Shown: one piece after another, positions 1-60,309 of the stretch
Layout of the letters: every line of letters starts with the position of its first letter
How positions within the stretch are numbered: the first letter of the stretch is position 1
Position numbers and translations under genes: made by a program
Notes under the pieces: model-generated
Told to the model about the DNA's origin: nothing
What the model saw: only the letters and a program-made list of their open reading frames with translations
Databases searched by the model: none
Origin: Saccostrea cucullata
Lineage: Eukaryota
DNA length: 60,309 nt
Direction: 5' to 3'
Assembly: GCF_032062105.1 (NCBI RefSeq)
Contig: NW_026934446.1
Coordinates: forward strand, 1-60,309

Positions 1-394
1 GGATCGGGTGCCATGGAGGAGTGAGCATCCCCTGCCCACCGGTCACACCCGCCGTGTGCTCGTTGTCATAATCAGGAAATAACGGAAAAAATCCGTGGTC
101 GATTCAGTGTATAAATAATGGACTAACAATTGGTATGAAAAACGTCAGTCAGCATTTCATTCAATGATAAAATGTATTTGCTGACAAGCTCATTGTATCG
201 ACCATAGAATTTACGAAATGATGACTTTAAACGAGACTGTTGATATTCTTGTTTCATCAACTTGCTTGTCAATAATTTACCTCGTTAAGAAATTGTTCAT
301 ACGTAGAGCATGCTCTTGCGTATCGAATCAACTGAGATATAAATACTCCGTATGCAGGTGATGAAGGTATATTGCTGCATAAGTAAGGGAAGTT

Positions 395-3300
395 TTTTTT
401 TTTTTTTTTTTTTTTAAATAAATTTATTAATAATTATGCACGCCCCATTACAATTTCTAACTAACCCGGGCCAGGATAGTTAGTATAACAAAAATAACAG
501 AACAACATATCTTAATTAAAGCATTTCTACAAATGACACCATCTTATTTTTATACATGTGAGTTTTTGTTAAATTCAGAAAAATGATCATATTGTTTTTA
601 ATATTTGTTTTGACATAAGAAAGTAACATATCTTTTGTTTCAGTTTTGTTCGTAACTCTACAAAACACTTTAAATTTATATATCTTATATGCTATGAAAG
701 ACACAAAGGTATTTAAAAATTGAATTTTGGAATTCCGTTCAGAATAAAAACCTAGGACGACATGCTTCCACTGTACATCAAAATTTAACACAGAACTCAG
801 ATTTTTCCACAGTATATGAACATGTTCACAATCAAAAATTAAATGTCTAATATCTTCAATTTCGTCACACATATTACATAAAGCAGAAGCTCTATATTTG
901 CATTTAAAAAGAAAACTGTTACAACACAATGTATTATTCAACAATTTGTAATTAAATTCACATATTCTTTTGTCATAGATATTCTTAACCTTGTTTCTAG
1001 ATATATCCTTCCAACTCTCTTGAGCAACAGAAAATAGTTTTTTATACATAAATTGATGGCCTGGAGCTTTAAATTTCTTAAAGAGTAAATTATCGTAAGA
1101 AAAATTACATTTTTTATCTTCAATACAATGTACACCATTTACAAAATTAAAATAACACTTCCCTATACTTTGTATGTATGCACAACAAGTCATATTGAAG
1201 ATTTTTTCTAGATTGCTGTTTTTATTATTTTGTATTCACACATCCACTTCGATTTTTGTTTTAAATCACCGGACAACTCTTGAAGAGTTTTAAATTTTCC
1301 ATTTTTGTTAAAAATGTCTTTAATATGTGTTATCCCACTTTTGATCCAATGTTTAAAACATATTGTTTTGTTTTCATATTTAAACATATTATTATTCCAT
1401 ATTGGTTGTTGAGCAAAACTTACATTAGACAATTTCGTTTCATCTATGTATCTTTTGCAATCGTTAAAACTGCAAAATACTTCTTTATAAAAAACCGGAA
1501 GGTTTGAAATGATTTGAAAGTCTGAGGGTTTTGTCTCTGATAATGTTAATAGATAATTAATATCAATATTAAGGCGATTTAAATATCCTCTTACTATTTC
1601 GCCGATTATACAGTTTTCTTTTATTAAATATCTAGTCCATGCTGCCTTTAAGGCCTTAAATTTCAATTCAATATCTATCACACCTATTCCACCATCTTCC
1701 TGTTTTCCGATCACAGTATCTCTTTTAATCCTATCTCGCTTTTTCCATATAAAGTTAAATATACTTTTCTTAATTTGTCGAGTATGTTCGGGATCGGGCA
1801 TTGGTAATATTGAAGCCATGTATATAAGTTGTGACGTAGCTAAAGAGTTAACGACACATGCTTTTCCAAAAATAGTCAATTTTCTTTTTTTCCAAGATTC
1901 AAAGAGTTTTTCCATATTTTGAAAAGTCTTTAGCCAGTTCAATTCATAACATTGAATTTTATTATGGCCAATGTGTATACCTAAACATCGAACAGCATCA
2001 TTTGTTACCTGGATACCTTCTATGTTAGTGTATTTATCTTTTAGACTACCCAATAATATACATTGTGTTTTGCTTATATTGACCTTTGAACCAGCGTGTT
2101 TACAAAAATCATTAACAGTCTTAACTGCAACCTTCAACGAAGATATATTTTTTAAAGCCAATGTGATATCGTCTGCATGCTGAATATTTTTAATATCCCT
2201 TTTCATATTTGAAACATTGATACCTTGTATTTCATTGTTATTTTTAATTTTTAAGGCCAGTATTTCTGCAACAAATAGATACAATAGAGCTGAAATAGGG
2301 CATCCTTGTCTAATACCTCTATTCATGCTACATGTTTTAGAAATCCAACCATTGTTTTTAATTCTGAATATTGGTTTATTATATAGAATTCGGATCCATT
2401 GAAGAAAATTATCACCGAAGTTAAATTTTTTTAAAACTTGAAAAAGAAAATTCCACTCAACCGAATCAAAAGCTTTTTCAAAATCTAAAAATAATAATAT
2501 TCCGTCTTTTTCATTTTCCATGCAGTATTCATAAATGTCTAAAATCAATCTTGCATTTATACCTATGTAACGACCTTTGATATATGCTGATTGTTCATTG
2601 CTAATTAATTTATCTATGACGCATTGTAATTTTTTTGCGAGAACAAAAGCTATAATCTTGTAATCGGTATTTGTTAAACTCAATGGTCTGTAGTTTTTAA
2701 GGTTATTCTTGTCTCCCTTTTTAAATAAAAGAGTGATAAGTGCCAATCGCTGAGAATATGGTAATTCGTCTTTTTCAAATACAGTTGACAACACATCATA
2801 AAAGAGAGGTCCAATTTTGTTCCAAAAACATTTATAAAATTCCCCTGGTAATCCATCTAATCCGGGAGATTTGTTACTTTTTAAATTGTATACCACATCC
2901 GAGCATTCATCAAATGTTGGAAATGTGTCACAAAACTTTCTATCGCGATCACTAAGTTTTGGACATTCAATGTCTTGTAGATATGAAGAAATATTGTTTC
3001 CATCAACAGATTTGCTTGTATATAAGTTTTCGTAAAAAAGACACATTTCTTGTAAAATTTCACTATTACTTGCAAAGGTTTTATTATTCTTTTTTAATTC
3101 AGTTATTGTATTATTCGTTTGATGTTTCTTTTCTAGACCTAGAAAGAAACTGGTATTTCGCTCTCCCTCACTTATCCATTGCGCTTTTGATCTTATTTGA
3201 GCTCCTTTAGCAATTTTATCATACATTGCATCTAGTTCTTTTTCTAGTTTTCGCTTTTCATTCATATTAATTTCTAGACTAGGCAAAGATTCAATTTTAT

Positions 3301-3889
3301 CGATTTTTTCCTCAAGTAGTTTTATTTTATATTTTATATTATGTTTGGATTGTTTCGCGTATTTAATAGAGTAATCACGTACACTTATTTTAAAAGTTTC
3401 CCATTTTAAAATTGGATCTAGCGTTTCATCAATGTTGTTATATAATTCCTCTATACCTTGTTTGTAATCATCATTCTCAAGGTGAGATACATTCAATTTC
3501 CAGTAACCTGCACCTCTATCTAATTTATTCAGATTTAAAGTACATTTAAGATATCTGTGGTCACTTAATCGAGTGTTATTATTATGAGTACCAGGAATTC
3601 TTCTGACAATGATATTTTTTACATTTTTTATAAAGTCTTTACTTACAAAAATATAATCAATCCTACTCTTTGGACAATTTTCTGCATCACACCAAGTGTA
3701 ACCGTTATTATTAGGATTCTTATTAATCCATACGTCGACTAAGTCGAATTTATTTACCAGTTTACTTAATTTTTTATTGGATTTGTCATTTTCTTTATCA
3801 AAATTGCAATTGAAATCACCTCCTACTATGATTGTACTATCTTGCGCAGAGAACGAAGAAATATATGTGTTTAGAGTTGATAGGAATGC
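395..3889 (-). mobile_element. 5'-truncated L1/Tx1-type LINE inserted in the PLE
   Basis: Poly(A) tail (T-run 393-415), AATAAA near 423-428 on the minus strand, 15-bp TSD TAAGTAAGGGAAGTT at 380-394 and 3890-3904. The empty site is visible in the sister PLE at about 29795-29815. Confidence 0.93.
516..3889 (-). pseudogene. LINE ORF2 (truncated AP-endonuclease, RT, C-terminal Zn-binding domain) with one frameshift
   Basis: APE motifs GGDFN, SRIDYIF, SDH; RT motifs KSPGLDG, NYRPLSL, LDFEKAFD, GIRQGCPIS, QHADD; CxxC..H..C motif (CNMCDEIEDIRHLIFDC) in ORF 516-1193. The two ORFs are in different frames, with the shift near 1210-1225. Confidence 0.9.
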
Positions 3890-4683
3890 TAAGTAAGGGA
3901 AGTTGACGATAGAAAAGTTAAAGTCATCACGTTTATCATATAGCCTGGTTGTTAGATTACCATTAGTGTCTTTTTCAAGTAAAATATTCAAGTATGAAGC
4001 AGAAGTGTCGGACTCTGTGGTATCTTTTATCTCAAGCTCACCACGATAAATCGTGTCGACGTAGGAATGGAAATTATCATTATTAATTGACAATACGTCG
4101 TCGATATATCTAAATGTCGAGTTGAAGGCCACAGCAAGTGTTTTCTTCTTCTCACGCAAAAGATTTTGCATAAATTCTGCTTCATATGAATATAAAAATA
4201 AGTCTGCTAATAACGGAGCGCAATTGGTACCCTGGGAATTCCAATAGATTGTTGGAATACCTGGTCTCCAAAAACCACATAGATATTGTCAATCAGAAAC
4301 TCAAGCATCTTCTTGATGTCAACTTCAGAGTACTTATGTGTGCAATCAGAATCTGTTTTAACAAAATAATTCTTCAAATGACCAATGACGAGGTAAGTAA
4401 ACTTACGAGTTCCATTTTTGTTGAAGAAGCAGCTGTCAATGATATCAAAAAGCCTGGATTTTAATTTGTCGTGGGGAATTGTTGTGTATAAAGTTGAAAA
4501 GTCGTAAGTTTTTATGCTGTTGATTTTTGTAAAGTCTTGTGATTTCAAATTGTCCAAAAGTTCTTTAGAATTTTTAAGTATCCACATCTGATTTACACCA
4601 CTTCTTGAACATATAGTTGTACAGTACTCTTGAAGTTTTTCCTTCACTACTGTCAATATTTTAGTGAGAAGTAACGAAAGAGG

Positions 4684-5145
4684 TAGAGCTGGGTATCGCG
4701 GCTGAAAAATCGTATCGCGATATATTGCAATATTATATTTTGTATTGCAATATATCACAATATAATTTTTTTAATAAATTTTGATTTTCATCAATGTTAA
4801 ATGAAAACACAAACTGAAATTACATGTATTCTCGAGTTGATATTGCAAGTTTTTTTGTGGCAAAACTTTAAGAATCAAGTTGAAATATTCAGATTCTGCT
4901 TTAACATGAAGGGCTTTCATGTAACAGTTGTCGTCTTTTCGTCTCTGACAGACATGTCTCTGGTTTCCGATCAAACTTCACGTTGCTTGCCGCCATATTT
5001 TACATTGGAAAGGGCAAATAACTCTTTTTGTAACAATTAATAGCATATCGAACCCGAACCGGTATTTACAAAAAAATACCGCGATACGTATTGTGAAGAA
5101 CGAAATCGGGATACACCGGTTAACCGGTAATATCGCACAGCACTA
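4684..5145. mobile_element. hAT-like non-autonomous DNA transposon (MITE) nested in the PLE
   Basis: 8-bp TSD GAAAGAGG at 4676-4683 and 5146-5153; imperfect TIRs TAGAGCTGGG / TAGTGCTGTG. It splits the PLE peptide CSTKPLS|LLLTKIL. Confidence 0.8.
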
Positions 5146-6759
5146 GAAAGAGGCTTGGTTGAACATTTACTGGAACCCGCAATGTATCTTTGTTTGTAAG
5201 GATTCTTATGAAGTTTCGGAATCCAATATATATAAGGTAGTTCAAATTCATTTTGGCTCTGTGGAATATTAAAAGTATTCAAAACTGACAGGTGATTTTG
5301 AAGAATTTCTTCCTTAGAAAGAGAACTATATGTATAAGTAGGATTACCACTTGTAGAATTAAACCCAAGTTCTTCTAGAATGCAATTTATATAATGAGCC
5401 TTACAAACGAAGACAATGTTGTTACCTGCTTTGTCGGCAGGAACCAATACGTATTGATCGTGTCATCTATCTAATTCTTTTTTCACTTCTGGTTTATTGA
5501 ACACAGAAGGATAGATGGTTTTCATTTTGCCCCTCAATCTTTTAATACGTGACTTTAACATGGATCTGATACATTTAATCCATTCTGACAAGGTGTCAAT
5601 GTCTTCTTTTTCATATCTGGCCCATCGTCTGGCGTAAGTGCTGGAGGCCTAACGGACCATAATTTGCTACATAATCTTTCTTTATTGACTTTGGTCTGCC
5701 GCAACCATTATTCGAATACAACGCATATTTTTCATGTATATTCGTGTTATTTAAGTCGTTGATTCATTATACCAAAGCTTAAGTAATTAAGAAGTATCAT
5801 ACATTTTTGTTAAGCTGTCATCTATTTTTTCTCACTAGGTACTTTTTTCTACGTTCTGATTTAATACAAAATATTTTTTTTTAACGGGAAGTACTTAAAA
5901 TTTCCTGTACGAATTAATCATAAAAAATTTAAGTTTTTCCTCTGCATTCCATATTTTTTGAAATGTTGCACTCTTACCATACTTATCTAAATAGCATGTT
6001 TGATTTCCATTGTAATAATAGATACCGTCTTCGATCTGAATATAGCTTAGACCTGTGTGTACCATTTTATAAATATAAACCCATCAAATCCTCTGGTGCT
6101 GTCTTTAGAAATTGTTTATTAGACGGGGTCACGTGATATATCAAAGATTGCAGAAATTGTTTCGATAGAAATATGAAAATTCTGTATCAAACTGAAGAAA
6201 GTGATATGAACTTTTTTCTAAATCAAGTTTATGTAGCATTTTGTAAATGCAAGCTCAAAATATTAATTATAATACACACTAGTACACAAATTACTCTCCT
6301 GCGTAGTATTACGACTTCGTATGCATCATCCATTGTTTACTTCCGGAAAAATATTAATTTGGATTACGTGAAATTCGGACGGTTCAAAAAGGTTTCTAGA
6401 CTTAGCAATTATTGAAATTTGTACATCAAATTAAATGAAAAACGCGAATTTGTATTATTTTTTTAGTATGTTGATTCTAAAAATTTTCAAAAATCGTTAA
6501 AAAAAAAACCCTCAAATTTGTGAAATCTAGCATGAAAATTATTTTGACCCCGTCTTTCAGTACTGTCTCAGTACTTTGATTTTTTTTATATATATAAAAA
6601 ATCTCAAACACTGAATGCCTTCAACTATCCAGTCAAAAAATGTAGTATAAAAAATGTCAAAATAATTTATGATTATTTCTTGATTGTGTTTATTTGAAAA
6701 TGTATACATATTTATTATATTTTTTTGCACTAATCGTGTCACCCTCTTTAAATAAAGTA

Positions 6760-6761
<2 letters not shown>

Positions 6762-6812
<51 letters not shown>

Positions 6813-6820
6813 ATTATTAT
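6762..6820. repeat. (ATT)n microsatellite
   Basis: Directly visible run of attattatt. Confidence 0.95.
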
Positions 6821-7139
6821 CTAATTGCATAACAGGCACTTATCACATATGAAAATGTTGATTCTCAATTTTTGAAACCTTATATACTATTGCAAATACT
6901 TTGCTGAGTAAATTTGTTCGAACCAAATTGAGTTTATTTAGTAACAAAATAGTTGAGTTATTATCCATCTGTTATAAATCTAATCAGACAAAATTTAAAA
7001 AAAAATGTTTTGAAAATAAGGATGTGATAAAAAAGTGTAATTGAAAATATTTTTTTTTAAATTAAAGGTTGTATTCATTTAATGGCGAAGATAGAGCCCT
7101 GACACTTCAACTATTATACGTAGTGAATCCAGTCAGATC

Positions 7140-7767
7140 ATGTCTTTATCCAAGTGCTACGCCTCTACACAAGAAACAACAAACACTGCTCGACTGGCGA
7201 GACTTATACTGGGTCCATGTACTGATGTGTTACGTGATATTCTAAAGACAGAAGTGAAGCCATCTGATTTGTCCAGAAAGGTTAAAGAATTTACAGATAA
7301 ACTTTCACATGGACAAAGAAATCCACTCAACAAAACACAATCAGAGATAATTTTCCCCAAACACACGAAACAATACAGTAGTGATTACTCAGACTTAGAC
7401 ATATCTTTTTTGTATTTACTTCTACGCAATGTAAGTAAAATATCATCACATTCCAAAGGTTGGGGAGAGATTCCGAATCCCGGAGACAGAAGCGTGGCAG
7501 CCAACATTGAAAGAATTCGCCTCATTAGAAACCAGTATTACGGACATTCAGCTGATTTGTCCCTGTCCGATTCAGAATTTAGACAGGAATGGCGGAACAT
7601 CCGGGACATTGTAATGGAGCTAGAGCGACACCTAGGAACAACCACGATATACCAGGATGCAGTCAACGAGATAAAAACCTGCTCCATGGACCCAGAACAA
7701 GAGAAGAAATACTTAGATTTACTTGGAGATATCAGAGAACTTCATACAACTGTGGATTATTTATCGA
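7140..7767 (+). CDS. Exon encoding the DZIP3-like HEPN domain (copy 1)
   Basis: ORF 7140-7775 with donor GTAAGT at 7768; Rx5H motif RNQYYGH; in-frame stop upstream of the ATG. Confidence 0.85.
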
Positions 7768-9607
7768 GTAAGTAATTATAATCCTTCCTGTTATTTATGG
7801 CTTAATGATTCTTTACTGGGAATATTTTGATGAATTTAGACAGGAATGGCAAAGCATTCAAGATTTTAGACATTACTTATCATAATACTTAATAAACATT
7901 TCATCAGATTGATAATTATCAGATGTTGAAATATAAAAATTAAAAAAAAAAATATCTAACTTTTAATTTATTGTATCTATTCCTATTTCGTAGGTAATAT
8001 GCTGATGATGCGAAGAGAATTGGCGCTTCACGGTAAATATCTCATATAAGTTGCATGTCATGATGATCGTATAAATGAGATGATCAAAATAGGAAATCCA
8101 GTTTGCCACAATGAAAAGTATTACTGATACTACAAAGCACATCAGTAATGCACGATATGTGGGATTTCATGAAATAGCAAAATGCGACAACTATGCTCAG
8201 GTTCTTAGAAAGAGTTTATACATTCCTGTTTCGCAATACATTCTTTAAATAAACAAACTCGCTGACTTCAGTCCATTATAAATTTTCTGATGAATATATC
8301 ATGAAATATAACTTCTTTTACAGATTTATTATTTTTTTGTAGATCCAAGACTTGCAAGAAGGATCGGTACGATAATATTAAGATAAAATAGATATCAAAT
8401 AAATAGCTTGATATTTCATATTTAGATATTCAAGGATGCCTACTGGTAACAAAAGACAACAAAATTTAGTATGTTAATAATGCATGTTTGTTTATTTTAT
8501 GGAAAAATTCCTGGTCTTAAAGGCCTAGATAAGATCCAGTACGCCATTAGAGCCTTAATGGCATAATGAAAGAAATTAATATCCGTGTTCCTTTCATTAA
8601 CATACTTATTGAAAAATGCGGAGGATGTATTTCCTTTTTTAATTTTCTTCATGAATTCGTTGATTTATATATCATTAATCATTTGTGTCAGTTCTGTGAA
8701 ATTTATTATTAGATGATTTTAACACCAGCAAGTGATCACATTTTGTCCAGCGTCTTCCTGTCTGTCCGTCTGTAAGCTTTTCACAATTTCAACAGGTGAA
8801 GGGGATTCAAATTTGTTCAAATGAAGTACCATGCCCAATTACAGGGTGAGACAATTAAGAATTTCTTTAAAAAATGAAATTCTCAAAAATCTTCCTCACA
8901 AGAACCACTCTGTCAGGAAAGATGAAACTCAGGTAGTATAAGTTCAAGTTTATTTAAATCATGACCTTTAGGGGTTAAGTGGGGCCACAATGGACGATCA
9001 CAGATTTGTAAAGGAATTTTTTTTAAAAAAAAAAGCATACTCAGGTGGTGTAGATTCATGAATTGTTCAAATTATGTCCTTGGGGCTAGGGCGGGCCACA
9101 ATGACCAATCAAAGTTTTACATAGATATATAAAGCAAAAAAAAAATCTTTAAAAAACCTTTTTCTTGAGAACAGCAAAGACATAATTCGTCATATTTATA
9201 TGGACGCATCCATGTTATAGTGAAGATTCAAGATTGTTTAAATCATGACTCCCGGGGGTGGGGTGCGGCCAGTATGGACAATCACAATTTTACATAGGAG
9301 TATTCTAAATATGAAAAAATATTCTCAAGAACAAAAAAGATGATTGGTTTTGTTTATATGGAAGCATCCTCGGGTAGTTTAGATGCAGATTTGTTACAAT
9401 CATGACCCACGCATTCTTACCCCCGGTTGGGTGGGACCACAATAAAAGTTCAAACTTATAGGGAAAAGTCACAGTTCGTCAAACAAATATGTAAGCGTTT
9501 TAGTTAGTATGCATTCAAGTTTGCATAGTTTGCTCAAATCAACCCCCTTTTTAGGATCGGGACCACTTAGGCATTTACTAAATCGTTTTTGTCCTAGGCA
9601 CAGTACC

Positions 9608-9639
<32 letters not shown>

Positions 9640-12600
9640 ATACAATATAATTCCTGTAGTCTAAATTGATTAATTATCTTTGAAGCTAAAACACTCTTGA
9701 CTTTAAGCAACAATACAATTTTGCACATACCATTGAGCATATCACCGTTAATTAATAAATAGATAAATTCTGGAATCTTAGAGACATTAAGTCCATGTTC
9801 CTTAAAGATAACTATCATTTCTTTTCAGAAACAACTAAGAAAATGATACAAAAACATTATGAAGCTGTTGGTCATCTATTTGTAAAAACTCATGCGTTTG
9901 AGAGAGCCAAGGAACTGTTGGACAATAACGGTTATGTCGTCATCAAGGGAAACCCCGGGACTGGAAAAACCACAAATGCCAAGATGTTGATGAAAGAATT
10001 GATGGATGAGGGGGAATCTCCTCTTCAGCTTTACAAGTTCAAAGACTTGTACGGTAACATATCACCGGGTGATGGTATAGTGGTATTTATCGACAATTTA
10101 TTTGGAGAGTTTTCTTTATCCAGCGATGAGATTCAAGAATTTAAAGCTAGAAAAGATATGATAAAGGTTTTAATTGAAAGTGACATAGATAATGAATCAA
10201 ACAAATTTATTTTTACACTTAGAAATGATATATATCAAGAATGTGTACAGAACCAGCGCGATGACAATTTTTTGATGTCGTCCTTGGTTGACCTGTCAAG
10301 CAAGGAAAATGCATTGATAAAAGAAGAAATATTACAGTTTTCAGAAAAATATGAGCTTTCTGAATACATAGAAGACAAAGAACTTATTCATAAGGTATAT
10401 GAAATGCCACTAACTATAGGATTTCCACAATGTTGTAAGTTAGCAAGAAGTAATGAAGCTTTTAAACAAAACGTATTTGTATTTGTAAAAAATGCAATGA
10501 TGTTTATGAGCGACTACTTCAAAACATTAATGAAAAAACAAACTGTAAAAACTGCTGTTTTAGCATATGTTCTCCTGAGTGGAGGAAAAGTAGATTTTGA
10601 ATTAATTGACAATCCCCGACTGGATTTAGAGATGAAGCACGCTTCTTTAGAATTTGTAGGTCTACAAAACTCGTATGTTAACGATTTCCAGGACAGTATT
10701 TTTTGTTTTGAGGGATTTTTAATTATACATGACACGATAGAAAACACCTACAGATTTTCCCATAGTTCAGTTCAGGAATCCCTTTTCAGTGTCTTGTTTA
10801 ATTTTGATTCTGAAAAAATTATCCAAATGTGTTATCCGTCCTTACTTCTTACATTGACGACATGTAAAAACCCCAAAAGTACACAAGTCTACATAGAACA
10901 AAGCTTGTTTAAATATGTTGTCCGCCGCGTTGCAAATATAATTGGAAAAAGGTCTGTGATAGGATATTCCTCAATATCATCACTGGATTTATGGAATGAT
11001 TCAAACTTCCATGAGCACGTATTACAATCTGAGGATTGCACATCGAAGTTTAAAACATGCCGTGATACCAACGGTGATTCAATGTTTGTGCATTTTTCGA
11101 AGGTGGGAAATAAGCGATGGGTTGAATATTTACTTCCGAATTCAAAAAAAAGACAAAGATACAGATCACTTAACGCCGCTTGCTCTAAAAATCAACCCGA
11201 CATTGTTAATCTCATTTTGTCAACAGATGTGGAATGTGATCTTCAAACATGTTTTTATGCTGTACAGAGTGGTAATATAGAGTTATTGCTCCGAATTTGT
11301 GAGCTTGTTGATGTTCATCAAATTTCTCATTCCTTACATCCTGTCTGGAGTTGTTTAAGACATAGCTTACTTCAGGAAATCTGTTTTATGCAACACACAC
11401 AATTAATTGAACACGTTCTAGAAAAATTTTCATTCCTTGTAGATATTAAGGACAGCCAGGGCTCTAATGCATTACAAGGTGCAGCAAGTTCTGGGGACAA
11501 ACATGCATTTAATCTTTTGTTAAAGTTTGGCTTTGATCCTTATGAAAAAGATCGAGACAATGGTCACACTGTTCTTACTTGTGCTTGTCAGGATGGAAGG
11601 ACAGACATGGTAAAATATCTTATTGAAACATATCCTGCATTACTCCAGGAACACACAGATGTTCGTGGAAAAAGTCTTCTGCATTGGGCAGCTTTCAGTG
11701 GGAATATAGATATGTTTGAATATATGCTTAACCTCTTTGAGAATGAAAATATATTACATGTACCAAGTGACAATAAACCAAAGGGATATAAAACAGATAA
11801 TTCAGGTCAATCTATCCTGCACGCTGCATGCAAAAATGGGCATTATGATATGTTTGAATATTTATTAAACAGATACCCTCAATTACTGGATGTCTGTGAC
11901 AATGATGGTAAAAATATTCTCCATTACACAGCCCTAGGTGGCAACATAGATCTTTTTAAGTACTTAGTTGAGAATTATCCCCATCTGTTAGACGTCAAAG
12001 ACAAATTTAGTAAGACAGTTTTGCATGACGCAGCCTGGGGAGGCAATGTTCAAATAGTAAAACCGTTGATTGAGAAAAAGATGGACATCAATGCCCTACA
12101 GGGAGATGGTGAAACAATTTTACATCTGTGCTGTCGTTCAGGCAAAATGGAGATGTGTGAGTATTTGGTCAAACATTTCTCGGATTTATTGGCAATCAGG
12201 GACAATAGAGGATGGACAGTGTTACATTCAGCTTGTAATGGAGGAAGTGTTGAAATTATTTCTTTTCTTATAGAAAAAGGGATGGATTTCAATGCCTTGT
12301 CGAAAGATGGTAAAACTATCTTGCATATAGCATGTCTCAATGGGAAGTTTGAAGTTTGTGAATACTTAGTTGAGAATTATCCCCATCTGTTAGACGTCAA
12401 TGACAAATCTAGTGAGACAGTGTTGCATGATGCAGCCCGGGAAGGCAATGTTCAAATAGTAAAACTATTGATTGAGAAAAAGATGGACATCAATGCGGTA
12501 CAGGGAGGTGGTGAAACAATTTTACATCAGTGTTGTCGTTCTGGTAAAATGGAGATGTGTGAGTATTTGGTCAATCATTTTCCAGATTTATTGGAGATAA

Positions 12601-14900
12601 GGGACAATGACGGATGGACAGTGTTACATTCAGCTTGCTATGGTGGAAGTGTTGAAATTGTTTCTTTTCTTATAGAAAAAGGGATGGATTTTAATGCCAT
12701 GTCAAATGATACTAAGAGTATCCTACATAGAGCCTGTATCAATGGGAAGTTTGAAATTTGTGAGTACTTAGTTGAGAATTATCCCCATCTATTAGATGTC
12801 AAAGACAAATCTAGTGAGACAGTGTTGCATGATGCAGCCTGGGGAGGCAATGTTCAAATAGTAAAACTATTGATTGAGAAAAAGATGGACATCTATTCTG
12901 TACAGGGAGACGGTGAAACAATTTTACATCAATGCTCTCGTTCTGGTAAAATGGAGATGTGTGAATATTTGGTCAATCATATTCCAGATTTATTGGAGAT
13001 AAGGGACAATGACGGATGGACAGCGTTACAATCAGCTTGCAGGGGAGGGAGTGTTGAAATTGTTTTTTTTCTCATAGAAAAAGGGATGGACATTAATATC
13101 TTGTCAAATAATGGTAGAAGTATCCTGCATATAGCTTGTCTCAATGGGAAATTTGAAGTTTGTGAGTACTTAGTTGAGAATTATCCCCATCTGTTAGACG
13201 TCAAGGACAAATTTAGTGAGACAGTGTTGCATGATGCAGCCTGGGGAGGCAATGTTCAAATAGTAAAACTGTTGATTGAGAAAAAGATGGACATCAATGC
13301 CCTACAGGGAGATGGTGAAACAATTTTACATCAATGCTGTCGTTCTGGTAAAATGGAGATGTGTGAATATTTGGTCAATCATTTTCCAGATTTATTGGAG
13401 ATAAGAGACAATGACGGGTGGACAGCGTTACATTCAGCTTGTAAGGTAGGAAGTGTTGAAATTGTTTCTTTTCTTATAGAAAAAGGAATGGACATTAATA
13501 TCTTGTCAAATAATGGTAGAAGTATCCTGCATTTAGCTGGTTTCAATGGGAAATTTGAAGTTTGTGAGTACTTAGTTGAGAATTATCCCAACCTATTAGA
13601 CCTCAGAGACAAATCCAGTAACACAGTGTTGCATGATGCGGCCTGGGGAGGGAATGTTCAAATAGTAAAACTATTGATTGAGAAAAAGATGGACATCAAT
13701 GCCCTACAGGGAGATGGTGAAACAATTTTACATCAATGCTGTCGTTCTGGTAAAATGGAGATGTGTGAGTATTTGGTCAATCATTTTCCAGATTTATTGG
13801 AGATAAGGGACAATGACGGATGGACAGTGTTACATTCAGCTTGCTATGGTGGATGTGTTGAAATTGTTTCTTTTCTTATAAAAAAAGGAATGGATTTTAA
13901 TGCCATGTCAAATGATAGTAAGAGTATCCTACATAGAGCCTGTATCAATGGGAAGTTTGAAATTTGTGAGTACTTAGTTGTGAATTATCCCCATCTGTTA
14001 GATGTCAAGGACAAATATAGAAATACAGTGTTGCATGATGCAGCCTGGGGAGGCAATGTTCAAATAGTAAAACTATTGATTGAGAAAAAGATGGACATCA
14101 ATGCCCTACAGCGAGGTGGTGAAACAATTTTACATCAGTGCTGTCGATCTGGTAAAATGGAGATGTGTGAATATTTGGTCAATCATTTTCCAGAATTTTT
14201 GGAGATAAAGGACACTGAGGGGTGGACAGTGTTACATTCAGCTTGCAGTGGAGGAAGTGTAGAAATTGTGTCTTTTCTACTTGATAAAGGATTAGATACC
14301 AATGCTTTGTCAAATGATGGTCAAAGTATTCTTCATAGAGCTTGTCTCAAAGGGAAATTTGAAATTTGTGGGTACTTAGTGAAGAATCATCCCCATCTAT
14401 TAAATATTAGGGACAATTCTAGTAACTCAGTGTTGCATGATGCAGCACGGGGAGGCAATGTTCAAATAGTAGAATTATTAATTGAGAAAAAAATGAACAT
14501 CTTTTCCCGACAGGAAGACGGTGAAACAATTTTACATCAATGTTGTCGCTCTGGTAAAATAGAGATGTGTGAGTATCTGGTCAATCAGTTTTCTGAGTTA
14601 ATAAAGATCAGGGACAATAGAGGATGGACAGTGTTACATTCAGCTTGCAGTGGTGGAAGTTTAGATATAGTTTCTTTTCTATTGAAAAAAGGATTGGAAA
14701 TCAATGTTTTGTCAAATGTTGGTGAAAGTATATTGCATATTGCTGGTCTAAATGGTAAACATGATGTTTGTAGGTTTTTATCAACAAATCACTTAGAATT
14801 GTTAGCAGTAAAAGATAATCAAGGTAAATCAGTGATAGATACTGCCGCTGAACAAGGTGACATAGACCTAATTCATATTTTCGGAGAACGCCGCTTTTAG
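7140..14900 (+). CDS. NLR-like protein: DZIP3-type HEPN domain - nSTAND3-type NTPase - ankyrin repeats (copy 1, 1920 aa); join(7140..7767,7994..8032,8343..8366,9829..14900)
   Basis: All introns are GT..AG and phase 1, and the spliced length is 5763 nt in one open frame. HEPN-like motifs DLDISFLYLLLRN, GWG and ERIRLIRNQYYGH; Walker A GNPGTGKT; Walker B VVFIDNLFG; more than 30 TxLH.A..G ankyrin repeats. Micro-exons are conserved in copy 2. Confidence 0.88.
8720..9639 (+). mobile_element. Helentron/HINE-like non-autonomous element with internal satellite-like repeats (intron 3, copy 1)
   Basis: GTCTGTCCGTCTGT microsatellite-like 5' part, repeated AAATCATGAC..GGGGCCACAATG units, 3' end CAGGTGAGCGATGTGGCCCATGGGCCTCTTGT with a short palindrome. 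Confidence 0.7.
9829..14900 (+). CDS. Large terminal exon: STAND NTPase plus ankyrin array (copy 1)
   Basis: Acceptor ttttcAG at 9827-9828; uninterrupted ORF to TAG at 14900. Confidence 0.92.
11961..14774 (+). repeat. Seven tandem 402-bp (134-aa, four-ankyrin) coding super-repeats
   Basis: Anchor TACTTAGT recurs at 11961, 12363, 12765, 13167, 13569, 13971 and 14373 (period 402). Confidence 0.95.
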
Positions 14901-17742
14901 GAACCTTCTTAATTCTTCAGCAATTATGTATTTTCACGAAAGAAATGCTGAGAAAATTTAATGAAGAAACTCTTTCATAAAATAAAAAGGGTTAAAATTG
15001 ATAACACTTACATTAAAATGTGATTTACCCCTTGTATTCATGCAGGAAAAAGAAGAAATTAATATATTTTGAAATAGACGAAGATAGTGAACACTGATCA
15101 AATCCTTTATACAAAAAAAAAATTGAGAACATTTCACAAACAAAAATATCTGAAATCTTCAACGGTTAGACGAGATGTCTGGCTAGATGAGAAGTTTGAA
15201 ATATTGACAATTTGTATGTATCTTTATTTTTACACTCTAGAAATTCTGGAAAATTTTTAATGCTCAGTGTATTAATTTAGATCCAAAGAGTCTTATTAGA
15301 TTTTTTTTACATAGTTTCATTTTTAGATAGATCAACATTTATTATCTTTACCTTTTAATATATTACTTTGTTTTACGTCCAACAAAGATCTTTTTTATAC
15401 AAATATGGGATTCAAATTGTAAAATGTACGCAGGTTCTTCAAATGATTCAGTACCAAATCTGTCATCATTATGCTTTTTAAGAGAATTCAAAACCATAGG
15501 AGACTTGAAAAATGTTATGAAAATAAAGTGCTCCCGCTTAAAAAAAGGTGTCTTGTAACCAATGATTTCAAAATTATGTGTGATAATCATATTCTTGCAA
15601 ATAGTCTTTCATTTATTATGCCGTACAGTTTTTGAATGCTATTAACTAAGATTTTATTTGTTTATGTAAATAAGATAGTTAAAATAAACCGAATTGACAT
15701 TTATAGTTCAAATGATATGTTAAAATCATTTAGAGCTAAATTATCGTTGTATATTCGAAAACTTCATTTATAAGAATGTGAAGAGTGTATAACTTCCTTT
15801 ATAATTTTATTTCGTTAGTATTTGAAGTGATATAAGCATGATAGGGATTTAGTTATCTAGTTTATTTCTTATCAATTCATCGTCTTATTATATGTTTTAT
15901 TTCATTGTTGTGTCGCAATTTATTTCTTTGTGAAATGATGAAATTTTCATCAAAGGAATGGAAAAATTTGTTGATTTTGCATATAAGTTGATTAAATTGT
16001 TTCTTTGAACGATTGAATGTGCAGCTTATACATCTTTTTATGTTTAATTTTGAGTATCGTCTGAATATTACAATTGATTGTATGTCATATTTTGCCTTTA
16101 TATATGAACTATATGCGCGGGAAATTGAATTTATACATAGAACTTTACCATTTACAACAGAAAATTATATATTGTAGTTAGAAGTTGTAGATTTTACTGA
16201 CAGACTACAGACTTACAGAGAGAGAAAAACTTTGATCAATAGTCCGCATGAAAGATATATGTACGTCACCATTCCCACCCACTATTTGTGAAAACTTTAA
16301 AAATAAAAAAAATACTTTAATTGACGTTTATGTCTTCAAAAATTCATACAATGTTATGGATATGGCACTTAAAATGTTCTTATTTCATTTTCATGAAGGA
16401 TAAAAGCAACGAATATACATTATATACAAATAAATTAATTTTGGGCAATTGGGGGAAGGGTAAAAATTCGCAGGTACTTTAGTCATGGTTTATAATGATA
16501 TCTGTACCGTTATCGATACCTAAAAAGGCTGCCCCCTTTTTTTCCCCAGCAATACTTTTACTATCGGAAATGTTCAGTGAAAGGCAGGTTGCGCCCCCCC
16601 TTAATACTACAAGAAATTCATATCAGGGAAATGTAGTGTCGAATACCTAGAATTAGGTTCTGAATGAAATTGGTATAGGAGGAAGACTTTTTTAGAGAGG
16701 AAAAAGCTGAAATGTCTTTATGAAGCACACAAAAAATTAATAGCTATAATAAATTGTATTTGAACAATACCTTATTCGTAAGTTTTCTATCTTATTGAAC
16801 GCAATTAAGTTGATTACAAACTGTACGTCGGGTTCGTAGCCACGATGATCTCAGTACGGAAAATACAGTTTTTATCGATTAACTCAACAGAATAAGATAT
16901 ATGTACACTGCATATCTATTTTAGTCTTTCGATGTATTTTGATTTTTCATTTACTCGTCCTCAACTTATGATACCTATCTGTCGCCTTGTCATGAATTTA
17001 AATTGGATACACATACTAGCTAACGATTAACTGCCATGTACCAATTGTCTACTTATGTAATCCTTTTATCAATAAATTTTAGTGTTTTTCCCTGCAACAA
17101 TATGTTTCTGATAAATTCCAAGCATATTTTGCTTGTTTTAAAAACTATTGTTTTATTGTATTCTAATTAAATAACATAATTTGTTGTAAAACTATTTAAT
17201 CAATTAACCCGTTAAATACAATATTTATAATTAGTTCTTGATTAAAACAATATAGCAAAAGGGACTCGACGTTCTAGAAGCGTCCGTCAATATTGAGATC
17301 GGTGATTGACGAAAATAATTTACACTTTTCGCTTTTTAATTGGTTACCAAGATTTATTAAATCAAGTTTTGATTGATTAATTCAGTGATGACATTTTATG
17401 AAATAAATAAAAGATTGTTTGTTGTCAGTTTCATTAAAATTTGACAGTAGCTAAGATCCGCCAACCGGAAATGCCACAATTCTCACGTTGTGCTCTTTCA
17501 TGGCTATTTTCAGAAAATTGAAGTAGTAATTTTATGAACGATACTTACTATCCGAGTGAAATCTGAATATAGTTTATGGACATCATTTTGTATGTAGTGT
17601 AGTATTAGAGGGTAAGTAAGAACTCTTGTACACCCGTTTCGGAGTTTATTTGCAAAATTTATTAATTTATAAGTATAGATATGGAAAAGAACTGTGAATG
17701 TTCTCCCGCCTACCTCTAGGGAAATTTTTAAAAGTTAACATA

Positions 17743-18650
17743 CAATGGGTTATCAAAAAGTTCGTGGACTAAGGCTATAAAATTAGTACTTTATAGACTG
17801 TGCTTTCTAAATTTATATAGAACAGAAAACAACAAAAAATTAAGAAATTTTGAAAAATTTAGCCTGATACGTTCATTAATTGCCAAATTATTATAAAATG
17901 AAAAGGACATTATATGATCACCCGGCGCTGTCGCCGTTTATTTTCATGACATCCGATAACTTCATTGTTTTTTTTTTCAAAATCCGCTTATTCTACCTCA
18001 TGAACATTTTTGATGAGATTCCCTTGAGCTGAGTAAGGATAAAACCCGCCTTGTTTATATGATTTTACAATGCCATGAACAGTGGCCTTCAATGAGTGTA
18101 TACCCTTTCTCTCTGAATCTATTTCAACATAAAAAGAACAGTACTCTGGATGCATATTATTTCTCTCTAGCCAGTTTCAACATGTTTTAGGTCTATACCA
18201 GTTTTTCAGGGGCAAAACTTTATAGAATGTTGAAAACGGAAACCACGCCACCCCCCCCCCTTTTAACGTCATTTTCAAGGCCTCATTTGTTTGGACTTTC
18301 CGTGTAAAATTTACGATAAAATTTCATAGAAATTCCAGAATGAAATGAAAATTTCAAATTTTATAGAACAATTGTGTCCCAACACATAACTGAATTATCG
18401 GAAATTTCGGATGTCAAATGACCATCTCACAGGAGTTTCTCTCAGTTACACAGGTCGTTTTCGAGGTTGCACTGAATGGATATACCATTGTTTACAAAAC
18501 ATCACTGATTTATAAAAAATAAAATTCATGATTTATAGTTTATTCTTTAGATAGAAAAGATGATGCTAACGAGATATCTTAAAATTCATTGATGTACCTA
18601 AAGCAGTTTTAATTTATGACACTACTCCACGAACGTTTTGATATCCCTCG
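17743..18650. mobile_element. mariner-like non-autonomous element
   Basis: TA-flanked imperfect TIRs CAATGGGTTATCAAAAAGTTCGTGGA / TCCACGAACGTTTTGATATCCCTCG; absent at the paralogous site near 43390. Confidence 0.7.
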
Positions 18651-19111
18651 TATACCAATGATTTTAAATATTTATATCGATATTTTTATGAATTCTCATA
18701 AAAAATCAATTATTTAGGAGAGCAAAGAGAGTTAAATCCATGATTTTGGTAAATCTTGCGTTTTCAACCGTAATAGACTGCCATTTTTCAAACTCGTGCT
18801 GATGTATATTGTGTTTCAGGTGAAGGATGGGGCATTGGAGGTATAATTTTATAGACAAAAAACGAAAAAGAATTTTGTTATCAATTTAAAAGCGAATTAC
18901 AATTAAAACATTATACTTTATTAATATTTATGAGTTTAATTTAGAAGAGAAGATATAAGGAACATTTTATGTCATTAAAGACTATTATAGAAATATTACA
19001 TGTAGTTGAGTTTAAATTTGAAAATTTTCACCCCACGAAAACCATTGTAAACGGAGGCGTATTACATTTATACTGAATGTTTTATACAAATACAGATAAG
19101 AGATAACAATG

Positions 19112-19415
19112 ATTTTAATAAACGAGACTCTTGATTCTCTTGTTTCATCAATTTGTTTGTCAATAATTTACCTCGTTTTAGAAATTAGAAATTGCTCATA
19201 CATAGAGCATGTCCTTGCATATCGAATAAGCTGTGATATATACACTCCGTATGCAGGTGATAAAGGTATATTGCAGTATTAGTAAGGGAAGTTGACGATT
19301 GTAATGTTAAAGTTATCACATTTATCATAAAGTTCGGTTGTTAGATTACCATTAACGTTTTTTTTTTCAAGTAAAATATGTAGATAGGAAACAGATGTGT
19401 CAGATTCTGAGGTAT
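19112..19415 (-). mobile_element. Degraded PLE (Naiad-type) RT/thumb fragment
   Basis: Matches the PLE at 225-390 plus 3890-4025 (e.g. CCGTATGCAGGTGA, AGTAAGGGAAGTTGACGAT). Confidence 0.8.
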
Positions 19416-19854
19416 CTCTTTTTAGGCCCATGGTATCACATTGCACATCTCCAGAGAACCACTGCCATTATGAGAAACGAATTTTTAACCCCCTTAACTT
19501 TGCTTGAGACTTGCAAATCGGATTGATTAAAAATGCACAACTTATGAAAAACAGGATTCAATGCTGTTAGTCCCTTCAATATATCGCTTTAAAGAAAATA
19601 TAACTCAATTTTTTAATACAAATCTCAAAATTCTAGTTTAACGAAATCAAAACATCCTCGACACTTTGATTTTGCCAGACACTTTATATAATCTAAGAAC
19701 TATAAATGCATCTCAGATTTGTAGAGGTGAATTAATACTTCTTCAAAATTGCTTCAATTTATAATTTGATGTTTTAATTTGATGTTTTTGTTGCATGTTA
19801 AATATCAAAATCTAGAAAAACATCTGAAAGACGTGAAATATTGAATAATTTTTC

Positions 19855-20075
19855 TGCACACAAAGCTTTTGAGCTGTGAGGGACAGTTATCTTGCCACCG
19901 CCTGATGCGACTCAGGTTTTCGGTAATAAAGGTCCGACTGACCTGTTTCCTAAGTTATAATGCTGGGCGCTTGGAAAAAAAAAATAAATCACTATATCTT
20001 TGCTTATAATTTATATTAGGACTCGGTGCAGCAAATAACATTCGAACACTGGATGTCATATTGGAAAGCGAAACC
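19855..20075 (-). mobile_element. Degenerate SINE-like remnant (paralog at about 52250-52462)
   Basis: GAGCTGTGAGGG..TCTTGCCA..TTCGAAC (B-box-like on the minus strand) resembles bivalve tRNA-derived SINEs; recognised by eye only. Confidence 0.4.
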
Positions 20076-21344
20076 ATATTATTTGTCAACTGTAATTGAT
20101 AAATGATGATTTTGTAATTTGAATAATTTGTTCAATTCTTTGGTTTTGGGGTTAGGTTTAGTGGTCATTTAAAAACAATTTGACTAGTTCTTGGCATCAG
20201 ATTTCAAACAATCAATTGACGCCTATTTAGTTACCCTACCATATTAGAGCAAAAGTATCCACTATATGTAAATCTCTTCAGAGTATTTTTTTTCATTCTC
20301 TTTCATGAGTAGTGAATTTCAACTTTAAATAAGCATGATAATTCTGTAAAAATTCTAAATGTCAATTTCAAACATTGGGCATAATTTTCATGCAAAATTT
20401 TATAAAATCAACTTAAAACTTTCATTTGTTTTTAAGTGAATATAAATCATGAATCCTAACAATGAGGTTATACACAGCATCTAGTTGTAGAATGTAAATC
20501 ATAATGACCATGACACTTTTAATAGGTTTATTTATTTAAAGAAATATATGAAGCATAATTATATTTGATTAACTAAATCCGAACATAAAAACATATTATA
20601 AGAAGAATCATAGAAGATACGGTGGATTTATTCAGGAATAAAAAAAAAGATTTTAAATCTTTGGAATCATTAAATTTGTTGTTCATTGTCTTCTTCTTCT
20701 TTCTCTGAAAAAATCACCAAAAAATGCATTGTATTACTCAATCATTAATTTTGCTACAAATCTAAGCATAATATAAATATTGCATGTAGTTGAGTGTAAC
20801 ATTAAAAATTTTCACCCTAAGAAACCATTGTGAACCGAGGCGCAGTTTATATTTATTATGTTATACTGAATGTTTTTAATAAATACATATTACAGTGAAC
20901 CGTGCGCGCATAAATTCCGCACAGTCGCTATTTTTTGTAATACCACCCGTCGTCAAGCAGTGTTGACTGTTGCTATTCAGGAGGGCGTGGCTTCATTATT
21001 CTGCGGGTAGTAGTATTTTTCATTAAATGTTTCTCGACGAATCAGATTCAAGTAATTTACATGAAAGTATAATATTATGAAATAGTTGACCTGCAGTATA
21101 CAGGACTCATTGACATTGAAATTATGAAAGGTCTTATAATATTATGTCATATTAAACTTCAAATAAAAAAGTTTTATCCCATAAGCTATAGTTTCTTTTA
21201 ACGTAAGGAACATCGATGACCGAAAAGTCATTCAAGTTTCTAGACTGAAAAAAGTAATAATCCAGGAGCATCGATATTTTGAAAATTAAATGAAAAGTTA
21301 GATAAAAAGTTAAAGGAATTAAAGATTCAAAATATATACATGTA

Positions 21345-21570
21345 TATCGTATAAGTTGAAATTTTAGCGAGATGCAAATTTAGCGATTTGTCCTTAAAAT
21401 GTGGTATTTTATTTTTAGCGAAATGTACTTTTAGCGATTTTAAAAAGCTTTATAAAGAAGCAATCACAAAAAAGTGCAATTAATTTTAGCGATATTAAAT
21501 TGTAGCGATCCTGGCACCCTCGCTTATAATGTACAAATGAAATCATCGCTAAAAATCTGTTTATACGGTA
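21345..21570. mobile_element. MITE with TTTAGCGA internal repeats (paralog about 55002-55228)
   Basis: Termini TATCGTATAA / TTATACGGTA and repeated TTTAGCGA motifs; present in both duplicated units. Confidence 0.55.
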
Positions 21571-21795
21571 TAAACTTGTTAATAATTTTGCAAATTTTTG
21601 CTTTTTTCAGTGACAGGGTTAAGTACATTTCTGTTTTCAAACAATATATGTTTTTTTTTATATAAAGGATATCGATATCCATAAAACTATACAAAAAGGA
21701 GTAAAGCAAACAGGCATCTCCGAAACATCAGAGGTGGGATAAGTCATTAACATTATAGGCGACTGTATGTCAGATTTCCAGCCTACCTACATTAG

Positions 21796-22034
21796 ACACG
21801 TGATTACCTTTAACATAAGCACCGTCTACACACGTGATAACCTTTAACATAAACACAGTCTTCACACGTAATTACATTTAAAATAAACACCTCCTATACA
21901 CGTGATTAAGTTTAACATAAACACTGTCTACACTCGTAATTACCTTTAACACAAACACCACCTACACATGTGATTACCTTTAACATAAACACTGTCTACA
22001 CACCTGATTTCCTTTAACATAAACACCGCCTACA
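21796..22034. repeat. 34-bp minisatellite, about 7 degenerate copies
   Basis: Unit CCTACACACGTGATTACCTTTAACATAAACACCG. Confidence 0.9.
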
Positions 22035-22087
22035 GTGAGGATCGTCATACTTGATACAAGATGGATGACAGTCATGTCTCATCGGAG

Positions 22088-22275
22088 GACAGTACGCTAC
22101 AATGTACAACAAAATAAATCAAAAATGAGGACAATACGCTACAATGTAAAACAAAGATGGCAGTACGCTACAATGTAAAACAAAATAAACCAAACAAAAC
22201 GGACAAGACGCTACAATGTAAAACAAAGTAAAACAAAGAAGAAAAAACGAGTACAGTTCGCTGTTATGTAAAGCA
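22088..22275. repeat. Degenerate short tandem repeat (ACGCTACAATGTAAAACAAA)
   Basis: 4-5 visible copies; 2 copies at about 55960-56025. Confidence 0.75.
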
Positions 22276-23289
22276 AAAAAAAAGATCAAAGATATGCATT
22301 CAGTGTGAAATATTCCTAAATTTTCATACATTGACATAGAATTAAAGTCCATTTACAATTTTATCTTAATTTGATTAGGTCGGTCAACACCTTCTGGATC
22401 TTACCACTTCCGCTGCCGCTAATTCCAATCACGCGCCCGTTGCTGTAAACAGTTGATCCGCCACTGATTCCGTAAGGAGTCCCACCATGGCCTCCCCTGG
22501 ATCCACCACTTCCAACAGAACTGAACCCTGATCCGCCACTGATATAACCAGATCCACCCGTCAGTACATTCATGATAACACCACCTGAACTACCGCTAGA
22601 AGAACCTGAAAAATCAATCATAATATATATTATAATTATGTAAATAGATTTCAGACAGTTATATGCATTCCGTAAAATTATAATTTTTGGTTATTGCATG
22701 ATAGTCTTTGGCGTATTAAATATTAAAAAAACATTTTGAGAAAAAGCCAATGGATATATTTGTCTTCCTCTAGAACAAAACACTTGTTACTATGATATAC
22801 ATCCAACATTATGGGAATCACAAGTTGATACTAGATTTGAAAATTATCTAAATCATGCATTATTTCGTTTTGTTTTCAGTTTTCAGATTGTAAAGTCTGA
22901 GTAGCGATTTTAAGACCGATCCTTCACTATATCTTCACCTGACACGTGACCTGACCAGCACGTGTGACTGCTATGACACTTCTGTGTTTGAGTGACAACC
23001 ATGGTTTGTTTTTGTGGGCGTGGCCTGTCTACATATATCGGTATTCCGTTCTCCGTCGTGTCCGGTTTATGTATATATACTGTTTGTTTTTGTGGGCGTG
23101 GTCTGTCTACATATATCGGAATCCCATTTTCCGTCGACTCCGGCTTTTGTATATATACTTTCTGAGGTGTAGGTTTCTGGATGAAGTATGTATGAGGTTT
23201 CTCACATCCGTTACATTCCGTCTGTGTTCCTGGAGGAAAAAAAGTTAAGAGCAAATTTTTTCTTTTATTATTGAAAAGTGAGATTAATA

Positions 23290-23955
23290 TGTAAGACTCC
23301 AAAGTCCGATGGTGACGCCAAAGTCCGATGGTCTCTCCAAACCCTGATGGTCTGCGCCAAAGTGCGATGGCTCGTTTCCTATGAGACGCGCGACGCTAAA
23401 GTGCGATTGTCTGACACGCAAAAGTCCGATGGTGCGGAGGAACAATTAACGTTTATGACGTCACAATATTACGACGTCATGATGTTATTCTACATTCAAA
23501 ATCCACTGATTCAGTATTCGTCTCAGATACGTTTTTACGGATATTGCTTTTTGGAGTGATATGGGTTAGTACTTGAACAGTTAAGTGCTTCTTCGAGCAC
23601 AACCGAGAGATTTTAAGGTTAGTCCTCGCACACTATTGGGCTGATTTAGATTAGTCCTGCACACATCTATGTTAGATAGGTTAGAGTTGATACTCATTGT
23701 TCGACTGATAAGTCTTAGTTTTGCACCTACATCTACAATACGAGGGTTTATCTTTGTATTTATGATATTTTGTATTTATTGATTGGCATGACGAGGCATC
23801 GAATTTTTACGCAGTAATACTATGACGTCATAGACGTTAATTGTTTTCTGCGCCATCGGACTTTGGCTTGTCAAACCATCGGAGTTTGGCGCAGACCATC
23901 GCACTTTGGCGTGACCATCGGGCTTTGGAGTCCCATCGCACTTTGGAGTCCTACA
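23290..23955. mobile_element. Ginger-like non-autonomous DNA transposon in an intron
   Basis: TGT..ACA termini, TIR TGTA(A/G)GACTCCAAAGT(C/G)CGATGG, 4-bp TSD AATA (23286-23289, 23956-23959), subterminal CCAAAGTSCGATGG arrays; absent from the paralogous intron (57659-57763). Confidence 0.8.
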
Positions 23956-24438
23956 AATATAAAATATGTATTAGCATTTTTATATTTTAAGATTTACATA
24001 CCTGTGACATACAAAGTTTCCTGCTGTGAGCGTGGTCTAACCTATGAAACAATCTGAGGCTTAATGGGCTCACAGTCATGACATTCGTTCGTACTTGTGA
24101 CGTAAACAGTTTGTTTTTGTGGTCTTGGTTTTACGTAGGATACCATCTGTGGCGTGACGTCACAATCATGACACTCATTGTTACCACTGACATAAACAGT
24201 CTGCGTCTGAGGTCTAGGCTTTACATAGGACACCATTTGCGGGGTGACGTCACAATCAGTGCATTCAGTGCCTCCTGTGACGTAAACAGTTGTTTCAGGT
24301 GTTGGGGTCAGAAAATCAATATATTCACAGTTAATACATTGGTCTAAGATAAAATACAAAATTTCAAATTAGAAAAAATGTTGATTAGTCTGGAATAGAA
24401 TTACAACAGCTCAAATAAAAAAAATGATGTTATAATTA

Positions 24439-24832
24439 CAGTAAAACTCGCTTAGAACGAACACGGATATTGCAAATTTACGGATATAGCGAAGGTATCT
24501 TGGATCCCCAGCTATATAAATATAACGGATTCTTTATACGGATTTAATGCATTAGGGATATAGCTGTGTTTTTCTACAAAGCAATCTTTGAAATTGATTT
24601 GAAAACCATTTTCGTGTATATTCAGGCCTTGAAATATACACGGAGAAACGTGTGTTTACGTGACGTCACAATGAGACTGCAGCGACGTTGGTAAAATGCT
24701 AGCTCGCTTCATGAAATATGCATACGTGACATCTCTGTGTGATTTACACACCAATAACTCACACTAAACTTTAAAACATGCCTTACGTAATTTAACAGGT
24801 CTCGATGATTTCGTTATAACTGAGCTTTACTG
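24439..24832. mobile_element. Tc1/pogo-type MITE
   Basis: TA|CAGTAAAACTC...GAGCTTTACTG|TA; absent from the paralogous intron. Confidence 0.75.
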
Positions 24833-26182
24833 TATAAGGCTTTTAGGCGACTTACCTGTTGTTTGTGTTTGCACGTAGCCCACCAAACATTCACAGGTAG
24901 GACAACCGTCCAATCCACACTTATAACCAACGTCACATGACGCAGGACAACTTAATGAGGTTGTACAATCCACTTTGTGTTGTATTACGACTTCATGTGT
25001 GGTGTACCCTATAATTTAGAAGGTCTGCTTTTCTCACAAATGCATTTTAATGTATATGTTCACCATGTATGTATTAAATTTGGAGTGTACAATATTTTTC
25101 AGAAATACATTTTACAACTAGTCATTAGCCCCATATGAATTCATGTATATAATAAAAAGACATAAATTTATGTAGCTTTATATTTTCAGTTTTCTGTTTT
25201 AAGAATTGAACTCCAATGTCCCTTTTCCTATCTGATCAGAACCTAATATAACCAACTGAGATTCACCCCTTGTTATTGCAGTATATATTTTTTTTATCAA
25301 GTTAGGAATGAAGATCGGGGCAGTTTTATACATATCCTTTCTCCTTTAATGGCATTATTCAGCATGATTTATCTGCATGTAATTTTTATCATTAATTTTC
25401 TGTATGTATCTCTGGTTCAATATTAACCTGAGGGTAGAGCACAATCACACGTAGGACACCCATCTGTTTCACATTTATATCCCACACTGCAGCCATAATT
25501 ACAGGTCAGGCTAGGACATGTCAAGGTCAAGACCTGTTGAACTACATAAAAATCACAATGTTAAATATAACTCGGTAGGTTTTCGTAGCAAGTAAAAAAT
25601 AAAACATGTACTGGAGGACGTTTATAGTGAGTAAGTGTATGATAGTTGTAATTAATTATATGCTTGTTTATAAGACTGAGTATTGCAGTGCTTGGAAAGA
25701 ATTAACAACAGAAGTAATTAGAATGATATTCAATTTAGATTTACAATGTAGAATTTATTTTAAAAACAATAATTAAAGCGATCAAAAGATCCCACTCACT
25801 GTATGTTACAGAGGGCTTTGTACATATACACGTCCCACAGCCATCTTTTCCTGTTTCCCCAATCTGGTAGTTTGATCCGCACCTTTCTAGACAAATCTGT
25901 TCTGTTTGGCACTCTTTTGTCGGCGCTACGACGTACGTAGTTTGAGTGTTAGTTCCAGTTGATACACCAACAGAGGGGCAGATCCCACTGTTCCCTCCAC
26001 CACCACCTATAAAACTTGATCCGCCAATAGTAGAAGACCCACCACTTACAGCTGTGGATCCGCCACCAGAAATACTAGATACGCTAAAGGGACTAGAACA
26101 CCCTGTGAATCCGCCACCAGCTCCAACTGACCCACCGCCTACACCTGATCCACCACTCATAGATCCTGGGTGTATATTTAGT

Positions 26183-27462
26183 AAAGGATGAGGTGACTTG
26201 CGGCCCCTCGTATATTGACAAAAAATTAAATGTTTAAATTTTACTCAAATTTTTGTATGTAACTAATCAATGATATTTTTACATTTATAGAATACAATTT
26301 TTAACAAAAATAGAAACGTGATTTGAAAGATATAGATCTTTTATTGGGGTAGGGGTATCATGTTTACATTCAATTCCCATTGCATTTTAACCCCGCCCCA
26401 CTCTTTGAAGCCCTTAAAATATACGAGCGCAGATAGGTACAATTTTCTCCTTTGGCTGGTCACTGTATTTTATTGAAACCTACCTATATGTGAAAGGAGA
26501 AAATTGTACCTAACTGCGCTCACATGTTAATTTTAAAAAAATTATAAAATCTGGTTGGCCTTTTCCATTATAAACAGATCGACGGAACTAGATTTTCTGA
26601 CGTAATAATGAATTCATATGCTAATCGAGGCACAGGCGATTCTTTCTAACTGACCAATCAGCTAAATGAAATTCGTTACGAGTGAATTCCACAAAAATAC
26701 TATGGAAACATGCTTGGAAGTTTACTGCTTTCCGATATTTTTTTTATGCATTTGAGTCACAGATTAGACACGGATCTACATATGTACCATTTCCGAGACC
26801 ACAGTAAAATTTATATACAGTTACGAACAATTGATAGAATATACATGATATGTATACATTAGTTTAAAGTTTTGTAGCGTGTTTGGTGAGCAATTCGCTA
26901 GGTCTAAACGTATTCCCGAGTATCGGTGAATACTAGTTTCATGTGCATTTCTAGTCCTAAAAACCGTAAATACCAAAAATCCATGTGTATTATTTAGTAT
27001 AAAGAGCATTAGCTGAGATTTATAAAAGTTTGAAATGTAGAAAAGGACAACAGGTAAATTGACCAAAACCACGTGTCTGCGATAAAATGTAAACGTAGTA
27101 AACCAGCATGTTTTGTTGTTCTGTCATCGGATTGGACAATGACTAAGTGCGAAATAATAACAATACCCATATAAGGTCTTCTCGAACACGCATATCCCTC
27201 TATTGTACTAAGACCCGCCCATTCTCTTGCCATAAAACAAAATATTTGCACAAACCTTGCCGAATTTAGCTGTGATAGGGTCTTAAAAATCAAAGATAAT
27301 GCAGTATTCCTTATAATTAAGATGTGTCTGAACTATTGAAACTATTCAAAAGGCTTCGTATTTATTCACTCATATTTGAAAACTACCAACATCTTTGTAG
27401 ATTAAACATAATTCGTCATGGAAAAAGGGGCCCCAGATAGCAGTTATGTCACCTCATCCTTT
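26183..27462. mobile_element. About 1.3-kb non-autonomous TIR element (Kolobok-like termini)
   Basis: 15-bp perfect TIR AAAGGATGAGGTGAC / GTCACCTCATCCTTT; internal 29-bp inverted repeat 26425-26453 / 26493-26521. TSD not clearly preserved. Confidence 0.7.
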
Positions 27463-27999
27463 GTTAAATGATTAAGACAACGACATTCATTAACATTTTA
27501 AAAATTCTAAATATATGAATGGCTATAAGAAAGTTTCCTTAAGTGAAGGAACTTATTTGATAAGGTAAAAAATACCCTGAAATTGAGGAAAACACTAATT
27601 TAATATTCATTTCAACTTATAATCCTTATTTTTAACCTTTTTTTAAAATTAAAGAAAAGCCTCTGTTTTTTTTTTTTAAATAACAATCGAAAATCGAACT
27701 ATGCATATAATACCTTAATGATAGCCAATAATATTTTGAAGAATAAAAGAGAAATAAAGCTCATTAAACCTGACATGGTGTTGCATTCACACGAAGGGCA
27801 TCCGTCGGATTCTATAGGACCTATCGTGTGTTGTCCTTGACAGGTTGATTTGCATAGCTACATATGTTACAATATATCTTTACTCCACCCCTCAATTATC
27901 ATTATTCGTATTTTATTACAGTTAACTTTTATTACACCCACAACTTTTATTGTTTAGATATCATCAACATTCAAGTTTAAAGTATAATTCCGTACATGT

Positions 28000-28245
28000 A
28001 TGTTCTAAGGTCGATATGATGACTTTGTCATCAACTACAATTTATCAATCAGTCAAATGCTGACTGACGTCATTCACACTTATTGTTATTCCGTTATTTA
28101 TAAGCTAAATTAACGACGTATTTCTTTCAATTTTTTTCCAATTCAGGACAAAGACCACACGGCAAGTGTGACCGGTCGACATGGGATGCTAACTTCTCGA
28201 CGGAACCTGATCTAATCTCAGTTTTATAAGTCAGTGTTTCCTCTG
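28000..28245 (+). mobile_element. PLE 3'-end remnant
   Basis: GGTCGATATGATGAC..AGTCAAATGCTGACTGACG..CACACGGCAAGTGTGACCGGTCGAC matches the PLE 3' region. Confidence 0.75.
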
Positions 28246-28284
28246 CTCGTCAGTCAGTTGTCTAGGTTCATAGTGTTGATAATT

Positions 28285-28370
28285 TACTGGTTGTCTGTGT
28301 TTGTACTATAGATGATTTACCGGTTTTCTTAGATTGTACTATAGATGATTTACTGGTTATCTGGGGTTTA
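28285..28370. repeat. Short degenerate tandem repeat
   Basis: TTGTACTATAGATGATTTAC occurs twice, plus partial copies. Confidence 0.6.
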
Positions 28371-29254
28371 CGGTTAATAGAGTTCGTATGGAAGGCCCTG
28401 AATGGTTGTCTTGGTCAATCATATAGAGTTTGAGAATTGAATTGCAGACTTCTAAAAAAAAATAATGGCGCAGTTAGTCGTTTCCAATAACTTGTTGCAC
28501 ACAGATACTTGATGATTGAACAATATAATTATTAATAATGTGAACGAAGCACCTAGGCAAAAATCATGTCTTTCACATGGTTAAAAGTAAATTACAAAGT
28601 GCTATGAAATTTGTGCATAAACTGTTTTTGTCTTTTAAAAAAAGAATAAGTAGCATTCAGTACCTAAACGTATCAGTGTCGACGACTATTTAGACATTGG
28701 ATAGGAGCTGCAGCAATTGAAAAAGTGAAAACATCAGTCCTTTGGTTTGAGTCGAAGTAAACCAATGCTACCAGACAGCTGTCTTTTGTGAACCTAAAGA
28801 AGCAGAAGTGGCCATTCCTGACCCGACATATTGTCAACCAATTGAAAAGTTGTAAACATGGAGAACATAAAGACAAGTATTGGCAGAAGAAGACATAATA
28901 CCAAATTTTAAAAGGTACAATACCACATTTTAGCGTTTGTCACTATGCTACTTTGTAAAACTACTGAAGAACTTATAATTATGACAAACTTATTGATTAG
29001 GAATTCTTTTACCTAATTTTATGAAAGACAGTTAGCATCTAAAATAGCATGTATAGCCTCATGACGGCTCAGTTATTTTTAGGTAAATAAAGAGGAGCGT
29101 GCTGTAGTCAAACCTCACAAAACCCAAACAAACATTGTACATTTACTTAATAAATATGTTAGTCAAATATAACCAAACAGACACAAAAATAAAAATCTAT
29201 GTCATTATATATTCAATAAGATCAATAAAAAGTTATTTGTTCAGTGACATTTTT

Positions 29255-30275
29255 TTGATATCATTGACAGCTGCTTCTTCAACAAAAATGGAACTCGTAA
29301 GTTTACTTACCTCGTCATTGGTCATTTGAAAAATTATTTTGTTAAAACAGATTCTTATTGCACACATAAGTACTCTGAAGTTGACATCAAGAAGATGCTT
29401 GAGTTTCTGATTGACAATATCTATGTGGTTTTTGAAGACCAGGTATTCCAACAATCTATTGGAATTCCCATGGGTACAAATTGCGCTCCGTTAATAGCAG
29501 ATTTATTTTTATATTCATATGAAGCAGAATTTATGCAAAATCTTTTACGTGAAAAGAAGAAAACACTTGCTGTGGCCTTCAACTCGACATTTAGATATAT
29601 CGACGACATATTGTCCATTAATAATGATAATTTCCATTCCTACGTCGACACGATATATCCTGGTGAGTCTTTGAAATAAAAGATACCACAGAGTCCGAAC
29701 TTCTGGTTCATAACCTTAGTCTTGAAAAAGACACTAATGGTAATCTAACAACCAAGCTATATGATAAACGTGATGACTTTAACTTTAAATCGTCAACTTC
29801 CCTTACTTATACAGCAATTTACCTTCATCACCTGCATACGGAGTATTTATATCTCAGTTGATTCGATACGCAAGAGCATGCTCTACGTATGAACAATTTC
29901 TTAAACGAAGTAAATTACTGACAAGCAAGTTGATGAAACAAGAATATCAGCGGTCTTTTGAAGTCATCATTTCGTAAATTCTATGGTCGATACAATGACC
30001 TTGTCAGCAAATACAATTTATCATTGAATGAAATTACTGACGTTTTTCATACCAATTGTTAGTCCATTATTTATACACTGAATTGACCACGGATTTTTTC
30101 CGTTATATCCTGATTATGACAACGAGCACACGGCGGGTGTGACCGGTCAGCAGGGGATGCTCACTCCTCCATGGCACCTGATCCCACCTCTGATGTTTCA
30201 AATATTTGCTCTGCTCTTGTTTTGTGTATTTGTCGTTGAGATTGAATACTGTTCGTTATTTCCATATCCTTCTTG
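29255..30275 (+). mobile_element. 5'-truncated PLE (Naiad-type) copy, closely related to the 1-5638 copy and inverted relative to it
   Basis: ORF 29326-29679 QSIGIPMGTNCAPLIADLFLYSYE..FRYIDD; near-identical to the reverse complement of 4450-3890 plus 394-1; several frameshifts. Confidence 0.9.
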
Positions 30276-30329
30276 AATAAGATCATGTATTTAAGTGCGT
30301 ATTTTATTATTTTAGAAATTACAATAATT

Positions 30330-30515
30330 GTTTTGTCAACATTGATCTAGATATTTAAAGATTATTTTGAACTGTTGATGTATTGTCAACATCGATTTAA
30401 ATATTTATAGATTATGTTGAAATGTTGATGAATTGTAAATGATTGTAATCTTTATAGATTATGTTGATGTATTGTCAACGATGATTTTAATATTTGCAGA
30501 TTATATTGAACTGCT
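30330..30515. repeat. About 50-bp degenerate tandem repeat
   Basis: GATTAT(G/T)TTGA..TGTTGATGTATTGTCAAC recurs about 4 times. Confidence 0.7.
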
Positions 30516-31256
30516 CAGACTAAATCTAATGGAGCGTCGAGGACAGTCTCCTCATTATACAACCTTTCAGATACACGAGTATCTCTTCGGTACAAACACC
30601 CAACTTTGACATTTTCATTTACAGTAGTGAACAAACAACAACTCATCATGTCGAGGTGCAATAGATTCCTTAGATGCATAAATTCAGACTGGGTGTACTT
30701 GAAAACGGTGTAGTAATGTAATTGTTTTAACAAATCTAGTTGACAACACGTGATGGTAGTACATGTACCCTGAAGTCGCCTTCACTAAGCTTAAACCAGA
30801 CCCAGAGAACAATATCCTGTATGCAATGTGACGAAATTATATTTTATATTTAATTATTGATTTCATTAGTATTGCTTATTTTGTTATATTTACAAATATT
30901 TTTTTTTTTCTTTTCTGAGATGAACCTATTGAAGGGATAATACGTTCAATTCTGTGTGAATGTTATTTAGGAGGTCAGAGGACAATAGTTTTTACCGTTT
31001 TACAAGAGCAAAATATTTTTCAATCACGAGATTTATAAAAAAATCTTCTTTTGATGTGAATAAGGTTTTGAAAACTACAGATTGGCCTAAAACTGCATTT
31101 CCCTTTTGAACCCGATATTGCTGTGGAGTTGGGTAAACAAAGACAGGCGATATCGCAGCTTTTGACTTCAAATAGTGTTAACTAATTAAATAATTAGGTT
31201 ATTCGATGTCAGCAGCGATCATTGATCTTTCACTATATACAGCTATTTCCTAAATA

Positions 31257-31473
31257 CTGAGGATTCCTTATTTTTCGCGAGTACTTTTTATCGCGAACTG
31301 GGTCTTTTGCGTCAAATCGCAAGAATTATAATTCGCGAAGGGACGGTTGATCAACAGAATTTTCGTAGATTTCAGCACCATAAAAATAAAAGCGAGTAAT
31401 ATTTTTTCGCGAGTGACGCTTCTCGCGAAATTACGCGGAAATTAATTCCTCGCGTATAATTAGGAATTTACAG
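31257..31473. mobile_element. TA-flanked MITE with TCGCGA motifs
   Basis: TA|CTGAGGATTCCTTATT...AATTAGGAATTTACAG|TA. Confidence 0.65.
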
Positions 31474-33849
31474 TATTGCTGACCTTACATTTACGCAACC
31501 TTTATGTTAACACTATTGCGTCTAGCAGACAAGGCCCTTAACCATTACATGTTCTCTACACATACGTAAGTAGACCGTGGCGAGTTATCATTCTTACTTT
31601 AGTATTTAGAGACATTCTGCACAATTCATACAATGAATCATTTCATGTAAAAGGGTTTTGAAATATGACTTGTATCAGGAAGTTAGTCATCAGTTATAAA
31701 GATATGTTGTTTTAGCAATATAATTTGTAGAAAACGATACACTGAACCGTATTAAGCTGATGCAAGGGGAAAATGTATCTACGTATATTTGTTATCGTTG
31801 TTACATGTAATTGTATTTTAAGTGAATGATAAGTCTAGGTACACTTGAAGGGGGAAAAGATGAATACTATCTGTCATTAATAGAAGATGATGTACATTAT
31901 AATCTAGTTTAAAGTGTGTACTCACAGAGGCAAATAAAAATATAGATAAAGACAAAAGGAAAAGACAATATATATTTGATAAATATTAAAGAGTTGAAAA
32001 AAGATATTGTGTGATTTTTGTTTAAGTGTTTGAGTAACAGGAAAGGATAAATGATGTTTTACATACCATGTATTGCTTGTCAACAGTTCAAAATACTTGA
32101 CGTAGAAATTAACGGATGTTCACACTTATACTTTATAAAACGAAGCGACGAACGTACATGAGGAGACACACTGAAACGGGGAGTTTATTGCTGTGTTGAA
32201 TATTGCTTCATACTGCACTCTGGCTTGCAAACAATATCCATATAAATGATAATTTGATTTGTTCCACGCATGCGCAATATCAGCTTTATACAAGGAAGGA
32301 CTCTGAGATCCAAGAATGTGATGCCTACATATTTCTGAAGGGAGTACAGCTTAAGATTCTAATCAATCAGGGGAGTGGTGAGTTGGAGTGGTGAGTAGGA
32401 CTTATTGTGCAATGTGTAGAGAATGTCCTGCAGTGTGTGTCTTTCGTGCCTTTCGTTCCACGAAATATAACATTATTTTATCATGTGATATTTTTGTAAA
32501 ATAATTAAAAACTAGAGGTACTTTGAGCAATGAGCTCATTAAATGATACCCAGCCTCCCATATGATTATAATGGAAAAATCCATGTTTTGTTGTGGCCGG
32601 GAAACCCAAAATATGTGTCAGATCAAAAAGTAAAATAGAAGGTGCACAATGACAATATGTAATAAAGTTCTGTGAATATAATTCAATAAATTTCACTCAG
32701 TGGTATAAGAAGAACAATATGTAATAAAGTTCTGACAATGATTACTATATATACTTTTCAAGCGGGGGTATAATAAAGTATGTACATGAAAATAATGAAA
32801 AAAAGATTAATTACAAGAAGTTTAACATGATAGGTAGCTGATGGTACCTATATAGGTTTTTTGGGGCACCACTGAAAAGATCCTTGTGTTACTTTGCAGT
32901 GGTGAGTGCGTTTGCCAAGAAGCGGTTAATACAATGTCCTTTTTCCGAGGTTGTAGTTTGGCTATTTGTTTCTGTGTAGGTTTATTGTGGTACTGGGTAT
33001 ACCATAAAATTTGATGTTGCTAGAAAAATTGGAAATAAATAATTTTCAAGTCAAAGACAGACAGACGGAGTTGACCTGGCCCACTCGATGACCTGCCATG
33101 ACCTCAGGCGCTAAGCGGAATCGGTCAGATCAGGTCACCTCGTGGGCCAGGTCTCGCGTCCTTATTTCACCATGATGACCTCAAACGGGGTAATTAATTG
33201 TATAATATTACTCTTCCATGAAACTTGATCCCGTCTTTGATTTTTGAAGCCTGTAACTGTTCTGTTATTATTTTGAAATGTTTCATGGATTTTTGAGCTA
33301 AAGTACTGTTCGTTATTTCCATATATTTCATTTGTTTTAATTTTTGTTTACTGAATTGATAATTTCAAATTTAAGCCATTACGTTTATTTTAAAAATGCT
33401 AGCATTTTATTAATATACATGTAAAATATACACATATGAAAAAGATGTTTCATAATTTTTCTTCTTGTTCCTTTTCTCATAAGCTCCTTGGTATATATAG
33501 ACTAGCATATGAATGGTAGTATTAATTGTTAGTTGATGAAAAGTCGTCAATATATCGAAATATAAAGTTGATTGCCAAATCAATTGTTTTGCTCTTCACA
33601 TAAAAAAATCAATACATCCCGTCGTAGATGAACACAAATACATGGTATTCATGGATTTTAACAGATTGTTTAAAAAGATAATCTTTAAAAAAAGTACAAA
33701 GATTTTGTCACAGGAATATGGTCTTGTTTGTAGAATAGTACAAAACGTGTTCTGATGTATAATTATTCATTAGTGGATATAAAGAAAAAAAAACCTAGAA
33801 AAACACGCTCACAACACTCATACAAACAATACACGTAGACAAATACCAC

Positions 33850-35510
33850 ATATAAAGACATTTCAACGTTAACCCGAAATAAAGTAAAAATTAAGATATC
33901 TAAAGACTGCAAATAGATAATTACATAAATTAAACAAGTAAATGAATTACAAGAAAAACGAATAAGTTAGATTACTAGTCCCTGATGACAAAAGCAGGTA
34001 ACAACATTGTCTTCATTTGTAAGGCCCATTATATAAATTGTATTTTTGAAGAAATTTGAATTTTACAAGTGGTAATTCATATTCTACTCATACTTCCCTT
34101 CCTCATGAAAAAGTTCTTCAAAATCACCTATCAGTTTTGAATATGTCTAATACCCCGAACAAACAAAATTATTTTGATCAGATATATATTGGATTCGGAA
34201 ACTTCATAGGAATCCTTACAAAAAAGATACATTGGGAGTTCCAGTAAATGTTCAACTGTCACGAAGCCTTTTTCTTTACTTCCCACTAAGATATTGACAC
34301 TAGTGAAGGAGAGACGTCAAGAGTTAAGTGCCAAAATACATTCAAGAAGTGGCGTGAATCAGATACTTAAAAATTCCAAGAACTTTTGGACAATTCAAAA
34401 ATCACAATATTTTACAAAAATCAACTGCATAAAATCTTACGACTTTTTAACTTTATAAACAACCATTCCCCATGATATATTAAATTTCAGGCTTTCTGAT
34501 ATCATCACAGTGGTTTTTTTTTTTTAAAAAATGGAAGTCGTAAACCAAGATAAATGGTCATATGTCAATTGCAAAATTATTAAGTTAAAACACATTCTGA
34601 TTGTACACACAAGCACTCTGAAGTTGATATCAAGAAGATGCTTGAGTTCCTGATTTACAATATCTATGTGGTTTTTGGTGACAATGTCTTCCAACAATCT
34701 ATTGGGATTCCAATGGGTACCACTTGCGCTCTTTTATAAGTACAGACCTAATGTTGTATTCATATGAAGCAGAAAATATGCAAAATCTTATGCGTAAAAA
34801 GAAAAAAAATATATAGTAGCCTTCAACTCAACATTTAGATATATTGACGACTCATTGTCAATTAACAATGGCAAATTCCATTCCTATGTGGATACAATAT
34901 ATAGTAGGGAGCTTGAGACAAAAGATATCACCGAGTCTGACACTTCTGCTTCATACTTTTTATATTTGTAAATGACGTTAATGTTAATCTAACACCCAAT
35001 CTTTATGATAAACGAAACAACCTTAAATTTTCTATCCTCAACTTCCCTTACTTATGCAGCAAAATACCTTCATCGCCTGTATATGGTGTTTATATATCTC
35101 AGTTGATTTGAAATGCAGGAATATGCTCTATGTATAACCAGTTTCTAAAACGAGGTAAATTATTGACATACAAGAATATCAGCAGTCTCGTTTAAAGACA
35201 TAATTTCGTAAGTTCTATGGTCGATTCAAAAACCTTGTCAGCAAATACAATTAATCATTGAGTCAAATGCTGACGTTTTTCATATTAATTATTCGACCAT
35301 TATTTATACATTGACGACTACAAATTTTATCCGTTCTTTCCCGATCATGACAATGAGCACACGGCTTGTGTGACCGGTTGGCAGGGTATGCTCACTCCTC
35401 CATGGTATCCCACCTCTGATGTTTTTGAGGTCTGTGTTTGCTCTGCTCCTATTTTGTATTGTTTTATGGACTTTGATATACAATACTGTTCGTTATCTCC
35501 TTATCCTTCA
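33850..35510 (+). mobile_element. Heavily degraded PLE (Naiad-type) copy
   Basis: Remnants of VPDDK.GNNIVFICKAHY, YDFLTL, GIPMGT, FRYIDD, NFPYL and the 3' motif GTGTGACCGGTTGGCAGGG; many stops and frameshifts. Confidence 0.85.
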
Positions 35511-35986
35511 TTATTGAACATCAAGCATCTAGAGAATTTGAGCTACAAAAGGAAATATTCTGTTAACACTTAAGAAAAAGAAATCAAGGATATATAATGA
35601 AAAACTTAAGTTATTGAAATGCATCATAAAACGTTTTAAAAATTATTAAAAAAAAATTATTCGTTTGGATATTTGTATGTAAAATTCCTTTGACGGTGTT
35701 CGAGTTTAATTTTTTTTTATATTAAATTCGGATCAACCCTCGTAGACTCATAAAAGTGCAAAGCCACACAACATGTTAAGCTCAGAAACGAAATGGATTG
35801 GTAAATATCAGTCTGTTGCAAATTGACCACATATATTGTAACATTTGCTTAGGAAAATAAACAATAAATCATTTTTTGAGTTATTGCAACTTATTATGAT
35901 AATTCTTTTAATTTTAGACATTTTAAGACAAAGACAGAGTCCTAACACTTCACAAATAAATTAAACGTATTGAAGGCATCCACATT

Positions 35987-36614
35987 ATGTCTTTATCCAA
36001 GTGTTACATATCAACACCAGAAACAACAAACACTGCTCGACTGGCGAGGCTTATACTGGGTCCATGTACTGATGTGTTACGTGACATTCTAAAGACTGAA
36101 GTAAAACCCTCTGATTTGTCCAGAAAAGTTAAAGAATTTACAGATAAACTTCTACATGGACAAAGAAATCCACTCAACAAAACACAATCAGAGATCATTT
36201 TCCCCAAACCAACAAATCAATACAGTGGTGATTATTCAGACTTAGACATATCTCTATTATATTTACTTCTACGCAATATAAGTAAAATATCACAACATTC
36301 CAAAGGTTGGGGAGAAATACCTAATCCCGGAGACAGAAGCGTTTCCGCCAACATTGAAAGAATTCGCCTTCTAAGGAACCAGTATTACGGTCATTCAGCT
36401 GATCTGTCCCTATCCGATTCAGAATTTAGACAGGAATGGCGAAACATCCGGGACATTGTAGTGGAGCTAGAGCGACACCTAGGAACCAATACGGTTTACC
36501 AGGATGCAGTCAACGCAATAAAAACCTGCTTTATGGACCCAGAACAAGAGAAGAAATACATAGACTTACTTGGAGATATCAGAGAACTTCATACATCTGT
36601 GGATGATCTTTCGA
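35987..36614 (+). CDS. Exon encoding the DZIP3-like HEPN domain (copy 2)
   Basis: Open frame closely similar to 7140-7767; donor GTAAGT at 36615. Confidence 0.8.
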
Positions 36615-37574
36615 GTAAGTAATTATAAGCCTTCATGTCATTTCTGGCTTAATGATTCTTGCATCATTTTACTCGGAATATTTTAATGGATTTAGACAGG
36701 GCTAGGGAAATATCCAAGATTTTAGACATAACTTATAATAATTCTTAATAAATATATCAACAGATTGATCATTATCAGATGTTCAAATATGTAAAATATT
36801 TTAAAAATCTAACTATAGATTAATTTTATCTATTCCTGTTTTTAGGTAATGTGCTGATTATGCAAAGAGAATTGGTGCTTCATGGTAAAAATCTCATATA
36901 AGTATAATGATGATCGTATAAATGATGATTAATACAGGAAATTCAGTTTGCCACAGTGTTAATTTTTAAACAATGAATAGTTTTATTGATACTACAAAGC
37001 AGATAGGTGATGCACGATAAATAGGATTTCATGAAATGAAAAAATGCGACAATTATGCTTAAGTTTTTAAAAAGATATAAAGCATTCCCATCTCTCAATA
37101 CATCCTTTAATCAAACAAACTCACTGTCTTCAGTCCGTTATAAATTTTCGGATGAATTTATTTTGAAAAATAACTTCTATTAAAAATTTTTTTTTTGTAG
37201 ATCCAAGAGTTGCAAGAAAGATCGGTACGATAATATTAAGATAAAATAGATATTAAATAAATAGTTGGATATTTCATATTTAGATATTCAAGGATGCCTA
37301 CTGGTAACAAGAGACAACAGAATTTAGTATGTTAATAATGCATGTTTGTTTATGTTATGGAAAAATTCCTGGTCTTAAAGGCCTAGATAAGATTCCTTAC
37401 GAAATTAGAACCTTAATGGCATAATGAAAGAAATTAATATCTGTGTTCCTTTCATTAACATACACATTGAAAAGTGTGGAGGATTTATTTTCTTAAATTT
37501 TTTTTATGAATTTGTTGATTTATATATCATTGATGATTTGTGTGAGTTCTGTGAAATTTATTATTAGATGATTG

Positions 37575-38498
37575 TAACACCAGCAAGTGATCTTTTCTGA
37601 AAACATTTTGTCCGGCGTCTTTTTGTCTGTCCCTCTGTAAACTTTTCACAAATGTGTTAAAATGAAGGACCATGCCCCATTTCAGGGAGATTTAGTTAAG
37701 AATTTCTGAAAAAATGCAATTCTCAAAATCTTCATCTCAAGAACCACTCGAACAGGAAAGATGAAACTTATGTGGAAACATCCTCAGGTAGTGTCAATCA
37801 AGTTTATTTAAATCATGACCCTTAGGGGTTGGGTGGGGCCACAATGGGCGATCACAGGGATATAAAGGAAACATCTTTAAAAATCTTCTTGAGAAGCATA
37901 CTCAGGTAGTGTAGATTCATGATTGTTCAAATTATGACCCCCGGGGCTAGGGCTGGGCAACAATGACCGATCAAAGTTTTACATAGATATATAAATGAAA
38001 AAAAATCTTTAAGAACACTTTTTTGAGAACAGCAAAGACATAATTGGTCATATTTATATAGACGCATCAATGTTGTAGTGAAGATTCAAAATTGATCAAA
38101 TCATGACTCCCGGGGGCAGGCTGGGGCCACTATGGACGATCACAAAATTTACATAGGAGTACTCTATATATGAAAAATCTTCTCAAGAACAACAAAATAA
38201 TGATTGGTCTTGTTTAGATGGAAGCATCCTCGGGTAGTTTAGATGCAGAATTGTTACAATCATGACGCACACATACTAACCCCCGGTTGGGTAAGACCAC
38301 AATAAAATTTAAACTAATAGGGAGAAGCCGCAGTTCGTCAAACAAATATGTAAGCGTCCTTAGTTTGTATTCATTCAACCTTGGTCAGTTTGTTCAAATC
38401 ATACCCCCCTTTTGGGATCCGGACCACTTAAGCATTTACTGAATTTTTTTTTCCTAGGCACAGTGACAAGGTGAGCGATGTGGCCCATGTGTCTCTTG
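37575..38498 (+). mobile_element. Helentron/HINE-like element (intron 3, copy 2)
   Basis: Paralog of 8720-9639, ending GGTGAGCGATGTGGCCCATGTGTCTCTTGT. Confidence 0.7.
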
Positions 38499-41118
38499 TA
38501 TACAATATTAATCCTGTAGTCCAAAATGATTAATTATCTTTGACGCTCAAACACCCTTGAGTTCAAGCAACAATACAATTATTCATGTTTCATTGAGCAT
38601 ATCGCCGTTAATTGATAAGTAAACAAATTCTTAAATCTTAGAGACATTAAGTCCATGTTCCTTAAAGATAACTATCATTTCTTTTCAGAATCAACTAAGA
38701 AAATGATACAAAAACATTATGAAGCTATTAGTCATCTATTCGTAAAAACCCGTGCGTTTGACAGAGCGAAGGAACTGTTGGACAGTAACGGGTATATCGT
38801 CATCAAGGGCAACCCTGGAACTGGAAAAACCACGATCGCCAAGATGTTGATGAAAGAATTGATGGATGATGGAAAATCTCCTCTAAAGCTTTACAAGTTA
38901 ACAGACTTGTATGAAAACATATCACCGGGTGATGGTATAGTGGTATTTATTGACAATTTATTTGGTGAGTTTTCTTTGTCCAGCGATGACGTTCAGGAAT
39001 TCAAAGCTAGATCAGATATGATAAAGGTTTTAATTGAAAGTGACACTGATAATAAATCTAACAGATTGATATTTGCTTTAAGAAATGATATATATCAATG
39101 CTTACAAAACGAGTGCAATGACGATTTTTTTATGTCATCCTTGGTTGACCTATCAGGCAAAGAAAATGCATTGCTCAAGGAGGAGATCCTGCAGCTATCA
39201 GAAAAATATGGGCTCTCTGAATACATAGAAGACAAAGAACTTATTCATAAGGTATATGAAATGCCACTAGCTATAGGGTTTCCACAATGTTGTAAATTAA
39301 CAAAAAGCAATGGAGAATTTAAACGAAACGTAATTGCATTTTTACAAAATGCAATGATGTTTATGAGAGAACCACTTCAAAACATTATTGAAAAAACGAA
39401 CTGTAAAATCTGCTGTTTTAGTTTATCTTCTTCTGAATGGAGGAAAAGTAGAGTTCGAATTAATTGAAAATCCCCGAATGGATTTAGAGATGAAGCGCGA
39501 CTCTTTAGAATTTGTAGGGCTACATAGCTCGTATCTTAACGATTTCCAGGACAGTATTTTTTGTTTTGAGGGTTTTTTAATAACTCGTGACAAGATAGAA
39601 AATGCATACAAATTTTCCCATAGTTCAGTACAGGAGTGTCTCTTTAGTGTTTTGTTTAATTTTGATCCAATAAAAATGATCCAAATGTGTCATCCGTCCC
39701 TACTTCTTACATTGACGACATGTACAAACCCCAAAAGTACACAAGTCCTCATAGAACAACGATTGTTTAAATATGTTGCCCGCCGCATTGCAAATATAAT
39801 TAGAGAAAGGTCTGTAATTGGATATTCCTCCATATCATCACTGGAATTATGGAATGATTCAAACTTCCATGAGCACGTATTACTATCTGAAGAATGCACT
39901 TTGAAGTTTAAAACTTGCCGTGATACCAACGGTGACTCAATGATTGTTCACTTTTCGAAGGTGGGAAATAAGCGGTGGGTTGAATATTTACTTCCGAATT
40001 CAGAAAAAAGACAAAGATACAGATCAATTAACGCTGCTTGCTCAAAAAATCAACCAAATATTGTTAATCTCATTTTGTCATCTGATGTGGAATGTGATCT
40101 TCAAACATGTTTTTATGCTGTACAAAGTGGCAATATAGAGTTATTGCTCCGAGTTTGTGAGTTTGTTGATCTTCATCAAATTTCCCATTCCTTACATCCT
40201 ACCTGGAGTCATATAAGACATAGCTTACTGAAGGAAATATGTTTTATGCAACAAACACAATTAATTGAACAAGTTCTAGCAAAATATCCATTCCTTGTAG
40301 ATATAATGGACTGCCAGGGCTCCAACTCTTTACAGTCTGCAGCAAGTTCTGGAGACAAACATGCATTTAATCTTCTGTTAAAGTTTGGCTTTGATCCATA
40401 TGAAAAAGATCGAGACAATGGTCACACGGTTCTTACTTGTGCTTGTCAGAAAGGAAGAACAGATATGGTGAAATACCTTGTTGATAAATATCCTGCATTA
40501 CTCCAGGAACACACAGATATTCATGGAAAAAGTCTTTTGCATTGGGCAGCTTTCAGTGGAAACATAGATATGTTTGAATACATACTAGACATCTTTGAGA
40601 ATGAAAATATATTACATTTATCAAGAGCAGTTAAACCACAAGTAGATGGAAAAGATAATTCAGGTGAATCTATCCTGCACTTTGCATGCGAAAATGGACA
40701 TTATGATATGTGTAAATATCTGTTGAGAAGATACCCACAATTACTGGATGTCTGTGACAATGATGGGGCAAATGTCCTCCACTCCGCAGCTGTAGGAGGC
40801 AACGTAGATCTTTTTAAGTTTCTCTCAAGTAAAGGATTAAATGTTAACTGTACAACAAATACTGGGAAGACTGTGTTACACATGAGTTGTAATGGGGGTA
40901 GAGAGGAAATGTGTAGGTATCTTGTGAATATGTATCCAAGTTTAATATCGATTACAGATAATAACAGATGGACAGTGTTACATTCAGCTTGCTTTGGTGG
41001 AAGTGTAGAAATTGTGTCTTTTCTTATAGAAAAAGAAATGGACATTAATACCTTGTCAAATGATGGTAAAACTATTCTGCATATAGCTTGTCTCAATGGG
41101 AAACATGAAATTTGTGAG

Positions 41119-41922
41119 TACTTAGTTGAGAATTATTCCCATCTATTAGACGTCAGGGACAAATCTAGTAATACAGCATTGCATGCTGCAGCCTGGGGAG
41201 GCAATGTTCAAATAGTAAAACTATTGATTGAGAAAAAGATGGACATCTATTCTGTACAGAAAGGTGGTGAAACAATTTTACATCAATGCTGTCGTTTTGG
41301 TAAAATGGAGATGTGTGAACATTTGGTCGATAATTTTCCAGATTTATTGGCGATAAGGGACACTGAGGGGTGGACAGTGTTACATTCAGCTTGCTGTGGT
41401 GGAAGTGTAGAAATTGTTTCTTTTCTTATAGAAAAAGGAATGGACATTAATATCTTGTCAAATGATGGTAGAAGTATCCTGCATATAGCTTGTCTCAATG
41501 GGAAGTTTGAAGTTTGTGAGTATTTAATTGAGAATTATCCCAATCTGTCAGACGTCAGGGATAAATCTAGTAACTCAGTGTTGCATGATGCAGCCTGGGG
41601 AGGCAATGTTCAAATAGTAAAACTATTGATTGAGAAAAAGATGGACATCAATGTCATACAGGAAGAGGGTGAAACAGTTTTACATCAATGCTGCCGCTCT
41701 GGTAAAATAGAGATGTGTGAGTATCTGGTCAACCATTTTCCAGATTTATTAGAGATAAGGGACAATGACGGATGGACAGTGTTACATTCAGCTTGCAGTG
41801 GTGGAAGTGTAGATATAATTTCTTTTCTATTAAAAAAAGGATTGGACATCAATGTTTTGTCAAATGTTGGTGAAAGTATATTGCATATTGCTTGCCTAAA
41901 TGGTAAACATGATGTTTGTGGG
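41119..41922 (+). repeat. Two 402-bp ankyrin super-repeats (copy 2)
   Basis: YL(V/I)ENY anchors at 41119 and 41521. Confidence 0.9.
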
Positions 41923-43909
41923 TTTTTATCAACAAATCACCAAGACTTGTTAGCAGCCTGGGGAGGCAATGTTCAAATAGTAAAAGATAATTGAGGTAAA
42001 TCAGTGATAAACAATTTTATTGCGTCTGGTAAACAATGTGTGACATAGACCATTTTGATTTATATTTTGAGAGAACAGTGTTACCAGCTATTAGGAACCT
42101 TCTTAAATCCTCATCAATTCTGACAAATCTAGTATTTTCATTTTATGCTTAGTTGTTGTCAAAGATATCTGCAGTGTTGCTTGTTAAAATAGTAAAACTA
42201 TTGATTGAGAAACATTCATATAGTGAAACAAAAGTCTTCCCTAAAATGTGATAGATAAAAACGTTTAGATTACTTACACTTACATTGAAATGTGATTTTC
42301 CCCTAGCATCCATGCATGAAAAGAAAGAAGAAAATCATAGACGAAGATAGCGAACAGTGATTTACCTTAGAATCCATTATACATATAAAATAGAGAACAT
42401 TTCAGGAACAAAAATACCCGAAATATCCAAAGGTAAGATCAAATGTCTAGGTAAATGAACAGTTTCAAATATTAAAAATTTTTATGTAGTTTTATCTTTA
42501 CACTCAAGGAACGCTTGCATTTTTTTTCATGCAAAACTGTACTACTTTAGATCCAAAGAGCCTTATTAGATTTTTTTACGAAGTTTCATTTGATCAACGT
42601 TTATTATCTTTACCTTTTCATATATTACTCTGTTTTATGTACAACATAGATCTTTATTATGCAAATATGTATGGGACTAGAATTGTAAAATGTTCGCATG
42701 TTCCTCAAATGATTCAGTACCAGATCTGTCATCAGTATGCTTTTTAAGAGAATTCAAAATTATGGAGACTTGAAAAATGTTATGAAAATAATGTACCCCC
42801 GTTTTAAAAAAAAAAGATATATTGTAATCAATAATTAAAAATGATCTTTTAAAATCATATTCCTGCAAATATTCTTTAATTTATTATGCCGTACAGTTTT
42901 CGAATGCTATTAACTAAGATTTCATTTGTTTATATAAACAAGAAAGTTAAAATAAATCGATTTGACATTTATAGCTCTAAAGATATGTCAAAATCATTTA
43001 GACCTAAATTATTGTTGTATATTCAAATACTTTATTTAGAAGATTGAATATGAAGAGTGTGCAAGTTCTTATATAATTTTATTTCGTTATTAATTGAAGT
43101 AAAATATGCATGAAAGGGATTTAGTTTATGCTTTATGAATTAATTGCCTTATATGTATTTATTCATAGTTGTGTTGCAATTGTTTTGCATCTATATATAT
43201 GGTTTTAATTTTTTCTCAAGATATTCTTTGAACGATTGTTTGTGTAGTTTATTAATGTTTTTAATGTTTAATTTTTGGTATCGTTGAATATTTTTATTGA
43301 TTTCGTGTCGTATTTTGCCTTTATATAAATATGTGAAAGAACTGTGAATGTTCTCCCGCCTACCTCCAGGGAAATTTTCAAAAGTTAATATTTATATCGA
43401 TATTTTTTTATGGATTTTCATTGAAAACATCACTCATTTATGAAAACAAAGAGAGATAATTGCATGGTTTTGGTAAAACTTGCGTTTTCACTTTAGAAGT
43501 CAATGGAAAACGCGATAAAAAAATAACCCCTAGGAAACAAAAAACCCTTTATTCAGGTTATATAGACTGCCATTTCACAAACTCATGCTGAAATGCATTG
43601 TGTTTCACGGAGAGGGATGGGGCATTAGGGGCATAAGTTTATAGACAAAAAAGGACAACAATTTTTTTGTTTTCAATTTAAAAACGATTTACAGTTAAAA
43701 CATTATACTTTATTAATAATTGGTATTTATGTGTTTTATTTAGAATAGAATATATAAGGAAAAGTTTATCTCATTAAAGACTTTAATATAAATATAACAT
43801 GTAGTTGAGTGTAAAATTGAAAAATTTCACCCCAAGAAAACCATTGTAAACCGATCGCAAGGCGCATTACATGTATACTGAATGTTTTAAACAAATATAT
43901 ATAACAGTG

Positions 43910-44145
43910 AACAATGACTTTAACAAACGAGACTCTTGATATTCTTGTTTCATTAACTTGTTTGTCAACAATATACCTCGTTTTAGAAACTATTTATGCA
44001 TAGAGCATGGTCTTGCATATCCAATAAACTGAGAAATATACCCTCCGTATTCAGGTGATGAAGGTATATTGCTGTATAAGTAAAGAAAGTTGACAATTGT
44101 AAAGTGAAAGCCAGCATGTTATCATAGATTTTGGTTGTCGGATTA
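43910..44145 (-). mobile_element. PLE fragment (paralog of 19112-19415), continuing at 51755-51825 after a 7.6-kb insertion
   Basis: GATTA|CCATTAACG is contiguous at about 19344-19357 but split here. Confidence 0.8.
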
Positions 44146-45134
44146 CAGTGCAGGGAACTAATTTTGTTACATAAACCAGCATCAGGATCAGCATAAGTAG
44201 GATCAGGATAGAGCTAGCATCAGCATCAGCATTTAAAAAAACAGCATTACTTGGATCAGCATCAGCAAGCAAAGGATAGAACTAGCATTGACCTATTTAA
44301 AAACCAGCATTGACCTACTTAAAATCAGGATTATCCTGGTTTACTAAAACTACAGATTTGATTTTCACAAAACGAAACCGCAAAATAGACATTCCTATTT
44401 CAGTCGGAAATAAATACAAAGAATGTATTTCTTGCAGACAAATTGGCCAATATAATTCTAAGATTATTATTAAATTAATTCAACAGCAATAACCCCGTGA
44501 TATTTTCAAATCTGAATCAGCTGATCACCAAACGGAAACGCTATGGAGTCTACTGGTGAGGCCACGCCACGGATTGCTGATATTGAGATCGGTGATAAAG
44601 GGGTAAGTAGTTAGGCATGCACATGAAAAATCAGTTAAACAATACAATAAAAGTATGATATTGTGAGTATGACTAATTATTACAAAATTCCGTTGGGTTT
44701 TATGGGCATACACATGCTACGAAGTTTTTCAATCCGAATTTCCTCTAAATTTACGGAAGTCAGAAATAAAAGTCGCAGTGCCTTTGACGAGATTATCTGC
44801 AAGCAATTAATCATAGACTGAGGTGTAATGAACAAAACCTAATAATTAATCCAATGCAATAGTTGATTTTATGTTAATGAATCTGGTGTAAATATTTTTT
44901 TAATGCGAAAGTTCTTAACTTTATAAAAACTTGTGCAGAAAAATGAATTTGTGTATGTACAAAAAATCATTTTGAAATAGCTAAAATAATTATGATATAT
45001 AGGAGAGAGGATCTGTCCTTGAAAATATGCCTACATTTATTTTAAAACTTTTCACTATACATATTCTTTTCCTTGTTTGATGAATAGCATCTTCATAGTG
45101 GAAAATTGTGTATACAAAGTAGTTTGTATGTCCT

Positions 45135-45675
45135 AAGCTGCAGATCTGTAGCTCTCCGAAAAAAAATATATTGATAGACTGGAGAGCTACAGTGCCACCC
45201 ATTGAAACAACTGTATATTTATTGCACATAAAAAGTGTGCTCGGTTCTTGATGAATTCTTCCAAATTTTTACCTAAATTGCAAAAAGAAAGATTTAAAAA
45301 TATTCCTTTATCCTCAATCAAGTACTCTCGTGGTTGACATCTTAACGAAGCATATTAGACCGAATTATCTTTGAAACCAAAATGGCAGTATAAATAAGCA
45401 AAATGTTCGATGACTACAATATCAGGTTCAGGAGGACTATTAACAACAATTATGAGGATCAATGTTTGGTTGTGGAAACAGCAAAAGAATATGTTTAAAT
45501 AGGAACTCATGGTCAGTAATATGTTGAGATTACAGTTTTAAAAACATGGAGAAATAATTTGAGAACCAAGCGCATTTTTTTGTGCGCAATAAATATACAG
45601 TTTTTTCAAAGGGTGGCACTGTATCTCTCCGGTTTATCAATATATTTTTTTCGGAGAGCTACAGATCTGCAGCTA
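45135..45675. mobile_element. MITE with about 65-bp TIRs and 8-9-bp TSD (MULE- or hAT-like)
   Basis: AGCTGCAGATCTGTAGCTCTCCG..AGTGCCACCC is inverted at 45611-45675; GTATGTCCT at 45126-45134 and 45676-45684. Confidence 0.85.
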
Positions 45676-45791
45676 GTATGTCCTGTATGTAGAATTTATT
45701 TTTTAAATGTACTTGAATCCATTTATACCCTTGCAAATAAGATCTCAATTCAATTAAATACACAAACTTTAATCAATAGGAAGTCTATATA

Positions 45792-45998
45792 CTGTGGTTT
45801 CATCAATTTTCGTCGGCATCAATTTTCATGGATTTTATTAAACAGGCGTTTTCGAGGATACATAATTTCATGGACAAAAGCATTGCCGATACAAATGAAT
45901 AGCATATTTCTTAATTCAATGAACATTGGAATTCTTGGATCTTTTTAACAAGGAAATCCTCGAAAATTGGTGCTCAACGAATATTGATGAAAGTACAG
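45792..45998. mobile_element. TA-flanked MITE
   Basis: TA|CTGTGGTTTCATCAATTTTCGT...ACGAATATTGATGAAAGTACAG|TA. Confidence 0.75.
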
Positions 45999-46194
45999 TA
46001 ATTATATATGCTATAAATAATTAATGTTTGTGTTTTTCCCAAATTAAAATTGTGGGAGATTAAAAAAAATAATAATATTAAGGTGATCAATCATCAATAA
46101 ATAAATCTTGTCTTCTTTGTACTTTTATAGAAATGGAGTGCTATGAACAGTCCACAGTTTTATTGCTTCATCACCGCACATAAGAATCTAGATC

Positions 46195-46365
46195 TAATTC
46201 ATTCATATGAAGACTCCAACACGTTCCGGTGAAGGGCTGCATATTTTAACCTGTACTCAGCACTAAAGCCTTTGAAAAGGGAGAGATCTTTTTCGTACCA
46301 ACACCTACATGAACTGCGACACTGAAACTCGGTTTATATGGTTTCATTCAAAGGACCGGACAATC
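46195..46365 (-). mobile_element. SINE fragment
   Basis: CCGGTGAAGGGCTGCATATTTTAACCTGTACTCAGCAC..CACCTAC..CTCGGTTTAT..AAGGACC resembles the body of abundant oyster SINEs; recognised by eye. Confidence 0.55.
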
Positions 46366-47159
46366 TACATGCAGTGATGTCGGAGACTAATGATTCAAAC
46401 AAAATTCTGCTTTTTAAAAAAGACAAGTGTTCTTCATTCCTAAAAGTAGAGGGCAGGGACAGTAGAGGACATGAACAGTATGATGTGATGGTGGATTTAT
46501 AACTTACAATAAAAAAAATTCTAGAAAGTGAATTTGTTGAAAGAAACTACTGGTGATAAAGGAAAAAAAAACTTCATTTGTTCATGTGAACACCATGATT
46601 CTATTTATTTATTTATTTATTTGACTTTATTGACATAATATAATACAAGTGAAAAAGAGTGAAAATGGAACATGAATTGTAAAACTATTAATCTAATAAT
46701 TCCATGATTACACTATTTCATAAAATTCTTAAAGATGTTATGGTACACTTTTTAATTTCATTTATTTATAAATAAATATCATATTTTCATTGGTTAACTT
46801 GGCATTGACTATAAATAAATTGTAATTTTTAGACACTGGAAATTTTGTTTTTATTGTTTCCATGAAGTTAAAAGTTTACATGTGTACTTTGTTGTTCTAC
46901 AACAAACATAAAATAATCTTTATTTTGTCTCCTACATCAAATATATTGTGCCCTAATACAGCACTATTAGCTTCTAAGGAGTGGTAGAAGAAAAATTTGG
47001 TAAAGATGACATAGGATTTTTTTAAATTTTCAGAAAATGAACATTTTACCAAGGCGGTTAATTAAGACAGAATAGAAAAACGGATAGAAAATGTTAATGT
47101 AAATTTCATGTTAAGTTTTCATTTTCAAAATTGTGAAATTTGTTTTGTACGGTACTTAA

Positions 47160-47525
47160 GGGACTCCGACCCTCAGCCAGGAAGGACAACTCTTTAATTT
47201 ATAATTTAATTCAAAAAGTCTTCAGATGAAGCTTTAAAATTAAATATTTTCATGCAACAAATTTCATTATATGCCTCTCTATGTGCTTCAAGGTTCTTTG
47301 CAAAGCTCCATAAATCACTTCTAATTTCATATCATGTTAATAAACATTGGTATCTAAAAATTTCTACTTTTAATTAGACCTTTCTGAGAAGTTCAAATAA
47401 CCTTGAAGCACATTGATAGGCATATAATGACAATTGTTGCATGAAAAGATTAAATTTTCGAGCTTCATTTAAAGACTTTGAATTAAATTAAAAAGTTGTC
47501 CTTCCTGGCTGAGGGTCGAAGTCCA
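47160..47525. mobile_element. Palindromic MITE with TTAA TSD (Kolobok/piggyBac-like)
   Basis: TTAA at 47156-47159 and 47526-47529; arms GACCCTCAGCCAGGAAGGACAAC..GTGCTTCAAGG (about 130 bp) inverted. Confidence 0.85.
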
Positions 47526-47747
47526 TTAACAGTTTTAATTTCACACATATATCATCAAGATGAAAAGAATTATCTGGCTAGCAGCAAACTCTTAATCTAT
47601 GATACACTAGAGCATATATAAATATTGGATGATTTAAGCTACTGACTTAAACAATTAGGAAAATGTATTTATTACACTGTCTAGTATCATGATGTAAGGG
47701 AAGAAATATCTACACAGTAAAACATGGTTATAACGAACACGCTATAA

Positions 47748-48060
47748 GGCCAAAAGAAAATATACTCTTGTTTTTACTGTCCCCTGACCAAAAAAATTAG
47801 GGTAGGTAGGTAGGGAAAAAAAATATTTTCAAAACTCATTGAATGCAGAACTGCCAGAACATATAAAATGTAATAACAAGAAAGATTTATAAAGTAAAGG
47901 TATCCTGTACACTTACGATGTATTAGTTCTGTAAATATTGTTGGTCAACTTTAGTAAAATAGTAACCCAAAAAATGAAAATGTAATAAAAACTTTAAGGG
48001 TCGGAGGGTAAAATGTAGGGTAGGACGGGTGAAAGGAAACGAGTATTTTTTATTTCGGCC
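47748..48060. mobile_element. PIF/Harbinger-like MITE
   Basis: TAA|GGCCAAAAGAAAATATACTC...GAGTATTTTTTATTTCGGCC|TAA; nested in a CAGTAAAAC-type element starting near 47715. Confidence 0.75.
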
Positions 48061-49693
48061 TAATGAATTCATGCTGATGGTGGAGTCATTTTCATTCTCT
48101 GTACTGGTTTTAAAATCCTAAGGATAGTGAACATAATTTTAAAATGTCAAAAAGTGTGTTTCCCAGGCATTTAAAATACTACAAGCTTATTTTTCTGTGT
48201 ATTTAAATGATTTACTTCAATCTAAAATACCCTACATAACAATGTGTTACCCCCACATTCAGTTTCTTATTGCTGATTTATAAATATGGAATTTTCCAAT
48301 TAAAGTTTTAAATGAATTAAATCCAAATAAAGAAATGTTTTTATTTAAATTCAAAATATTAAGAATTAAATGAATCAGGACACACCGGTATTACTATTTT
48401 TGTCATTACAATTCATTAATCTTGGCACATCAGTGAAAATTTTACCAGTCATCAATAAATGTTTGATATTCTTTTTCAAGTGATCTAAAAATATATATTT
48501 TTAGAGTATTCATGAAAATGCAATTAAGAATTATATATGAATCATTCAGCTTCAATAAGAACACTACATGTAACAGAAATATTGCCCATTTACATGGAAT
48601 GTTGGTGTCCTCAAAAATGAAATATCAGGGGCAGTATTTTTTTTTAAATGTATATACTAAAAATACAACTTGGACAGAATATCATATGAACATGTATCTC
48701 TCAATTAGTACATTATACTTAAAAAAAAAACATCACACTATATTGTAAAATATATGTTTTCATTTATTCTATAAAATCAATCTATATATGGACAATCATC
48801 ATGAACAGTTGTAAGAATTTGTACAAAAGAGCAGGATGCATTTCTATTTACATACATCTCATATCTAATTATGTACAATACACAAATCACTTAAAATCCA
48901 CTTTAAACTTTAAATTCTGTCCATTTTATTTTAGATCTAAGTGGGAGATAACTTTAAAATGTATATATGTATGTCATCAATGGATTTGGCGCACATCATC
49001 ACAACGGTTTTAATGCCACTGTCTGATTAACAGAAGTTCCTGGCTTGAATTTTCACTATTTTAACAGATAGAATTTCATCAGCTGGATTTAGGTCCATAG
49101 AGAAGACCAGCATACTTTAATCCTGGAGGAATTTCTGCTTTGTTTACTCTGTCATGGGCCTGAAAAATATGAAAAATTAATTACTAGGTTAATTTCAAAA
49201 AATGCCAAATATTAAAAAGCAATGCTTATACATGTAATACAGTTTTAACTACAGTTTTTAACTTTATACAGTGAGTAATGTGTACATCACACAAATATAC
49301 AAAATACAAACTTGAGGAGGAAATTATTTAAAATTACACATTTAGAGCAATTGATTTTTTTTTACAGGTAAAAGAAAATTAATTGTCACTGACTACTAAA
49401 ACTTATGCTATGAAATAGGGGCACAATGACAATAAGTAACTTTACAACTTGAACATAATTTGGCTATTTAATATCAAAGAAATGATCACAGTTTCAAACA
49501 CTCATCTTTTCTCTTTTAACTTCAGTAAAATTTAAAAGGAGCAATTGAGGCTGAAATGATTAATCAATAATAAAGATTCTGTGTGAGGATTAAGTACACG
49601 TATATCAATATGTACATGTAAAAATATTTAAATATCGCAAATCAAATGAAAATTATTCATAAATAATTGTGAAGAAATGGTTTGTTCTTAAAA

Positions 49694-50122
49694 TTTTTAT
49701 GCCCCCGGATCGATAGATCTGAGGCGTATATTGTTTATGTCCTGTCTGTTTATCTGTTCAGCTGTTTGTCCATCTGTCTATTGTCAATTTGAACATTCGC
49801 CATAACTTTTTAACTATGAGAGGTAGAGACTTGATATTTGGCATGCGTACTCAACTTAAAAAGTTCTTCCAAAAGACACCAACTTCAATGACCTAGTGAC
49901 CTTGACTGTGATCTACATGCTTAAAATAGATCTTTCGAACTTTTACCATAACTTTTGAATCATAGGAGATGGAGACTTCATATTCGGTATGCATATTCCA
50001 AAGTTCTTTCAAATGACATTGAGATCAATGACCTTATGACCTAGACTGTGACCTATATGCTAAAACAGTTTTTTTAACTTTGTTACCGCCAACCGCACAG
50101 TGTTTCACAAACACATCTTGTT
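49694..50122 (+). mobile_element. Helentron/HINE-like element
   Basis: TTTTTATGCCCCC start, CTGT-type microsatellite, two CATAACTTTT..GACCTTGAC units, 3' palindrome GTGTTTCACAAACAC then ATCTTGT. Confidence 0.7.
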
Positions 50123-52855
50123 CAATACAAAAAAAGACTTCCTGATCAACATGACCAATTCAAATATTTGATACAATTATTGACATTGTATTGTAGCTCA
50201 AATATCAGGATAGATACATATCTGCCTTCTGAAAAAATTATATTATAATATCTGTTTAAAGTACAATCTAGATTCTACTCGTAAACTAGACACAGGACAG
50301 TACTTGATAGGGAACAGCCTAACTAAGACTGCAAAGATAAAATCCGTAACCATGCATACTATTTTTTAAGAGTTGACTTCTAGATTGGTTCAAAAGTTGA
50401 AATACATGTACTACGTTTGAGTGAAGTACATTTGACTGATGATTTGAGTGGACTTGGTTATCAGTCGGTCAGGTTATATATGTACATTACCACACTGTTG
50501 TAAGCGTGAAGCTCTCCTGCTCGTGGCTGTTTGATCACAAAATTTCCTAATCTTTAATTATCTTGATGCCTCAATCTTTATTGTGACGTCATATGACATT
50601 GTAAGTGAACATGGGTTTCTTTCCATCCCAATTGAAATGAACAATTTACATTCATTCAACAGTGTTTCTTACACTGCGACTGGGTATCATGATCAAACTT
50701 AAGTAAAATATCTTACTTTGCTTTATTTGCAAATGGTCAGTATTTTAATGAGCTACAAAATATTAATGATCGAGCTACAAAATGTTCTTTCTCATTTGAC
50801 CACGGTCAGAATGGGAGAAGGTTGTACATTTTGGCCGTGGTTGCAACAATGGGTTATGTATAATTTGACTTGATACTTTGTGGATTAACTACAGAATACT
50901 GCATCTGCAGATTCTAAATTTTAAAAAAAATCATTTATTTCTTAGTACTCAATTGTAAAAATTGACCTTTAAAATCACATGGGTTTACCATGTTTAAATG
51001 CCTTAATCGCTCAGAATTTTGAGTTTTTGATTTTTTGTAACACTAAATCTGTTTTACATAATCGGTACCATTTTTATATAATCTTATTAAAAAAAAAAAC
51101 AAAAAAAACATTGTTTATACATACCCTCTGAGTGAAATCCAGATGAAAATTTATTGCGTGTCCTGTGAATATTTTAGCGAAAATATTATGCTTGTTCATT
51201 GTCCATCACCTTTCCATGCTTACACGTTGCACACACTAGGGCTATTTCACCTACTTAAATCGCATCACAAAAAGGATAAATCATCGCATTTTAGCTGCAA
51301 TAAATATCAAATAACTATACTGTTACGATAACTTCGCAAGATGAAGATTTACTTCCAACTTCCACTATGTCGCCATTTCGTTTCTTTACGATTGCAATAC
51401 GACAAAACGAAATTCGTTAAAAATCGCTAATTTTTTCGGTAAAAGTGAAAACAGATAAAGGAAAGTCATTAAATACATATTACAAATAAAAGCTACTCCA
51501 AAAATAATTTTTAATGGCTTAAAAAAGCGATGCTATTTTTGAATTATCCACTTCCGGCAGGATAATCCTACTTCCGTTAGCATTACTAGCATTGACCTAG
51601 TTTCAAACCAGCATCAGGATAAGGATCAAACCAGGATCAGGATAAGGATAACTAGCATCAAAATCAGCAAGCAAAGGAAGCATCAAAATCAGCAAGCATA
51701 GGAAGCACCAAAATCAGCATTGATGCTGTAACAAAATTATTTCCCTGCACTGTACCATTAACGTTTTTTTTTTTTTTTTCAAGTAAATTACCTAAATAGA
51801 AAACAGACGTGTCAGACTCATTTTTTCTTAAGCTCACGGTACCACATTGCACATCTCTAGACAGCCGTTGTCATTATGAGAAATGAAACTATCGCCGCCC
51901 TTAACTTTGCTTGAGACTAGCAAGTCAGATTAATTGAAAAATTCACAACTTTTAAAAAGCACAATTCAAACTACTAGTTCCCACAATTATTGCTTTAAAG
52001 AAAATATCACTAAATTTTTCGTTACAAATCTCTAAATTCTAGTTACACAAAATCAAAACATTCCTCGATATTTTGTTTTTACCAGAAACTTAATATAAAT
52101 AAGGAACAACAAAGGCGTCTCAGGTTGGGAGAGGTGAATTTCCACAACTTCATAATTGCTTCGGTTTATAATTTGAAGTGTTTTTGTTGCATTTCAAATA
52201 TCAAAATCTAGAAAAACACCTGAAAAACGTCAGATATTTTGGACTAATTTTCGGCACACAGAGCTCTTGAGCTGTGAGGGATGATTATCTTGCCATCACC
52301 TGACGCGACTCAGGTTATCGGTTTTTGAGGTCCGACTGACCCATTTCCTGAAGTTAAAATGCCGGGCGCTTGGCAAAGAACAATCACTATCTTTGCTTAT
52401 AATTTATGTTAGGACACGGTGCAGCATTCGAACACTGGATTCCTAATCGCAAAGCGAAACCACATTTCTTGTCAACTGTGTTTGATGAACGATAATTTTG
52501 TAATATGAAAACCTCTTTGTAAAATTCTTTGGTTTTTTGGGTTGGGTATATTATTCATTTAAAACAGTTTGACTAGTTTTTTGGCATTAGATTTCAAACA
52601 ATCAAGTGAGGCCTATTTAGTTTACCTACCATATTAGAGCAAAGGTATCCACTCTGTGTAAATCTCTTCAGAGGATTTTTTTCTTTTTCATGAGTTTTGA
52701 ATTTCGACTTTTAATAAGTTTGATAATGCTGTAAAAAGTCTAAATGTCAATTTTAAACGTTAGGCATAATTTTCATGCAAAATTTGATAAAAATCAACTT
52801 AAAACTTTACAACTGTTTATAAGCGAATATAAGTCAGTAATCCTAACAATGATGT

Positions 52856-53518
52856 TCTACCCAGCATATAGTGGTAAAATGTAAATCATAATGACCATTA
52901 CACTTTGATCAATCAATCTACCCAGAATATAGTGGTAAAATGTACATCATAATGACCATTACACTTTGATCAATCAATCTACCCAGAATATAGTGGTAAA
53001 ATGTACATCATAATGACCATTACACTTTGATCAATCAATCTACCCAGCATATAGTGGTAAAATGTAAATCATAATGACCATTACACTTTGATCAATCAAT
53101 CTACCCAGAATATAGTGGTAAAATGTACATCATAATGACCATTACACTTTGATCAATCAATCTACCCAGCATATAGTGGTAAAATGTAAATCATAATGAC
53201 CATTACACTTTGATCAATCAATCTACTCAGCATATAGTGGTAAAATGTAAATCATAATGACCATTACACTTTGATCAATCAATCTACCCAGCATATAGTG
53301 GTAAAATGTAAATCATAATGACCATTACACTTTGATCAATCAATCTACCCAGCATATAGTGGTAAAATGTAAATCATAATGACCATTACACTTTGATCAA
53401 TCAATCTACCCAGCATATAGTGGTAAAATGTAAATCATAATGACCATTACACTTTGATCAATCAATCTACTCAGCATATAGTGGTAAAATGTAAATCATA
53501 ATGACCATTACACTTTGA
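52856..53518. repeat. 61-bp minisatellite, about 11 near-identical copies
   Basis: Unit TCTACCCAGCATATAGTGGTAAAATGTAAATCATAATGACCATTACACTTTGATCAATCAA, period 61. Confidence 0.97.
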
Positions 53519-53549
53519 ATAAGTTTATTAAAATATTTGAAGCATATAT

Positions 53550-54210
53550 CGTCGCTGTAATATCAAAATGTCGTAAGTCGATTTTTGGCGCGAAATTTTT
53601 ATTGCTATTTTCAAAATCTGCAATATCGAATACATGTTCTGTCAAAACGTCATGTCTCTAGGCCAATTAGAAAGTGAAATACAGACGTGTAATAAAAGCG
53701 CGTATGTCCATCGGAAGCATTTTTTTCTGACAAAAGGTCGTATGTCTCTGGGCACTGACAATGATGTCACTGGCAGTCTGCATATCAAGGGAAAAATTAT
53801 AATTTTAGTTAAATCTTTCATAATTTTTATTAAAATATGTGTTCAACATACAAAACAAAGTATATTTATTTAATAAACAGAGAAATCAATAGATCAATTG
53901 ATGAAAAGTTAGATGTTAGGTTACTTCATGACAAACTGAATTGTTTTCGCAGTTTGTAACTGCAATCAATTTATGAGTATGTTAATTGATATAATACATT
54001 TTAGAGCGTTCTAATATCAGATTTGTACGCTTACAATACATTGGGAGGGTTTGTTTCAATGCTTTTCTGGAGATACGACAATTTGTACTGAAAAAACATC
54101 CAGGACAAAAAAGAAAACTCTTGACATACGACATTTTAAAAAAATATGTTTTTTGTCTCTCCTGAGAAGTTGGGATTTTTGACTTACGACAATTTGATAT
54201 TACAGCGACG
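53550..54210. mobile_element. MITE with 30-bp TIRs
   Basis: CGTCGCTGTAATATCAAAATGTCGTAAGTC / GACTTACGACAATTTGATATTACAGCGACG, flanked by ATAT; absent near 20560 in copy 1. Confidence 0.85.
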
Positions 54211-55446
54211 ATATTTGATTAACTAACTCAGGACATAAAAACATATTAAAAGATGAATTGGAGAAGATACGGTGGATTTATTCAGGGGAAAAAAAAAAAA
54301 GATTTGAAATTTTTGGAACCATTAAATTTGTTGTTCATTGTCTTCTTCTTCTTTCTCTGAAAAAATCACCGAAAAATGCAATGTGTTACTCAATCATTAA
54401 TTTTGATACAAATCTAAGCATTACATAAATATTGCATGTAGTTGAGTGTAACATTGAAAATTTTCACCCCAAGAAAACCATTGTCAACCGAGGCGCAGTT
54501 TATATTTATTATATTATACTGAATGTTTTTAACAAATACATATTACAGTGAACCGTGCGCGCATAAATTCCGCGCAGTCGCTATTTTTTGTAATACCACC
54601 CGTCGTCAAGCAATGTTGACTGTTGCTACTCAGGAGGGCGTGGCTTCATTATTCAGTGGGTAGTAGTGTTTCTTATCAAATGTTTCTCGACGAATCAGAT
54701 TCAAGTAATTTACATGAAAGTATAATATTATGAAATAGTAAACCCACAGTATACAGAACTCATTGACATTATGAAAGTTTTATAATAACATGTCCTATGA
54801 AACTTAAAATTACGGATTGAAAAAAAAGTTTTATCCCATAAGCTATAGTTTCTTTTAACGTAAGGAACATCGATGACCGAAAAGTCATTCCAATTTCTTG
54901 ACCGAAAAAAGTAATAATCCAGGAGCATCGATATTTTGAAAATTTAATGAAAAGTTAGATGAACAGATAACGGAATTAAAGATTCAAAATATATACATGT
55001 ATATCGTATAAGTTGAAATTTTAGCGAGATGCAAATTAAGCGATTTGTCCTTAAAATGTAGTATTTTATTTTTAGCGAAATGTACTTTTAGCGATTTTAA
55101 AAAGCTTTATAAAGAAGCAATTACAAAAAGGTGCAATTAATTTTAGCGATATTAAATTTGAGCGATCCTGGCACCCTCGCTTATAATGTACTAATAAAAT
55201 CTTCGCTAAAAATATGTTTAAACGGTATAAATTTGCTAATAATTTTGCAAATTTTTGCTTTTTTCAGTGACAGAGTTAAGTACATTTCTGTTTTCAAACA
55301 AATATATTTTTTTTTGTATGAAGGATATCGATATCCATAAAACAATACAAAAAAGGAGCAGAGCAAACAAGGACCTCCGAAACATCAGAGGTGGGATCAG
55401 TCATTAACATTATAGGCGACTGTATGTCAGATTTCCAGCCTACCTA

Positions 55447-55905
55447 CATAAGCACCGCCTACACACGTGATTACCTTTAACATAAACACCGCCTACACAC
55501 GTGATTACCTCTAACATAAACACCGTCTACACACGTGATTACCTCTAACATAAACACCGTCTACACACGTGATTACCTTTAACATAAACACCGCCTACAC
55601 ACGTGATTACCTTTAACATAAACACCGCCTACACACGTGATTACCTCTAACATAAACACCGTCTACACACGTGATTACCTTTAACATAAACACCGCCTAC
55701 AGACGTGATAATCTTTAACATAAACACCGCCTACACAAGTGACTACCTTTAACATAAACACCGCCTACAGACGTGATTACCTTTAACATAAACACCGTCT
55801 ACACACGTGATTACCTTTAACATAAACACCGCCTACACACGTATTTACCTTTCACATAAACACCGACTACACACCTGATTTCCTTTAACATAAACACCGC
55901 CTACA
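55447..55905. repeat. 34-bp minisatellite, about 13.5 copies
   Basis: Same unit as 21796-22034 but more homogeneous. Confidence 0.97.
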
Positions 55906-58274
55906 ATGGGGATCGTCATACTTGATACAAGATGGATGACAGTCATGCCTCATTGGAGGACAGTACGCTACAATGTAAAACAAAGTAAAACAAATAAAGA
56001 GGACAAAATGCTACAATGTAAAACAAAAAAAATCAAAGATATGCATTCAATGTAATAAAATCTTTGTTTATCATTTATGATGTAGACATATGTTTTTATT
56101 AAATGTAAAGAAAAGAAATCAAAGACATGGATTCAGTGTAATATATTCTTTAATTATTAGTGTAGACAGAAGGTCCATTTATGGTATGTTTTTATTTGAT
56201 TTCATTCATCGGTCAAAACCTTCTGGATCTTATAACTCCCGCTGCCACTCATTCCAATCACGCGCCCGTTGCTGTAAACAGTTGATCCGCCACTGATTCC
56301 GTAAGGAGTCCCACCGTCGCCTCCCCTGGATCCACCGCTGAACTCTGATCCGCCACTAATATAACCAGATCCACCCGTCAGTACATTCATGAAAACACTA
56401 CCTAAGCTACCTCTAGAAGAACCTGAAAATGAACAAATAACACTACATCATTATATGAATAGATTTGAGACAGCCCGTGTATAAAATAACCGCCCATGAT
56501 AAGATCCACAAAAGCAATATCATTTAATCAGTCTCACCAGAATAAAAGACTTGTATTATATTCTAAGAGCTTTAAAGACAGATATGAATTCTCTTGATAA
56601 AATCATATGAAAGGGATTTTAAAGTCAGCAATCTAAAACAAACATACTTTTTGTCTTCTTGTAGGAAAATGTCACATCTGTTGCTATAATACTTATCTCA
56701 ATGAACAGAAATAGATTATCAAGAAAATACAACAAAATGATGGCTTTGATATGAATAAAAAGATGAAATAGCATTATGTAACTTCAGTCACAAAATTAGG
56801 ACAAAAATGCAATTTTAAAGAAAATTGACTTCAATTGTTTGGTGCGTGATACATATCGTGATATGAAGACCTTGTGATTGGCTTTAGGTACATATTATAA
56901 AGTCCAAAATTTCTTCAATTATTTGTTCAAACTTTCAAATTACAATTACAGAAAGTCTTCAAAAAATGTTGTAAAAGGTGAAAGAAAGGCATCTTACCAA
57001 CCCAATATGATTTATTCTATTTACATAAAAATTTCAAAATAATGAAATTTTGTTTATTAAGATATTGTGAAATCATTGTGATATTTTGGTAAATGATCGT
57101 GTTATATATCGCGATAAGAAATTTAGACCTGACCCATAAATATTACTGGTATGACACTTCTAGATCCGTGTCTTCCTCATGTGATTTGTAATTATCCGAC
57201 ACCTTTGTGTTTTTCCTTACCTGATCCACGTATGCGATTTTAAAGATAATTGACTTCGTCCTAACCTGGTATGAATGACATAACCCACAAATATTACTGT
57301 TATAACACTTCCGTGTCTGTCCTCACGTGAAACGTAGTGACCTGAACTGCACGACACTTTTGTGTTTTTTTTTTACCTGATCCACACGTGTGACTGTTAT
57401 GACATTTCTGTGTTTGAGTGACAACCATAGATTGTTTCTGTGGTTGGCGTGGCCTGTCTACATATATCGGTATTCCGTTCTCCGTCGCGTCCGGTTTTTG
57501 TATATATACTGTTTGTTTTTGTGGGCGTGGCCTATCTACGTATAAGGGTATTCCGTTCTCCGTCGAGTCTGGCTTTAGTATATACACTTTCTGAGGTGTA
57601 GGTTTCTGGATGAAGTAGGTATGAGGTTTTTCACATCCGTTACATTCCGTCTGTGTTCCTGGAGGAAATGGAGGAAAATAAACAACTCAATTTTGTGCAT
57701 TTAATTTTGAACATGTAACATCATAAAACGGGTACCAGTATTTCAAATTCAAATAAAATGTACCTGTAACATACACAGTCTGCTGCTGTGGGCGTGTTCT
57801 TACGTAAGACACCATCTGAGGCTTAATGGGCTCACAGTCATGATATTCGTTCGTACTTGTGACGTAAACAGTTTGTTTCTGTGGTCTAGGCTTTACGTAA
57901 GATACCATTTGTGGCGTGACGTCACAATCATGACACTCATTGTTACCACTGACGTAAAGTGAGTCTGTGTCTGCGGCCTTGGCTTTACGTAGGACACAAT
58001 TTGCGGGGTGACGTCACAATCAGTGCATTCATTGCCTCCTGTGACGTTAACAGTCTGCGTTTGCTTCGGAACAGTTTGAACATAGGTCAATGTTTCTGGT
58101 GTTGGGGTCAGGAAATCAATATATTCACTATCAATACATTGGTCTAAGATAAAATACAAACTTTCAAATTAAAAAAAAAATAAATTGTTTTGAAATAAAA
58201 TTTCGAAAGCTAGATTAATACGACATATAGGCGATTTACCGGCTGCTTAAGTTTATACGAAGGCCACTCACCGG

Positions 58275-58405
58275 TTGTCTGATTTTGTACTGTAGGCGAC
58301 TTACCTGTTGTCTCAGTTTATACTGTAGGCGACTTACCTGTTGTCTCAGTTTTTACTGTAGGCGACTTGCCTGTTGTCTCAGTTTAAACTGTAGACTACT
58401 TACCC
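58275..58405. repeat. 33-bp tandem repeat containing a splice donor
   Basis: TACTGTAGGCGACTTACCTGTTGTCTCAGTTT-type unit at 58288, 58321, 58354 and 58387. Confidence 0.9.
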
Positions 58406-59989
58406 GTCGTTTGTGTTTGTACGTAGCCCGCCAAACATTCACAGGTAGAACAACCGTCCACTCCACCCTTATAACTAACATGACGCAGGACAACTGAAGG
58501 AAGTTGTACAATCCACTTTGTGTTGCATGACAATCTCATGTGTGGCGTATCCTGTGACTTAGAAGGTTTGGATTTTCACAAATGTATTTTAATGTACAAG
58601 TTTACCGTAAACGTATTTCATATGGTGTGTTTAATATGTTGCAGAAATATACTTTGCAACTAGTTATTAGCCCCTTTATGAATTTCTTTTAATCTTAAAA
58701 AGACATAAATCTATGTAGTTTTATATTTTCAAATAAGATTTCTGTTTAAAATTGCAACCAACGCTTTTCCAATCTTGTCAGAACTTAACATAACGAACTA
58801 AAATTAAGTTATTGTTATTGCAGTATAAATTCTTTAACAAGTTAGGAATGAAGTTGCTTGCTGTTTTTCACAGATCCTTTGTCCTATTTGGTACTAAGTA
58901 GAATAGTATATCTTTGATTTATTATTAATTTTTTGTATGTATCTCTGGTTCTATATTAACCTGAGGGTAGAGCACAGTCACACGTGGGACACCCGTCTGT
59001 TCCACATTTATATCCCACACTGAAGCCATATAGTTACAGGTCAGTCTAGGACAGGTCAAGGTCACGACCTGGTGAACTACATAGAAAACACAATGTTAAA
59101 TATTACTCGGTAGGTAATCTGATAACGTAAAAGGTAAAACATATACTGGAGGAAGTTAATAGCGAGTCTCTACTTGATTATATGCTTGTTTATTAGACTA
59201 GGTATTGCAGTGCTTGGAAAATTTAACAACAGAAATATTTAAAATTGCATTAAATTCAGATACATGAAATTTAAAAGCCCAAATAGCATCAAGACGTTGG
59301 CCTAAATTGGTAATGTTAGACCAATGTAGGCAATTTACATTGGCTCAATGTTCTTTCGCTCATTGGCGCACCTTTGATCAAAAATGTTAAGCCTTTCTTG
59401 GTACACGGTTTTATGTTTATATGTCAATGTTTCAATACTGTTAAAATTGATTCGGAATTCATTCTTGCCATGTTTTTGCACACAAGCACTGTAAGTTAAG
59501 GTTAAATAACATATTTAAGTTGTTTCTATCTATATAATTCTTAACTGTCTATTACAAACACGATTGTAAAAAAGAAAGTCAGTCAGAGACTGGAAGGGAA
59601 ACAAATGTTGTGGCGGTAAATAACAATGAAATCGAAGACCATGCATAAAGAAGTGTATAATGTACGAGTGCGTATGACAAAGATCAAGACGAAGAAAATG
59701 GGAGGCGACGAAGGGACGGAAAAAGAGCGGGAATACAACAAAAGGACAGTAATAAAGGAAGTGAGCCCGGATTAAGAACATTGAATTGATAATTTTTCAT
59801 AATTTACCTCTATTATTAATTTTAAAATTTATTTTGTAAATTATGATTGAATTGATGTATATAAAATGTTATCACAGTGAATCATAAGTAATGTTTACAT
59901 TTAACATGTCCATGTATGCATTATGAATGCAGATTCAATTGTGTATTAATTATTTTAAACAGTCATGAAATAGGTTTATTTAAAGAATC

Positions 59990-60295
59990 ACTTAACCAAT
60001 TGCAATTGTTTCTATGTAATAACTACGTTGGCCCAGCAATTTGCCATCTGACATTGTAAAAAAAGGGTCAACATTGGGCCAACCTAACCAACCAGTGGTT
60101 AAGTTTGGCTGTTAGTTGGCATACATTAAAAACTACGTTGGCCTAACAATATGACATCTGACATTTCAACAAAGGACCAACGTTGGGCCAACCTAACCAA
60201 CCAGTTATTAAGATTGGCTGTTAGTTGTCAAACAATTATACCTACGTTGGCCCAACAATATGGCAACGTGTTGGACCAATGTTGGGCTGATGAGC
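59990..60295. repeat. About 110-bp tandem repeat with palindromic GTTGG(G/C)CCAAC cores, probably part of a transposon
   Basis: CTACGTTGGCC at about 60023, 60133 and 60242; related motif near 59295. Confidence 0.7.
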
Positions 60296-60309
60296 AAAAT
60301 TACCGTGGG

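Follow-up and report, generated by a model that had tools for sequence, protein, structure and literature searches.

A locus in the DNA analysed here from the hooded oyster, Saccostrea cucullata (the window, a stretch of 60,309 nt containing no N) is a real and intact four-exon gene with a 1920-aa product. The product combines an N-terminal HEPN domain, a linker, an nSTAND3 NTPase and ankyrin repeats in what is predicted to be a cytoplasmic protein. We infer from this layout an intracellular sensor in the style of NLR and Avs proteins, in which ligand would activate an RNase, and regard this functional and immune reading as somewhat better supported than its negation. The gene belongs, as an ordinary member, to a lineage-specific expansion that comprises hundreds of genes, and both the architecture and the hypothesis of RNase-based immunity have already been published (Anantharaman et al., 2013, PMC3710099; Takeuchi et al., 2022, PMC9646362).

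The spliced 1920-aa ORF of the first-pass annotation was exactly reproduced by four exons with canonical splice sites (7140–7767, 7994–8032, 8343–8366 and 9829–14900, + strand), which join to 5763 nt and translate as 1920 codons and a stop. All introns are in phase 1, with GT donors and polypyrimidine-AG acceptors. Exon 1 opens with the start codon, is bounded by the GT donor at 7768 and contains the HEPN domain in full, with the Pfam match covering nt 7263–7712. Its donor, GA/GTAAGT, is canonical and also occurs in copy 2, a tandem paralogue in the window; translation continued into intron 1 would add only two codons before a stop, giving a 211-aa ORF (7140–7775, +). Exons 2 and 3 are linker mini-exons of 39 and 24 nt (both + strand, phase 1), with canonical AG/GT sites that are kept in copy 2. 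The NCBI model of the locus, XP_062578831.1 (P0001), starts within exon 2 and contains exon 3, which is also found in the models P0002–P0004. Exon 4 (+) carries the coding sequence of both the NTPase module and the ankyrin array. It begins after the acceptor tttcag at the 9828/9829 boundary, within an ORF spanning 9795–14900, and ends with the stop codon at 14898–14900; P0001 is 100% identical to the locus from exon 4 onward.

Expression of the locus was barely detectable, with a depth of 0–3 and detection in one of three oligo-dT RNA runs (X18). The X18 reads span exon 1 and the beginning of exon 4, and the depth across the bins of introns 1 and 2 amounts to one read over exactly both mini-exons. 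In the same run a depth of 1.66 in bin 6954–7130, made up of few reads, runs on into exon 1, marking a probable 5′ UTR contiguous with that exon (6954–7139, +). A candidate polyadenylation signal, AATAAA, was found by pattern search 81 nt past the stop (14981–14986, +), a weak call because the hexamer is frequent in AT-rich DNA here. High-copy interspersed repeats lie within intron 3, outside the protein (8724–9785, no strand assigned). They show RNA depth in the hundreds with loose read ends at 8795, 8826 and 9604–9639, and a 101-nt piece of them gave 271 first-look candidates genome-wide.

Comparison with Pfam returned all three of the families for which an HMM search had been proposed, DZIP3-like HEPN, nSTAND3 and Ank. 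The ORF at 7140–7775 (+) matched HEPN_DZIP3 (PF18738; 108.4 bits, cut-off 27, E = 3.5e-31) over profile positions 2–144 of 144. Its translation contains the Rx5H motif RNQYYGH (R130, N131, H136; 7527–7547, +), in agreement with the first-pass description of an N-terminal DZIP3-type HEPN domain. Among 78 diverse family representatives, R is conserved in 74 and N and H in 76 each, and the spacing from R to H is x5 in 48, x4 in 21 and x6 in 3. An AF2 model of the domain was all-helical (pLDDT 88.5). Foldseek found no match to this model in the PDB. The wide structure search by VIA placed the HEPN domain of Csm6 first (Z 8.4, rmsd 5.0 over 122 aligned residues), a score in the unreliable range of the tool for helical bundles, and seven further HEPN-type entries appeared in its top 50 with Z scores in the helical-bundle noise range (Csm6, HepS, sacsin, AbiF, 1wwp, LsoA and 2hsb). 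A sequence search found no solved structure for a DZIP3-type HEPN domain, and a literature search found no RNase assay for any member of this type. The oyster HEPN is a probable RNA-cutting domain.

The STAND NTPase module, comprising the NBD, a helical domain and a winged helix, was located at 9831–10895 (+) by Pfam nSTAND3 and an AF2 model (pLDDT 91). The ORF at 9795–14900 (+) matched nSTAND3 (PF20720; 101.4 bits, cut-off 27.2, E = 5e-29) at aa 29–180. The Walker motifs had been described as intact, and translation bears this out for Walker A, GNPGTGKT (9948–9971, +), and for the Asp of Walker B (10080–10097, +) in the stretch VVFIDNLFGE, which starts at 10080. All 39 family sequences compared have the Walker A Lys, and 37 have the Walker B Asp. 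The description needs qualifying at the residue after this Asp, which is Asn here; in the 39 it is Asp in 23, the majority, and Asn in 16. Hydrolysis may therefore be slow. Arg131 (10221–10223) is invariant in all 39. VIA aligned module residues 1–355 to NLRC4 (Z 14.5, 294 residues), MalT (13.7), NLRP3 and NOD2 (13.4) and NRC1 (12.9), and also matched the NTPase model to SAMD9 (12.4). Foldseek placed EfAvs5 first among PDB matches to the NTPase model (E = 3.5e-7), and also matched SAMD9 (E = 1.9e-6, TMq about 0.4) and Avs4. The domains found by Pfam, together with the NLR-like NTPase fold of the AF2 model, bear out the effector–STAND–repeat architecture proposed earlier.

The ankyrin array (10923–14897, +) was delimited by motif count and Pfam, and consists of degenerate repeats directly behind the winged helix followed by canonical repeats up to the C-terminus. 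By motif there are 34 canonical repeats with a spacing of 33–34 aa, the protein has at least 34 repeats altogether, and the Pfam Ank families matched with E values down to 5e-234. VIA aligned residues from about 330–365 to 548 of the NTPase model to ankyrin proteins. Within the array lie seven in-frame super-repeats of 402 nt, each containing four ankyrin repeats (11961–14774, +; TRF period 402, 7.0 copies, 88% match, 0% indels). The very long array of the first reading was confirmed. The number of super-repeats differs among paralogues, with seven here versus about 5.5, 2.5 and 2 in paralogues 86–96% identical. Between the 402-nt units, dN/dS is about 0.31 and dS 0.12–0.69. The canonical target-binding positions are more variable than the other positions (0.87 vs 0.33 bits, p = 1.3e-5), with omega 0.73 vs 0.24; as 0.73 is below 1, it does not demonstrate positive selection. 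Binding positions are variable in ankyrin proteins generally.

The tandem paralogue, copy 2 (35919–42122, +), served as a comparative control. It has an equal exon structure and about 2.5 ankyrin units, and is 86% identical to the gene, introns included. A 1-nt insertion at 39370 breaks its frame, and its Pfam domains fall on split ORFs. Every splice site is kept between the two copies, and indels number 29 in introns, 0 in exons 1–3 and 2 in exon 4. Purifying selection acts on the gene: relative to copy 2, dN/dS is 0.16 in the HEPN (exon 1), 0.23 in the NTPase and 0.33 in the remainder.

By first-look counts, the genome contains at least 891 HEPN-exon and at least 675 nSTAND3 candidates. Relatives down to about 20–25% identity have the same NTPase following the HEPN, and the same HEPN also occurs N-terminally on varied scaffolds (NACHT-LRR, Roc-COR, TPR/Sel1 and TTC3/DZIP3). 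Many relatives in protein libraries are short, HEPN-only sequences of about 190–280 aa.

Switching on of the RNase by ligand-driven oligomerisation of the NTPase, as suggested in the first-pass annotation, is plausible and contradicted by none of the observations; every step of the following scheme is inferred. At rest the protein would be a nucleotide-bound monomer. Its lone HEPN would be inactive, since an RNase site in HEPN proteins is composite and forms only when two Rx4–6H motifs meet. A pathogen-derived or danger-associated ligand would bind the concave face of the ankyrin array, which would free the NTPase for nucleotide exchange and oligomerisation. The N-terminal HEPN domains would then meet and form active RNase sites, and cutting of viral and/or host RNA could lead to translation shutdown or death of the infected cell.

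The HEPN could instead be a homotypic adaptor or RNA-binding module, comparable to CARD, PYD or Death domains in NLRs, which after oligomerisation recruits free HEPN-only proteins or other partners, or only tethers RNA. We consider this unlikely, although it is the strongest of the alternatives. The numerous short HEPN-only relatives would suit such a role, and an N-terminal position on very different scaffolds is an adaptor position. Vertebrate DZIP3, moreover, is an RNA-binding E3 ligase and is not known as an RNase. The short entries may, however, be fragmentary gene models, and about 95% of diverse members retain the R-N-x-H signature, as do 194 of 202 pearl-oyster proteins (PMC9646362), a degree of conservation that a pure adaptor role would hardly explain. 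A different possibility concerns the gene model: the HEPN exon might remain unjoined at this locus, so that the locus would yield a 1707-aa NTPase–ankyrin protein and possibly a distinct HEPN-only product of 211 aa. XP_062578831.1 agrees with this, since it uses introns 2 and 3, begins inside the mini-exon at 7994–8032 and lacks both the HEPN exon and PF18738. The unspliced exon 1 does provide a 211-aa ORF, and no splice junction reached the listing threshold in the three oligo-dT RNA runs, where reads are too sparse. Against it, the canonical exon 1 donor is kept in copy 2, phase 1 is maintained throughout, and P0002–P0004, paralogues 82–84% identical, are annotated with exactly this join (intron 1) and an identical junction peptide. 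The 211-aa product is absent from the public collection, and the X18 depth pattern fits removal of introns 1 and 2. HEPN exons also recur upstream of nSTAND3 exons genome-wide; for 9 of 21 scored nSTAND3 exons, a scored HEPN exon lies 1.3–3.3 kb upstream on the same strand. We consider failure to join improbable.

We likewise give little credence to the gene being a leftover of a fast birth-and-death family, intact in sequence, effectively silent, functionless and becoming a pseudogene. The depth of 0–3 in the three oligo-dT runs, the frameshift already present in the tandem neighbour and the stop codons in 4 of the genome's 150 best HEPN exons speak for such decay. The open 5763-nt frame speaks against it, as do the dN/dS values of 0.16–0.33 relative to copy 2 and of about 0.31 between ankyrin units. 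Low expression, or expression limited to induced states or to certain cell types, is also common among immune receptors. XP_062578831.1 is publicly named ‘serine/threonine-protein phosphatase 6 regulatory ankyrin repeat subunit B-like’, which would make the protein a housekeeping ankyrin scaffold. This automatic NCBI name, which derives from ankyrin-repeat similarity, is all that speaks for a PP6 subunit, and we hold that assignment to be very improbable. To our knowledge, PP6 ankyrin subunits contain neither a STAND NTPase nor a HEPN, while the oyster product has the former and, in the full model, the latter as well; unlike a conserved phosphatase subunit, it also belongs to hundreds of fast-diversifying paralogues. 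Orthology to the ankyrin-only subunits ANKRD28/44/52 is effectively refuted by the NTPase and the upstream in-frame HEPN exon.

The reading of the gene as a ligand-activated RNase sensor was compared with known systems. Closest are the DZIP3/hRUL138-type fusions of bivalves and cnidarians, which share with it the N-terminal PF18738, the Rx4–6H motif with Asn after Arg, a STAND NTPase with C-terminal repeats, and lineage-specific expansion in oysters. DZIP3-type HEPN domains fused to ankyrin, NACHT, CARD, Death and LRR, with an oyster expansion, were described in 2013 (PMC3710099), and bivalve HEPN-NLR-like proteins have been proposed to degrade viral or transposon RNA (PMC9646362). The earlier statement that similar domain combinations are annotated in bivalves is borne out by these two studies. 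The published bivalve cases stress NACHT with LRR, TPR or WD40, whereas the oyster gene has nSTAND3 and ankyrin; as ‘Ankyrin’ is already among the 2013 fusions, it falls within the known set and is no new type.

Bacterial Avs proteins likewise combine an effector, a STAND NTPase and an alpha-helical repeat sensor, and Avs5 is a SIR2–nSTAND3–repeat protein (bioRxiv 10.1101/2025.07.08.663546; PDB 9jap, 9nc9), so that its NTPase, too, is nSTAND3. Outside molluscs, the closest Atlas clusters consist of bacterial nSTAND3 proteins. Avs5 differs in having a SIR2 effector and a TPR/Sel1/PPR sensor, whereas the oyster gene is eukaryotic, contains introns, and encodes HEPN and ankyrin. Although Foldseek puts Avs5 first, VIA ranks NLRC4, MalT and NLRP3 at least as high, and the nSTAND3 HMM is promiscuous, with matches in all 14 control genomes, so it cannot by itself establish sequence-level kinship to Avs5. 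PADLOC returned no Avs model match; its hits were confined to the candidate PDC-S73 (E = 1.7e-10) and, weakly, to mad8 and TRIP13. As Avs/AVAST is a single-gene system of prokaryotes that senses phage proteins, membership was rejected for this eukaryotic spliced gene. We regard it as an Avs analogue whose NTPase is possibly a distant relative, the likeness in fold and Pfam family not being proof of common descent.

Canonical animal NLRs follow the same effector–NTPase–repeats logic, and NLRC4, NLRP3 and NOD2 share the NBD-HD1-WHD fold with module residues 1–355 (Z 13–14.5 over 283–296 residues). Their N-terminus is a death-fold adaptor, in contrast to the putative enzyme of the oyster gene. 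Neither NACHT (PF05729) nor LRR was matched in the gene by Pfam at E 0.01; assignment to the canonical NACHT-LRR NLRs was rejected, and the gene is NLR-like by layout and fold only.

Among animals, SAMD9 is a proven case of an RNase under STAND control (PMC10246899). In the human antiviral proteins SAMD9 and SAMD9L (PMC10246899, PMC12680541), an anticodon nuclease for tRNA-Phe at the N-terminus is governed by a STAND-type NTPase that carries repeats. That nuclease is an AlbA-type tRNase and not a HEPN, and SAMD9 also has SAM, SIR2-like, P-loop NTPase and OB domains and TPR in place of ankyrin; it is single- or low-copy, in contrast to the oyster family of hundreds. Membership in SAMD9/SAMD9L was rejected, as the NTPase fold alone is shared and the other SAMD9 domains are absent from the gene in Pfam.

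RNase L joins an ankyrin ligand sensor to an RNase of the HEPN superfamily (KEN), which becomes active on dimerisation (PMC3710099, Table 1). Its order is reversed, with N-terminal ankyrin and C-terminal KEN, and its middle part is a pseudokinase and not a STAND NTPase. Its HEPN family also differs, and it binds 2-5A through 9 ankyrin repeats, compared with at least 34 repeats in the oyster gene.

The gene at 7140-14900 (+) was searched exon by exon, in a 60,309-base window from the hooded oyster Saccostrea cucullata that contains zero N bases. An ORF at 7140-7775 (+) gave a full-profile match to the Pfam family HEPN_DZIP3 (PF18738, E 3.5e-31), and a 1701-codon ORF at 9795-14900 (+) gave Pfam matches to nSTAND3 (PF20720, E 5e-29) at its start and to ankyrin families along the remainder. 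In the four-exon model, exon 1 (7140-7767, +), containing the HEPN domain, ends in a GT donor. Two mini-exons, exon 2 (7994-8032, +) and exon 3 (8343-8366, +), each have an AG acceptor after a polypyrimidine tract and a GT donor, and exon 4 (9829-14900, +) also begins at an AG acceptor after a polypyrimidine tract. The four exons total 5763 nt, corresponding to 1920 codons and a stop, and all introns are in phase 1. The spliced 1920-aa ORF claimed in the first-pass annotation was reproduced exactly by these exons with their canonical splice sites, its N-terminal DZIP3-type HEPN domain with the motif RNQYYGH was recovered with the motif at 7527-7547, and all the domains it proposed for HMM search (HEPN, nSTAND3 and Ank) were matched in Pfam.

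Comparison with the NCBI model of the gene, P0001 (XP_062578831.1, 1707 aa), shows that the in-frame HEPN exon is absent from it. P0001 starts at a Met within the mini-exon at 7994-8032 (MMRRELALH), continues through the mini-exon at 8343-8366 (DPRLARRIE), and enters exon 4 (TTKKM...). Because this peptide runs across both mini-exons into exon 4, introns 2 and 3 are independently annotated. The HEPN exon is annotated in the paralogues P0002, P0003 and P0004, joined via the same linker peptide as in our model; these are 90-94% identical to the gene in the HEPN part and 82-84% in the NTPase part. In a relative from S. echinata (P0009), HEPN is joined directly to the NTPase exon. A tandem paralogue in the window, copy 2 (35919-42122, +), is 86% identical to the gene, introns included, and keeps every splice site. 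Its indels relative to the gene number 29 in introns, 0 in exons 1-3 and 2 in exon 4, and dN/dS between the two rises from 0.16 in the HEPN exon through 0.23 in the NTPase to 0.33 in the remainder. A 1-nt insertion at 39370 (vs 10513 in the gene under study) splits the frame of copy 2 into ORFs 38655-39467 and 39388-41994, which reflects either recent pseudogenisation or a mistake in the assembly.

RNA reads from three raw oligo-dT runs and one contig run were mapped to 6600-11900, leaving out 6751-6825 as repeat. A (TAT)21 microsatellite (6758-6820) precedes the start codon by about 320 nt. The RNA-seq check of junctions proposed in the first-pass annotation gave a partial answer: depth over the exons was 0-3 and no splice joint of the gene reached the listing threshold in these runs, but the depth in one oligo-dT run, X18, gives an indirect fit to the mini-exons. 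X18 was the only one of the three oligo-dT runs to cover the gene, with reads on exon 1 and the sequence preceding its ATG, and on the beginning of exon 4. The X18 depths in three 177-nt bins spanning introns 1-2 (0.12, 0.09 and 0.14, equal to 21, 16 and 25 bases) fit one read lying exactly on both mini-exons (22+17 nt and 24 nt). A search for contigs encoding P0001 gave none on record. Taken together, the public annotation, the paralogue models, copy 2 and the X18 read depth make it very likely that the HEPN exon is joined to the NTPase exons. The four-exon model corrects the public record, in which the HEPN exon is left out and the protein misnamed.

Among 1.84 billion cluster representatives, 1459 were related to the HEPN domain at E 0.001 or better. 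Across 78 diverse relatives that were aligned, the motif residues R130, N131 and H136 were kept in 74, 76 and 76 sequences, respectively, with a motif spacing of Rx5H in 48, Rx4H in 21 and Rx6H in 3. The AlphaFold model is all-helical (pLDDT 88.5). Sequence and profile searches of the domain against PDB chains gave no related solved structure, and Foldseek with the model against PDB and viral structures gave no match at E 0.001 or better. In an exhaustive structure search with VIA, the top rank went to the HEPN domain of S. mutans Csm6 (122 residues), at a Z of 8.4, a value which by the tool's own warning is common for helical bundles; the top 50 also include E. italicus Csm6, HepS, sacsin HEPN, AbiF, 1wwp, LsoA and 2hsb. 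As this Z lies in the helical-bundle range, the predicted HEPN fold is supported by the enrichment of HEPN entries rather than by a decisive score. The same fold in the ESM Atlas (TM 0.59-0.77) is N-terminal on NACHT-LRR proteins in cnidarians and Roc-COR proteins in molluscs, and also heads TPR/Sel1 proteins in rotifers and DZIP3/TTC3 in chordates, and thus the DZIP3-type HEPN is a module used repeatedly at the N-terminus of animal switch proteins. Humans, too, carry this type of HEPN domain.

The NTPase module (9831-11474) was modelled with 39 relatives (pLDDT 91). Its Walker motifs had been called intact: Walker A (GNPGTGKT, 9948-9971) and the Walker B Asp (in VVFIDNLFGE, from 10080) are present, but the Asp is followed by Asn, whereas the family majority at this position is Asp (Asp 23, Asn 16). 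The Walker A Lys and Arg131 are invariant among the 39 NTPase sequences, and the Walker B Asp is found in 37 of 39. The first Foldseek match to the model was EfAvs5 (SIR2-STAND, E 3.5e-7), then human SAMD9 (TMq about 0.4), followed by NLRP2, NLRP3, NOD2, NLRC4, Avs4, MalT and Apaf-1. With module residues 1-355, VIA gave NLRC4 (Z 14.5, 294 residues), MalT (13.7), NLRP3 and NOD2 (13.4), NRC1 (12.9) and SAMD9 (12.4). Module residues from about 330-365 on align to ankyrin proteins in VIA, and therefore the winged helix passes straight into the ankyrin repeats. The NTPase profile gave only ankyrin and generic P-loop matches among PDB chains, and outside the molluscs the nearest Atlas clusters consist of bacterial nSTAND3 proteins. 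In a control search, the nSTAND3 profile had matches in all 14 well-known genomes, over the cut-off in 7. Its matches alone are therefore weak evidence of kinship with Avs5-type NTPases, and homology of the oyster NTPase with Avs5, whose NTPase bears the same Pfam label, is for this reason a lead.

The very long C-terminal ankyrin array of the first-pass annotation was confirmed, with 34 canonical repeats by motif count, the last 28 of which form seven in-frame units of 402 nt. Between these units, dS is 0.12-0.69 and the overall dN/dS about 0.31. Super-repeats number 7 in the gene, about 5.5 and about 2 in the close paralogous loci L001 and L002, and about 2.5 in copy 2, and the array is unusually long, the longest among its close paralogues. 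Variability is higher at target-contact positions, defined as those of designed ankyrin binders, than in the framework (0.87 vs 0.33 bits, p 1.3e-5), as is general for ankyrin proteins. Omega is 0.73 at contact positions, a value attained by 5 of 300 random codon sets, vs 0.24 in the framework; being elevated yet below 1, the 0.73 led us to reject diversifying (positive) selection as proven.

The family was searched for across the genome (1.17 Gb, 23,869 contigs), giving at least 891 first-look candidates for HEPN_DZIP3 and 675 for nSTAND3. All 150 scored HEPN_DZIP3 candidates were over the cut-off, 4 of them containing stop codons. Of 21 scored nSTAND3 exons, 9 were preceded at 1.3-3.3 kb on the same strand by a scored HEPN exon. 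The order of HEPN followed by the same NTPase persists in relatives down to about 20-25% identity. The gene at 7140-14900 is an ordinary intact, full-length member of this family. L001 (G000:C14493:26800-36799) and L002 (G000:C8178:9900-19899) are close paralogues or possibly haplotigs. L002 is 96-97% identical to the gene from exon 1 to 8527 and 91.6% farther on, while L001 shows 100% identity in a 101-nt piece of intron against 92.6% over its whole locus. This mosaic identity suggests exchange or gene conversion among the copies.

What our analysis documents directly is anatomy, conservation and family dynamics; the functional steps of the mechanism are all inferred. In HEPN RNases two Rx4-6H motifs must come together, and in STAND NTPases ligand binding by the repeat domain leads to oligomerisation. 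Human SAMD9 is a precedent for an animal STAND protein able to gate an RNase (PMC10246899). For these reasons the best-supported reading is a ligand-gated RNase, in which a ligand would bind the ankyrin array, the NTPase would then oligomerise, HEPN domains would pair in the oligomer, and the paired domains would cut RNA. This sensor-activated RNase interpretation, already proposed by others, is a reasonable one that nothing here refutes or proves.

In the main rival reading, the HEPN domain serves as a homotypic adaptor or RNA binder and is not the nuclease, but R, N and H are strongly conserved, which speaks against this rival. Our literature search turned up no laboratory test of a DZIP3-type HEPN. 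Lesser rivals concern the gene itself. NCBI's model, without the HEPN exon, could be right for this locus, or the gene could be a silent paralogue heading for decay. The automatic name of P0001, a PP6 ankyrin subunit, derives purely from repeat similarity; it is contradicted by the domain content, and we therefore rejected this identity. We also rejected a canonical NLR, which has NACHT and LRR domains; the gene product is similar in layout but has neither. Likewise, it is alike in layout to SAMD9 and RNase L and identical to neither, and it is similar in layout to Avs yet outside the PADLOC Avs models, the sole notable PADLOC match being candidate PDC-S73.

A more far-reaching reading, rather unlikely, makes the HEPN-nSTAND3-ankyrin family the genuine equivalent, in animals, of bacterial Avs receptors. 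The oyster NTPase would then share ancestry with the Avs5/SAMD9-type STAND clade; the array of each paralogue would recognise a different viral or parasite protein and would diversify by gain and loss of the 402-nt super-repeat and by exchange between paralogues; the oligomer's paired HEPN domains would cut tRNA or other RNA; and the outcome would be an abortive-infection-like antiviral response in an animal without interferon.

Both the family and the idea of RNase immunity are already in print, and this gene leaves the published hypothesis unchanged. Viruses such as OsHV-1 cause mass mortalities in bivalves, which lack an adaptive immune system but have hundreds of genes of the HEPN-STAND-repeat build; to these, this gene contributes a clean, intact, full-length example. 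If one were shown to be a ligand-activated RNase, this would extend the Avs/SAMD9 principle, a STAND switch in control of a nuclease, to an extensive repertoire of germline-encoded receptors in invertebrates, and give the first biochemical function for a DZIP3-type HEPN domain. The occurrence of similar combinations in bivalves, mentioned in the first-pass annotation, agrees with the literature. The DZIP3/hRUL138 HEPN has a "mostly conserved" Rx4-6H, is fused to TPR, RING, ankyrin, CARD, NACHT, Death and LRR domains, and is expanded in Nematostella, oyster and Capsaspora (Anantharaman et al. 2013, PMC3710099). Crassostrea expansions include HEPN, STAND and ankyrin combinations (Kaur et al. 2021, PMC8195603). 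In the pearl oyster, 202 such HEPN proteins were reported, with the motif in 194 and more than 50 on NACHT proteins, and the suggested role is degradation of viral and transposon RNA (Takeuchi et al. 2022, PMC9646362). DZIP3-type HEPN domains occur on NLR-like proteins in corals and Aplysia too.

Elsewhere in the window, the ORFs at 22910-23302 and 25741-26160 matched no Pfam family. Intron 3 contains high-copy interspersed repeats (8724-9785), over which RNA depth rises into the hundreds, with reads leaving at 8795, 8826 and 9604-9639 into unrelated sequence or T-runs; a 101-nt piece of these repeats had 271 first-look candidates in the genome. ARAGORN found no tRNA-like part, indicative of SINE origin, in the window. 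Close upstream of the gene and in reverse orientation to it lies a LINE-type retrotransposon (516-4758, -), with a 987-aa ORF containing endonuclease/exonuclease/phosphatase and RVT_1 domains, and a 225-aa ORF containing zf-RVT.

What the first reader, a model, noticed from the sequence alone, without database searches (positions are those of the whole stretch)
11961..14774. Homogenised 402-bp ankyrin super-repeats with variation concentrated at predicted binding positions
Seven 134-aa units are highly similar at the DNA level, yet specific sites vary: the residue after (H/Q)SAC is N,Y,R,K,Y,S,S (F,C,S in copy 2); LH[I,R,I,L,R,R,I]A; AA[W/R]; beta-turn tips DKFSK, DKSSE, DKSSN, DKYRN, DNSSN and DNRG, DNDG, DTEG. 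These correspond to the beta-turn and helix-1 positions that form the ankyrin binding face. This resembles the high-internal-conservation, hypervariable repeats of fungal NLRs and suggests a recombination-diversified sensor.
Basis: partly seen in the sequence, partly recalled or inferred. Interest (0 to 1): 0.8.

Follow-up and report, generated by a model that had tools for sequence, protein, structure and literature searches.

The report
Oyster immune-type receptor's variable ankyrin array
This is the ankyrin "sensor" end of an oyster gene built like an innate-immune receptor (RNA-cutting domain, ATP-driven switch, ankyrin repeats); its seven near-identical 134-residue blocks really do differ mainly at the ankyrin binding surface, as in fungal immune receptors, but proof of selection for diversity is only partial.

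Summary
Observation confirmed. Window 11961-14774 holds seven in-frame 402-bp units (4 ankyrin repeats each; 79-94.5% nt identity, no indels). They lie inside an intact 1701-codon exon of a Saccostrea cucullata gene: DZIP3-type HEPN exon, nSTAND3 NTPase, about 34 ankyrin repeats.

Amino-acid variation is concentrated at the canonical binding positions (2, 3, 5, 13, 14, 33): 20/24 codons vary against 44/110 elsewhere (p=2e-4). Synonymous change is evenly spread.

Interpretation partly supported.
- The array meets the fungal "high internal conservation" criterion at the 134-aa period (0.88).
- At least 25 paralogous arrays in this genome carry 2-15 units, and there are signs of exchange within and between loci.
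- "Homogenised" is overstated. Mean unit identity (86%) is no higher than the identity between paralogs outside the repeats (87-89%), and terminal units group by position.
- Across 115 units, dN/dS is 0.78 at binding positions and 0.37 elsewhere. Only 2-7 loop or helix-end codons exceed 1, depending on the test.
- Allelic variation could not be tested.

The architecture is known in bivalves, and such receptors were recently reported in animals. This scan had already noted the family on other DNA of this genome. I class it as a new member of a known kind.

The parts
7140..7767 (+). Exon 1: DZIP3/hRUL138-like HEPN domain (predicted RNase effector)
   Evidence: Pfam PF18738, E=3.5e-31, 108 bits against a cut-off of 27. 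The Rx4-6H motif is present as R-N-Q-Y-Y-G-H. The donor is A|GTAAGT at 7767/7768. The phase matches paralog protein P0002, which joins ...DYLSS to NML....
7994..8032 (+). Exon 2 (39 nt), encoding (S)NMLMMRRELALH
   Evidence: Read from the sequence. It matches the N-terminus of NCBI model P0001 and the linker of P0002. It is flanked by an AG acceptor and a GTAAAT donor.
8343..8366 (+). Exon 3 (24 nt), encoding (D)PRLARRI(E)
   Evidence: Read from the sequence. It matches P0001 and P0002. The phases close, and the four exons sum to 5760 nt, or 1920 codons.
9829..14900 (+). Exon 4: nSTAND3 P-loop NTPase, helical arm, about 34 ankyrin repeats, and the stop codon
   Evidence: The open frame 9795-14900 is 1701 codons. 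Pfam PF20720 nSTAND3 scores E=5e-29 at aa 29-180. Walker A is GNPGTGKT and Walker B is VVFID. Ank_2 scores E=5e-234. The acceptor is ttcttttcag|AA at 9828/9829.
11961..14774 (+). Seven 402-bp (134-aa) super-repeats, each made of four ankyrin repeats (33+34+33+34 aa): the finding itself
   Evidence: TRF period 402, 7.0 copies, 0 indels. Units are in frame. An AlphaFold model of units 2-3 has pLDDT 95.6 and an ankyrin helix pattern. Foldseek matches Espin-1, DARPin and ankyrin-B repeats with probability 1.00.
35987..36622 (+). HEPN exon of the tandem paralog (copy 2)
   Evidence: Pfam PF18738, E=4.5e-32. It is part of the segmental duplication 7078-25740 ~ 35922-59261.
38655..41994 (+). Main exon of copy 2: nSTAND3 plus ankyrin repeats, with a 1-bp insertion near 39369 that breaks the frame and only about 2.4 super-repeats (40957-41928)
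   Evidence: Two overlapping ORFs, 38655-39467 and 39388-41994. The alignment to copy 1 shows one extra base. TRF reports 40960-41928, period 402, 2.4 copies.

Best explanation
The 2.8-kb array is the C-terminal sensor domain of a four-exon oyster (Saccostrea cucullata) gene that encodes a tripartite, NLR-like protein of about 1920 residues. The parts are a DZIP3-type HEPN RNase domain, an nSTAND3 P-loop NTPase switch, and about 34 ankyrin repeats. The gene belongs to a very large lineage-specific family. Within one subfamily the ankyrin domain is built from a 4-ankyrin, 402-bp module. This module has been duplicated, deleted and exchanged, within arrays and between paralogous loci, by unequal crossing-over or gene conversion, giving arrays of 2 to 15 modules. 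The fold-forming residues are under purifying selection. The residues of the loop tips and the end of helix 1, which form the canonical ankyrin binding groove, evolve about four times faster at the amino-acid level, with no excess of synonymous change. A handful of them (A33, B2, C3; under a looser test also A13, A32, C13) change faster than synonymous sites. That is the signature expected of a ligand-binding surface being diversified. The following is inferred, not shown. Ligand binding or release of autoinhibition by the ankyrin solenoid would license NTP-dependent oligomerisation of the nSTAND3 module. This would bring HEPN domains together, and their composite Rx4-6H site would then cut RNA, producing an antiviral or cell-suicide response.
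For: Architecture: Pfam finds HEPN_DZIP3, nSTAND3 and Ank. The exon phases are identical to paralog P0002, which carries all three domains. The HEPN and Walker motifs are intact. Family: the own-genome search gave at least 75 scored matches from 1403 first-look candidates, with open frames of 490-3242 aa, and 675 nSTAND3 candidates. At least 205 matches to the 402-bp unit lie on about 25 loci. Array dynamics: arrays hold 2-15 units. The nearest neighbour of a unit lies in the same array for 30 of 94 units, against 5.8 expected. Units 2/5 and 3/4 are younger than the paralog split. Unit 7 is 96.3% identical to C12424's last unit, against 87% in the N-terminal part (binomial p=2e-10). C2903 and C1515 are 96.6% identical up to a breakpoint inside the array and 85% after it. 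Selection: in the window's array, 20/24 binding codons vary against 44/110 others, and synonymous change is even. Across 115 units, parsimony dN/dS is 0.78 against 0.37. The median non-synonymous rate is 0.8 against 0.2 (Mann-Whitney p=8e-8), and the median synonymous rate is 0.8 in both classes. The M2a-like against M1a-like LRT is 126.7, with 3.7% of sites at omega 2.7. Null simulations with omega at or below 1, with or without recombination, gave LRT of at most 9.7 and no such sites. With a site-specific synonymous rate, B2 (p=2e-5) and A33 (p=2e-4) survive Bonferroni correction; A31, D32, C3 and A32 reach p<0.05. Five of the six strongest sites are DARPin positions (hypergeometric p=7e-4). 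Independent arrays with a 67-aa period in P0009 and P0010 show the same enrichment (p=0.049 and 0.014). Fold: pLDDT 95.6 with ankyrin solenoid matches.
Against: As a class, the binding positions have dN/dS below 1: 0.78 by tree counting and 0.77 in 19 independent nearest-neighbour pairs. This fits relaxed constraint as well as it fits diversifying selection. Three of the five sites flagged under a constant synonymous rate (A13, A32, C13) also have high site-specific synonymous estimates and lose significance in the FEL-like test. Trees built separately for each partition weaken the signal. My codon analysis uses a fixed FastTree topology, a parameter grid, and a unit set that includes some units from frame-broken paralogs. 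No ligand, expression or RNase activity is known for this family. The NCBI model omits the HEPN exon, and no RNA evidence could be obtained. Two haplotig pairs of other family members show no difference in unit number and only scattered substitutions.
Confidence: 0.65

Rival explanations
1. Relaxed constraint only. The array is an ordinary ankyrin solenoid that grew by tandem duplication. Its surface positions vary simply because they are the least constrained in any ankyrin repeat. There is no selection for diversity, and the domain acts as a scaffold or autoinhibitory lid rather than a diversified sensor.
For: Class-level dN/dS at binding positions is 0.77-0.78, below 1. The DARPin positions were originally chosen because they vary in natural ankyrin repeats (my own knowledge). 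C13, A13 and A32 lose significance once the synonymous rate is allowed to vary by site. Within-array identity is no higher than between-paralog identity.
Against: B2 and A33 keep dN above dS after multiple-test correction with a site-specific synonymous rate. The M2a-like LRT of 126.7 compares with at most 9.7 in null simulations. The selected sites sit together in the loop between repeats A and B and on repeat C rather than being spread over all surface positions. The family context, a huge lineage-specific expansion with a HEPN effector, is that of conflict genes.
Confidence: 0.27
2. Decaying or non-functional copy. The gene is a dead member of a bloated family, and the pattern is neutral drift after duplication.
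For: Several paralogs, including the tandem copy 2, carry frame breaks. The NCBI model lacks the HEPN exon. No expression data were obtainable.
Against: The 1701-codon exon is open, and all four exons are in phase with consensus splice sites. Overall omega is 0.43, and 54 of 134 codons are under significant purifying selection. The Walker A, Walker B and HEPN motifs are intact.
Confidence: 0.04
3. Housekeeping ankyrin protein, as the database name implies ('serine/threonine-protein phosphatase 6 regulatory ankyrin repeat subunit B-like').
For: This is the name NCBI gives the protein. The repeats have strong sequence similarity to ankyrin-1/2 and other generic ankyrin proteins.
Against: The protein has an nSTAND3 NTPase module and an in-phase HEPN exon, which PP6 regulatory subunits lack. 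It belongs to a family of hundreds of loci with variable arrays. The name is an automatic transfer based on the ankyrin repeats.
Confidence: 0.01

Closest known systems
Fungal NLRs with highly internally conserved (HIC) repeats, e.g. [quoted passage not shown] 2014, PMC4986451; Ament-Velasquez & Saupe 2026, PMC13449251
   Same: A STAND NTPase is followed by a superstructure-forming repeat array whose units are highly alike. Unit number is variable, and units are shuffled within and between family members. Hypervariable or positively selected sites lie on the concave ankyrin face, in the inner helix and the beta-hairpin/loop. The 2026 paper states that HIC NLR-like proteins, counting nSTAND3 among the ATPases, also occur in animals.
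   Different: The NTPase here is nSTAND3, not NACHT or NB-ARC, and the effector is a HEPN RNase. The conserved unit is a 4-ankyrin, 134-aa module; single ankyrin repeats within it are only 44-55% alike. Homogenisation is weaker, with partial positional orthology. Allelic repeat-number polymorphism, a hallmark in Podospora, was not shown here.
DZIP3/hRUL138-like HEPN lineage-specific expansions in bivalves and cnidarians (Anantharaman et al. 2013, PMC3710099; Takeuchi et al. 2022, PMC9646362; Emery et al. 2021, PMC8260672)
   Same: An N-terminal DZIP3-type HEPN domain with an Rx4-6H motif is fused to a STAND NTPase and to repeats, including ankyrin. There are large expansions in oysters, copy-number variation between haplotypes, and a proposed antiviral RNase role.
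   Different: Those papers describe mainly HEPN-NACHT proteins and gene-level copy number. None of the passages I read analyses ankyrin super-repeats, their internal conservation or site-wise selection.
Bacterial Avs5 (Sir2 - nSTAND3 - TPR/Sel1/PPR), an anti-jumbo-phage STAND defence (bioRxiv 10.1101/2025.07.08.663546)
   Same: It has the same NTPase family (PF20720) and the same tripartite logic of effector, switch and helical-repeat sensor, with variable sensor repeats proposed to set specificity.
   Different: It is prokaryotic, with a Sir2 effector and TPR-type repeats. PADLOC models give only weak hits to the oyster protein.
RNase L (ankyrin repeats - pseudokinase - KEN/HEPN RNase)
   Same: An ankyrin-repeat sensor is coupled to a HEPN-superfamily RNase that is activated by ligand-driven dimerisation. 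The KEN family is listed with ankyrin fusions; the mechanism is from my own knowledge.
   Different: It has no STAND NTPase. The RNase sits at the C-terminus and the ankyrin repeats at the N-terminus. It is a single conserved gene with nine non-homogenised repeats.
Designed ankyrin repeat proteins (DARPins)
   Same: The positions that vary between the oyster units are the ones randomised to make DARPin binders (2, 3, 5, 13, 14, 33). DARPins are among the best sequence and fold matches.
   Different: DARPins are engineered 33-aa consensus repeats. The oyster array alternates 33- and 34-aa repeats, and the 34-aa type has an extra short helix in the loop.

Membership tests
Ankyrin repeat (Pfam clan Ank) | Significant match to the Ank profiles and a helix-turn-helix-loop solenoid fold | tested here: met
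   Ank_2 E=5e-234 and Ank E=3e-175. phmmer to ankyrin-1 gives E=3e-88. The AlphaFold model has pLDDT 95.6 with paired helices every 33-34 residues. Foldseek probability is 1.00 to Espin-1, DARPin and AnkB repeats, with TM up to 0.82.
nSTAND3 NTPase (PF20720) | Score above the curated cut-off, with Walker A and Walker B motifs | tested here: met
   101.4 bits against a cut-off of 27.2, at aa 29-180. Walker A is GNPGTGKT and Walker B is VVFID.
DZIP3/hRUL138-like HEPN (PF18738) | Score above the cut-off and the Rx4-6H catalytic motif | tested here: met
   108.4 bits against a cut-off of 27 for 7140-7772. The motif is RNQYYGH, with the usual Asn after Arg.
DZIP3/hRUL138-like HEPN (PF18738) | The HEPN exon is part of the same transcript as the NTPase-ankyrin exon | tested here: inconclusive
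   The splice sites and phases fit and mirror paralog model P0002. However, NCBI model P0001 omits the exon, and no RNA reads could be obtained.
HIC NLR-like receptors (Dyrka 2014; Ament-Velasquez & Saupe 2026) | STAND NTPase followed by superstructure-forming repeats | tested here: met
   nSTAND3 followed by about 34 ankyrin repeats in one exon.
HIC NLR-like receptors (Dyrka 2014; Ament-Velasquez & Saupe 2026) | High internal conservation of repeat units (similarity to consensus at least 0.85, or at least 0.70 in the 2026 survey) over at least 100 aa | tested here: met
   Mean identity to the consensus is 0.877 over 7 x 134 aa. This holds at the 134-aa period only; neighbouring single ankyrin repeats are 44-55% identical. 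I computed identity to consensus myself and did not run T-REKS.
HIC NLR-like receptors (Dyrka 2014; Ament-Velasquez & Saupe 2026) | Repeat-number polymorphism between alleles | not testable with these tools
The window's locus has no second haplotig. Two haplotig pairs of other members have equal unit numbers. Among paralogs the number ranges from 2 to 15.
HIC NLR-like receptors (Dyrka 2014; Ament-Velasquez & Saupe 2026) | Concerted evolution: exchange of units within and between family members | tested here: inconclusive
   For: the nearest neighbour lies in the same array for 30 of 94 units against 5.8 expected; there are young pairs 2/5 and 3/4; and there is an inter-locus patch of 96.3% identity. 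Against: mean within-array identity is 0.824 against 0.802 between arrays, and terminal units cluster by position.
HIC NLR-like receptors (Dyrka 2014; Ament-Velasquez & Saupe 2026) | Positive diversifying selection at positions of the binding surface | tested here: inconclusive
   Two codons (A33, B2) pass Bonferroni correction with a site-specific synonymous rate. Five pass with a constant synonymous rate, and the LRT is 126.7 against at most 9.7 in null simulations. The class-wide dN/dS is 0.78, and the analysis does not model recombination.
PP6 regulatory ankyrin repeat subunit (ANKRD28/44/52), the database name | An all-ankyrin protein without other enzymatic modules; a conserved single-copy orthologue | tested here: not met
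   The protein carries nSTAND3 and an in-phase HEPN exon, and it is one of hundreds of paralogs.

The most novel reading that the evidence does not exclude
Bivalves run an animal counterpart of the fungal HIC-NLR system. A germline repertoire of HEPN-nSTAND3 receptors would have ankyrin sensors continuously re-assorted from a shared pool of 402-bp four-ankyrin cassettes, by unequal crossing-over and inter-locus gene conversion. Under this reading, individuals differ in cassette number and order, and the loop and helix-end residues are under diversifying selection for recognition of viruses, transmissible cancer cells or other non-self.
Probability: 0.3. Interest if true: 0.75.

Novelty: new member of a known kind. 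Interest (0 to 1): 0.5.

Why it matters
Oysters lack adaptive immunity, yet they survive dense viral and bacterial exposure. How their huge families of intracellular receptor-like genes generate specificity is not known. This locus gives a concrete and tractable example. It has a defined 4-ankyrin cassette, a short list of candidate specificity residues (positions 13, 32, 33, 2 and 3 of particular repeats), and evidence that cassettes move within and between genes. If this is confirmed in populations, the cassette-shuffling mode of receptor diversification described in fungi would extend to an animal. It would also be linked to an RNase effector. The family would then be a natural target for work on oyster herpesvirus resistance.

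Tried and rejected
Steps that failed or were blocked:
There is therefore no evidence on expression, splicing, depth or alleles.
- Allele against paralog test for C2903 and C1515. From sequence already held, I could show only a 96.6% to 85% identity breakpoint inside the array.
- PADLOC. It gave only weak hits (PDC-S73 at 2.8e-10 on the P-loop region, and none for HEPN), so this route gave no link to a named bacterial defence system.

Readings I tested and dropped:
- Whole-class positive selection. I tested it by tree counting and by 19 independent nearest-neighbour pairs. I rejected it because omega is 0.77-0.78.
- Strong homogenisation. I rejected it because within-array identity is no higher than identity between paralogs.
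- Assembly artefact. I rejected it because the units differ by 5-21%, there are no indels, and the frame stays open for 5.1 kb.
- Haplotig pairs as a stand-in for alleles. The pairs L048/L049 and L032/L053 have equal unit numbers and few, scattered differences, so they are uninformative about diversification.

The exons were searched separately.

Full report
WHAT IS THERE

The window is a contig of the hooded oyster Saccostrea cucullata. The protein encoded at 9795-14900 is identical to an NCBI protein of that species, named 'serine/threonine-protein phosphatase 6 regulatory ankyrin repeat subunit B-like'. The assembly is 1.17 Gb in 23,869 contigs.

Tandem Repeats Finder reports one array at 11959-14759: period 402, 7.0 copies, 88% matches, no indels. 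The array lies inside a single open frame of 1701 codons at 9795-14900. The seven units are in frame from 11961. They are 79-94.5% identical in DNA and 68-92% in protein. Mean identity to their consensus is 0.877 for amino acids and 0.92 for nucleotides.

Each unit is four ankyrin repeats of 33, 34, 33 and 34 residues, here called A to D. A resembles C (55% identity) and B resembles D (44%), so the unit is an old doubling of a two-ankyrin, 67-aa module.

THE GENE

Pfam places an nSTAND3 P-loop NTPase at residues 29-180 of the open frame (101 bits against a cut-off of 27) and ankyrin repeats from about residue 553 to the end (Ank_2 E=5e-234). Walker A (GNPGTGKT) and Walker B (VVFID) are intact.

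An upstream open frame at 7140-7775 is a DZIP3/hRUL138-like HEPN domain (108 bits) with the catalytic motif R-N-Q-Y-Y-G-H.

I compared the sequence with the paralog protein P0002, which carries HEPN, nSTAND3 and ankyrin repeats, and with the N-terminus of NCBI model P0001. This gives a four-exon gene:
- exon 1: 7140-7767
- exon 2: 7994-8032
- exon 3: 8343-8366
- exon 4: 9829-14900

The splice sites are consensus, and the phases close to 1920 codons. The NCBI model starts in exon 2 and omits the HEPN exon.

An AlphaFold model of units 2-3 has pLDDT 95.6. It shows helix 1 at repeat positions 7-14, helix 2 at positions 17-25, and an extra short helix in the loop of the 34-residue repeats. Its best structural matches are Espin-1, DARPin and ankyrin-B repeats.

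The whole gene and about 10 kb downstream are tandemly duplicated: 7078-25740 matches 35922-59261 at 80-91%. The second copy has a one-base insertion near 39369 and only about 2.4 units.

THE FAMILY

A search of the oyster's own genome with the non-repeat part gave 75 scored matches out of 1403 first-look candidates. Open frames ranged from about 490 to 3242 residues. The nSTAND3 profile alone gave 675 candidates.

The 402-bp unit has at least 205 matches on about 25 loci. After fetching 26 of these loci, nhmmer showed arrays of about 2 to 15 units. Several members are frame-broken.

Other Saccostrea and Mytilus nSTAND3-ankyrin proteins have their own highly conserved arrays, with periods of 33, 67, 134 or 268 residues and up to 95-99% identity. 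The phenomenon is therefore family-wide and has arisen repeatedly.

IS THE ARRAY HOMOGENISED?

Only in part.

For homogenisation or exchange:
- Units 2 and 5 (94.5%) and units 3 and 4 (93.8%) are more alike than this gene is to any paralog outside the repeats (87-89%).
- Repeats A and B are 92-93% alike among units 1-6, while C and D are about 84% alike and fall into two types. The units are therefore mosaics.
- The nearest neighbour of a unit lies in the same array in 30 of 94 cases, against 5.8 expected.
- Unit 7 is 96.3% identical to the last unit of a gene on contig C12424 whose N-terminal part is 87% identical (binomial p=2e-10). This points to inter-locus conversion.
- Two members on C2903 and C1515 are 96.6% identical for 4.4 kb up to a point inside the array and 85% beyond it.

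Against strong homogenisation:
- Mean identity within this array (86%) is no higher than the identity between paralogs.
- The all-array means are 0.824 within arrays and 0.802 between arrays.
- Last units of different genes cluster together by position.

IS VARIATION CONCENTRATED AT BINDING POSITIONS?

Yes. I fixed the register from the T-x-L-H motif. I used the six positions randomised in designed ankyrin binders (2, 3, 5, 13, 14, 33; Binz et al. 2003, from my own knowledge).

In the window's seven units:
- 20 of 24 binding codons vary, against 44 of 110 others (Fisher p=1.9e-4).
- There are 33 against 54 amino-acid changes.
- Synonymous changes are equal, at 0.50 against 0.45 per codon.

Across 115 gap-free, stop-free units from 26 arrays:
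- The median non-synonymous rate is 0.8 at binding positions against 0.2 elsewhere (p=8e-8).
- The median synonymous rate is 0.8 in both classes.
- The mean non-synonymous rate by repeat position peaks at 13, 32, 3, 33 and 5.

Two independent 67-aa arrays, in P0009 and P0010, show the same enrichment.

IS IT DIVERSIFYING SELECTION?

This is the weak point. These positions are the least constrained in any ankyrin repeat, so concentration alone proves nothing.

As a class, the binding positions have dN/dS of 0.78 by parsimony on the tree (0.37 elsewhere). In 19 independent nearest-neighbour pairs the value is 0.77 (0.39 elsewhere). Within the window's own array the crude values are about 0.65 and 0.28. 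The pair of units 2 and 5 has 8 non-synonymous to 1 synonymous change at binding codons, against 5 to 8 elsewhere.

I wrote a codon-likelihood analysis (GY94, F3x4, fixed FastTree topology, grid over synonymous and non-synonymous rates). The results were:
- One-ratio model: omega = 0.43.
- A model with a class above 1 beats the nearly-neutral model by LRT 126.7. It puts 3.7% of sites at omega 2.7, namely A32, C13, C3, A33 and A13.
- With a site-specific synonymous rate: B2 (p=2e-5) and A33 (p=2e-4) pass Bonferroni correction. A31, D32, D14, C3 and A32 reach p<0.05. C13 and A13 do not, because their synonymous estimates are also high.
- With a separate tree for each quarter of the unit: A13, C13, A32 and C3 keep rates of 1.8-3.3 times the synonymous mean.
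- Eight null simulations with omega at or below 1, half of them with four recombinant partitions: LRT at most 9.7 and no site at the Bonferroni level.
- Five of the six strongest sites are DARPin positions (p=7e-4). All eight lie in the loop or helix-1-end zone.

I conclude that a few codons, chiefly the A-to-B loop (A31-B2) and C3, probably evolve under diversifying selection. The rest of the binding face is merely relaxed. Recombination and synonymous-rate variation remain uncontrolled risks.

ALLELES

The window's locus has no second haplotig.

Two apparent haplotig pairs of other family members (99.76% and 99.56% identical) have equal unit numbers and few, scattered differences.

HOW IT PROBABLY WORKS

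The three-part build, the intact motifs, the fold and the array dynamics are shown. The rest is inferred by analogy with STAND/NLR proteins and HEPN RNases (Leipe et al. 2004, from my own knowledge; Anantharaman et al. 2013, PMC3710099). It also draws on the experimentally studied bacterial Avs5, which uses the same NTPase family.

The inferred sequence is as follows. The ankyrin solenoid binds a ligand, or releases the NTPase. NTP-dependent oligomerisation follows. The HEPN domains then pair and cut RNA.

WHAT IS KNOWN

- DZIP3-type HEPN fusions to ankyrin, NACHT and other modules, with expansions in the oyster, were listed in 2013.
- Pearl-oyster haplotypes differ greatly in HEPN and NACHT gene content.
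- Cnidarians have large HEPN-NACHT sets.
- Highly internally conserved ankyrin, TPR and WD repeats, with repeat-number polymorphism and positive selection on the concave face, define a class of fungal NLRs.
- A 2026 survey that counted nSTAND3 among the ATPases concluded that such receptors also occur in animals, plants and bacteria.
- Two earlier follow-ups in this scan described the same oyster HEPN-STAND-ankyrin family on other pieces of this genome, and a first-stage note covers this same gene.
- I found no paper that analyses the 402-bp cassette or site-wise selection in a bivalve.

VERDICT

This is a new, well-documented member of a known kind, of moderate interest.

Noticed in passing
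window 516-4758 (- strand): LINE-like retroelement just upstream of the gene. It has a 986-aa ORF with reverse transcriptase (RVT_1, E=1.8e-33) and endonuclease/exonuclease/phosphatase domains, plus a zf-RVT ORF. Related fragments lie at 29.2-30.2 kb and 34.3-35.5 kb.
   Followed up: partly
window 7078-25740 and 35922-59261: Tandem segmental duplication of the whole receptor gene plus downstream DNA. The blocks are colinear at 80-91% identity, and copy 2 has extra insertions (about 44.1-51.8 kb).
   Followed up: partly
window 38655-41994: The tandem paralog has one extra base near 39369 relative to copy 1, which breaks the frame. It has an odd C-terminal end and only about 2.4 super-repeats. 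It is probably a pseudogene, unless this is an assembly error.
   Followed up: partly
window 7140-7767: The NCBI gene model (1707 aa) starts in the 39-nt exon 2. It leaves out the in-phase HEPN exon that paralog models include, so the public annotation probably under-calls the effector domain.
   Followed up: partly
window 52856-53518; 21796-22034 and 55446-55905: A 61-bp satellite with 10.9 copies at 98% identity. Separately, a 34-bp tandem repeat is present in both copies of the segmental duplication.
   Followed up: no
L033 (G000:C2903:18900-24600) and L039 (G000:C1515:6500-10900): Two family members are 96.6% identical over 4.4 kb, including upstream DNA, up to a point in the third array unit. 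Beyond that point they are only 85% identical, and their unit counts differ. This indicates a recombination breakpoint inside the array. Whether they are alleles or paralogs is unresolved.
   Followed up: partly
L035 (G000:C12424:11300-20500): A 13-unit array whose units 1-8 form one clade at 93-97.5% identity, the most strongly homogenised array seen. The gene's frame is broken between the NTPase part (644 aa) and the array (1911 aa).
   Followed up: partly
proteins P0009, P0010, P0015, P0032: Other Saccostrea and Mytilus nSTAND3-ankyrin proteins have independent highly conserved arrays with periods of 33, 67, 134 or 268 residues, up to 95-99% identity. The Mytilus protein also carries a CARD domain.
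   Followed up: partly
window 12363-13166 (model m764a11edbbc4): In the 34-residue repeats (B and D), the loop after helix 2 is predicted to form an extra short helix (model residues 74-78, 141-145 and 208-212) instead of the usual hairpin. The solenoid therefore alternates two repeat types.
   Followed up: no
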